A stretch of 61,349 bases of DNA, counting the filler, from Hausera hauseri (lineage: Eukaryota), in assembly GCA_046269625.1 (NCBI GenBank). It is 10 parts of 10 records of this genome, joined end to end, with 100 filler letters (N's around TTAATTAATTAA, not from the genome) between each part and the next. Parts side by side here need not be neighbours in the genome. Positions count along the whole stretch, not along the records: positions 16,987 to 28,549 come from JBJURY010089987.1; 9 more parts are not named here. One strand, written 5' to 3'. The position numbers and the translations under genes were made by a program. Shown here one piece after another: positions 1-61,349 of the stretch (position 1 is its first letter; each line of letters begins with the position of its first letter). Below the pieces are notes generated by a model, which did no database searches, was not told the DNA's origin, and was given only the letters and a program-made list of their open reading frames with translations.

Positions 1-592
1 CAAAGCACTGTAAGAATTGTCAGCAGATTGGACTCACGGGGCAGACATCACTGAGGACATTGAAGGTAAATTCAAGTTTTTTTAATGATAAGTTATTTTA
101 TTGGCAACAAACCTATAAAACCAGGGATACAGCAGGACAAGACCTGGGAGCGACTGAGTGCCATGCAGCAGACTGTGATCCAACAAGTCAGTGGTGAAGA
201 GAGACCGGTTCAATAGAGGGACGGCTAAAGAGATGATGAGCAGCTGTGCTGACTGGATGTGACCACAGGTAAGAGGGGCTGATTTAGTGGTAAAAATACT
301 GAGAGGCTGACTAAGGGCAAATAGAGGAAGTGGCACAGGGAACAGACTAACAGGTCAAATACAACAAAACCCCAAAAAGGAACAAAAACACAAAGATCCT
401 ATCACACATCAGATTCATTTGGAAAGTGAAGTGAACTGTTTCTATCCCTCTTTGCAAGTAGCCACACCTCCAGGAACCATTTTTGTTTGTCTCATTGATC
501 TCATGTATATCTAGACCTCTAGGGTGTCTGCATATATCCCAGAGTTTGAAGCCGGCGTGGCTAATGTGTCCCCTTAGAATGGTCCTACAGGA

Positions 593-680
593 CAGGGGTC
601 TGCAACCCCCTGGCTCTACAACCAAATGTGGCTATTTCATTCCCCCCGCTGTGGCTCCCTGTGGCTTTGGAACATTAATA
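593..680 (+). mobile_element. hAT (Charlie-like) transposon terminal fragment
   Basis: Begins CAGGGGTCTGCAACC..TGGCTCT..TGTGGCT, the typical hAT-Charlie terminal/subterminal pattern; no partner end seen. Confidence 0.5.
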
Positions 681-910
681 ATTAATATAAAATAAAATTC
701 TTCATCTAGTAATACGTAACTTATTTCGGTTCTAAACTGTACCTCATCATTGACCGCAACCTAAATTTTGCCAATTTTGACTAAATTAATCATGATTATT
801 TACCCAAGCCCACAAAATATTAATGCTAGTGTAGTAAAAGTAATCTCTAAATACAAAATAGTCAATTCCATTTACATGCTTTATTTTTAAAGAACAATTA
901 AGCAGAACGT

Positions 911-2159
911 AGTGTTCCAAAATTATGACCGCAGTAAATACTAACACAATGAAAACAATATAATTTCAAATATAAAATGTAAAACTCTTAGCTTCTAATA
1001 ATGTCCGTAGTCAGGAACTTTTCTCCAAGGGCATATACTTTTGCAACGCGATTAGAATTCGAATTTAAAAGTGATTGCAGCGTGGTGAGACGCATGGACA
1101 CCTACGCCTGTTCAATGGTGTCTTTCAGTTCCCCTAAATGGGCGAAAGTTCCCGCTCCGTTTTCGTAAACTTTTCGGCATAGAATGTCAAACATGTTCTC
1201 CATGGAGTTAGGGCCTGGAAAGTAGGCTGACCACTGTAAATAGCATATTTACTTCCGGTGAAAGTAGTCCATAGTGGCTTTCGCTACATGGGAGCGAGCA
1301 CTATCTTGTTGAAACAGCCATCCTCTGCCCCATGTTGACTCCATATGGGCGCAACTCTAATTCCAACAAGTTTTGATACTTTTCTGCATCAAGAGATCCA
1401 TCAATAAAATGGATACGTGTCCGTCCAAGATAACCAATACCTACCCACATCATTATTCCACCACCACCCATCGCTCGTTTAAACTAGATAAATTTTGCCT
1501 TCCGAAGGTCATGCCAGTAGTGAGCAAAGCCATCAGGAAAGTGCAAATTAAACTTCTTATCGTCGGTAAAGATTACATTTTTTGACATTTATCACCATAT
1601 TGCAGTCTTTTCGGTGCTTTAAGTGCATCGGTTTGTGCAAAGGTAGTTTCTTCATTTTTGCATATTTTACCAGTGGGCAGTGTTGTAGAACCCGGTGGAT
1701 TGTTGATCTGCTGTTAATCGTATTTTATTTTTGAAATATACGTGATTTTCTTGCTGCCAGACTTAATTATTTGTCGCCTACCCCGATTCTTCAGTTTTCT
1801 TGGTCATCCTCATTGGGGTTTTCGTCTATAATTTTCCTTATTTTTTTAAAACTTTGACACAGAAGGTGCAAAGGCTACCAATTCTTCTTCCAATTTCATG
1901 AATCGCAAGTCCCAGTTCTTCAAACGCTAGGATTTTGCCACGCTCTACCTAAGTAAGACGCTTTCCGGATCCCATTTTTAAGATTCGTACTAATATTTTT
2001 AGTTACAATAAAGAATTACTTGATAATAAATGAAAATAATAAATTTAAACAAATAAGAATGAATATTATACGGGGTGGCAATGAACTTATCCTTTCAAAA
2101 CTGCAAAAGCTAATTAATATTGCAAGGATTTATAGCTGCTGTCAAACTTATAGGACACC
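911..2159 (-). mobile_element. Decayed Tc3/Tc1-type (DD34E) transposon
   Basis: Minus strand gives NVIFTDDKKFNL and WLFQQDSARSH...WSAYFPGPNSMEN (34 positions between D and E, one internal stop); weak degenerate TIR-like pair at about 911-934 and 2136-2159. Confidence 0.8.
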
Positions 2160-2739
2160 TTGATTTCAGGCTTTTAATTTTAGCAAATTGTTTTGTAAGT
2201 ATCTCACCCTTTTCAGCGTAAACAACTTTTAATAATTAATAGCAAATTATTGTATACTCCAAATTATATGACAAACGGCATAAAAATGTAATTGCAAAAA
2301 CTAGGTGCGGTTAATGATATGAGATGCAGTTTATGTTATAAACCAATAATTAAAATCTATCCAAATTAGTATGGCAAAATTAGCCAATACTATTAAACAT
2401 ATTACTAAATGACGGCAGAATAATATGCCGCTTTGTTTTAAACGCATCATTTCTATATTATAATTAGCGGTTGGCTTAAACCACATAAATGTAAATATTG
2501 AGTTCTTGTTTTGACTTTAACTGCGCAAATCACAGTATGTAAATGCTGCATTTCCAAGATTAATGAAACAATCTCAAAAATATGACCAAAAATAAGAAAG
2601 AGAAAACCCATAAATCTATATTGATTTATTCATAATTGGATTAGTCAACATAAAAAAGATTTAAATTTGAAAAAATAAATCGCGTCTATTAAATAGCAAT
2701 AGAAAGGACTGATAAGGAATTCAAATAATCAATGTGTTT

Positions 2740-3839
2740 AGTAATTTCAAATATAATTGGAAACTTCATCAACCTGAAAAACTGGCGTTGGAAATTTGGG
2801 ATAATAAATTAATATCTGTTCCTAAATGATTGAGAAATGATACACACCGAGCATGTGAAATAAATTACCATTACGAAATATAGGCGGAAGTATTCCGTAT
2901 TAATAAATTTATTTGAGGCTGATTTCACGATTTGGAATTATTGTTCTTAGAAACTGGGTAGAGAAGAAACTGCCGCTAGAATTGTATCTGTACATTGCGC
3001 TTTGACACAATATGAGGTTAGTGTTTATACCTGCTTCAAACGAATGTAAAAGCTTACATGAATCTATTTCCTATAATGGATGATATTGAATTTGTCGTCT
3101 ATGAACAAAATCACACGTATATATTTTAGTACGTTGGCATCATTATTAATTCGAGTGCAATTTTCCCCAGTGGCTTTACCTCATTTAATAAGTCAACCTT
3201 TCACCATTGGAATGACTTGGGAATATATTTGAGAAGAAATTTAATTAAATGAATTGAAGTAGTCTGTGTCTTGTGATCCTAGTTAGACTTGAATACCGAT
3301 ATTGATGAAATGGTGGAGCACACGATTCGGTTATATACAATCGAATGATACCGAATTCTTTCCGTCTAAATCTATCCTGTTCTTCTCTGTTGTTGTTATG
3401 ACTATCAGTTGACTCATTTTTGTTACTGCTAGTATCAGTTAAAGGCGATTCGGGGTTTTGACATACACTATGCGGTGACGTTTCAGTTTCTTCACTTTCA
3501 TTAGATCCGTATATTAGACTGGCGATCTCGTTATTATTTTTCGATATCAAGTTGCCAACAAAGACTGGTGCACCGAACCATTCGATAAAGGTTGTTATTT
3601 TTTGGAATCGACCTTCACCGGTATTCCCATGATTGAGAACGAAAAGCTTGGTCAAATCGGCTAAAGTGGGTCCGTTTTGAACGCCAAATATCAACGGAAT
3701 TGCCGACATTATGTTGGATCTAATCTGTCGAATGTTTTCCTTCCATTTAGTCAGACTATCGTTATTATTAATTATTCGATTTCTCTTCTCTATTGCTAGA
3801 ACGAGTTGATCAATCCTTACGTAATCTCTAGTTGTTATA
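2740..3839 (-). pseudogene. Unidentified protein-coding fragment cut at its 5' side by the maT insertion
   Basis: The 3245-3709 reading frame stays open upstream (DYVRIDQLVLAIEKRN...) up to the TA site at 3840; protein-like composition; family not recognised. Confidence 0.35.
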
Positions 3840-3841
3840 TA

Positions 3842-5040
3842 CAGGGCTTTGCAGGTAAATCCGGAAGAACTTTATGAGTTAAATTCTATGCTTTAATGAC
3901 TGAATTTCTGCCAAATATTTTTTGTGTTTAACCATACGTCTTTCTACTTTCAGAGACTTCGTTGCATTCTTCAATTGGTTCACGAGTTTTCATGAAACAA
4001 GTAAATCGATCTACTATTGTTGTTTTAGCCCGCGCCAGCCACTCGGCTGCAGAGTTCGTCAGACAGACGAAACTCCCCTCCTCAACCGTTTATAACGTGT
4101 ACAACGCCTTTAAAGAGACTGGAAAGGTCAAGCGCAAGCAGCACAAGCTTAGAAGCGATGCCAAACAAACTCCCAAGTTTGTGGCTGGTCTTAAAAGGTC
4201 GATAACAGTCAACCCATCGACACCAATGACGACATTTGCCAAGAACATTGAAAACAGTGAGAAATATCCTGGACATGAAGTCCTATGCGTGACATAAGCG
4301 ACCCCTTTTCACGGCCAAGGCGAAAGCCAAACTCCTGTCATTCTTGAAGCACAAAGGAGCTTCAAAGGTCGTTGTATTTGTCGACGAGAAGAAATTCATT
4401 GTCGACGCCGAAATGAATCGCCAGAACTCACGCGTTATTGCAGTTTACCCTTTTGAGATCCCTCCTGTGTTCCACACCAAGAATCCTGCCAGTGTGATTG
4501 TCTTCGGCGCCGTGACGAGTGATAGGCGCGTGATGCCACGGTGGAGTATATCTCGATCCTGGAGACAGCTCTCCTTCTCTGGACGGAGAAGAAGTTTGGA
4601 CTCGACAACGTGGTGCTTGTTCAAGACTCTGCGCCCTGCCATGGGTCCTAGATGACGCAAGCCTTCCTCGCCGAGAAAGTTCCTTTCTTCGTTAAGTTAA
4701 GCATCTGGCCCTCCAACTCTCTGGACCTTAATGTTCTTGACTATTTCATATGGTATGTCGTTCAATCGAAGGTAAACGTATCTTCTAAGGCCCGTGTCGC
4801 CGCGCTCGAGAGCTCCATCAAGCGGGAATTCAGGAAGATCGACAAAGACGATCTGGTGGCCGCTTCCGCACCAGAATCGATGCCGTAAGGTAGGTCAAAG
4901 GCGGCCACATTGAGTAACTTTACTCATATCTGACCAGTAAGCACTGACATAAGTACCTATCTTCCTATCTGCATCATTGCAGTATTTATGGCCATTTCGT
5001 TATTGCAAATAAAAATTCCGGATTTATCTGAAAAGCCCTG
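3842..5040 (+). mobile_element. maT (DD37D) Tc1/mariner element, both ends present, transposase disrupted
   Basis: TIRs CAGGGCTTTGCAGGTAAATCCGGAA and rc CAGGGCTTTTCAGATAAATCCGGAA (23/25); TA at 3840-41 and 5041-42; motifs VFVDEKKF and QDSAPCH-(37)-WPSNSLDLNVLDY; stops and frameshifts. Confidence 0.93.
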
Positions 5041-5214
5041 TAATGATATAGGTTGTCGAGGAAAACCGCGTTTTTTTTTAGTATTCTGACTATTACAATC
5101 GTTTGATACTCAAAAGCGTTGAAATTCCAATTTCTTCGGTTACCTTTTGTGTTGTTGTTTTAATGAATTTAAAATTGTGAAATGTAGAATTTAATTTGTT
5201 ATGTTTCTTTGAAA

Positions 5215-6007
5215 ATGGAAGTCAGTTCGAAGAATATTTATGCAGTTACTGAAACGCTCAGAGGAAATGGTTACGCAAGAAAGCATAGATATCTATAGAT
5301 TATCGGCATATACTTTGGAGAAAGAAACAATAAGCTTAAGACGAGTTCAAAAAGTAAGTAATGATTTCAGACATGGAGTTCATGTGAAGTTTGATAGAAG
5401 TGAAGGCAGTGAAAGGAGGAAGAGATTGAAACATTCATGAAAGAAGATGGAAATAACCACACAATGCGACAATTATCTCAAATATTTGACATACCGAGAA
5501 TGATGATTTATCGCATCATGAAGGACGTCTTACGGTGGAAAAGTCTACACGATAAATGGATTACCCGTGATCTCACAGCGGAACAAAAAGTTGCTAGAAT
5601 TCAATGTTGCAGGATTACTTTAACAACAGAAACGCTACTAGGTATTGTATTGTAGGAAGTTTGGATACCACCTGATGGTGATCGCAAAACAATTGACAAG
5701 CGAATTATTTCACAAAAAATTTGTGGCATTGGTTGCCATAAACTTCTTCGGCTTGTCGCTTTGTAAAGTTTTGCCAAGAAATACTTCTCTTAATGGAGAT
5801 GTGTATATCCAATTCTTAGAAAAAGTTATTGCGTCTTTTAATACTTACAAGTTACAAGTCCAGCAAAGATCAGTACCGTGGGGAAATCTTGTTTTACAGC
5901 ATGAAAACTGCACTCCGCACAGGTTTCAGCATACTCAAAACTTCTTAACGGAACACCACTGTGAGTTTCTAAGGCAAAGTCCTTACTCACCGGATTTAAA
6001 TATATGA
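5215..6007 (+). mobile_element. Mariner-like transposase pseudogene, 3' truncated
   Basis: Split ORFs with HTH-like region, KWITRDL (WVPHEL-like), VLQHENCTPH and QSPYSPDLN. Confidence 0.8.
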
Positions 6008-6360
6008 GAAGGTAGAAGTGAGCTATCCACCGCACTTCTCTGATTTGTCCACCGACCAGTTTTGCCCATCTGATTGGTTATTCTGGACACATCACTAAAA
6101 TTTTCTCACGACCCCCCCCCCAGAAAATGACGTCGAGCAGAGGTTTGGACCAGGTGATATCAATAGCGCGTGACGAAATGATCAAAAGTTAACAGAGGTG
6201 CGACTTACAGAAATGTAAGGGAGAGGCGCTAGAAGAGGAAGAAGAAAAACAGGAAATGCTTCACGTGTAACGCGAAACATGTTTCTAGCACTGCGAGAAT
6301 GTGCACAAGGGGTAAATCGATATTGGCAATTGCAATGAATACTTTTGCAAGTCGGTCAGA

Positions 6361-7064
6361 CCATGGGAACATGGGGAAAAATCGATGGGAAATTTTCAAA
6401 AGGGTAAAATTTCCCCATGTTCAAGTCTGCCGGTGATGGAAATTGGTCTAATACATTGCCCATAAGCTGGGGAAAATTTCATATTATAGCCGCCTCACGA
6501 TCAGACCAATGGATCGGGATGAAAAATGCAATCGAACGAACGAACCAAAAGAGTGCAATGTTAAAGTCAAAGTCAAAATCATCGTAGTAGGTATAAGTGT
6601 CATTTCGTCCTCACTTCCCAAAAAGTACTCAGATCGTCCTCGAACCCAGTTTTCCCTAACTATCTCGCAATTCTGAGCACTTCATGTTTTGTGGTCGGAG
6701 ACCCGCCCCCCCCGGGGGAAAGACGAAGGTCGAACAATGGACTTTTGACAGAGACCTATTGGTCGAGCGGGGCAAGGCAAACAAAAGTCAATAGCGGTGC
6801 AAAGCCGAAAAATGTAACCCGGAGGCACAGGAGGCTGAAGAAGAACAACGGGCAATGTAAAACTGGCAACGCAACACATGTATTTGGTATATGGAAATTT
6901 TGTACAGAGGTAAAATTTATGTTCACAAGTCGAATGGGCACGGTTTCGTCGTCGTCCGACCAAGGGAACTTGGGGAAAACCTGTTGGGAAAATTTCCGTC
7001 AGGTAAAATTTCCCCTGTTCAAGTCTGCCGGTGATGGAAATGGATCCGGTACATTGCCCATAAA
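6361..7064 (+). repeat. Pair of diverged ~105-bp direct repeats (6361-6465 and 6960-7064)
   Basis: Shared core GGTAAAATTTCCCC(A)TGTTCAAGTCTGCCGGTGATGGAAAT..TACATTGCCCATAA. Confidence 0.85.
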
Positions 7065-7152
7065 GTAGGTAGATGTGAGCGCACCAAATCAGACCCCCCT
7101 GCGGAGAAAAATTGATGTGGTTCAGGATGAGTCATGTGGTAGAAAAAACGAT
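7065..7152 (+). repeat. Interspersed repeat; second copy inverted at 42290-42374
   Basis: GTAGGTAGATGTGAGCGCA..ACCCCC..AAAAT..ATGTGGTTC..AGTCATG..AAAAAACGAT in both contigs. Confidence 0.8.
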
Positions 7153-7711
7153 GTCAGAAGGAAAAGCATACTCAGTAAGGGGATAACTATCTACGTTGGA
7201 GGCTAATGTTTTCAATGATGTCGGTAGAAACTGCAACGAGTCGAGAAATCGAATAGAAACAGACTTTTTGTATTAACACTGTATATTTGCATGCATGGTT
7301 AAAAATTTCTTTGTTGTTTGTGGAATAACACTCAAGTTCCAACTGATTAATTTACTCAATGCGTGTTTTAAGATATGATGAAGATCGTTTCCACGCAAAT
7401 TATGAAACATAACAGGTAAATTGAATCTGATCTGTCGTGCTAAGTTACATTTGTTGCAAGCAAGTCCTGAGAATTTAACTGTAACATGACAGTGATCTAT
7501 AACAAATGTAGTGCCGTTTTCAAGGCATAAATAGCATGATGTAGCGTTTTTGAACTGAAACTATTCAGCTGGTGTTAACGGGATCATTGTTTTTTTCGCA
7601 TTTTCATACCACTCGAATACAAGTTTCTTAACAATTTCCTCGAAACAAGCTAGAAACTCGACCATATAATTTTCCCCAACAAATTGCCTATATTCAATAC
7701 CTGTCGGGAAC

Positions 7712-7811
7712 NNNNNNNNNNNNNNNNNNNNNNNNNNNNNNNNNNNNNNNNNNNNTTAATTAATTAANNNNNNNNNNNNNNNNNNNNNNNNNNNNNNNNN
7801 NNNNNNNNNNN
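7712..7811. other. Artificial contig spacer (first of nine)
   Basis: 44 N + TTAATTAATTAA (stops in all six frames) + 44 N, repeated identically nine times. Confidence 0.99.
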
Positions 7812-8041
7812 CCCTATCTTATTTTTGAATTTTGCAATTTTTTTTGGCCCGCTCCCCCCTATCAAAATTTATTTTTTCCACGAAAAATTTTGACATTTTT
7901 CTAGTCTTTTCTAATTTGAGTTTTTTTGCGTGTCTTACTTTGTTTTCAAGATTTTCTATCATTTTTGGTTCTTTTGTCTCGCTTATCTTAATATTTAATT
8001 TTTTCAATTTTTTGGCCCGCACTCCTCTCATGAAAATTTGG

Positions 8042-8205
8042 TTTTTCAACGTTTCTTTAGTGTCCTAACTCTATCACCATATTTCTCAAGTGAGTTGAAA
8101 TTCTCCTTGCCCGCTGATTCTATATACTCCCTTTTCTTCCAATATTCCTTTTTCTTCCACTTCTTTGACATCTCTACTTTACCAGATTTCAGGTCTTCCA
8201 CCCAA
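8042..8205 (-). repeat. ~165-bp near-identical duplicate of 11620-11784 (gypsy pol linker)
   Basis: Sequences match apart from a couple of substitutions; both encode KKEYWKK.EYIESA.KENFNSLEKYGDRVRTLKKR. Confidence 0.92.
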
Positions 8206-8369
8206 GTTCTTGGTCTTTTTTCTGTTGAATACGTCTTCATCTCTTTTACTCAATATCTGTTTCAACTCTGTTGTTATTCGAGTTGATTATATACATTTGC
8301 AGGGTATGCTCATCAATTTCGGGTGTTTCATCTTTTTCTTCCTGTTCTAACCACTTCATTTGCCTTCTC

Positions 8370-9580
8370 CGGGAGTTATGAGCTGGATCATCGTCACTGC
8401 ACTCGGGACAAGTCCATAGGTGCTCAGATCCCCGCATTCAATTTCCCGCAGCGTGTGACTATACCAGTTCTGTGTTGATTAACAAGTCGTCTTGCAAGTC
8501 CGACATGACGCTCGCGTTTGGCGTTTAATCCATAGTTCTTGCATTCTGGAGATCGATGCTGTATTAGTGAGGTCTGTATTATAAGGACTGAAGGTCCGTC
8601 CACAGCCTCTGAGAGTGTTAATGACATCAGCACGATCCATTGATGAACGTCTGATATGACAGCTGAGCTAGCCAGTCGGTCAGCTCTCTCGTTGCACACC
8701 ACACCGGCATTAGCCTGGTACGAATATGAAGGTTTGACCCTGCAGGGATTCAAGTCACTGCCTACGTGTCCAGCCAGACTTTACCTTCTTAAACATTTTC
8801 ATTGAGCCAGACAGAATGCAAACGTGAGTATGCTTCTGTTGTGCTTTCGTCACTGCCATCACCTCCATAGTCAGGCTGCTGGTAGCCACGACTAAGGCGC
8901 CGCTAACCTCTTTGACCGTTCTTCCACTTGCGCGGGCTGTGAATGCCCATGCTCAACGATGATGACGAATGACTGTGTAAATAATAGAATCTTCTTCGGT
9001 GGAATATTAGCTGACAAATGTTTGAACTTCAGACTGCACGGCGATAGGACTCTTTTTGGATTTCCTGTCAAGAGTGATGATGACTGAGAATGTGCAAGGA
9101 TCGGAAATCCATTCCTCTCCTGGTTCCATGACGGTACCTCCTATAACTGTCTAATAATATCTTCTGCTCTTACCACCCAGGACTTGTCTCTCTTTATTCT
9201 GCTACCCATGTTCTTAATAGTGTAGCGGGTGTTGCACATCTTCAAATATGCACGAGTACTACAAATGTTCACCCTGTGTTCCATTGTTGGAAAGTCTAAA
9301 AGATATCGCATGGCAACACAGGGTGTAATTTTTGTGCATCCCAGTCCTCATTCTGAATTCTTTCGAGCTTGACAATCTGTGTGTTGGCTGATGGTGAGGA
9401 TCGGCGGCGCGTATTCAGTAACTGACAGGACTAGACCGTGATACAACAACACAAGACGTCGCTGTTCAATATGGGCAGCTGCTATGACTTCCATTGCAGA
9501 TAGACCCTTGCCAGCCTTGGCACGTGATCATCAAAACAGAGACTGCGCTCAAATTTCATTCTACTCCAGTCTTGACAGTA
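8370..9580 (-). mobile_element. 5'-truncated non-LTR retrotransposon (RT C-terminus + RNase H), nested in gypsy pol
   Basis: Fragments LYHGLVLSVTEYA, TPCVAMRYLLDFPTMEHR, TSSLTMEVMAVTKA and AGVVCNERADRLA (RNase H GNE.AD motif). Confidence 0.8.
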
Positions 9581-9581
9581 A

Positions 9582-10700
9582 CTAGGCGATAGTATTCTTT
9601 GTGCTTGGTATGTATTCGATTCGCAGATTTAATATCCAAGGTTGGAATCTCTTTTTCTGCACGTCTGCTTTCATTAAAGCTTTTAACGGCGTGTGGTCCG
9701 TTCTTATCACGAACTTACTGTTATATAAATAGAAGTTCCATTTCTGTAAAGCATGGTGTTTCGCGAAAGCTTCCATTTCCACCACTGCCAATTTCTTGTG
9801 TGAATTCGTCAATCTGTGTGACAAGAAGTAGATGAGTTTCTTCTTTACTTTCATTCCCTTTACTTCCCCATCTTCTTGCATCAATACTGTTCCGAGGAAA
9901 TCGAAAGCCTTCTGGCCCCATCAAAGCCTTGTGAACTTTCTAGTTTGGGCCACTAAAGGTTCGGCTATCATTTGGTCTTTCTTGGCGTTTGCCATCGACT
10001 TTACTGCTTTTACTTTCTCATTGTCCGGCTTGACTCCCTCTCTGCTGATTATGGAGCCTAAGTATTTGGTTTCCTCCTTTGCTCAGTTTCAAACTTCACT
10101 CTGCTGTGTTCACTCATTCTCGGAAACACTTTCGTTACGTGTCTCCTTTCGTGAATATTAAAACGTCATAGACGTATTGCATTCCTTCTAATACTAAGGA
10201 CATATAAGTTGCAGGGGACCCTTTTAGTCCGAACGGCATTACGTTCCATACGTACAGCCCTGTGTGAGTACAAAACGCACTCTTCTCTTTTGCATCCGGT
10301 GATATAGGGATGCACAAGAAGCCTGATCTTGCATCCACTGTTCCAAAAAAAATCGTCAGTTAGTGGCATTGGGTAGCTTACCTGTATTTTCCGATGGCGT
10401 TTAGTGATCTATATTCTACATAAGATCTGTGGCTGCCATACTGCTTCCACACAATTACAACTGGAAATGACTTTCTGATCGTGCACGCTCAATTATTCCT
10501 GCTTGTAGTATTTCTTCAACCACATTTCCACGATCTCACAGCTCCCTAACGGTGTTCTGTAAGGTTTCAAGCTGATCGGGAGCGGGTCCCGTGTCAATTT
10601 TCACAGTGACAGTGTCTGCTCGGACGAGCTCCATATCGGACACAGCGAATACATCGGCATGTCTTCTAACAAACTCTTCAAGTCTTTCTTTGAGTTTTGT
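9582..10700 (-). mobile_element. Ty3/gypsy RT-RNase H, decayed
   Basis: KPYRTP, KSAFCTHTGLYVWNVMPFGLKGSPATY, YVYDVLIF, KFVIRTDHTPL and IEYIPSTKNTIA. Confidence 0.9.
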
Positions 10701-11169
10701 CTGCTACTGCTACGTCCTGGGTTGGCCTTTTTTCCTCGAGCCTTGACTTCTATGCTTCTCGTTTCTTATGTTTCCTTGACTTCTCTCTCGTAACTGTCTT
10801 TCAAATGCTTTAATCTTTTCCATTTGTTGTATAGATTCGTCTTCGAGTTTCTTCATTTTATCTGTCGTTTCCTGCATCTGTTTTTCATTTGTGCTTTTAT
10901 ATAGTTTGCTGTTCTCTCTGCCCTTCTTCCCGCTTCTCCCTTCCGTTGCATCTCTTTTACTCTTCTGTTGTATTTTCTTCTCTGTGCTGTTTGTTTGGTA
11001 ATCTTTGTCCTTGGTTCATCTTCAGTTAATGTGTCTGTTTCTCTAGTTATTTTCATGTTCCTTACGATTTGTTCCATTTCAGACATTTCTGTTTCAGTGA
11101 CTTCTACCAATGTATCGGTGGTGTATCGTCTATTCTTTCACTCTTGTCGCTACTGGACCTCTTTTTTGA

Positions 11170-11784
11170 CTATCGTATATCCTGGTATCCAAGGATTTTC
11201 CATGTTTTGAGGTTCTTTATTTTCTATTTCGAATTCTTTGGGGTACCGCTTTGAGGTAACTTCTCTCCTTTCTTTTCTGAAATGTTTTTCTTACATTGCA
11301 ACTGACTTTTACTGTGATTTCTTGCAGCTTTTGTAATAGATATTTGTGGCATCCTCACCCTGATACTTATATTTCGGCTTCAATAAATTAATTAGTGGAA
11401 GAATGGGTTCACGTCCAAATATCAACTCTTATGCGGAATATCGTTTGCTCCTGTTTTCCATAATTCTCACTTCCATCTGGTTTAGGTATAGGTCCCATTC
11501 TTTTGGTTCGTCTCTAATATGCTTCGCAATGATGTTGTAATAACTGTGTGCGCTGTCTTTCGTTGAACCATTAGCTCCTGGAATATAATATGATGTCTTT
11601 ACGTGTTTATATTGAGCTTTTTCAACGTTTCTTTAGTGTCCTAACTCTATCACCATATTTCTCAAGTGAGTTGAAATTCTCCTTGTCCGCTGATTCTATA
11701 TACTCCTTTTTCTTCCAATATTCCTTTTTCTTCCACTTCTTTGACATCTCTACTTTACCAGATTTCAGGTCTTCCACCCAAGTT
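11170..11784 (-). mobile_element. Gypsy integrase C-terminal fragment
   Basis: YIPGANGS..EWDLYL..YSA*ELIFGREP followed by a GPY/F-like WIPGYTIV. Confidence 0.7.
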
Positions 11785-11884
11785 NNNNNNNNNNNNNNNN
11801 NNNNNNNNNNNNNNNNNNNNNNNNNNNNTTAATTAATTAANNNNNNNNNNNNNNNNNNNNNNNNNNNNNNNNNNNNNNNNNNNN

Positions 11885-12959
11885 CTCCATCATTGGATAG
11901 CACATTCTCAAAGCGTTTTCTTAGACTGTGAATAAGATGTCTTCTCGTATCACTATGTATGCTGTTCCATATCTCAACTATTGATCGCTGCCAATCGTCC
12001 AGGTTTTTTGGCTTCCAATAGATCTTTCATGATTTTCCAAGGGGTTCATGTTTGGACTAGCCGCAGGCCGTGGAATTACAGTGATTACATGAGCCTCGAG
12101 CCAGCATTTTGTGGCTTTGGTGATGTGGAAAGTAGCATTATCGTGCTGTAGACGCCAACGACGACGATACAATGCATTGGCACATGACAAGTGGTTTTCG
12201 AGGATTTCAGTGTACACGTGAGAGTCGATGTTATCCTTTCTCACGTCAATGATGGTCTGTCCACGAAGGCTAATGCCACCCCACACATTCACTTTCGGAT
12301 AATACTTTAGGATAGGTTTACTAGGCTTTCCCTTTTTTGTCCATTGCTTTAAAGTGATTCCGTAGAATTGGAATGCTGCTTCATCAGTAAAGAATACGTC
12401 CTCCATGTCATCCTCAAGAAACTGGCGGCACCAATCGCAAGGAGCTTGCTTGTGAGCTGCAGTGACAAACAGTACTTTCTTCGCAATTAATTTTAGATAA
12501 CCCATGTCAGGAAGCGTTCTCTGAATTGTCCTTGTAGACACGTGCACAATTCCCCTTTTCTCAGCAGCAGAACCATACGAGCAGCAGACAATTTAGGATG
12601 CCAACTAGCTATTTGTGCAACGCGGCGACGGTCATTGGCCTCAAGTAGCCGGGGTCGTCCACTTCCACTTTGTCTTCCATAAGGTAGGCCAGAAAGAAAG
12701 TGGTCGTTAATACCGTATATTGTAGATAAGGAAATCCCAGTTCCTTGATGTAGCTCCTGCATCTAGGAGATGGTATAATCGCTGTCTATTGTCTCAATGA
12801 GTATTTTGACACTAACGCAATACTGAAAAACGGTAGCTTAAATAATATCGTGGGAAATACTAGAAGTGCAATAAACAAACATTTTAGAAAATTCTAGAAG
12901 ACCCATAGAAATTAGAGATTTTAAATTTTAATAAATTCCAGATTTTTTGTCGCGTATTG
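11885..12959 (-). mobile_element. Tc1-like DD34E transposon, frameshifted
   Basis: GSGRPRLL HTH region, VFFTDEAAF and LQHDNATFH-(34)-SPNMNPLEN; probable end CAATACGCGACAAAAAATCTGGAA next to TA at 12960. Confidence 0.9.
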
Positions 12960-14379
12960 TATATGCAATTTTTTGTACTCATGTTTAGTCAACTACTTAT
13001 GAAAATAGTGTCATAATCTTAAGGCGATTATTTGGGATATGAACAAATTCACCATGTTGTCAAACTCGAAATAATGTTCAATTCATGTACCATTGAACTA
13101 AAAATATTTTCTAAACATAAAAGACTTTGGTATACCCATTAGTATATAGAAAAGAACATCTACAAGAAGTACCAATATTGTAAAAATTATTATTCAGAAC
13201 AAAGGAGATTTCTGAATCAAGGAAAAAATAATGTACCAATGTGAATTTAGCGTAAGTTGCCTTATTATTCAGAATTTCGTCACAATTTGCGTTTCACAAT
13301 AAAGCAATGAATAAAAATGTGTAAAACCACAAATCTTGTAAATCATTTAGGTTTAAAATCAACGGATGTTGAAAAATTTTGAAACAGCCCTTGATATTAA
13401 TAAAATTAAATTTTCACAAAAATATTTTAATGGGATTGAAAAATCTTACAAAATGGATTGTTCAAAACTTATCTTTTTCTGGGAAAAAACTATTTTTCAA
13501 CTTACTTTTAAAATAAAGTCTCCCTTGATTTCAATGAAAATGTTTATGTTATCAAATGAAAACTACGTGTTATATAATATAATATTATGACTTCATAAAA
13601 GTAAACGCAATTTTCCATGGTGAAATTGTTCCGTTGATTATGGCCATAATTTCGTTTTATCAAATCTTGAACTTCACTTCTATTTCTTTTTGGCATCATA
13701 CTATCATATTAGTCATCCTGTGTTGATATTATATGATTTAAATCATTTTAGAGAATATTTTGTTTTCATTAAAAGCAAGGTCCTTCTATCCAAACTTAAT
13801 GCTACTATTCGAAAAAACGCGTGGGAAGAAAATGTTTCATTTCATAAGATTCTATTATCTTTTGGACGGCTTCTCTTTTCGAAACGCGAAATATCGGAAT
13901 ACAAAATATATAGTAACTTCCTGCAATGATTCAAAATAGAACGAATAAATTTTGGATTGAGAACAAATTTTCGTAATTCACATAAAATCAAAAAATTATA
14001 AACAACATCGTAGAATATGATGAAAGATGCTCCATGATAACCTAAACGTTGACAGTTCTTGAATTTCCAGTACAATATGTCATGGGTCAATTTATATACA
14101 TACTGTACACATTTAGTGAAAATATATTACTTCTGACGGACAAATTACAACAGTGCTGCAGCAAATTTTGAAGATTTTGACGACCATGGCAAAGATCGAA
14201 TACAAGTTGCCTGAATTGGAAATCATATTCATTACAAGAGATCTTTTTTCTTCCTTAAAATAGTTGCTACTTATTTGATTAATATAATTTTCATTTTCAT
14301 TTTTCATTTTTATATTATAAGAAATTCATTAAAATATCAAAAAAGGCAATCCAGCTATGAAAACAGCAGAGTCTTGACT

Positions 14380-15020
14380 GGTCACCTAAGAAGTGAGATA
14401 CTGTCATTACGCTACGAAATGAAAGATACAGTTATTGTGAAATTGCTGCGAAGACTGGACAATGGGTGTCACCGACAGGAGTTCTCATACTGTGCAGGCG
14501 ATTCCTGGCAACAGGATCCATAAAAAACAAGAATGGAAGTAGCATGAAGAAAGTCTACAGACTGATCGTTGAATTACAAGACTTGCACTATGGAATCGCA
14601 AGGCCACTGCTAATGATATCAACAAGTTGCTGACTGATACTGGAATGGCAATATCGAACCGAATAATTTACCAAAGATTGGTGACAATAGACCTGCCAGC
14701 ACGAAGCAACGTCTTAAACGTCTGAAATAGGCCTAGGAGCACATCAACTGGACAGACGAGCAACGGAAGTTCTGTGGAGCGACGAGACACGAATTTCGAT
14801 TTTCGGCAGCGATGGTCTGCGCTATTAGTCGACAACCGGGTGAAGACTGCTTGCCAGAATACACAACCGCAATAATGAAGTGTGGGACTGCATGTCAAGG
14901 GATTCCGTTTTACGACTGCAGGCTCTTGAAGAATCCGTCAACGATGACAAGTAAATCAAGGATCTTCTCCAGCTAAAACTTCTGTCGTCAGCCCAAGGCA
15001 TGTTCGGTGGTAAATATTTT
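14380..15020 (+). mobile_element. Tc1-like transposase remnant
   Basis: KQRLKRLK*A*EHINWTDEQ..VLWSDETRISIFGSDG..RQPGEDCLPEYT. Confidence 0.75.
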
Positions 15021-17600
15021 GCACGTCTCTGTGACTATTTGTTATAAAAATGACCCATATTTACGGTGAGAGTTGTTTATTAGACGTACTCGGATAAGAA
15101 GACAGAAGGATGAACAAAATTCTTACACAGTTATCCTAAATGAAACAGAATAAAAGTCAATGAATAATGTTGAGAGTTAACAATGACTCAGTCAAATTGT
15201 GACTAAGTCAGATTGTAAATAATGCAGTGACCGAATTAAATAGTGTACAAACAATATTGTGAATTAACGGCTGCTAAAAAAATGTAAATATTAAAATTTA
15301 AACGAATTTAAACTGAATTGCGATTGTAAACATTGGATTAATAAATGTAAATATTGGAATTCTGATTGTAAATATTGATTAAAAATTGGAATAATAATTG
15401 TGAGAATTCGAAGAAGGAGAGATAAACAAAGACTGGTTACTATATAAACCAGTGGATAGAATGAGATGGTCGAACAATTTTGAGAGCAAATTTTGAGGAA
15501 CAATTTGAAGTCGAAGAGTTACAGATTGATAACCGAAGCCAGAAGAATTGCAGATTGAAGTTATTCAGTGCTGACGATATTGTTGAATTGATTTGTATAT
15601 TGAACACTTCTCGTTGGACGATTCTGATATTAACTTGTATTTAGAAGGTGTGGTATATTTCTTGTTATTTAATATATTGTGTTGTAAAATCTCTTATAGT
15701 TTTTCGTCGCTCTTTAAGAGGGACTTGGACTACATTAAGGCTTAAAATCTTTTGTAATATTTATAGCTAAGACTAGAGACTGTAATTTGAAGCACACATC
15801 GCACGCAGTACCCGCAAGATAAAATCAAGTGCAAACTTCTAACGAGCACGTTAGAACTTATCTGCTCAGGTTGAGACCAAATTAACTTTTCAAATGTCAT
15901 TTACAGTTATTTAGAAGGAATAGTGAATACTGATTTTAATACAAACCATTACAAAATTTGTAATAAATTTTTTAACAACAGTAGATAATAAAGGCAAATC
16001 CACAAAAAAAAACCCAAAAAATTTACCCGCACTAATATTTAATGCACTGAAATCATTTTCATTGAAATTCTCGTCATTTCCATCTTAAAAAGTCCATTTA
16101 AATAAAGCGGTAAAGAAGACAAAATCACCAAGAACAAAAATGGAATGAATTGGAGATTGAACATTTTCTCCTTTACATGAAATATAAATAAATACCCAAT
16201 TAGCAGTGGATAAACTAACCTAATGAACTAGAAAAATTCAAAATGGAAAATCTGGGATGTTGGGCGAAACTAAAGGAAATAAACCACAATAAATTTATTA
16301 TAAGTGAAGGTATGTATATAATATGTAAAAAGTGAAGGAAATCATGGATGTACTCGAATATTTAACCAATTTAACACCACCTTTACTTCTACAAGGTAGC
16401 CGAGAATCAATGCCCGTTAGAAAATTTTGTTTAATCAATTTCTATTGGATGTTGATATTTCATAAAGCTGTGTCCAAGCTGATGACTTTGCAGTCAATAT
16501 AAAATAGCAATAGGATTCTTTTGGAGCAACATACTTAGTATTTATTATTAACTCTGGACCAAATTACTATTGTTCTAAAACTTTCCCGAATACACCCACA
16601 CTATGACATGCACAGAATCTTATCAAAGGAGATTTACGTAAAATGTTCTGCTTCTTGCATTCGTTGATCCCAATATGAAATTTTTATAAAGTACTAGTTT
16701 ATTCAAGTCTAATTTTTATAAAATGTATCAAACTTTAACAAATTTAAATTTATAAAATAGCAATGGGGTTCTTTTGGAGCAACATATAAAGTTATAAACT
16801 TTATATACAAATGTATTTTTGATGTCAATAATGTTGCAGAATTTGTTTAACGTTCTTTATTTAACGTTCTAATATTTCGATCTTACNNNNNNNNNNNNNN
16901 NNNNNNNNNNNNNNNNNNNNNNNNNNNNNNTTAATTAATTAANNNNNNNNNNNNNNNNNNNNNNNNNNNNNNNNNNNNNNNNNNNNCAAACTATATGTTT
17001 TATATTCAATATTTTTTAATTATTTCAATGCGCATTACAATATTGGTGGACAGTGTCTTTGTTGGACAGTCACGCTGTCTTGAATAAATTGACTGGTCAA
17101 CTGTATAATATTTACCAATATCATTTTTCCAGTCGTAGAAAGAAAATTTTAAATCAAACATTAAATTGAAACCACTCAAGTGTTAATTTTGTTTTACTCA
17201 TTAAAGTCTCTCCTTTTGAGTAAAAACAATTTGATAGTTTTTTTTTCAGTCTAATTGGCTCCTAAAAGATTTATCATTCAGTTGCAAATTAGATCCAAAT
17301 TGGACCCACTTGTTATTGATATGTATCATTTCTCTTTCTCGTTATGTGGCTACTTTACTTTGCTATTCGGATTTTGAGCATTTTGTCGAATTAGACTTGT
17401 AAATATGATGTTTTAGAGGATTTGAATTTCGTCTTAAGTATCATTGAGAGTTTTGTGTGATTTTTGAATAGTATGGCTGAATCGACACTAATTTATTATT
17501 TCTTGTATACAATATTTCAGTATCAAAATTTTGCTCATTGTAACACTTGAACGCTGCGACCTCTCAAATTACACGAGTTAAATTTTATTATGTTCGTTAT

Positions 17601-18032
17601 CTAACAAGGGAACTTATCCAGCTGGTAGCCGGGTTTTTAGTTGCCAACTTTTCAGGAATATACTATTTTTGATGCTGATTGTGAATATAAAAAAATGTTT
17701 CACAATGCGCCATGATTGTTTCGAAAAAATTAAATTTCATTTTAATATAAAATTAACGGAATCATAACAAATTATTATTACTATTTATGTATCATGTATA
17801 GTTTAATTAACATTTGTTTAAATATTCAATTTTCAAATATTCAATATTTAAATATTCAGTTTTGCAGCAGAGATCATTTGCTGGAATATAATCTCACCCA
17901 TGTGTATGCTATTAATGCCTTGCTTTTTGGTATATTTTTGTGATAATTTGTCTATGGAAATATCTATAAAAATGTCTATGGAATTGATGAGTTGTATCCG
18001 TCAAGTTGCTGTGTTGGTGTTATTGGTTTAGT
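17601..18032 (+). repeat. Left arm of diverged inverted repeat (partner 21147-21440)
   Basis: 17601-17881 aligns to rc of about 21180-21440; after a ~117-bp insert, 17999-18032 is identical to rc 21147-21180. Confidence 0.92.
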
Positions 18033-19439
18033 TGATGACGATGTTGTCGGTGAGATTCATTAACATCGACAAATTTGTCACAGCGAACGAAAAGTTGGAA
18101 TGAAAAAGTAAATTCCATTGTTTTCTGATTATTTGCATCAGCAATAGAATAGGTTAAATTCTGTTATGACAGTTGAAACTTACTGTCTACGATTAACGAA
18201 GGAAAACGCTTTGGATATTATATCTAAGTAATTATTTATTAGTTTATTTGTGATTTCAATTGAATAGTTATAATGTTATTTTGGATTACACTGACAACGT
18301 TGTTGCCAGATATCTTATTAACGATTGTTGTGTTATTGGCAAAAAACCACTGATGAGCGCCAGTGCTCTTGGATTCGATGGACAGTTGACAATTTACAAT
18401 TACAAAGGTGAACTTTGCTATCGATGCGTATTTCCTCGTCCACCACCGGCAGCTACCGTGACTAATTGTAATGAAGGTGGCGTAATCGGGCCAGGTAATT
18501 TTCTATTGTACATGTCTTTTTATATGTAATTTGGTAATTTATATTAATTACTCCGGATAAATCGAGATTATTATAAATGTAATTCAATTCAAATCTATTT
18601 TAATTTGTATTCAATGGAAAATATTTACTTGAAAATTGTTGAAAGACATTGAAGTGTAGTGCCGGGTATGCTGAGAACGATTCAAGCAACTGAAGCAATA
18701 AAAATTATTGCCGATTTCGAAAGTCTGTATCTTTCATTTCCCATCATTTAATGACGAATCTAGCAACGTTTACCGGTAAAATGTTCGTGTACGATGTCGA
18801 GAACTGTACGATGCATACCACCATGTTGACGTATGCGGTGATACGCCGACTATTGTTTGACCAATAGATTATGAGTAATTCTGTTAGTCATCAGCAACAG
18901 ACAAGGTACTTCACTGTGCTCTAGTGCCATTGTAAATATCGACATTTCCAGTGTGAGATGATATCGTTACTGTCACGATCAGACTGTATCACAATTGAGG
19001 ACTATTACGACATCGTGTCCAACGATCAGCCGCATATTCTTATCGATGTCAGACCAACTACCCAGATTGTCCTCCGCAAATTTCCACACACGCTGGGTTC
19101 GTTCTGTGTCACATGGTTTTCCGTTAATACAGTATCGTTTAGAATTGGCATTGGAGGGATTCGATTCAGTGGACAATGTCAATTTACTTCGGATTTCCGT
19201 TGCTGCCGTACGCCGCAGTCGGCATATGTCTGATGATTGTCAGTTGAATGGTGTGTTTTCTGTGTGCACGGCATTTCATTGGTTGATTAGTGTTTGTTGT
19301 TTGTCGTCGGGGTAACAAGTCACAGATTGTCGTCAGTCGGCTTCGGGAATTGATGAAAGATGATCAGGTGGTGTTGAAAGATATCATTGGTGGTATGAGA
19401 GCTTGTATGGCTGTTGATCCAGATGTTTTTGTTTATTAA
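17999..19439 (+). pseudogene. MOCS3: 5'-truncated MOCS3/UBA4 (E1-like adenylyltransferase + rhodanese)
   Basis: [60 protein letters not shown] and VCRRGNKSQ..KDIIGG; short introns (e.g. 18228-18267, 40 nt); lacks the N-terminal GxGxxG and has an in-frame stop. Confidence 0.9.
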
Positions 19440-19977
19440 ATATGGAAGTATTTTTTCTATTTTCTACTTTTGAGGGTTTGTCGTGTGTGTGTGTGTGTGT
19501 GAATATTGTAGACTGCTACGTCATTTTATGAATTCATTGAGAACAAATAATGAGAGGTACTTACGAAATAAAATTCTTATTAACGATGTGAAAAAAGTTT
19601 TGCCAGAAAACCAAAATAACTCATTTGGATCTTTTAAATGTAACAGTATTTCGCATTTGTTCAAGCCCCCTACTTTTACAAAATTTTCATTACTTTTCTT
19701 CAACTAATGTTCTTTTACTATTCGATTTACAGCGTTTCCCTTGATGTTCTGAAGAAATAAAAAATATCAATTGAATATAGCCTTTGGTCTGTCATGTGCA
19801 TAGCCAGAATTTATACACGATGGAATTAAACCAATACATTTTAGATTGATAGAATATCAAGAAAACACTATAAATAAAATATTAAAACTGTAGTCTGATA
19901 AAACGAACGAAAATCGTATCAAAGTTCAAAAGCTCCAAATGTATTATTTTAGCTTTCTCGGCAAATATTTTTTCATA

Positions 19978-20220
19978 TTATTAATCATCATTATATTTTG
20001 CATGCCTCTCTGATTATTTGTTATAAAATTGACCCACATTTACAGTAAAATCTCCCATTTATGGTACTTGTACAATATTCCCCACCTTCATTGAATTATA
20101 AATTTTAACAAATTCCACAAAAGAAATCTTCAACAATTTTCTCATGTTATTAATCATCATTATATTTTGCATGTCTCTCTGATTATTTTTTATAAAAATG
20201 ACCGACATTTGCAGTAAAAA
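19978..20220 (+). repeat. Direct duplication of ~72 bp (19978-20050 and 20147-20220)
   Basis: TTATTAATCATCATTATATTTTGCATG.CTCTCTGATTATTT.TTATAAAA.TGACC.ACATTT.CAGTAAAA occurs twice. Confidence 0.85.
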
Positions 20221-21146
20221 AGAAACCGTTTTATTGCAAAGACATAATTATGTACAATCTGTTGACAATTGGCAAAAGAATTCGGAAAAACCTTTTTAGT
20301 CAAACCATATTTTTCATATTGGTACAGAAATGCATTTTTACTAAACATTTGCCATGCCTTACCAATGACATAATTCAAAGCATCAACAGAATCTTTGCCG
20401 TCAGTTAATGCGGTAATGCTCTTTTCATATTTATTGAAAGGACGAGTATGATTCCAATATTTCAAAGAATTTCTGTTACGAAATAATGGCCCATCCCACG
20501 AAATATGACCTGATTGGATATTAAACTGCATGGACTAGATTCATCTTTAATGTTCCAACATAAACCTATTATGGTCGTTAATATAAAAATGATAAAGTTT
20601 GACAAACAGACCATCTTCCAAAAGTAATTCTGTCAAAATCATTTGATTTACATGTTTTAGTAATTGTCCCCATGTATCAGTACTAAATTCAATACTAAAA
20701 TCATCAAAATACGGAACGTTTCGCAATTATAAAAGACGATAATCCGGATGGAGTACATTTTCTAGAACAATGTCACTGAGTGGAGGTTTCGATTGAAATA
20801 CGGGCTAAATAATCAAACAGCTAAATCAGATAGTTATAAAAATTAAATACGTGATTTTACATTATAAAAAATGGTGCGATGAGAAACAAATTCTACATAA
20901 ATAAATTGCAGTGTGATTTCTTATTGATCACCTTGTAGATCAAATGTAACATGAATTTTGTCTAAATGCATGTCATCATTACAACACCCGATAACAACAA
21001 TCAAATCACTTGTAATGTTGACGCCAATTGATGAGAAAAAAGCACATTTAAATCACCAAAACCAACATTCTGTCGACCTAGCCTATTTGTGCATTCGCGA
21101 TGGACAATGTCATTTTCATGGACGGTTAGTCCATCTACTGACAAAG
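20190..21146 (-). pseudogene. TUBD1: Delta-tubulin C-terminal half, 5' truncated
   Basis: DGLTVHENDIVHREC..FGDLNVLFSHQLAS, LHPDYRLL*LRNVP..TWGQLLKH and RPFNKYEKS..IGKAWQMFSKNAFLYQYEKYG match TUBD1 as I recall it; stop codon, internal deletion, introns retained. Confidence 0.88.
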
Positions 21147-21440
21147 ACTAAACCAATAACACCAACACAGCAACTTGACGCAAACTGACCTTTGCTGCAA
21201 AACTGAATATTTACAAAATTGAATATTTGAAAATTGAATATTTAAACAAATGTTAATTTGTAATAGTAATTTGTTATGAATCCGTTACTTTTTTTAAATG
21301 AAATTTAATTTTTTCAAAGAAATCATGGCGCCATTGCAAACAAATTTTATATATATTCACAATCAGCATCAAAAATAGTATATTCCTAAATAGGTGGCAA
21401 CTAAAAACCCGGCTACCAGCAGGGTAAGTTCTCTTGTCAG
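21147..21440 (-). repeat. Right arm of inverted repeat (partner 17601-18032)
   Basis: rc begins CTGACAAGAGAACTTACCCTGCTGGTAGCCGGGTTTTTAGTTGCCA versus left CTAACAAGGGAACTTATCCAGCTGGTAGCCGGGTTTTTAGTTGCCA. Confidence 0.92.
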
Positions 21441-21844
21441 TAATTTTTGTGTTATTTGACTGAAACAAGAATTTCAAAATGTATGAAAACTAAATGCTGA
21501 TATAAGTTGTACTTATGTGACATTGACATATATTAGGTCGATTCTTTTCAAAATGTGTGAATTTTGTTAAATGACACGAAATTTTTACAATTATTAACAA
21601 AAGTGGATGTTTTCACAACTCGATTTTAGTTTAAAAATGTATATTAACATTAAAAATGTTTTAAAAGTAGTTTAAAAGAATATGTTTTTAATTGTGTTTT
21701 ATGAATGTTGAATGTATTTTAATAGTGAATTGTTAATAAAACTAAATGTTCAAAGCATATGTTTATAATTGTGTTTATTATATGTATTTATTGCTATCAA
21801 CAACACAAAAAAAGCGAATTGTTTTGCAAACTGTAATTTCTTAC

Positions 21845-22300
21845 ATCAGATTATTACATGAGACGAAATCTGGATTTACTAGTGCAATGAATACACGGTT
21901 GGTCACAGGACATGGTGAAGTGCCGACGATAATTCTCCACCTGAGGTCACAAGAACTCTTACAAAGGAGAAATACTTCGCAACTATATTCTGGGACTGGA
22001 AGGGAGTTCTGTTAGTCGACCTTCTTCCCAGCAACGAAATTATAACAGCTGTGTATTATTCCACACTGCTGCAACGCCTTTCCGCTGCCGTTTTGCAACA
22101 AAGTCGTTAAAATACGGCAAAAGGATTCTACTACTTACTACACGATAATGCCAGACCGCATGTGGCGAAGGTAACCAAACAGACGATTGACAAACCTGGT
22201 CTCAAAGTCATGCATCGTCCCCTTTTATCTACTGTATTTTACCCCGTCTGACTACTACTTGTTCTCCTCTATAAGATATAACATTCGTGGTAAAAAATTA
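21845..22300 (+). mobile_element. Mariner (DD34D) transposase remnant
   Basis: DEIWIY, IFWDWKGVLLVDLL, LLLHDNARPHVA and PSDYYLF. Confidence 0.85.
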
Positions 22301-23273
22301 TTACCCGCAGTATATAGTTATATTTTTTGGAAAGAAAACTGCGAAGTTATTCTTAGTAATTTTCATTATAAATAAAAAGTGAAACTAGCGAAGTAATGAG
22401 TAAAATACGAAGGAGTAACAAATTGTTCCGGAAAATTTATTTTTGGGAATTTGTTTAACTTATTAATTTTCAAAAATTAAGTACGCGTAAGTTTGATTTT
22501 AAGTTCACTAATTTACGTTTAAAACAAATTGAGACTAAAAATAAATTTACTTACCGTGATATATATAGTAGTTCAATATGGTGTTGATGTAATAAGTTTT
22601 GATAGTAATACATAAAAAACTGTTGTAATCTATTGATATTATAGTATAAATCTATATACATATGTATGCATATTTGTATTACTTTACAGGATCATGATTT
22701 TAAACTGAATTTATTTAAAATGTTATATATATATATATGTATATAAATGTTAGATAGAAAAATTAATGTTTCCACCTTATGCAAACAAAATAAGAATTTA
22801 TGATTTAAAATTAATAGCAAATTTTCTCAAGGTTAATTTTCGGAAGTTCATTTAGTAATTTAGAATTTAGACAATTTCGGTAAATAGTTAAGTAATTATC
22901 ACATAAAAGTGAGAATGTAAAGACCATTGTAATGTGAACATGTTAATAATCAAAATTCTAAAGCAATTTCATTTTAATCTGGAAATTCAATAATACGACA
23001 CAGACTCTAAAACATCAGATCAAAATTTTCGATTAATGGTACCGCGTTTCGAGCACAGAAACAATACTAGTAGTTTTGACTTAAATTGTTAAATATTTTT
23101 GTTTATTTTGATTGTAGACATTATAATTTAATTAATTAATTTATAATATAATTTGTAATATGATTTTTAAGATTAAGTTAATAATTTAAAAATTGGTGAA
23201 GACAATAAGTGTAAAAGAAATTAATTCGAAATCTTTATTGTATAACACAAAGTATTCAATTTCACAAAATATT

Positions 23274-24920
23274 TTAATGCTTTCTAATTTGATTTCTGAG
23301 ACTTTTTCTACAATAGGCTGCAAAAAGTATCAAACCACTGAGTAAAAATGTAACTCCACTCATTATGAATGGTCCAGTGAAATCGCCTAATTTTTCGTAA
23401 ATCTTTGCCGCAATCGGTACACCAAATACTTCTCCGAAACCTTGCGTGATACATGCAACTGACAATCCATAATGAAATAGTTCAAAGCTTGTAATTTCAG
23501 TAAGAACAACTGCGTTAAGGGAAAATTGAGCTCCATAGAATATTCCATATCCCACTATTGATGCAACCATCATTGAATATGAGTATGAAAAGGCACCAAA
23601 TAAAATTGTAAGACCTCCACATACTAAAACAGAACTATAAAGATCATAAATTTTAACACCCTTGATGGAACCTAAACTTCCAAACAGGATACGGCCAATA
23701 ATATTCCCAACACCGAAAAGTGTGATCAGTAGAGTTGAGAGAGAAATATCGACTCCATATTGAATCGCTCTGTCTCTTGCATATATAAAAGGAATATCTT
23801 GTGCAAAACTAAACATAAAGTTTGCAAAAACAAATATCGTAAATAATGGATTTCTGAACATTCTTTTAATATTTTCTAAGAATGTTATTAGTGGATGTTT
23901 CGGTTTTTCTGCTATCTCCTTACTTTCAATCTGGATGTTCACCTGTTTGTCAATCGTCGGTTTAAGTGATTTGCTAATACCGCTACTAATACTACTGTCA
24001 AGAATGCTTGGAACCGACATATATACCAAACTTTTCGTTTTAATTGATGTAACTACATGACTGCTTTGATTTTCTGATTTATCACAACTGTTGTCATTTG
24101 CAACATTCAAAAGTGTACTAATCAATATTGACTTTGATCCAAATTCACCTGAACCTTCTTCTACATTGTCTGATTTTACTACAATGTCAACCAAGTCTAT
24201 CATTTGATGGGATTCACAGTCTTTTGCAGAATTATCGACAGAATTTGTGTTATCTTTCAATGTAAAAGGTTTCATGAAAGCTGCTAAAATTGAACTTGCA
24301 CAAATTATTCCACCGTAAATTAACATTGCAACTTTCCAATTGCAAAACGTTATGAGTGGTTGAATGATTTGTGGCCAAGCCATTACTGCGACACCAATTG
24401 CACTTGCTGCAACTCCCATGACAATAGATAATCGCTTTTCAAAATATGTGATTAGTACAAATGTACCACTGTTAAAAATGATACTCAAACCTATACCAGT
24501 TGTAATGGAAAAGAATAGAAATAAAAATGCATAATTTTGACAAATAAATGGTGATGCGACTGAAAATCCAAGTAAAAGAGATCCAATTAAAAGCAACCAA
24601 CGGGGTCCCACTTTTGCATGTAATAGACTTGCAAGGGGTGTTGCAAAACACACTAAAGAAAACATTACTGACGCCAACCACCCTAAAGCTCCGTTTGATA
24701 TATTTAAATCATTTTTCATTTCTCTCATGAAAATACTGTAAGTTGATAATATTCCGGAAGCAATAAAGCGCGATAGAAATACTGCAGCCAGTACGAACCA
24801 TCCATATTCACCGTCTGGAACCGAACTAGTGGATTGTTTCTTAGGTTCAGATTTAACAAACTTTGTATCAGGAATTTGAATTGTTGTTGAAGATGAAGTA
24901 CCTTTCTCAGAATTTATCAT
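23274..24920 (-). CDS. SLC16/monocarboxylate transporter family MFS permease (548 aa, single exon)
   Basis: VPDGEYGWFVL N-terminal signature, YFEKR motif, about 12 hydrophobic segments with a long central loop, GRILFG; uninterrupted ORF. Confidence 0.93.
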   Translation of the reverse strand: MINSEKGTSSSTTIQIPDTKFVKSEPKKQSTSSVPDGEYGWFVLAAVFLSRFIASGILSTYSIFMREMKNDLNISNGALGWLASVMFSLVCFATPLASLLHAKVGPRWLLLIGSLLLGFSVASPFICQNYAFLFLFFSITTGIGLSIIFNSGTFVLITYFEKRLSIVMGVAASAIGVAVMAWPQIIQPLITFCNWKVAMLIYGGIICASSILAAFMKPFTLKDNTNSVDNSAKDCESHQMIDLVDIVVKSDNVEEGSGEFGSKSILISTLLNVANDNSCDKSENQSSHVVTSIKTKSLVYMSVPSILDSSISSGISKSLKPTIDKQVNIQIESKEIAEKPKHPLITFLENIKRMFRNPLFTIFVFANFMFSFAQDIPFIYARDRAIQYGVDISLSTLLITLFGVGNIIGRILFGSLGSIKGVKIYDLYSSVLVCGGLTILFGAFSYSYSMMVASIVGYGIFYGAQFSLNAVVLTEITSFELFHYGLSVACITQGFGEVFGVPIAAKIYEKLGDFTGPFIMSGVTFLLSGLILFAAYCRKSLRNQIRKH

Positions 24921-25439
24921 CTTTTGATTTGTATAAATACTTAATTAAATTAAGTTAAATGAATTTGAAAACACGTTTGTTTTAATATTATGAAGCATTT
25001 TATTGGATTATTATAATGTTCATTTTCTATTGCATTTAAAATTGTCATGTTACCAAAAATTAAATTTATTTTTAAATTAATATTTTAAATATTAGTTTTA
25101 ATAAAATCACTTTTAAAATGTAAACTGCGTGTTGTACAGATAAACTTACATATTATCCAGAATAAAAGTAAAATTTAGTATTTAGTGAGTCAAATGTAGT
25201 AAAATGGTAAATGAAAGAAAAATTTTTATTGTGGAAGTATAGGCATACAATATGGACAAATAGTCAAAGGATAATAATTATGTATTGTATATAAAAATAC
25301 AAATTTTCATTTGGAACATTCTATTGATATTTTGTTGTCATTTTTATACGTTCGTTTTCGGAATAGAAGTTGATTATTAATTTCAAAGATATCATCTTTC
25401 ACATTTATCTAATCCTGATGTAAGTTTACTCTGGATTTA

Positions 25440-26437
25440 TACTAGAAGATGGAATAATGAAAACACGAATAGGTAAGATTTGGATACCCACGAACAAATG
25501 AGTAGAAATTATAACTCATAATCATGTCATGCTATCTCACGCAGGACCAGAAAAGGTAATAAAATACATTGACAATAATTATGACATGGAGAACCTACGA
25601 GAAGCAGTCAAGACAGTAATTAGACATTGTGAAGCATGTCAGCGATGCAAAACCTTGACAAAGAGCACGAAGAAAGAAACAGTTAACCTATCAGCAAACG
25701 TGCCATTCGAGAAAATATACATAGATATCTGTGGACCAATGAAGGAGACATGGAGAAAAAAGATATATTTTAGCAATAATAGATCAGTACAGTAGATACC
25801 TAACCATCATTGCTATACCGAGCAAGACGAAGCAACCATCGAAGCAGAGATAGAAAAGAAATAGATCCTCAAATACAAAGCACCTAAAGAAATACATACA
25901 GACTGCGGGAAGGAATTTGATTTGAAATTGATAAAAGACATGGCGTCATCAATGAATATAAAACTGTGCTATTCGAGCCCATACAACCACAATGCAAACG
26001 GTATCATCGAGCGACAATTCCGAACAATCAGAGAATACATAAATGCCATGATAGCAGAAAAATCGAGCGTGGACTGGGAGGACATACTACCAGAAATAGA
26101 ATTTACGTTGAATGCGACAATTCAGAAGACGACAAGCAAGAGCCCAGCAGAGATAATATTTGGCAGATAGATATATAGAGAAAGACAGTATTGACAAAAA
26201 GATGGAACAGAAGGGAGGAACACAGAGCGTGAGGAAGGACCCATGGTAAAAAGGACGTTTGAAGTAGGGGATAGGTGCTGGTACGGAAGGAATCTGGAAC
26301 AAAGAAGAAAGACAAATAAAAAGGCCCTACACGATCATTGAGAAAGTACTCGACAGGCAATACGTACTACGATATGAAGGTGGCAAAACCTTGGAGTAAA
26401 ACGTAGAGAAACTACAAAGATTTTTAAAAAAGAGGGA
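25440..26437 (+). mobile_element. Gypsy integrase (decayed) with polypurine tract
   Basis: H..LSHAG..CEACQ zinc finger, IYIDICGP, HTDCGKEF, SSPYNHNANGIIER and SPAEIIFGR; PPT AAAAAAGAGGGA at about 26426-26437. Confidence 0.92.
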
Positions 26438-26439
26438 TC

Positions 26440-26869
26440 TGAGGATATAATCGAGAACTGAAATTATAAATTTAAATTAGAAGCTATTTTAAATGTTAAA
26501 AAATTCAACCATGATTTTAATTAAAAATGTAATATTGAAAGTATAATTTAATTTTGAAATTTCGGAAAATTTGTTTTCAAATGAGTATTTTGAGATACAA
26601 TAAAATTTTCAACAACTGGCGTTACTTGGCAATGAATAATGACAAACGATGAAATTCTGATTTAGCGGACATACCAGGGGACGGGGATTTTCCAACCCTA
26701 CCCAAATTGGGTGACGATGTGGACGACGTGGATGCGCTCACGGCCAACAATGTATTTGTATAATCCTTGTAAATGTGTGCTAACTTTGCATTTTAAATAA
26801 CCTTTTCTTCGTTAATAAACTCATTTGACTGAAGATGGCAATAATGGACAGAAATTAATGTATTTTTCA
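26440..26869 (+). repeat. Probable 3' LTR
   Basis: Starts TG right after the PPT, contains AATAAA, ends TATTTTTCA; right boundary tentative. Confidence 0.55.
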
Positions 26870-28649
26870 GATGTTGCACCCATCTTCAGAATATAATGTT
26901 TTCAAGGTTTTAAATTTTTAACCAGCATTCAAAAATTTAGAATATGAAATTATATGAATGAATCTATTTTATGAAACTGCTTTGAAAGTAGTTGAACAGT
27001 CCTTATGATGATTTTGAGCTTTCTCGAGATGGCAGCCTTCGACTCGCCCGCTTGTAAAAGGACTGCCATCGCTTCTTAATGGTGGCAGAGTCGCAATACA
27101 TGGTATACGCCGTTCGAAAGATAAATAAATACTGCATTAGATAATTGTTTCACGTAAAAATTTGCTAATTTTACGAACGGAGAAATTTGTGCACAAAACG
27201 CGACAAATCTTTCGCTGCACCCTGTACATTAAACTTAAAACAATTAAGAGACATCTTACCGCATGAAAATTGAATTTTCAATTTCATATCTGGGCATTGA
27301 AGTTGGGTAAACAAATTCGGTCCTGCTTGACATTTTGGACGGCTGGAACATCGTTTGCTAACAAAATGCGTTATATCTTCGGTCATGCATTTCTTTTCTA
27401 AATTTTTTTATCATTACCATAAAATCAAATTTACAAAATAAACAAAAACAGTCAAAAATTTAAAATCAGTTACCAAATTCTCTGTAACTAATACAAGAAT
27501 TTGTCAGAACTTCCAACAATTATATAAAATATACGTCGGTTTGAATTTTTCTGACTTGAATTTTCTTGATTTTACCCGTGCATTATACGCCAGAAATTGC
27601 AATTTCTGATCAATGATTGGCTATTTTGCCCTTAACATGATGCAAAAAATTAAATTTTAAATGCATGATTAATTTCCTAATTTAAATAAGATCAAATTAA
27701 CGACTTAATATTCGTATATTCTATAAAATCCTCAGAAAGGAAACAACTCAAAATTAAAAAATGAATACTACTGTTGAAGTTAATTGTATTTTTAAATAAC
27801 TAATAGTCATATTTTGTGAATAAAAATTTATTTTAACGTTTGAAATAGCTAAAATTAAATTAGAATTAGAGAAATAAAATAAACGTGAAGGAATGTAAAT
27901 TAGAACCACTACCAATATCGACTAAAATTGGTATGTTTAATCAATCTAAATTTTTGATCACGCATAGCCTTCTATCTGATTGGGTAATATTAACTAGGTC
28001 GAGTGAAAAGCAGCTATAAATACTGAAGTTAAAATCAGAAAATTTGGCCAGCTTTTCTTTCAGGAGAATCCCAGAGAGCTAAACAAAATACTACGGAAAT
28101 TCGCAAGTAACTTTGAAGCAGGAAAATTCCTAGCTAACTTACCGCTAAGTGCGAGTAGCTATTGAACAGTAGACATTCCTAGATGACTGAAAAATTGTGT
28201 TGTAAATAATAGTAACTGAGACACACTGTTAGAATACTGACGACGTAAGCGTAGTTGACTTTTGTTTTATTGAAATAAAAAATGTATAAAGGCTACTAAT
28301 AGTAAATTAAATTATTTAACAAAGTGAGAATAGAATTTATTTGTATATAGAATGGATAGTAACGAATTAATAATAGGCTAATTGTCGAAATAATTATGTT
28401 TATACGAAAGAATGTAGAATAATTTAGAATGGTGGAAAAACGTGTGGGTATAAATACCGAGAGAAGCGAACGTATGTCAGAACAGATTTCAGTCAGAAGG
28501 TGGCAAAATTTGGAATTGCGAAAAAGTGATATATATTGACTAATCGATTNNNNNNNNNNNNNNNNNNNNNNNNNNNNNNNNNNNNNNNNNNNNTTAATTA
28601 ATTAANNNNNNNNNNNNNNNNNNNNNNNNNNNNNNNNNNNNNNNNNNNN

Positions 28650-31600
28650 CAAGACGTTGGGTGCCTTCTGGTGATTTTTCCCTGCTATACTTGCTGAATG
28701 TGACTCTGCGTGTTTTGTGTTTATGCGATGCGTTTGTTTGCAGAGGTTGAAGTTGGGGGAAAACTTGTCGGATTTTGTTGTTAGTATTGTATCGTGCGAA
28801 TACGAATCAGAATGAAGAGAAGAAGAAGGTGAAGAAGGAAGAGAGATTGTTGAAGATGGATGGTTGAAGGTATTCAAGAAAGTGTTAGAAGACGAAGGAA
28901 TGATTAAAGGTGTAGTGGTGGATAAAGGAAGAGAGAAAGAAGTTAGAGTAGAAGTTGGAATGGAATTGTGTGAAAAAGTGAAAGTGAAAGATGAAACAGA
29001 GGTAGTGGTAGAGAAAGGAAGAGAAAGAGGGATAGAAGTAAAGATAGTAGGAAGTTGCGAAGTGGAAGTGAAAGGGGTAGAAGACGATGTGTGAGGAGAA
29101 AGGGGGAAAGAAAGCGCCGAAGATGAGGTAGGTGTGGAAGGTGAATGAGAGGAAGAGAGATAAAACGGCAAAGGTGCAAAATGGAAGATATCAATAAGAT
29201 GGAGAAGGCAAAGGAAAGTAGTTGGAAGGTGATGTGCAATAGGTTGGGATGATGAAAAAGGTGAATGGAGAGATTGGTGAAGTCGAAATGGTGTTTGATG
29301 GAGGAAGTATTGTAAGAGGAGGGAGCAGGTTGTTACCAGGGGATGGAGGAGGTGTTGGAAGGCTTGAATGTTCAAAATAGGATGGGGAAAAAGAGGCTGA
29401 ATTGTGAGAAGAAATTGAAGTGGAAGTTTTGGGCGAAAGCATAGGGAAAAATGGATTAAGACATTGAGCAGAGATGGAAAGTGAATTGTTGGATTGCTGC
29501 GCGTCGTATAAAAATGTTGGTGGAGAAGTGATTTCGATGGGAAACGTGTCGTCAATGAAGAAGGCCGGTTTAGCATTATTGATGTGAACTTCTACTTCTT
29601 TGTCGTCTTTGAGGATGATGACGTTGTGGGAGTGTAAACAAATTCCTTTGTAAGGGCCAACATACTGAGGTTGAAAACCGCACGGCATCTGATTCTTTAG
29701 CCAAACAAATTTAGCAGTATATAAATTGTCTGATATGTAAGGTTTATTTCCGCGTAATAGTCTACAAAATGAGTCTTTTCTGATCTCAATGAAGTGTTTC
29801 TGTGCCGCTTGTATGGTTTTGTCTGTAGGAATATTGTCCATCTCAGTCAGCTCGAATAATGATCTGATGGAAGTACCAGATAATGCTTCTGCAGGTGAAC
29901 AGCTTGTAGAAGTGGATTGTGTGTTCCGCCAGCCAAGCAGAACGTACGGAACGGGTGGTCTAACTGCGATTAGACTCAGCCAGGATTTTGAGAGACGTTT
30001 TCATCGTTCGGTGAAAGCGTTCGAGAAAATCATTCGTTTGAGGATGGTATAGTGACGTGTGAATGTGGCTAATTCCCAATCGATTGACAATAGCTTTAAA
30101 CAGGTTGGATTTAAACTGTGGACCTTGGTCCGAAATGATGTGGCGAGGTGATCCAAACCTGCTGATCCAAGTGCGGATGAAAACGTCTGCGATGGTTTCT
30201 GTGTTGGTGCTATGAAGCGCGACAGCCTCTGGCCATCGCGAGGAACGGTCCATCATTGTGAGGATGAACTGATGATCGTTCTCTAAGGGTAATGGACATA
30301 CAAGGTCAATGCGAACAGATTCGAAACGAGACGTGCAGGGGAAATGAAATAGTGGTGGCTTTAGGTTCTTAGTAACTTTGCATTTGTGGCATGCCACACA
30401 CTGCTTAACCCATTCCTGTACGTCAGAGCTCATCAGCGGTCATATTACTTGGCATTGTAAGAGTTGAAAAGTGGCCTTGGCACCGGGATGACACAAAGAA
30501 TGGACGCTGTGGAATGCTTCTTTTTGAAGCGACTCAGAAAGAAAGATTTTGGGATTATTAGGTTTGGAGGTGTCAAGGCCACACCGTAGATGGTTTTGCA
30601 AGACTTAAAAAACTTAAGAGTGTCAGGAGGTGGCTGGTTTTGCTGAAGTTTGGATTGAAGAAAAATTGGTGTAAAATCAGTCGAGCTGACCGATCGGGGC
30701 AAAAATTCAGCTACTAAATTGTCGAATTCCTTTAGGTGTTTAATTACAAAATTAAATATTGACAAATACGACATTTGCCTCTCCTGACGTGGAGAAGGCG
30801 ATTTTATGGTGAGAATTTAAAGCAAGAACTTGTGGTCCGTTTGTATGGTAAAAGTTCGTGCAGTTAGTAGATGTTTAAAGTGTTTTACAGCAAGGACAAT
30901 TGGAAGCAACCCTCGGTCAAAGGTGGGATATCTTTGCTCTTGTGCTGTGAATTTTCGAGAAAAGAATTCCAATGGCTCATGGGATCCATTTTTAACTTAA
31001 TGGAGGACAGCACCTGCAGCTGTTCTGGATGCGTCCGTGGTTAAGAAAATTTCTGCATGGGAGTCTGGATAGGCCAGAATTTCCACAGTTTTTACGTTGT
31101 CTTTGAGGCTATCGAAAGCATTGACTAAATTGGCGGTACATTGAATAGGCTGTTTCTTCTTGCCAGAGCTTAATGATGCTAATGTAGCGGTTAGAGTGGA
31201 GCAATGCGGAACGTACTTATTAATAAAGTGCAGGGTTCCAAGGAAAGAACGCATCTCTGTTGATGTACGTGGTAGTTGTATGCTTTTCAACTGTGTGATG
31301 CGGTCAAACTGAGGTGAGTGTCCGGATGAGCTAATAAAATGTCCTAGGAAGTTGACCTTATGCTGAAAGAAAGAGAATTTGGAGAAATTAATTTGCAAAT
31401 TGTTTTGGTGTAAACGCTGGAAGATTAAACGTAAGTGTTCAGAGTGTTGTTTGGAGGAAGATGATGCAATTAAGATATCATCAGTATTGGGATAGGCAAA
31501 GTCTAAGCCTGATAGGACTGTATCGACATGCCTTTGGAAAGTCTGAGAAGCGCTACGGAGTCCAAAAGGCATGAAGAGGTATTCAAAAAGGCCAAAAGGT

Positions 31601-32760
31601 GTAATGACAGCCGTTTTCGGAATGTCTGCTGGAGCCACCGGAATTTGGTAATATTCTTTATGTAGATCAATGCAGGAAAAGATGGTCAACCATGGAGCCT
31701 GTGAAGGATATCGTTGATTAATGGTATAGTAGGCATCCATTGTTGTTATGGTGTTAAGTTTGTGGTAATCACCGCATGGCCGAAATGTGCCATCTTTTTT
31801 GGAACCAAATGCAGTGGTGAAGACCAGTGGGATTTTAATCTTCTGATTATGCCTAATTTTTCAAGGTCCAGAAACTCAGCCTACACTGCCTGTCTGCGTT
31901 GAGACGATAGCGGGCGGACCTTTGCCAGATTGGACGTTGATGTGCAGTTACTATGTGCTGGAAGGTGGATTGAGGTGGTGAGAATGATTTGTCTTTCTGC
32001 AACAGACGCATGCAGGAAGACGAAATGTATTGTTGTACATCAGAAGGCAACAATAAGAAGTTATCCGATGGTATCGATGCGTCGTTACTGGATGTAGTTG
32101 AAGTGTGAGTTTTAGACGAAGTGTTGTGACTGGGTGGTATTTGGTGCAGGATTTTCGTGTTAAAAATGGTGTTGGTAGCTGTGCTATTTATAATAGGTGT
32201 CACGCAGTTGGCAATATCGCATTTGTCACCGTAGTAAAAATTTTTGCATAAAGTATGATTATAAAAATAATTTGAATCCGAAGTCGTTTGCTTCAGTACT
32301 GACTTACTGGACGCGATCGCCGGGATGGTCACCGGAATGCTGCTAATTTGATTAAGATTATTTCCGCATTTCAAGGAACATTGTTTGCAATCTACAAGTA
32401 AATTGTAGTGGGACAGAAAGTCTAAACCCAATATAGGTGTGCGTACATTGGCTATTGTAAATTTCCATGTGAATGTGTTCGAGAGGTGTGGAAGAGTGAA
32501 TATTAATTTGGTAACTCCAAAAATCTGTAAGGGTTCACCGGACACAATAAACAGTGGCTTTTGTGAAGTGTAAATACGTTGTATGTGTATGTGATGCGTT
32601 GGTGGCAGTAGAGAAATTGCTGCGCCTGTGTCTATAAGAAAGGTGATGTTTTGCTTCGTTGGAGTTACGATTACTGCTTCCAACGTGAATACAGCAACAG
32701 ATGTGTCGGCTCTCTTTTTCGGGTTGTTGTCTTTGCTAGAACTTGCCGTGTGTCCTAGCG
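28650..32760 (-). mobile_element. Ty3/gypsy (CsRn1-like) pol: PR-RT-RH-IN, decayed, with S/T/P-rich 3' extension
   Basis: [12 protein letters not shown]; KTAVITPFGLFEYLFMPFGL; YPNTDDILIAS; TTDASRTAAGAVL; FESVRIDLVCPLP..DRSSRWPEAV; ISDQGPQF; YVGPYK. Confidence 0.93.
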
Positions 32761-32771
32761 GGGAAATTAGT

Positions 32772-34718
32772 GTAAAAATTCTCCCGTTCTCTACATTCCG
32801 ATTGAATCTCAGCGTTACGACACCGTACAATGCCGATTTCCATAAGGACAAAATGAATATCCATTTACCGCAGTCTCTGGAAACGATTGCTGAAGTATCG
32901 GATCTAGCTCGGGTAACTAAATTGGTCATCACTCCACAGAGTAATCAACCGGTGATGAGTATCGTTCAGGACACGCTGACGGCAGCAAATCAACTTACTC
33001 GTCGTGACGTATTTCTCGATAATGCCGACATTATGCATCTGTTAATGTTCCATCGGAACTGGGACGGCGTTTTACCGAAACCGGAAATATACCAAACGAA
33101 AATGTTCTGGACCGGTAAACAGCTGTATTCTCTGCTCATTCCCGGCCGGATAAATTGCATCAGAACGCACAGTACCCATCCGGACTCCGAAGAATTCGGT
33201 CCATTCAAATGGATTTCACCCGGTGATACAAAGGTCATCACTGAACACGGGAAATTGATTTGCGGAAAGACCTGTAAGAAAACATTGGGTAGCAGTTCCG
33301 GTTCATTGATTCATATCATTGCATTGAAACAGGCCCATGAAGAAACGGGCATGTTTTTCAATAACGTCCAATCGGTAGTCAATAATTGGCTGCTACTCGA
33401 AGGCCATACAATCGGTATTTGCGACGCACTATACGATTCTCGAACACGAGAAAAAATTAAATTAACCATTGAAAAAGCCAAATAAGCATTATTCGAAACG
33501 ATCGATCAAGCACACAATGACGAACTGCAATCGACACCGGGCAATACACTACGGCAGACATTCGAACATACCGTTAATAAAATCCTAATCGATGCTCCAG
33601 ATAAAACGGAGAATTACGCACAGAAATCCTTATCGCAGCATAACAATTTCAATGTTATGGTTATGCCCGGTGTCAAAAGATCGAAAATCAACGTTTCCAA
33701 AGTGATTGCCTGTGTTGGACAGCAAAACGTCGAAGGACGACGAATCCTATTCAGATTTCAACAACGAACTATACCGCACTTTATCAAAGACGATTACGGA
33801 CCGGAATCTCGGGGATTCGTGGAGAATTCGTATTTGGCCGGTTTGACACCGACGGAATTTTATTTCCATTCAATGGACGGTCGGGAAGGACTCATTAACA
33901 CAGCCGTAAAGACCGCAGAAACCGGCTATATCCAACGACGACTTATGAAGACATTGGAATCGGTGATGGTGAAATATGACCTTACTGTTCGTAATCAAAT
34001 CGATCAGATCATTCAGTTTCGCTACGGTGAAGACGGACTCGATGGGGCATTTGTGGAATTCCAGAATTTGCCGACGTATCGATTGAATACCGTTCAGTTT
34101 GAGAAGCTATTCCGATTGGACGTAACGAATGAGGACGAGTTGTTGGAGTATCTCGATGAAAATGTTGTCCATGAAATAACGACACGAACTGATTACGTTT
34201 GTTTGCTCGATGTCGAATGGAATCAGCTTTTTAAGGATCGGCGATCAATTCGGAAAATTTTGAAACATGACTCAAACGGGCGAGTTGTTCTGCCGTGTAA
34301 TATTCAACGACTGATTTCCAATGCATAAAATATCTTCAAAATTGATTTGTTAGCAAAGACGAGTTTGTCACGGATTCTTGTTATTGAAGAAGTCAACAAT
34401 TTGTGTTCGCAATTGATTGTTGTTAGCGGTGATGATGAAATTAGTAAGAAGGCTAATCATAATGCAACGTTATTGTGATGCTGTCTTATTCGCAGTTGCC
34501 TTTGTTCGAAAAAGGTCGTTCAAGAATACCGTTTAACGCAAAAGGCATTTGAATGGATAATCGGTGAAATTAAAATAAGATTTGATAAGTCATTGGCTCA
34601 TTCCGGTGAAATGGTTGGTGCATTAGCCGCAGAAAGTCTTGGTGAACCGGCTACACAAATGACACTTAATACGTTTCATTATGCCGGTGTTTCAGCGAAA
34701 AATGTTACGTTGGGCGTT
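32772..34718 (+). pseudogene. RPB1: RNA polymerase II largest subunit, internal fragment, intronless, inactive
   Basis: [20 protein letters not shown] (catalytic NADFDGD altered), [20 protein letters not shown] and [27 protein letters not shown]; one frame with stops at 33483, 34326 and about 34477; truncated at both ends. Confidence 0.95.
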
Positions 34719-34729
34719 TTTATTTTTAT

Positions 34730-35230
34730 TTTATTACGTTTCTGGATCAGTGACAATGATATCGTTTTGAATTTCCTTATTACCTCCATAATAAAACGGG
34801 GCCAAGAGGGAGTATTCACTTATATCATCTGCGTAAGCTCTCTGAGCCAACTTCTGAAGGGCACATGCATACTCTTGCACGGTTTCACCTCTTCTTTGAC
34901 GTAGCCTGTTAAACTCTCCAATTCGACCTTTTTTTATGGATCTATTAAAAGTCTTTCTTCCAGGGCGTCCTTGAGGCTAGCCCAATCAACTTTGTCATCA
35001 TCTGTAACTTGTGTATAAGCAATTAATGCTATACCTTTGAAATGTAAAGGGAGCTGTTTCATCCTAAACTCATCTGTCCATTTGCAACTTTCGGAGTACA
35101 TTTCGTACTGCATAATGAATTCACTATAAACTTGGTCCGATTTGGCCTCATGCTTGTCTATCGGCAGTATCATGTTTCCTGTTAAATTGTTGCCTAGACT
35201 TGAACCAAGTCCCGAATTTGACATTTATGG
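34730..35230 (-). mobile_element. LTR retrotransposon gag fragment
   Basis: EFIMQYE..KWTDE..LPLHFKGIA..WASLKDAL then (frameshift) [23 protein letters not shown]. Confidence 0.8.
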
Positions 35231-35457
35231 GTTATCTTGTGGATTTATTTCTGTATTTTCGTCTGATTCGGAACTACTCCTTGCCAAATCAGTGCGTAAA
35301 GTTGTATTATTAGCATGTGATTTACGTTTACTGCGTAAAAAATACGACGCCAGTATGNNNNNNNNNNNNNNNNNNNNNNNNNNNNNNNNNNNNNNNNNNN
35401 NTTAATTAATTAANNNNNNNNNNNNNNNNNNNNNNNNNNNNNNNNNNNNNNNNNNNN

Positions 35458-36190
35458 CTTAATAGGTCCAACTTGAGACTGTGCAATAATGCTAAAAAGC
35501 TAGTTACATATGATAGTAAGGCCCAGTTTAAAGAGAGCATCATTATAGCCGATGATCTCGTTGCCGTTCTCCTTGATAAAGACATAGTGACTTTAGATAG
35601 GACCTTATACATCGGTCAGGCTGTACTTGATCCGTCCAAGTTACGGATGTATGAGTTGAATTATATCGAGTTGGAGACATATCGGCGACAGTTTAATTGT
35701 GAGCTAAATATCGTTACCAGTGACACGGAGTTTTTTCTCGAGTGCCGTGGCGTTCATTTGCGATCTCAACTTTTACCGACGATGATTGTAAGTGAACAAC
35801 TGGATACATCCAACTATAATGCTAACGACTCTATTTACTCTTCTCGATTCTCTTCTGTTATAGGAAAATTCAAGGATGAGAGTAAGGGATCTGTTTATAC
35901 CAAGAGGGCATTTTCTTCAGACCAAAATCTTGTGCGTTGAAAACACAGAGCAAACCAATAATGAAATGTAAGGGGGTAAATCTGAAACAAACAGACGTAC
36001 AATTCGACAACTATCTAAATGCTTATAAAACTGGTCGTGGCACAATGGTGGATCAAGAAAGAATCGGCACCAAAAACCACCAAATTATGACAATTCAATC
36101 GAGGAAAATGGCACTGGATCCCTTCGATGACAAACGCCACTGGATTGACAAAATAAAAGTGTTGCATACGGACACTATTGTATACATTTG
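35458..36190 (+). mobile_element. Polinton/adintovirus-like protein-primed DNA polymerase B, C-terminal part
   Basis: LYIGQAVLDPSKLRMY, TSDTE (DTDS remnant), LDTSNY, IGKFKDE, KCKGV and FDDKR. Confidence 0.88.
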
Positions 36191-36974
36191 TAAATATTTA
36201 TTTTCTTTATAAATGTTATGCCAATAAATATTTGTATCTTATGTCTCATTTGCTTTTGATATTTATAAGATTTTTTGCCATAGTAAATGTGTCATTTTTA
36301 TAAAATTAAAACAAAAGAAAAATGTATAGGGAGATGTTAAGTAACTGAAAAAGATACATGACAAGTTAATGACATGTGACTGACAAATGAATAAAGTTAA
36401 TAACAAAGGCTTGTGACAGAATAAAGACAAGTGACAAACAAGTGCCTAAGAGAAAAATTTCCTTCCTCATTAGTCCGTGTGTCAGACAATTGCAGTGTAG
36501 TAAAATTTTCCTTTCCGGGGGGGCTGCGGCAGTGTCCTCACTTATATCTACTCATGCGCTTGATGGTACGATTAGCAACTGGCGTAGTAACTCTTGGTCT
36601 TCTTCATCGTTTTCTAGCCAGAAATGAGCCAGTTGCATGATATCGGGACAGACATTTTTGTACCGCACTTCGAGAGATTCCAAGTTGCTCTGCCAGTAGT
36701 TGTGTGTAGCCTTCTTGACGTAAAACAACAATCTGGCTGACAATATGACAAGGAGTATCATAAGCTCTTCCCATGTGTCATATGAAAGAGAAGGTGGAAG
36801 AATGAAAACCTGTATTCCGCAACAAGCGGTATTTATAGGGCTGCCAAGCATTGCAACTGTCTCATTCACCTTCAATCCCATTGGTTCATGCGTCGTGTTA
36901 AGCTGGCTTACATGCTGCAATCACTTTGCTTCAGTCTTGGCTAGGTACGAGGAGCACACCACACATCTCTGAGT

Positions 36975-37260
36975 GATCTGGAAGAGAAAGTGAAGCGAGC
37001 GTGGCAAACAGAGGTGACTGTCTAGTATTGTGCGTCACTGATTAAATCGATGCTAGAACGCCTGGTAGCTGTCATTCGTTGTAGAGATGGGCCAACAAAA
37101 TATTGAGCATCATTTCTGTGTTAGTGACACTCCTAAGATATCTGTCTTATGTTACTGTGTGATTTGCATGCATAAACTTAGTTTGATTTAATAAAAAGTA
37201 GATTTGGTTTGAAAAAAACATGTTTTTTCATTATTGTTCTAATCTAATTTTCAGCATGGT
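36975..37260 (+). mobile_element. Tc1-like 3' end
   Basis: DLEEKVKRAW..LIKSMLERLVAVIRCRDGPTKY*, the typical Tc1 C-terminus. Confidence 0.75.
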
Positions 37261-37261
37261 A

Positions 37262-39600
37262 TATCAGTGGAAGTACGACTAGTTGTCAGGGAAATGTATT
37301 TACCATCACGAATAAAGCGGATTTAGTCAGCGCAATCGAACTGACCAACTCACAGTCACAACGTCAAGGAAGAGGTATTCTCGCTGTTGATTTCAGTAGC
37401 ATTAATTTATCAAATCTGTTGGATGGACTGCAAAATACGTATTTCATATACAGTAACGAAATCAGCATGAGTGTCATTTACAATGCATCATTATCGGCAG
37501 TTAACTACAAATTTATCATGAAGAATTGGTATAATGGATGTTCCAATTCATTTAACGCTAATCTATCGTATGTTTGTAAACAGAATCTGACATCGGGCTC
37601 CGAAACTTGTTCTATTTTCACTACATTTTGGTCCAATAATTTTCCCTCGTGTTACTATTTCTCCGACAAAATAACATATTACGCTTCAGCTACCATTTTT
37701 GTAACAATATCATTTTCCAATTATTTTGGTTTACTTCGGAATCAGAATTCTGTGTTGTAGTAGCAACTAGTACTTCACTAGGATTTTGGATACCATTGGC
37801 GATTAATGCAGTCCCGAATGGAATTATTGAAGACGATGGTTTGTATATTTCAACTAGTCCAACAAATTCCCCATTTGCACTAAGCAATTTCCTATATTTT
37901 ACTGAAGAAGAATACAGTTACAATCAAAGTTGCGTACAAGCCATTTATTCGACATCTACCATTATAACTCGATATATAAATGCCAAATGTGGAGCGAATT
38001 TCACCGCAATTTGTCAGAAACCAGCAGATATTGCTCAGTACTAAATTTACACGTGCAATAAAACAGACAATTAAATTCTGAACAATGTCAAATACTGTTA
38101 CAAAACTATTCATCTGATGTAATTCTTCCCGGCAATCCAGTCATGCAATGCTTTAAATTCCGCTTTGACAACAAAGACTCCGGCAATAATGGATCTATGG
38201 GTTGGTTACTATGGAAATTCCAATCGAATGACGATGCTCGATCAAAACCAAGTACAATGGAGTTGCAAAATGAGTTTGTCATTCAATTACCGGATTGACC
38301 CTGTTGATTATTCCTTTAAAATTACGCAAAAATAAATATTCGTAAGACTTTACCCGCGATTGTTGGTGCACGAAAATCCGCTTTTCCATTTTCAAATGCA
38401 CCAACAACGTCCCGATATTATTTGATAAATTTGACTTTATGCAACGTGTTAACAACAATAACGTAAGGTTTTCTCCATTATCTTCAAAGAAATATTCGGA
38501 AACAAAATTCATTTCTAACGCATAAAAAATCTTTTATTTCATTCAAAAAATTTATTTCCTTTTATTTCGCGTTACTGCGCTTTTAAAACAAAACAACATA
38601 AAACTATATATATCTGCACAGTGAAAAAGGGCGAATCCGGTCCCCGCTTACAAAACTCCACACGGTCATAATAAATGTCATACCATACAATTACAGAAAC
38701 TCTAGTAGAATGTACTACACATTTATCAATTTCCCCAACAATAAACAACACAGCAAAGTTATCTGTGAAATTTTATCTTTATTTGGCCAACCATTAAACA
38801 TTTCTATGGATAAACAATTACCAGTGATCATGCAGAATATGTTAAATTTACCTACTTCATGCGACTTCAATTCTATGGCACTAGATCTTATCATGGATTT
38901 AATTTTGGATAATTTCTTGTTCAATGTTCCACAAGTTCGTAGCTTCTTTGAAAACCTCCTCCTCACGGCACAAAGTCAATCCCATTGTAAACAAGGCAAC
39001 ACGAACCGTACAGAATACAAATACTTGGTTTTGAGGCAGGTAGAAATTGGTAGAGATAACGCATTTCAGCTAATTGATAATCAGCTGCTCATCGAATTCC
39101 ACAATTCGACAAATTTCTAGGCAAACATCGTCATAATAAAAGATTCATTGGGAAATGTAGTCTACTCAGTTGTCGATAGCCAATATGAATATGTTACATC
39201 ATACACATTGTACATGTATTCGAATCAAGAAAATTTGTACTGTTTCTTGTGGACTAACGACTCCCGTATTTTGCAGTGTAACATATCGATTGAATTGGAA
39301 TATTGGTATATCTGCACTTGTCCTAGATTTGGAATTGTTGTTTTTCATAATCACGTCAATTTGTCTGTCTGTTGCTGGTTCTCTGGCTAACAGTCCTTCT
39401 CCTACAGCCGCAATTAATCAGTTACACTTGTCGAAATAAGTGGCCATCAACAAGTGTATATATCGCATGGGGAATGTTGATAACTCATGCTATATGCACA
39501 TACACCGTAATGCTTGGTGATTCGAATTCTCTGAAATCGTATCGAATTAATTTATTTGCCAATATGAGTGTGATAAATCCTACTGAGCACTACAGTTGAC
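37262..39600 (+). pseudogene. Degenerate adhesion-GPCR/PKD-like gene: C-type-lectin-like repeats, GPS motif, start of TM region
   Basis: WYNGC..LSYVCKQ and SCVQ..AKCGANFTAICQK (CTL-like); YCFLW..LQC..YICTCPRFG (GPS-like); hydrophobic ICLSVAGSL; many frameshifts. Confidence 0.55.
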
Positions 39601-39636
39601 TTTTCCCATTTTTCTTTTATTCTTTTGATACATACT

Positions 39637-40002
39637 TTAACATTCCATTGTGTATTTGGATAGATCCCTTGTTGATATCTTATAGCCCATAAAATCCATG
39701 AATTTTGTTGAGTCGGGGTGAAAATATTGCTCTCTATTATCATTTAACTTGCCATCAGGACTTGTTCCAATTGCTTGTAATTTTGCAGCTAGACTGATGT
39801 ACTCATTAGCTGTAATGTTCTTTACATGGTATCCAAATATGCTCTGCCTAATATGTACTGGATCATGTAGCTCTAATATTCTTGTACACTTTAGAAAATT
39901 TATATAGCATCCTGTATAGTTTCTTAAAACCTTCATTCGAGGCACCTTGATCTCATGACATCTGAACAATTCATCATATATCATGGGCTTTACATCTACC
40001 AT
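39637..40002 (-). CDS. Hypothetical protein fragment
   Basis: 121-aa ORF with protein-like composition; family not recognised. Confidence 0.2.
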   Translation of the reverse strand: MVDVKPMIYDELFRCHEIKVPRMKVLRNYTGCYINFLKCTRILELHDPVHIRQSIFGYHVKNITANEYISLAAKLQAIGTSPDGKLNDNREQYFHPDSTKFMDFMGYKISTRDLSKYTMEC

Positions 40003-40099
40003 TTTGATTCCGTCTCATGTACTCAATCAGATAGAGTTTTTCCCCTGCAAGATAGTTTTATTTGTTTTCGTTTATTTTTGTCTATTTTTAGATCGTTAA

Positions 40100-40986
40100 A
40101 ATGAAATAGCAAGTCAACAAAATAAACATTTTGGCACCTTCTTCTTTTTACATTTTATCAAGGGTTTAAGGCCGCTAAAGCTGCTCGCGATATTTATGCA
40201 GTGTATGCAGAAGGTGCTATAACTAAAAGAACCACGGATTAAGAATGGTGATTTCGACGTCCAGGACCAGCCTCATACCGGTCGACCGCCTAAGTTCGAT
40301 GAAGAGAAACTGAACCAGCTTATTCACGAAAATCCGCGTCAAACGACACGAGAAATGGCCGAACGGATGAACTGTGACTACTCAACGGTAGTCCGCCACT
40401 TGCAATCAATGAGTAAGGTTCAAAAACTCGGCACATGGGTACCACATGTATTGAACCAATACATCAAAAATCTACTTTCAACAAATGCCACCGGTTTGCT
40501 CGCTCGTCATCTCGCAGCACATGGTAACAAGTAGGATTTTCTTTATCGCATCGTTACAGGTTAGGAAAAATTGTGTATTTATGTCGATATGAAACAACGA
40601 AAAGAATGGTTGAGTCTGGACTGCGTTTGGTGGGACTGGAAAGGCATCATCCATTACGAATTGCTTGAGAGCGATCATACCGTTAATAACAATCATGTTT
40701 GTGCAGCAGATGCAGCGATTCCAGGAAGAAAGGAAGCCATTCGAACACTTAGCTGGGAAATTTTGCCGCATCCTCCTTATTCTCCCGACTTAGCGCCATC
40801 GGATTTCCATCTTTTCCGATTACTTTCAAATGGTAAGTTTAAGTTCAATAATGATGAGGAACTGAGGTAATGGTTTGGAGAATTCATCGAGTCGAAACCA
40901 GACGATTTTTACCGCCGAGGTATTGAGGAGCTTGTAGAATGTTGAGAAGAAGTTGTAAACACAAAAGGAGAATACATAATTGATTA
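40100..40986 (+). mobile_element. Mariner (Mos1-like) transposase pseudogene
   Basis: GFKAAKAARDIYAVY, GTWVPHVL, VWWDWKGIIHYELL, LPHPPYSPDLAPSDFHLF and GEYIID*. Confidence 0.93.
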
Positions 40987-42289
40987 AATGTTATGTTACA
41001 TTTTGTTTAAAATAAAAAATTGTATTTAAAGAAAACCGCACAGCTGGACTAAATTAATGAGACGAATTTTCGTCGGAAATTTTTATTCACCCATGACAAT
41101 TTAGATTTGTGGGAATTATCATTACTTTTTTGATTTGGTAGTTACTTTCACGCATTTTTCATAACATATGGACTGGCATAAATACTAGTTTCATTTTCTT
41201 CGTTCATACAGCAATATCCTATGATTATGACTTTCCATACGGTGGATTAATGTAAGCATTTTTTAGCCGTACTTGTACGTTTGATTCTGTGTTTCTTTAA
41301 TATATTTAAGTAGGGGAAAAAAGAGTGTTCTGGAACAAGGGGGGGGAGGTCCACCCACGCACCAATTGACCAATCACAGGCGTCTCGCATGCTGATTGGT
41401 TAATTCGACAACGGCGAGTTCAGTGGTGCGGTCGGATTTCCTGTGTCGCAAAAGACNNNNNNNNNNNNNNNNNNNNNNNNNNNNNNNNNNNNNNNNNNNN
41501 TTAATTAATTAANNNNNNNNNNNNNNNNNNNNNNNNNNNNNNNNNNNNNNNNNNNNCTTTAGTTATTTTGCACATCACCATTATTGTTTGTTATATCCTA
41601 CATCTGTCTATATCCATTGATATTACGAATTACTGTCATTTTCCTTTTACTGCTGCTGTTATTCACGGAGGATAATTTATCGGCGACATATTATTTCATG
41701 GCTCTTTACATCAGATATGCATTCATCTGCCGGCGACCATCTTTGTCACTGTCAGTCTCACTCAACTAATATTGTTCCATAATCAGTGTATTGTCATCCG
41801 CCGATCATCCGCCCGTTGTTTGTCTATTGTATAAAAAAATTTATGTTATAATACGTCGCTAAATTTATTTACACCTTTTGAATTTTCTGCCATATTGTGC
41901 AAAAGAAATTTCTTTTTATTCTCGGCAATTTGAATTAATTCGGTAATCAGTATTTTATTTAATTGATATCGGTGATATTACCTTTTAATTTTAAAAAATT
42001 GAAGTTTATAACACCATTTTGATAAAAAGAAATCTTTATACGATTGATTTTCGTTTTGGTAATTTTATAATACCTGTCGTATGCAGTTTTTGTTTCTAAA
42101 ATTGGATTTGTCGAGATCTCATCATCATCTCTATACAAACGGATATAAATCGTCATCAAAATACAAAGCGACCAATCACATTACACAAAACCAAAATTGA
42201 ACCACTCTGAATCCATACAGTACGCGTGCTTGTGTGTATCACTTTCATAACTGTCTCCCATCACCACCCTATTAATCGTGTATATATGT

Positions 42290-42374
42290 ATCGTTTTTTG
42301 TACTCCATGACTTATCATCGAACCACATTGATTTTTTCCCACGGGGGTTGGGTAATGCGCTCACATCTACCTAC
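42290..42374 (-). repeat. Copy of repeat at 7065-7152
   Basis: rc reads GTAGGTAGATGTGAGCGCATTACCCAACCCCCGTGGGAAAAAATCAATGTGGTTC... Confidence 0.8.
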
Positions 42375-43059
42375 ACATGCCAACCAATCATACAAATACG
42401 TGTAAACTCAAGTGCTATAAAATTGCGTAAAAAATCCGCCTATTTTTATTATTTCCGCAGCTGGTCAAAATCGTCCGGGCCAGTGTCGCTTTGGGTCCCG
42501 CAAGTGTCCTAAAACGTGGACTCGATCTGTTATGTGTCAACGTAGATTTTGGGAACTGGAGCGCGTTCTGACATTGTTGGGCTCGTAATGTAGACCGACT
42601 CTTCTGGGAATAAGATGTAACAAATGTCGGGAGTAATCAACCAATAACATTTCTGGATGCTTAGACTTGCCTCGGAAAATTCCAGGTCTAAACACCCAAT
42701 TATATGAACCGCGCAGAAATTGTGCTGGGGATTTGTAAATGAAAACCATTAAGATTTGCCTGTTGTAATTCACCGAAAATTAGTTGCAACAATGCTCCAA
42801 CGTCACGAAATTGTGTAGTTTACAAAATAGAAAATTTCCTGAAATTCTGCACGATTATTTTTCAAATCAAAAGTCAAATGAAATGTTGGATTGAAAGCGT
42901 TTTGAAAAATCATGAAACATTAAACCGAAAGTCCAAATTCAAATCACTCAGTCAATGGAAGAATATCTGAAAATGTCAAAAGTACATACAAAATGTTTAA
43001 TTGAGGTTCGTAAACTTAAAATGCCTAAATTTTTTCGATCTGAGTTTTATTTATTCCGG

Positions 43060-43660
43060 TACTGTCAGTCATTGAACTATCTGACGTTTTGCCACGATTT
43101 CCTGTTATATGGGACAATATTCGCGCTGATGACTACGGTCAACGTAGACTTTTCTTGGGTCCGTATTGTGGCCGTTCATCGAGTTTAATTCAGTACGTCA
43201 GCGGAGTACTTATTAATCCTAATTGCGAGTTCGAGGCTAATTATATTGCAACGCACACGTTGGCTCAATGGACACAATGTTATAGAAGTAGTACAACCAT
43301 TGATAATCTTACTGATAATTATCTACCGTCAGAAGCGCTAAAATGTGCTGTTGTCGATTGGCTGATGGTTTTGTGTGGGGATGTCGATGCACATTCTGAA
43401 AATACAGACAAAGTGAGCAAAAAATTAATTATTGACAATAATTCATCAAATATAAAGTTCTCAACTGTGTCAAAAACATACACTGCCAAACTTTTGCAGG
43501 ATATGACTGATGAGATTTTTATCAAAAATAATGCAATTGAACTGCCAAATATATTGCTACCAATCGATGCTCCCAATACCGAAGTCGATGAGTTGAATAA
43601 CAATTTCACAAATTTGCAAAATGTGTACGAATGTGAAAATACCGACGCACCAACGTCTTC
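43060..43660 (+). pseudogene. OGA: O-GlcNAcase (GH84) internal fragment
   Basis: PVIWDNIRADDYGQRRLFLGPYCGRS..GVLINPNCEFEANYIATHTLAQW and YLPSEALKCAVVDWL match the animal OGA catalytic-domain end and stalk. Confidence 0.88.
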
Positions 43661-44440
43661 TAAAAGTGCCATGTTACTCTTTCCAGGATTTGTGTTAATC
43701 GGCCAGCTAACAATGCATACATGGATTGGTAAAGCAAGAGAGCCTCTCACAACCAGACTTAGACAACTTATGATGCAATCCATACTTAAACATGAAATGT
43801 GTTGGTTTGACATGCCCAAAAATTGACCACAAACCTCAACAGCGAGATTGGCTTTGGAAGCATCACTTGTTAAAGGAGCAGCAGGATCTCCATTAAATGT
43901 CTTTGTTAAAGCTGCAACAGATTTAATGACATCATTAACAATGGGATTTCGTTGCAGTTGGATGTTGGGCTTCCTGTTTTTCAGTTTTATTCCGTTTATG
44001 ACTCTTGCCGGTGTAATGCAAGGAAAACTTTCTACTGTTGAGAGAATGTCTGATAGTTTAAACGTTGTTTCAGCTGCCTTGCTTTTGGAGACGCTAAACA
44101 ATATACGAGTTTTTCAATCATTGGGATTACAAAGACATTTTTGTGATAAATATACGGTTAATCCAAAGTATACAAACAGATCAAAACATTTTAAACTCTT
44201 ATTCATTGGGCTAGTCAGCGGGATTGGTGCCTCAGCTATCTATTTTGGCCACTGTGTAGTGTTTCATACTGGTGGAATTTTGTTGAATAAAAACTAGATT
44301 GATTTTATTGGCCTCATGAGAATGTTTTCATGTTTCACACTAAACTCTGCAGCTCTCGCATGTGCCCTTGCTTTAGCGCCGGATACAAAAAAGCAAAAAA
44401 TGCTACAATTCAACTGTATGACGTCGTCGACCATATCAAT
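43661..44440 (+). pseudogene. ABCB1: ABCB1/P-glycoprotein second transmembrane domain fragment
   Basis: IGKAREPLTTRLR..SILKHEMCWFDMPKN*..RLALEASLVKGAAGS, ETLNNIRVFQSLG and YKKAK; stops and frameshift; no NBD. Confidence 0.85.
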
Positions 44441-44608
44441 CGGACCAGTGTGATCATCACTTCCGTTAATGCATCGGAACTGACAGAATCATATAAAGGT
44501 AATACAAATATTGTTGCAATATGCATTAAGTGCTATGTAGATATTTTAATCAAATTGTCCTATAAAAACTATTCTGCTCATTTCCCGCAGTTTAAATCAT
44601 TTGTAACC

Positions 44609-45545
44609 ATGCCCGGTGAAGACCAGCAGCTTGCCTTTAGAACCGCAGACTACGATGAACAGTCTGAGGGGAAATCGGTCACCCCGAAATTTGGTACCCG
44701 GCGCGGTGAGACTGAGGACCCAGCCGCCCACCCTGCACCAGTGGGTCAGACAACGCTTTTCGCTTCCGCCCCACAACACGCCCCCGGACATACCATCTCT
44801 CCCTACTCCATCATTCTTTTTCTAAATAACAAACATATACGCACATACACAACATTGCATTTACACACTGCAACCATTCACACCCTCATCTCTACCTTAC
44901 TCCACTCATCTGATTTCTACCTCACATACAATGGATCTGTAGTACCTTTTGCTGAACCCCTCCAACTTTCCGCAACTTGCGTCTGCTTTCAAATCCATTT
45001 CCGCATCCGTGGTGGCATAGACTCGTCACCCACAATTGACACCACGGAAAAACTCACTAAACAACAGATCCAAATCATTCATTTACCGAAACACAGAGCT
45101 TCCAACACCCTACACAACATACCCTCCTCACTCATTCACCCTGCACCTAATATTTTCTCGATAGCCAAAACTCTACTCAAACTTGGCTAAAACTGCACCA
45201 ATGTTGGCTCCAATCACAAAACGTCGTCAACTCTTTAGCCAAAGTCAACAGCCTCTTTTTCCACTTACCAGCATCCATTAAAACTAAAATCACCAACATA
45301 ATCGATATCCTTCAGCATACTAACCCATATACCCAACTCTATAATGCCGTTCTCAAGCTTACTGAGCCTTCAATCGATTCAATCATTCAAAGGTTTTTTA
45401 ACGACAACTCCATGGGCCTTCAGAAGCCTTCTGAATTCCTACGCACATCCTTGTTTTACCTCAACACACTTGGCGTAACATCTAAGCACAATCCCGAACT
45501 TATTCGTCGCTACTTCTTAAATGCATTGCCCCTTCAAATAAGAGC
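44609..45545 (+). mobile_element. Gypsy (CsRn1-like) gag with N-terminal ubiquitin-like domain; runs off contig
   Basis: UBL-like segment about 44810-45016 ending FQIHFRIRGG; after one frameshift TWLKLHQCWL..LPASI..NPYTQLYNAVL..MGLQKPSEFLR..RRYFLNALP (compare LGDRKPSQLLR..WLQRLP of CsRn1-type Gag). Confidence 0.75.
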
Positions 45546-45645
45546 NNNNNNNNNNNNNNNNNNNNNNNNNNNNNNNNNNNNNNNNNNNNTTAATTAATTA
45601 ANNNNNNNNNNNNNNNNNNNNNNNNNNNNNNNNNNNNNNNNNNNN

Positions 45646-45960
45646 TCAATTGCTTCAGCTACATCTTTTGCTGACTTGGATTTTAACAAGACAATGCGTA
45701 CAAATCGACTAAATACATCAGTGCAATTAAGGTCATATTTGACATCCTTATTTACTTTAGCAAAAGGTATCAATTATATTAGATTTATTGGCAAAAATTC
45801 GTCAACATCTTTAGCTAAATATTTCCGTGTTAAGAACCGCTTCTTCATCGGTTTGTGCAAATTGTACGCCAGCTGATCGCTTAGTCACTTCTTTGTGTGC
45901 TTTTTGGATAGTTTCACCGCCTTCGTCAGATTTGAAAGTCCTGCGAAACCAGCTGAGTTT
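45646..45960 (-). mobile_element. Polinton/Maverick retroviral-like integrase, N-terminal part, decayed
   Basis: QLAYNLHKPMKKRFLTRK..VDEF..FAKVNKDVKYDLNCTDVFSRFV..LKSKSAKDVAEAI. Confidence 0.85.
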
Positions 45961-46241
45961 TTTGAGTCGAATTATATCTTCTTTATTTGAATATCGTTTT
46001 CCACTACAACAGTCTAATTGTATATTAAAACTCATCGTTAATTTCTCAATTTAAAAGACAATCGTCATATCGTGTTGAATATAACAAACTTCATTATCCA
46101 CATCCACTAGTACAAAGTACAAATAGAGTGAAAAGAAACTCATTTTATATGGTTTTAACGAGTAACAGTTGTCCAAATACTCAACCAAACAATGAGGCTG
46201 GTAGTAGCCCTTAGAGAATTTTATTCACGTATATATCAACA

Positions 46242-46622
46242 ATGACTGAAAAGGGAATGCACATCACGTACTATTGTAATGAATATATAAATGAAACGAT
46301 TGAACATGATTTATGGGTAACAAATGGTGAGTATAAATATATATTGAACGGTGAATTTGATAGTCAGTATAGAGTCTTACATATTAGTGAAGTTGATGGG
46401 AAGTTTAAAATTTTGAACGATCATGAATATGACATGGCAGTAACTATTGAAAGTTTAGAAAACCCTAAAGTATTGGGTTTTATACAAGAAAAAGTATATG
46501 GTAAAGAAGTAGTTGCAGTAAACTCTTTTCAACAGAATACAAGAAGAATCCGTATTAGTATTAAATTTTATTCTGAAGTATCACGCAGAATAAATTTGGA
46601 TGAAAGTATAATTGTCGAATAA
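46242..46622 (+). CDS. Hypothetical protein, possibly Polinton cargo
   Basis: Clean 126-aa ATG ORF divergent from the integrase; unrecognised. Confidence 0.4.
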   Translation: MTEKGMHITYYCNEYINETIEHDLWVTNGEYKYILNGEFDSQYRVLHISEVDGKFKILNDHEYDMAVTIESLENPKVLGFIQEKVYGKEVVAVNSFQQNTRRIRISIKFYSEVSRRINLDESIIVE

Positions 46623-46869
46623 AACGAGGTAGTCGCTGGAAAATTAAAGTTTTAATTTTCACCAATATTTAACGAAATCGTAATTTTAAAATTATAATGA
46701 ACTGCGCCACGAACAAAAATGTAAAAAAAATTGTATTTGAACCAACATTTGCAAAGTTTCTTGGTTTTGATAAAGCAGAATTTGATACTGAAGGAAATCA
46801 AAAATTAGTAGCTACTCGAAAAATTAAACCAACGTTGGGATATTCTTCCCCATCTCCGGGAGAGGGTTA

Positions 46870-47225
46870 ATCGATAAATCAATGGTGCACATGTGCTAAT
46901 CGATATTGCACCCTGTGAACTATCGATCGGCATATTTGCACCGCAACAGTGACTTTTGGCACCTTTGCCATGGCACTTTTGCACTTTACACATATCGATT
47001 GCTGCACAGTGCAGTATTGATCGAATCGATCGGAGTAAAGTGCTAATCGATAGTGCACTTTAGTGCACATGGATTTGTGCACGGTGCAGTGCACGTGCAC
47101 ATGTGCAAGTTGGTGCAAATCAATAATATCGGTTTTCCAATAATTCCAAAATTGATAATTAGTACATGGCACCAGGTGCAATCGATTGGAAAAATGGTGC
47201 ACTATACAAGAGTGCAACTAGAATT
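46870..47225. repeat. Cluster of short palindromes (GTGCAC, ATCGAT)
   Basis: Dense iteration of GTGCAC/TGCA and ATCGAT motifs. Confidence 0.7.
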
Positions 47226-48639
47226 TAAATCGGTTGAGTGGTTTTCGAATAATATAGACTCGAAAAGGTTAGAGGGAGCGAAAGTACACAGGCCTTTTTG
47301 GTATTAAAGGAGCAAAATTCGATATTATACTGAGCGCACACAGATAGGAATCTGAGTATGGAGATTTCGAATATGGCGTCAGATATTTGATTTTGAAATT
47401 TTTTTTGACTGAATATGGAACTAAGCACTATTCGAAAAATCTGATGAAAACATTCGATTTCCCATGTGCTAAACCCCTATAATCATTTAAATTATTCCAT
47501 GAAGATATACCATATAGATATAAAATTAATAAATCGAATCGTGCAAAAGATGCATTTTAAGTTCAATGAAGCGAAAATCGAAAAATCTATAAGCGGGTTT
47601 GAATAGAAATCCATATATAGGGAATCCGAATCCGGTGTTAGATATTCGAATGCATTATTCTAAATCGTTTATTTAGGTGTTCGAACTCGAAAACTCGATC
47701 AAGCGTAAATAATTCGAATAATCTGATGTAGACATTGGATTCCTCATCTAAGAAAACCTTATTGAAAATTTAAATTTGGCGCCGTGAAGTTCATATATTT
47801 GATGCATTAAAACAAATTGTTCTAGAATGTTCGAAAATCAAGAAAAATTCAAATTTAAAAAATCCATAAATTCAAAATTTGACTTTAAAAAGTCCGTAAA
47901 TGAGGCAATGTGCATTGACATGGCTATATTGTTTATCATTTCCAAAATCACTTCCAAGAATGGTAAGTTTTTGTTTGTGCTCCTCATATAATTGATTTAT
48001 TTTTCATATTTGCAAACTATATGAAGAATGCATGACTCAGATCTATAGGCCTAAATTACCATAATGTTATAAAAATATTTCAGTCACCTTTACAATAGGT
48101 GTGAATATTATATTTGCCCTACATGTAGGTAGTGTGCCGAACCAAATATGAGGACTTTTACAATATACATAAACAAAATTTGATTTCCTTCACGAAGTCG
48201 AAAAACAGATATTCAATACGAATATGCCAGTGATATCTTCAAAATTGAAGTTCATACGTGTATTGCATATGTGCAATATACAACGTGCAGAACTGTCATA
48301 GTACCATAAGGAGATACAAAAGATACAAATTCAAGAGGATCCAGTATTATATTTATCTAGGATGTGAGACTGTATGTGATAGAGAATACATGCAGTTTTA
48401 TAAAGATCACAATGCCAATTTGACAGATTTTAAATCAAAGTCAAAGAAGACCATCTTCAATGTGTAGCATAAGCCTGTTGTAGTAGCAATACAGCCAGTT
48501 CCACATGTAGAATTAAAACATGTAGCAGAAGCAAATATTTCAGATGCTCCATCCAAAAGTCAAAGACAGCGGGAAGTTGATACTGCAGCATTGAAGAGGA
48601 AAGTCCTCAGATATGTTATTGCTGCAACGGATCAAACAT

Positions 48640-51600
48640 CACTCCATGAGTTTCCTGAATATGCACATGATGAAACCGTGGGGATTTACAAGACAATATG
48701 GTGGAGCTGAAGGCTCTTAAAGTAAACTTAAAGTTAGAAGCCACATTTACCAATGTTGATGGCGAAGTATCAAACAGGGCCTTCAATACGAAAAATAGGT
48801 CCATATTGGAAACCACCAATATCTCAGAACGGTGGCATGAAGAACATGCTAAGATGATACATGAATCTGAAGAGTGCCAGGACAAGAACAGTGGATGGAC
48901 TCTAGCAAACATAAAGAGATTGCTTGTCTTTGTGCACAAGTACTCTGCCATGCGAGGAAGTTCCATTATACAGCTTCCACAAAGGATTGCAAAGAAGAAC
49001 GCTTGCATCAATGTCCATAATAGTGATGCAATGTGCTTCAAGTACTAAATTCTTTCAAAACTCGTACTGGTTCGAAAAAATGCTTCACGAGTTTGGTTGT
49101 ATAATGACTTACAACACAATTATGACTTCCAATGTGTTGCATTCCCTCCATTCTTAGATGAGGTCAAAAAGTCCAGTCGGATCAACAATATTTTCATGAA
49201 TATCTTTGGACTGGAGGAAGAACAATTTTATCCACTGGAAATATGTGAAGATAAATTGGAAGATGATAGGGATCTACTCCTGCTAGACGATGGACAAAAG
49301 AAACATTTTATAAGGATCAAGAATTCTGAACGCCTAGTAAGATCCCAAATAACATCAAATCATGAAAGAATTGAAATTTGTAAAAGACCTTTTGTCCCAT
49401 TTCAGCGGTAATGCACCTATGGTGAAGCTTGCAGAGCACAAGATGTATTGTAATACCAATTGTTATGTCCGGATAGAATTTATCAAGGAGGACTACATCG
49501 AATCCAAAGAGTACGAAAAGAAGCCCAAAGTTCCAATAGCCATATATTTCAACTTCAAAGCTATATTGAGTTCAGTTCAGAGTTGTAGCCCCAATCTACA
49601 ACATAATAGCACAATAGCATACCAGTATAATGAACTTTCGTCATATTGTATGTATGCCAAAGGACCGGACAAGATCCCATTTATATCCAGAGGTCCAACT
49701 GTCGCAGCACATATTGTGAAGAGATTGGAAGACATGGCTCATAGAATTGAAATTATGTTGCAGCAACACAATGAATTAAATACCATGACCATGTCAAATA
49801 ATGAACATGAGGAATGGCAGAAGACAACAACATGATACTTGTGCTCCAGATCTTTTACAATGGAGAACCACAAAGTGAGAGATTACTGCCATTTACAGGC
49901 AAATATCGTGGTGCAGTCTGCAACAATTGTAATCTGCATTGCAGAACTGTTACTTTTGTTCCTGTAATATTCCACAACCTAAGTGGATATAATTTTCGCT
50001 TTATTGTTCGGGAACTAGGAAACATTGAAAGAAACATTGACGTGGTCCCCAACAGTGAAGTAAATATAACTTTTACAAAACATGTTGAAAAAGTCCGGCT
50101 TCGCTTCGTGGACAGTTTTCAATTCATATCTTCTTCACTTGACAACTTAGTGAAGAGTCGTCCAGCAGAAGATCTTAAGGAGACGAAGCGGTTCTTTTCT
50201 AATACGTTTGATCTAGTCAAAAGGAAAGGAATGTTTCCCTATGATTACATCACATTATGGGAAACATTTGATGAAACAATTTTGCCAGCCAAGAAAGATT
50301 TTTACAGTATGCTTTCAGACAGCAATATCAGTGATTCAGATTACCAACATGCCCAAAATGTTTGGGAAGCATTCAAATGTCTAATAATAGGTGAATACAG
50401 CGATATAAACCTCAAAACGCGCCGCTGCTAAGCGATGTATTTGAAAGCTTCCGGAATATGACATTAGCAAGCCACAAGTTGGACAAAGCTCATTTCTTTA
50501 CAGCTCCAGGAATGAGTTGGGCGGAATTCTGAGATATACAGGTATTAGACTGCAGATCTTGAAGGATTATGTTATGATCCTCATGATTGAGAGACGCATT
50601 AGAGGCGGAATATGCCAGGCTATTCACCGGTATAGTAAAGCCAATAACATGTACATTGCCGAATATGATCCATCCAAAGAATCTTCATATATTACGTACC
50701 TGGATACCAACAACTTGTATGAATGGGCAATGAGCGCCCGATTGCCATATGACGACTTCAAATGGGTTGATCATCCAGAAGATGTGGCAATGCAAGACGT
50801 AGATCTCAATGGGGATACGGGCTACATACTGGAGGTGGATGTCGAATATCCGCATAATGCGTTTCCTCCTTTAGAGGAAGCAGCCACCTAATGGTAAACA
50901 TCGAAAGTTGCTATGCTATCTGGAAAAGAGGGATAGGTATGTAGTCCACTAGATCAATCTCCGGCAAGCGATGAAGAACAGACTCTGCATTACGAAGATC
51001 CATCCGATCCTGCAGTGCAGACAGTTCATGTGGTTGAAACCTTATATAGATCTCAATAGGCAGCTGAGGACCAATGCCGAAAACGATTTTGAGAAAGATC
51101 AGTTTAAGACGTACAACAATAGCGTTTTTGGCAAGACGGTGGAGAATATCCGGAATAGGATCAACATCGAATTAGTATATGTGTGGAAGCGAGCCAAGGA
51201 CCTGATTTCTAAGCCGAACGTCCACAGCAGTACCATATATATAGAGAACTTGGTCAGCTTTCATATGTTCAAAATATCCCTAAAATATTAGACCTGTCAA
51301 ACATCTTGATGTACAAATTCCACTAAGACATCATGGTCCCCACATTTCAGACTCTGCAGCTCATGTATATAGATACTAATAGCTTTATATATTATATGCA
51401 TATAGAGGTCATTCATGGGGACTTTGCTCAATTGTCAGAGCATACAGATACGTCTGACTATCCAAAAGATCATAAGAATTTCTCTGTGAAGACAAAAAGG
51501 TCCTTGGAAAATTCAGAGATGATGTGAATGGGGCACTTATCTCTAGATTTGTGGTGTCAAGATCAAAAATTTACGACATCGATGTATGAGGCAAAATAAA

Positions 51601-51790
51601 GAAGTGGGACAAGGGTGTACAAAGAGCCAACTTGGCTAAGAAAATTACAATCAATGATTATATGAGGATTCTACAGGAGCAGATCCATATAATTTCAGAA
51701 ATGAGAAGGATCCTAACTAGAGCTCATAACATCTAAATAGTAAGGCTGCAGAAGAAGAACCTAAATTGGATGGATGACAAGAGACACAGC
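48640..51790 (+). mobile_element. Polinton/adintovirus-like pPolB with endonuclease VII insert, pseudogenised
   Basis: SGWTL, RGSSIIQLP, DYCH.TGKYRGAVCNNCNL, VIFHNLSGY, RFVDSF, KGMFPYDY, IRGG, YLDTNNLY, KTYNNSVFGKT, YIDTNS and DDK. Confidence 0.93.
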
Positions 51791-52067
51791 TTGGACNNNN
51801 NNNNNNTGAATATGTTGTAAATATCTTTGTTATATTGTTGTATTGTTGTATTGTTGTGCTAATAAATCTTGTTTTAAAATAACTTGTTGCCTTCCTAATC
51901 AAGTAACGTGGGATATAGGATAAGGCCAAGTAATACTAATTGAATAATACATAGGCCACATAAATATATTAATCAATAAATTTGAAATTCAAATTTAAAA
52001 AATCAATAAAGTGCGCTATTTACTTGCAGCAATTTGTTATTATTTCAAAATTGAGGTAGAAAAAACA

Positions 52068-52205
52068 TGTACAATATGCCTGGAAGAAATGAGTGAAAAG
52101 TGGATGCGTCTTGCAACTTGCGGCACACAGTTTTTGTGTGGAGTGCCTTCGTAAATGGTTATGTCACAAAATGTCCTGCCAAATATTCAGGACGAAATGT
52201 GAATA
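52068..52205 (+). pseudogene. RING finger remnant
   Basis: CTICLEE..(frameshift)..HSFCVECLRKWL..SCQIFR. Confidence 0.65.
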
Positions 52206-52834
52206 CGTAGTTGTTCAGGATGCAGAAGACGAGTGCTTTTATGTGTCATGGGGAGGGTGCCTAACAAAGGCCCTACAGGATCTCTGGCCTGATAATGACA
52301 CTAATGATTATGACAGTGATTCAACTATTATGTTATTTTGTTCTATGTTTAAAACATGTTTTACTGCATTACAGTCATATATATAACCAAGTATTTCATA
52401 ATGCATTTATTACTTATCAACATAACTTTGACATAATCCTGAACACTTTTTATAAGTAAAATGTGGACCATGTTCACAATAGATACATGTAATGTTATTT
52501 GATGTAGCTTCCAATTTGAAACATTCATATGCACATATTCGTAATTCTGGAAACATACTGTTAAATATCNNNNNNNNNNNNNNNNNNNNNNNNNNNNNNN
52601 NNNNNNNNNNNNNTTAATTAATTAANNNNNNNNNNNNNNNNNNNNNNNNNNNNNNNNNNNNNNNNNNNNTTTCTTACAAAATTTAGTAGTGTGACTATGG
52701 GGTTCATTTATGGCTTACCGGCAGAGGGACACAGTGAGCATACTCTGGTGGCCTTATTTGTAGGAACACCTAGCATATTTTAATAATTGTTATCGTAGCT
52801 CGTTAGTCAGCAATTTCTCTTGCTATGATCCACG

Positions 52835-53663
52835 TTGAAAAAGCTTCAAAAACCAATGGAATGCCTTCCGGTCGTCTTCCGCCAAAAATAATGGCGGATA
52901 TCGGAACCCCTTTCGGGTCCTCCCATTTCGGATGGATAATTGGACACTGACTGGCCGGACAACAGAATCTCGAATTTGGATGAGCTGTTGGGCCCTTGGA
53001 CTTATCGCCAACTTTTACTTTCTCCCCCAGCCACGTCGTTACAACTGTATCCTATCAAGTACTAGTCCGCAATAATTATACACAAACAATTACTGGTGGA
53101 ACTTCGTTTTCCATACCTTCCCAAAAGTAACTACCATCTTCGGTTTCAGCAACATTGGTAAAAATACTATTTTTCTGGAAAGTATCCACAGCGTTCGGAT
53201 TTGTAATTCTGTTTGTCCCCGGCGCAACACCAAAAAAACCAGCTTCAGGATTAATACCGTAAAGCTCACCATTCTCATCAAATCTCATCCATGCAATATC
53301 ATCGCCAACGCACTGCACTTTCCAGCCTGGCAATGACGGCTCCAACATGGCCATATTCGTTTTACCACATGCACTTGGAAATGCTGCAGCTATGAACTTT
53401 TCTTCGCCTTGTGGATTTGTTACCGACATGATCTTAACTATCATATAACCATTTGGAACGAAGCGTGTATTTTACAAGCATATGTTCAGCCATCCATCCC
53501 TCATCAAAAGCAATTCTTCCGGCAATTCGAAGTGCAAAGCACTTTTTACCCAACAGAGAATTACCACCATACCCAGAACCATAACTTATAACCATTCTTT
53601 CATCTGGTAAATGTGAAATTAGAGTTTGTTCCGGATTGCAAGGCCAATGGTTTTTAACTTTAC
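52835..53663 (-). CDS. PCK: GTP-dependent PEPCK, three-exon internal fragment
   Basis: [54 protein letters not shown] and IFGGRRPEG; introns 53433-53475 (43 nt) and 53052-53093 (42 nt); homology ends after EAF. Confidence 0.93.
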
Positions 53664-53671
53664 CTTCAAAT

Positions 53672-54850
53672 GAAAGCAAATAAAATAAAACTACCTACAA
53701 AGTATGGTAAAGAGCTGTCAAATTAAATCCAGCGACTGCAGACGCAAGTGAGAGGTGATAAATTAAAGCAAAGTGTTTGAATGCGAGAGTGAGCAGGTAT
53801 GCAAGTACCAGCTACTGAGGGAGCCACCTCGAGCTGGGAAATAAAAGCCAAATGCGCAGCATGCTAGAGTGGGCTGGTGGATGAAGGCCAGCTGCTAAGG
53901 ATGTCAGTGAGACCTGAAAAGTAAAACCAGTTAGAGAGCAAAAGTAAAACCACCAACCAAGTACAGGAAAGAGCTGATAGATTGAATCCAGCTACTGAGG
54001 ATGAAAATATGAGCTATATATGTAAATCCAGCATCTGCAGATGAAAATGTAAGCTGATAAATTAAACCGTTTTTTTTTTTTTAAAGAGAGCGTGAGCAGG
54101 TATGAATGTCAGCTACTGAGGGTGACACCTTGAGCTGGGAAATAAAAGGCAAATGCTCTGCATGGATGAGTGGGCTGGTAGATGAAGGCTAGCTGCTAAG
54201 GATGCCAGTGAGACCTGAAAAGTAAAACCAGTTACAGAGAGCAAAATAAGTAAAACCACAAACCAAGTACGGGAAAGAACTGATAGATTAAATCCAACTA
54301 CTGAGGATGAAAATATGAGCTATATATGTAAATCCAGCTTCTGCAGATGAAAATGTGAGCTGATAAATTAAAACCAAGTTTTTTAAAGAGAGCGTGAGCA
54401 GGTATGCAAGTGTCAGCTACTGAGGGTGCCAGCTTGAGCTGGGAAATAAAAGGCGAATGCTCTGCATGGATGAGTGGGCTGGTAGATGAAGGCCAGCTGC
54501 TAAGGATGACAACAAGCTGATAAGCTGAACCGGCTACGGAGGATAGAAATGTGAGCAGATAAATTAGAACCACCTACCAAGTACCAGAAAGAGACGATAA
54601 ATTAAATCCAGCTACTGCAGAAGTAAATGTGAGCTGATAAATTAAAACCACGTACCAAGTCCATGAACGAGACCTGATGAATTATGATCATGAGTTCAAA
54701 TGAGAGCAGGTACACAAATGCTAGCTGCTGAGGGTGCCAGCTTAAACTGGGAAACAGGAGCTGACTGCTCTAAACACATGAGAGGGCTGGAGGATGAATG
54801 CCTCTGCTGAAGACACAAATGAGAGCTGGTAGATAAAAGGCTAGCTGCAA
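53672..54850. repeat. Tandem array, ~300-bp unit, about 4 copies, built from ~35-bp subrepeats
   Basis: GAGCAGGTA recurs at about 53791, 54094, 54396 and 54704; subunit GAGCTGATAAATTAAA.CCAGCTACTG. Confidence 0.88.
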
Positions 54851-55759
54851 AGAGGCATTAATAGCATGCCAGGGTTGGGAAAGGAAACTATATGCTGCCA
54901 TGGATGATGAGTTTAAGATCAGATTCCTAAAAACAGAAAACTTGTGAGACCAACCACCACCAGCGAGTTGAAGTGTAGGCTCCCATAGGAGTTGAAAAGT
55001 ATTTGGCATCTAGAACAGAGGAGAAACCCAGGTGAGTATGAGAAATAACTTGAGGCATGACGACTTTACGAGGAGACTGCGACAGATTGTACTGGTGAAT
55101 CTGTTCAGACTGAAGAATGAGCGTTTCGAGAGTAACTGCGCTTTTTTTTTTTTTTTTGAACCCTTTAAAAAAGGACAGCTGGCAGAAAAAACATTTTAAC
55201 TGCATTTCACAGTTAATTATGAACTTAAATGACAATACAATTATTAAATCACGTTACATCCAGGACTGCCAGTGAAAATTAGCAAAGATGCAAAATTTTG
55301 CTAATTAATGAAATATTCATTGAATCTGTATAACAGATGGAATGATCACATCTTGCAAAGGTAAAACTAACAGGACTGCTAAATCTTTTAAATGGCATGG
55401 ATCAGATGATTAGAAGTTATAGCATACAGTATGACACAGTTAATCTGCATCATAAAAGGAAAATTAACTGATGAAAGATTTTATTTATGAAACTGTTTTG
55501 CATTTTAAGAACATCATAATTGACCAGCTGAGGGGGGTGATGAATTAGGTAGGTAACTCTAATGAGGCTGACTTCAAGGTGCTTTTAAAAAAAACAATAT
55601 GATACAAAGCCATGCATTTATTTATGCACAGAGGCAGAGTTTGATGACAACTGAAAGTCAGTTTATGAGCATGGGAGACACACTGAGGCACTTTAAGGAT
55701 GAATATACTTGACTGAAAATTTTTGGAGTGCGGCCTGGATGGGAGAGGTGAGGGAGAGA

Positions 55760-56737
55760 AAAGATGCCAATGGAAGGCTTAGCAGATCAGCATGCACGAA
55801 TTGTAAATATGAGACGTGAGTAGGTACATCTTACCAAGGAGGGCCCCGACGGGCATTAGGTGAAGCCGATGAGCTGGAGAGTGAATGGTGCGTGAGTAAG
55901 CTGGAACAGACTGAGAGGCGGAGAAAACGCTCCTGCAGGTGGGCTGAATGCGAAGTAATGGAGTAATCTACTGGAGAATCCATGGAGGTGATTATCGATG
56001 AGCTGGAGGAGGAATGGTTGACCCGGACGCGGAAGTTGCCGCTGATGCAGCAGGTGCGGGGAGTGCGCCCCGTGCTGAACAGGTGAAGGTCCAGGTGGAC
56101 GGGAACAGGCGTTTTAGCGCAGCGAAGGAGGCAGGGGGTCTGCGGCTCTACTCGCAGTTGGAAGCAAAGATGAGGGAGGAGGGGACGGCAAGGAGACCCC
56201 GCGGATGAGCAGGAGAGCAGCGGGCGAGGCGACTGGGGACATCTGAAGTTTGCTCTGGAGGAATTCCCCTCCGGACTGAGAAGTAACCGAGGGGACGAAG
56301 AGTTTGAGCGCGTTATCAGGTGTGTGGATCGGCAAGCAGGAACTGGATGGACTGGGTTAATTGAAGAAAAGCTCGGCGATCATGAGATATTGTTCAACTT
56401 GAAATCTGATATTTTGAAAAGCGTGTAAACTTGACGTTCGGCTGGCGAGCGGCTGTGGCGAATGAAGAGGACGCTTTTATCCTCAGCCTGCTGGATGCTG
56501 ATTGGGTGAACGTGGCGTGAATGAGGCAGCTGGATTAGCCAGGTGAGAGTCATTAGTCTTCCAGAGTTGAATTTTCGTCACAAACTCCATTTCAACCTGG
56601 AAAGACTCACAGACAGAGTGAAATTAGAATGGTTTATTGGAAATATGAATAGGTTTGGCGCTCGGACCCCGGCCGATGAGTGCGCTGAGAGGCGGAAAGC
56701 TCTGATGGGCTTTTAGGTGAAGGGGTAGGAGTTTTAT
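55760..56737 (-). mobile_element. Possible LTR-element 5' region (LTR end, hairpin, GC-rich degenerate ORF)
   Basis: Minus strand: AATAAA then TTTGTGAC inside an imperfect inverted repeat 56555-56607, followed by GC-rich sequence; no diagnostic protein motif. Confidence 0.3.
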
Positions 56738-57215
56738 NNNNNNNNNNNNNNNNNNNNNNNNNNNNNNNNNNNNNNNNNNNNTTAATTAATTAANNNNNNN
56801 NNNNNNNNNNNNNNNNNNNNNNNNNNNNNNNNNNNNNTCGAGAATCTCTAAATTTTGATAGATACGAAAAAAATTAATTATGCCTATATATTTCATTTTC
56901 AATTTTTATTTATGCATAGTAATTATAAATATCACAACAATTATACAAAATTACATGTATCCATTACCATGTGATACTATGGAAGAATTATAATGAGCTA
57001 ATAAGTACCATTAGTCAATAGATATTATGTTCACATAATTACTTGTAAAATTATGCAGTAATAATTAAAACTGATTTGCCCTATTTGCATTTGTCATGCT
57101 TTAAGTGATATATAACCAATAAGCTAAAAAATATTTGTCTCTAATATAAATATCATGCTATTAATCCATAAGAACGGAATTATAATTTTTATCACAAAAA
57201 TTAAAGTCTCAAATT

Positions 57216-57928
57216 TTAATGGATTTGATATAAATCGTCTGAAGTGTACAAAATGTTTGGTGTTGCCACTGAATAGGGTTAATAGAGCAGCAAAACCGAA
57301 ATAAAATGAAACCTACAAGTGCAGTTGTTAGTGTCAAAATTGACATTTCCATTGTTATCGGATACTATCTGTCCGGTGACGTTGATCTCACAAATGGTCA
57401 TTGCCGTATTTGACGAGGCCTTTATCCCCAGTAAACGACCAACACATCCCGATTGAGATACGAAATTCAACTGATATGTGCTGTACCCTGCCGGTGTGTT
57501 TGTGGAGACTAGGGTAGCACAAACAGACCCACTGAACGTTGTCTCTGTGCAGACAGACCAATCGGACATGGGAATTACAGACGCATTTTGTAAACCGGAT
57601 GCTGCACAGTACGCAATCAATACACACATCAAATGACTCACCACTGTCCAATGATGATACAATTTTCAATGATGCAACATTTGCAGTTTGGCCAAGATCC
57701 AACACCATATACGGCTGTATGTTGGTTGTTGTGATGCACGTATTGATAGAACCATCCTTCACTGACGTGAGACTAGTCGAGTTAGTGTATGGAAGGTAGA
57801 CATTGAAATTCAAATCTGAAATACGAATATTGATTATGAACAGACAAATGAATAATACTCTGCGATTTGGCGAACTCGAATAATAAAATTGACGAGAAAA
57901 TGCAACAAATTTGAATTAAATGAAACAT
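57216..57928 (-). CDS. Secreted F-type lectin / F5-8C-like domain protein (4 exons)
   Basis: Exons 57928-57859, 57815-57642, 57601-57317 and 57268-57216 join in frame via 43, 40 and 48 nt GT-AG introns; signal peptide MFHLIQICCIFSSILLFEFAKSQ; VKDG..CITT..PYMVLDLG..MTICEINVTG. Confidence 0.75.
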
Positions 57929-58592
57929 CAGTATCTTTATTTGACCTGTGCCATTTTGAACTATTTTATATTCTTCATATTGATTGTTAAAATGGCAGCT
58001 GGTTGGCTGGGAGGAATTCTACTCTCGAATGATCATTATTCTACAGGAAGTCGTAATTCTATTTTGCTGGTGATTTTTGATCAATTATTGGTAATTAAGG
58101 GCAGATGGTTGTGGGGAATTATTGAATTCGTTGATTTTATGTGAGAACGAATTAATCATTAATTAATTATTTCACGATGTTGCTATGGTTTCACATGGTA
58201 TGACTACGACCTTACATCGGCCTTATCTTGATTGTCTAAATGACCTGACTGGAAGGGCATATCGATTAGTTGGATGCTTAACGTTTCAAGAACTGTGCAC
58301 AAAATGTCCATCATAAAGTATGGAATTTTTGTGCACCAATTTTGAAATTTGTATATTTGACTCATAATCCGATGGCAATGAAAATAAGAATAAGTCAGTT
58401 TGTGTGTGTGTGTGCGTGTGAGAGAGAGAGAAAAAAATTCACTAACAAATAAAATTTATTAACAAAATCACATAACGTATAGAAAGGCAGGTATCCAATA
58501 TACACAATAAGAAAGTCGACGTCCATCATTCAGATGTGTGTGTGTATGAGTCAATACCATCATCGACATCACCACATAACTACCAACGATCA

Positions 58593-59310
58593 TTAACGAT
58601 GAGTGATTGTATGCACTGGCTGAGTAGATCTCACGACCTAAACCAAAACAATGAATACCGACATAATGATCAATAATTTGATCACTCATGAATCATGTTA
58701 CCTTGGCAGTAAACAATCCATGGACTTCATCTGCCTTGTTACGTTTATGTCTACCATAGCAGTAGAGTCCAAGGAAAACAATGAGCATTACCGCAGATAA
58801 TCCAAGGAGAATACCCCCAATTATTTGCAATGTCGACATGGTGGATGAATCCAAATGAAGTGCTGAACCCGTAGCTACAATGATTATTCCTGCGATAAGA
58901 AGAACTGGAAATAAGGCAATGATTGTGATAGCAACTGTGCACATTACACGTGACGTCCATGCACCACACAAATATTTTGCAGGTCGCGGAGGAACTGGTG
59001 GCTCATATTGATAGGGTGGAGGAGCCTGTTCAAAAGATTGTCTTGCATTTTTGGGTAGGTTCCTCGGATCGAGTTGTTGATGAGGTATCTTGGGTCTGTA
59101 TGGTTTGGCGTGTATCGTGGTAGAACTTATGTATGACGTAATAATACAATACCATGATATGAAATTACCTAATTTCATACCCTGTGCAGTTATCATTAAT
59201 AGAATTATTATCCAATGATGACACATTGCCCGATAAAGATAAATTACTGCTGGTACCATATTTTCGATGTGGTATGTAATCTTTTTCATACTGTAATGTA
59301 CGTTTGGCAT
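58593..59310 (-). CDS. Two-TM membrane protein with PPPY motif
   Basis: Pro-rich PPPYQYEPPVPPRP then two long hydrophobic segments and a basic tail; GT-AG intron after TAK gives VVRSTQPVHTITHR*; 5' exon structure uncertain. Confidence 0.65.
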
Positions 59311-60089
59311 TTTGACGGCTCACTGCCATTGAGTCATCGATTGATTACAATGAGTAGATGTTTGTGTGTATCAGTTATTTGTTATTGTTTATTGCACCTA
59401 CGCTCCAATGGCATTTAGTTGTTTGTAAATGGTAACGTTATTTATCAATCACGTAAATACATTTAATGGCAATGTTGTGTCCGCGTACAGTTTTACGAGG
59501 AATTATTTTCTTATAAATAAATAAAATGTTAATGCGTTTCAGCAATTTTAATTGAAAGAGTTATAGATGTGAGAAAAATTGGAATTACCGGATTCATCCC
59601 TCACCACCATCAAAAATATTATTATGCAAAAATTATTCTTTTTAAGAAAATTGTCGAGAAAAAAGTTTGTATTTAAAACTAACTTTTTTCCATACTTTTT
59701 TGCAACTTTTTGAAAAAATAGAAGATTATCAATCCTACTTCATGGAATTTATCGGTGTCATCATTGGTGATACTCCTCAATGTATTTATGCTCACTGTCT
59801 TTGTACGGTTTCTCGAAAAAACAAAAATGATTAATCCTCTTTTTGTACGTTATCGGTTTTATCTTCTGTAATACACCGAAAAGGATTAATGTTCACCCTC
59901 TAATCAGTTGTTCAGACAGCAGTAATGGTCAGTAGAAATGTTAACTATAGACGAACAGAGAATTCACCATATGCCCAGCATGGACAAATGCCGATGATAT
60001 CAAAATAATTTGAAAGCTCCCAGTCAGCGAAAACAAATAATGATGTTATGCTCAACAAAATTTATTTAAAAACCCCCATCATAATACGT

Positions 60090-61069
60090 TTATAATTTTA
60101 TGGTTTATACAGGAAAGAATTTGGTTATTGACAAAGATTTTAGTAATCTTCCAATATCATCACAAGTTGTAATGATGTTGATGAAACCTTTACTGAATAA
60201 ACATTACTATTTGATTATGAATAATTCCTACAATTCACCTGAATTGGATTATATATTGATAAAACATAAAACGAATTTTTATGGGACATTACGTGAGATG
60301 AAGAACAAGAAATTGAAAACTGGAGAAATAATTGGTTTACAGAAAGGTAAAGTATGTATGACGAAGTGAAGAGATGAGAAAGACATATCCCTTATCTCAA
60401 CTAATCACACTACATTAATGGTAGAAACGAGAGAAGCGTAAAGGAAAAATAAAAAGACCGCGAGTTGTGTTTGATTCCAATCAAACCATGGGTGGTGTTG
60501 ATCGCATTGATCAACACCTGTCTTCTAACATTGCACCTAGAAAGGGAGGCAAAAACAATAAAAAAGATTTTCTTTCATTTCTGAGACCCTACACTGTGCA
60601 ACGCTTTCGTACTTTACCAAAAGTCCGGCGGAAAAATGAATTCACTTAATTTTCATCTCGAAGTAATGAAGCTCACTAATTGAAAAATGTAAAACAACAA
60701 ATATTGCAAGAAGTGGACGCCCATCACACATCCAAACACCATTAAGATTATCCACACGACATTTTCCTTCACTTATACCACCAACAGGGGGGAAGGAAAA
60801 TCTAACTCGCCAGTGGTTTCTCTGCTCAATAAAGAGAAATGAACAAAATAAAAGGATTCGCAAAGAAACGCGATATACGTGTGTAGACTGTGACGTTTCT
60901 CCTTGTATAGTTTCATGTTTTAAAATTTATCACATAGCGATAAATGTTAACTAACGCATTTTTCTATTTCTCTTTTGCAATTATGATTAATATTCTATTG
61001 TGTATAAACTAAATATAGAATAAAAAATTGGTGGAAAAAGACCGTTTTATTGGTGCGTTAAGGGATTAA
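60090..61069 (+). mobile_element. piggyBac (PGBD4-like) 3' half, decayed
   Basis: VYTGK, LIMNNSYNS (DNFY remnant), GTLR, NQTMGGVDRIDQ and Cys-rich RKETRYTCVDCDVSPCIVSCFKIYH; ends AGGGA+TTAA (61066-69). Confidence 0.9.
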
Positions 61070-61349
61070 TAAACCATGCCAAACATTTTTAAATTGTTCC
61101 AAAAGAAATTTCGTTAATGAAAAGGCTGTGTAAACATTTACACAATAAATCTCCAGAATTTGCCTCTGGACTACGTAATTTAAATAAGAATTATTGTCGT
61201 ACTCATAACGAATTTTGGGAACATGTTTTAAGTGACTTTACAAATAGGAAAAGGATTTATATTAAGGGATAAGTTTGACTGTAATGTACAGTGTGTTGGA
61301 CATCACTATTACAATAAAATTCCATTACAAATAAAAATGCAGTATATTA

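Follow-up and report, generated by a model that had tools for sequence, protein, structure and literature searches.

A gene-piece cassette of Hausera hauseri within a non-autonomous transposon family of probable Tc4/Tc5 affinity

The cassette at positions 17605-21436 of the window (a stretch of 61,349 nucleotides, filler included, joined from ten records of the Hausera hauseri assembly) probably belongs to a family of non-autonomous transposons that insert at C|TNA|G sites, enclose intron-bearing pieces of host genes and are likely mobilised by a transposase of Tc4/Tc5 type. We regard the family as a multicopy animal Pack-TIR family. It consists of a few hundred arms, and at least 16 host genes can be recognised by domain in its cargo. 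The initial annotation had proposed a gene-capturing element, either with long terminal inverted repeats or as one capturing end present twice in inverted orientation; the proposal is supported, and its second option fits best.

Layout of the cassette

The cassette was assembled within one 11.5-kb contig. Self-BLAST of the window aligns the arms (17601-17881 with 21440-21180) at 81.8% identity over 286 columns (E 1e-74), in agreement with the two diverged inverted arms of about 270-300 bp described initially, and also finds a perfect 34-bp inverted match (17999-18032 with 21180-21147) that had been missed. The edges had been placed at 17601 and 21440; the true element ends are 17605 and 21436, and the CTAA and TCAG outside them are target sequence. 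Both arms are 88.9% identical across their first 175 bp, which is the family median, and have in common a 50-bp inner extension and a PRMT1/MOCS3 junction. The features are as follows.

17601..17604, +: left target half, C plus TAA, outside the element (C|TNA|G site; from unconstrained termini and the frame-restoring empty site at L156)
17605..17881, +: left arm A, a long terminal repeat starting CAAGGGAAC (self-match; the initial ~100 bp are collinear with ends of the B family); its inner part is AT-rich and ends in acceptor-like TTTTGCAG
17882..17949, +: captured piece of ~70 bp, 94-96% identical to L038; presumably C1D/Rrp47-like, by resemblance
17969..18010, +: sense piece (~40 bp) of a PRMT1-type arginine methyltransferase (89.6% to L041; frame matches)
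18011..19439, +: headless, damaged MOCS3/UBA4 (ThiF plus rhodanese) to the stop codon, six introns
19440..19541, +: MOCS3 3' flank with (TG)n, meeting module B near B position 41 (junction recurs in L033 and L114)
19542..20219, no strand: central module B, Tc4/Tc5-type, internally inverted, high-copy, with 169-bp tandem units
20220..21146, -: headless, damaged delta-tubulin (TUBD1) with a ~205-nt intron and internal deletions
21147..21180, -: 34-bp relic, 13 bp of PRMT1 and 21 bp of MOCS3, identical to 17999-18032
21181..21436, -: right-hand arm A, inverted relative to the left (the junction of arm and flank is the same in run X1)
21437..21440, +: right target half, TCA plus G; the N position differs from the left TAA

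The halves of the cassette are thus serial mosaics (C1D-like, PRMT1, MOCS3, TUBD1), and short pieces of other genes intervene where the MOCS3 and TUBD1 pieces had been taken to begin at the inner edges of the arms. ORFs of L041, the relative of the PRMT1 piece, match PRMT_C at E 8e-17. The 34-bp relic meets TUBD1 at a 2-bp (GT) microhomology, the same join is found in L061 at 92.5%, and in L037 a right-type arm continues into MOCS3.

The two gene pieces are headless, intron-bearing and damaged, as initially described. The MOCS3/UBA4 piece contains a ThiF domain (E 3.9e-21), has Uba4 as its best matches among solved structures, aligns at its rhodanese C-terminus with a Uba4-like protein, and begins near residue 62 of 445, the N-terminus being absent. 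The TUBD1 piece on the minus strand aligns with about residues 201-481 of the 485 of a named trematode delta-tubulin (E 5e-28 and 1e-9); Pfam on the window pieces and PDB gave no delta-tubulin identity. Six GT..AG introns are seen in MOCS3 (40-47 nt, one of 165 nt) and one of ~205 nt in TUBD1, all with borders inferred within 1-2 nt, which points to capture at the DNA level. Stops, frameshifts and deletions are found in the pieces. Six further MOCS3 copies, also damaged, have 86-95% identity, and further TUBD1 copies 75-98%.

Arm A, its target site and the Tc4/Tc5 transposase

Arm A is a dispersed repeat with 241 first-look candidates and at least 41 matches listed, and is therefore not confined to this locus. 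Nor is it native MOCS3 sequence, since the genes that follow it are many and unrelated, and its homology is to a terminal repeat of Tc4/Tc5 type. Its sharp end reads C|TNA|CAAGGGAAC. Weak similarity had been thought to extend outward past the arms, but 47 arm termini stop at the same base with unrelated sequence beyond. In 30 termini found without the CTNA constraint, the target positions are C in 27, T in 29 and A in 30, while the third target base is free (A8/G9/T9/C4). A mini-copy in a channel exon (L156) is flanked by a TCA/TCA duplication, and its removal restores the reading frame of the channel, which proves that the family makes a 3-bp TNA target duplication. The ion-channel match beside this copy, at one point a candidate for antisense cargo, is flank and was dropped from the orientation count given below. 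Among three A-A pairs the TNA copies match in one (L013, TGA/TGA) and differ in L059 (TCA vs TAA) and the cassette (TAA vs TCA); the tally is without a terminal pair in L056 (AAA/TTA), probably two unrelated ends. The earlier report of no target site duplication thus stands for the cassette, whose copies are unequal, but not for the family. Given this difference, the cassette probably does not represent one intact insertion.

Module B has 4266 candidates in the genome, and in the cassette both of its own termini are clipped. It is 91.8% identical over 110 bp to a repeat beside an intact transposase in L193, where a 522-aa ORF with HTH_Tnp_Tc5, DDE_1 and Transp_Tc5_C domains lies between B-type inverted repeats. 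This transposase has 263 homologues, of which the named ones are from arthropods and a tardigrade. Termini are also held in common with elements of Tc5-domain transposases: CAAGGGAAC ends after CTNA or TTTA at four of 15 Transp_Tc5_C loci (L182, L184, L188 and L190), and CAAGGA ends are present at two more of the 15. C|TNA|G is the target of Tc4 according to bioRxiv 10.1101/2023.11.06.565293. Target, termini and the likeness of module B together suggest a Tc4/Tc5 assignment, and not one to Mutator, Helitron or NuwaII.

The left arm A aligns beyond its tip with B-family ends in L288 and L294, where none of 200 shuffles reaches the score, and four of nine comparisons with B-type ends are not significant. 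Direct similarity of arm A to the L193 element is not significant (51 and 149 of 200 shuffles reach the score), and by sequence comparison the link between the two runs through intermediate B relatives. Neither the 15 Transp_Tc5_C loci nor the contigs matching transposase DNA have arm A beside a transposase, so that an autonomous copy with arm A was not seen among them. The idea that arm A is the L193 transposase's 5' untranslated region was rejected, since a 30-arm profile did no better than shuffles. Module B is found inside 10 of 18 arm-bearing sequences examined, a set partly chosen knowing that B was present. In L234 the sequence extends from APC10 as far as a B terminus; A and B termini were never found together on one contig.

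Host gene pieces across the family

Other arms lead into pieces of G-beta, dynamin, APC10, ferroportin, LSM, DnaJ, ARID and homeobox genes. Host domains occur in 12 of 32 stretches inside arms vs five of 41 outer flanks (P 0.014), and transposon or viral domains in none of the 32 vs seven of the 41 (P 0.016); the first-batch domain scan left out 148 of 435 short ORFs. At E<=0.01, 16 of 32 interiors have host domains and none has transposon domains, which is the content expected of Pack-TIRs. APC10 cargo is found at three distinct flanks and dynamin cargo at three, with an N base that differs among sites. Loaded copies thus lie at distinct insertion sites, and the same cargo at different target sites indicates that loaded elements moved.

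The cargo tends to lie in one orientation. All ten strong cargo genes are sense when read inward from the arm (P 0.002), as are 16 of 18 when weak matches are included (P 0.0013), in a count that includes cargo genes sharing one element, which are not independent. Excluded from it were APC10 in L059 (between two arms), matches beyond module B (Cse1, Fis1 and PRD) and cargo from contigs lacking a complete arm (PRMT in L041, RB_B/PPR in L038 and GDH in L062). An orientation bias has been reported for maize Helitron cargo; for cargo such as that described here, no report of a sense bias was found in the literature searched, most subscription papers being outside the search. In L058 the G-beta piece forms an ORF of 198 codons without a break and has no close intact copy. 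Intact parents of MOCS3, TUBD1, APC10 and G-beta were found for none of the four in this very fragmented, mixed assembly.

Origin of the cassette and comparison with known systems

The following course of events would account for the family and the cassette. A transposase of Tc4/Tc5 type, made elsewhere in the genome, likely mobilised a usual unit that would be asymmetric, with arm A followed by sense cargo and module B. The cargo was likely copied from chromosomal DNA in break repair with serial template switches, as retained introns, mid-exon joins and nested relics suggest, and would have spread by transposition after capture, judging from its presence at different target sites. The A-cargo-B-cargo-A copy is likely to be two related half-elements joined through B, and has probably not been mobile as a whole since that joining. 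The bias toward sense cargo may stem from a putative promoter in A that reads inward, antisense cargo having been purged.

A stronger version of this history, to which we give only an outside chance, is that of a Tc4/Tc5-derived exon-shuffling cassette in which host genes are swapped in sense into the transposase slot and transcribed. Arm A would supply promoter, intron and splice acceptor, and module B the 3' end of the transposase gene; cargo such as the unbroken G-beta half or near-complete APC10 and PRMT1 could then be expressed or could have taken the place of its parent. If true, an animal would have a Pack system on the scale of those in plants, and perhaps beyond the ecdysozoan hosts from which Tc4 is known.

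Alternatively, A-MOCS3-B-TUBD1-A could be a true Pack element with long TIRs that transposed as a unit, one base of its target duplication having mutated later. The inner extension and PRMT1/MOCS3 junction in both arms suggest that these come from one sublineage, and the matching pair in L013 and the single contig fit as well. We consider this unlikely, given that two of three target duplications mismatch (a probability of ~0.03-0.06 at 10-15% decay), that arm-arm identity is no higher than the family median and that genome searches found no second full copy of the cassette.

An assembly chimera, in which the left and right halves were paired via near-identical MOCS3 copies while the family itself is real, is improbable. 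The assembly has 909,086 contigs, and in runs X1 and X2 the dominant MOCS3 5' variant differs, joins a right-type arm and merges with the window sequence near 18402-18418. Depth of the cassette's left flank is 3.4 vs ~52 in X1, and 0 in X2; its junction with the left arm is rare in X1 and absent in X2. The middle and right half of the cassette are identical in these two runs. However, exact left-flank copies do occur in X1 at low depth, as does an 84-bp stretch (18355-18438) that begins in window-specific MOCS3 and passes into the shared part, one of its sides being only 21 bases long. The X1 variant is absent among 11 assembly matches, so that a haplotype difference fits equally well, and its form is likewise A-cargo-B-cargo-A.

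It is very unlikely that there was no capture, the arms being ends of MITEs inserted into or next to genes or gene mosaics already present, with later deletions. The missing parent genes, the unbroken G-beta ORF and the host domains in outer flanks are compatible with it, but gene pieces directly abut the inner edge, no second terminus intervening, one and the same block of arm and cargo recurs at several unrelated target sites with differing N, introns are retained, unlike in mRNA-derived LTR cargo, and the interiors are without transposon domains. A PHIS/NuwaII element with a Harbinger-type transposase shares the C|TNA|G target (PMC4482050), and the genome has 53 DDE_Tnp_4 matches, but the TIRs of NuwaII span 13-46 bp and in most cases begin with GG, whereas the arms exceed 200 bp and start CAAGG, and the arm was on none of 30 DDE_Tnp_4 loci fetched while Tc5-domain loci do share terminus and module B, making membership exceedingly improbable.

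The initial comparison with Pack-MULEs and Helitrons holds for how the family works and fails for membership, on account of the 3-bp duplication and the paired inverted ends. Target duplications of Mutator and Pack-MULE elements are 8-11 bp (9 bp for Mutator), and the flanks of three arm pairs here are without a long duplication. Helitrons have no TIR and no target duplication and insert between A and T; the family has a TNA duplication, and no fixed A^T site or flank base. In PMC3288121 and PMC4224331, gene-capturing Helitrons are alike in stepwise multi-fragment capture and in compound elements formed from the ends of two copies. Plant Pack-MULE and Pack-TYPE elements, as described in PMC5861414 and PMC8903248, are alike in long terminal repeats, multi-gene cargo, multicopy families and neighbours that fuse into AB/BB composites like the cassette; TIRs acting as inward promoters are shown there in rice, and would be putative here. 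The family differs from plant Pack-MULEs in its animal host, 3-bp TNA target, Tc4/Tc5-type ends and apparently asymmetric A and B.

Long fold-back repeats are known from Tc4/Tc5 of C. elegans. The genome studied here holds a Tc5-domain DDD transposase with related ends, and the C|TNA|G target and TNA duplication are as for TcMar-Tc4 in bioRxiv 10.1101/2023.11.06.565293, where the hosts given are nematodes, arthropods and tardigrades; the host here may be a flatworm. No gene-capturing Tc4/Tc5 family was found in the literature searched, subscription papers being mostly outside it; the supplementary Pack-TIR list of PMC8277862 may include Tc4 cases. That study (Tan et al. 2021) surveyed 100 animal genomes, and its Pack-TIRs likewise have host DNA enclosed by the ends of TIR transposons and joined at microhomologies, TcMariner being a common carrier (115 of 370); capture is rare (~2 per 10,000 TIR elements) and its products nearly all single-copy (4 multicopy, 1.4%). 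In contrast, the family described here is multicopy, with serial mosaics, at least 16 host genes and a sense bias.

Families that shuffle genes and exist in many copies are familiar from plants and have rarely been described from animals; this one shows Pack-MULE-like shuffling in an animal and would add Tc4/Tc5 as a carrier. Its strong sense bias offers a clear test between capture mechanism and later purging of antisense cargo, and its nested junctions record the order of capture. Gene-family counts in the Hausera hauseri genome are inflated by the dead copies.

The cassette and its gene pieces

The cassette lies in one part of the window (16987-28549, contig C89987) of an 869-Mb assembly of 909,086 contigs. 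Comparison of the window with itself aligns 17601-17881 to 21440-21180 at 81.8% identity, confirming the diverged, opposite-orientation arms of the initial annotation, and a further perfect 34-bp inverted match is found immediately inside the right arm. The layout is A-cargo-B-cargo-A:

17605..17881 (+), left arm A
Left half, order inward: arm, ~70 bp common to locus L038, ~40 bp of PRMT1, MOCS3 (+) starting mid-exon
19542..20219, module B, internally inverted, both tips clipped
Right half, order inward: arm, 13 bp of PRMT1, 21 bp of MOCS3, TUBD1 (-) joined via 2-bp microhomology
21181..21436 (-), right arm A

The two main gene fragments had been placed directly at the inner edges of the arms, but other pieces (PRMT1, the L038-shared segment and a MOCS3 relic) intervene on both sides. 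Their description as headless, damaged and intron-retaining was borne out by domain, alignment and intron evidence. The plus-strand gene is MOCS3/UBA4, with a ThiF domain (Pfam, E 3.9e-21), matches to Uba4 structures and a rhodanese end, and it is without its first ~60 residues. The minus-strand gene is delta-tubulin; residues about 201-481 of a named delta-tubulin align to the window. Searching with a sister copy (L053) gave 42 proteins, and among ten matches looked up, six clusters are named tubulin delta and four carry uninformative names; three of the six are from flatworms, at ~48% identity, which does not settle the host lineage. Both genes are broken and both keep GT..AG introns.

Contigs from two other sequencing runs, X1 and X2, match the 3' part of MOCS3, the MOCS3-B, B-TUBD1 and TUBD1-arm joins and the right flank, with almost no differences. 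The left flank has a depth of 3.4 versus about 52 in X1, where contig depth does not equal copy number, and is absent from the X2 contigs; a different MOCS3 5' variant, joined to a right-type arm, dominates in both runs. The left end may thus be structurally polymorphic, with an assembly mis-join as a possible alternative.

Intact parental MOCS3 and TUBD1 genes were sought by DNA, protein and family searches of the genome, and neither was found, nor were intact parents of APC10 and G-beta, cargoes of other elements. Alignment of all seven MOCS3 pieces shows clear damage or a chimeric structure in each of the six that are long enough to assess. The missing parents may be a consequence of the assembly breaking up at near-identical copies. 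The assembly also looks mixed, with an additional APC10 (56% protein identity), other tubulin-like matches at 51% and a bacterial-looking ThiF (L251, L259, L260 and L095).

The arm and its target site

The arm, a transposon end, is not unique to the cassette: a genome-wide search gave 241 first-look candidates, 40 of which were scored. Weak similarity had been suggested to continue outward, but every copy stops at one identical outer base. Thirty termini were collected with no motif constraint, and their four outermost positions read C (27), T (29), a variable base (A8, G9, T9, C4) and A (30), ahead of CAAGGGAAC; a free base within a fixed string indicates a target site. This is proved at L156 (135-280), where 138 bp consisting of an arm end and a cryptic internal end form a mini-element between two perfect TCA copies in a voltage-gated ion-channel exon; the channel frame is restored once this piece and 3 bp are taken out. 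The cassette element accordingly runs from 17605 to 21436 within a C|TNA|G site, and the mini-element indicates that the transposase can work with a poor second end. The earlier failure to find a target-site duplication holds for the cassette, whose copies differ (TAA/TCA), as they do in one of two other A-A pairs, but not for the family, where L156 carries a TNA duplication.

Cargo across the family

Stop-free frames on both strands were scanned against Pfam (287 of the 435 longest in a first batch, all 104 in a second), taking E<=1e-4 as strong and E<=0.01 as weak. Strong matches from an arm to the first B module are MOCS3, G-beta, dynamin, ARID, ferroportin, homeodomain, LSM, APC10 and DnaJ; together with delta-tubulin, ten of ten read sense inward (P 0.002). 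Six weak matches are sense (CHD1-like, OST3, COE, L28, UBC and EF-hand) and two antisense (at L060 and L161), giving 16 sense of 18 (P 0.0013). Genes that share an element are only partly independent in this count. The control set was 41 outer flanks with 298 frames, of which 150 were scanned. With the length cut-off equalised, 12 of 32 interiors contain host domains versus five of 41 flanks, and none of 32 versus seven of 41 contain transposon or viral domains. Loaded elements have transposed, since the same arm-plus-cargo blocks stand at unrelated flanks with different N, the free target base (three flanks for APC10, likewise three for dynamin).

Host domains in the flanks (Nic96, FHA, DEAD, FH2, ubiquitin/dynein and ion channel) point away from the A terminus at six of six loci (L058, L149, L152, L159, L160 and L156; P 0.03), possibly because sense insertions into genes are selected against, or because the elements nest within other cargo. 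At L054 and L055, arm and cargo occur as head-to-tail pairs, 92-93% identical over 1.1-1.2 kb, suggesting local hopping or tandem duplication. At L058 (1862-2455), the C-terminal half of G-beta forms an uninterrupted reading frame of 198 codons that includes its stop and is followed by 1.7 kb of 3' sequence; the one close copy that searches found is broken.

Tan et al. (PMC8277862) found 370 Pack-TIRs across 100 animal genomes, only four of them multicopy. The Hausera family differs from these in being multicopy, multi-gene and orientation-biased, with Tc4/Tc5 ends, a combination for which our literature search found no family.

Superfamily, history and neighbouring features

C|TNA|G is described as the target of both NuwaII (PMC4482050) and Tc4 (bioRxiv 10.1101/2023.11.06.565293). 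The arms do not match NuwaII in the TIR length and first bases given for it in PMC4482050. The arm is absent from all 30 Harbinger-type loci examined. Ends at 15 Transp_Tc5_C loci read CAAGGGAAC in four cases and CAAGGA in two more. At L193 (G000:C296080:1-2270), an intact 522-aa Tc4/Tc5-type ORF with HTH_Tnp_Tc5, DDE_1 and Transp_Tc5_C (Pfam) sits between long inverted repeats of module B sequence, 91.8% identical over 110 bp to B of the cassette. About 18 contigs are related to L193 at 74-98%, and its transposase would merit attention if the host lies outside Ecdysozoa. Module B is also abundant alone (4266 candidates), and matched TAA duplications are found at B-type or sister Tc4-ended MITEs (L115, L137, L287 and L296).

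The first ~100 bp of arm A aligns with B-family ends. Without its tip, the left arm outscores every one of 200 shuffles when compared with L288, L294 and L299; the result is borderline for L290 and L123 and not significant for the other four B-family ends, L193 itself among them. Searches found neither a transposase with A arms nor a contig carrying both A and B termini. Sequence comparison thus makes a strong case for Tc4/Tc5 as regards target and termini, and an indirect one as regards the particular transposase.

Module B occurs within 10 of the 18 arm-bearing sequences inspected, a sample chosen partly with prior information. Its orientation in six, the same as downstream of the transposase, and L234, where APC10 continues to a B terminus, indicate that the common unit is probably A-cargo-B. 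The nested mosaics of the cassette, a right-type arm that still continues into MOCS3 at L037, the right-hand join repeated at L061, and MOCS3-to-B and TUBD1-to-B joins on other contigs all argue that both halves descend from a single arm-PRMT1-MOCS3 ancestor, the right half switching later onto TUBD1. The cassette arms are no closer than average for the family (88.9% vs median 88.9%). We infer that the cassette is a fusion or recombination product of two related elements, a history resembling the fusion modelled for plant Pack-TYPE composites, as described in PMC8903248.

Host DNA was probably captured by break repair with template switching, with likely mobilisation in trans by a Tc5-type enzyme, and the two elements probably fused through B. 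Rice TIRs are reported to act as promoters (PMC5861414); arm A is a putative promoter, and purging of antisense cargo a putative cause of the sense bias.

Other features of the window are:

21850-22300, decayed mariner-like piece, judged by eye, with no Pfam match
23277-24944 (-), intact-looking, intronless 556-aa MFS transporter frame adjoining the cassette
25500-26170, LTR-retrotransposon integrase relic
32595-34901 (+), broken, apparently intronless pieces of the RNA polymerase II largest subunit, adjoined on the opposite strand by LTR-retrotransposon pol
43044-44294 (+), O-GlcNAcase-like domain followed directly by an ABC-transporter membrane domain, a further host-gene mosaic
48200-51780, protein-primed DNA polymerase B relic
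53079-54828, PEPCK piece adjoining ~300-bp tandem repeats
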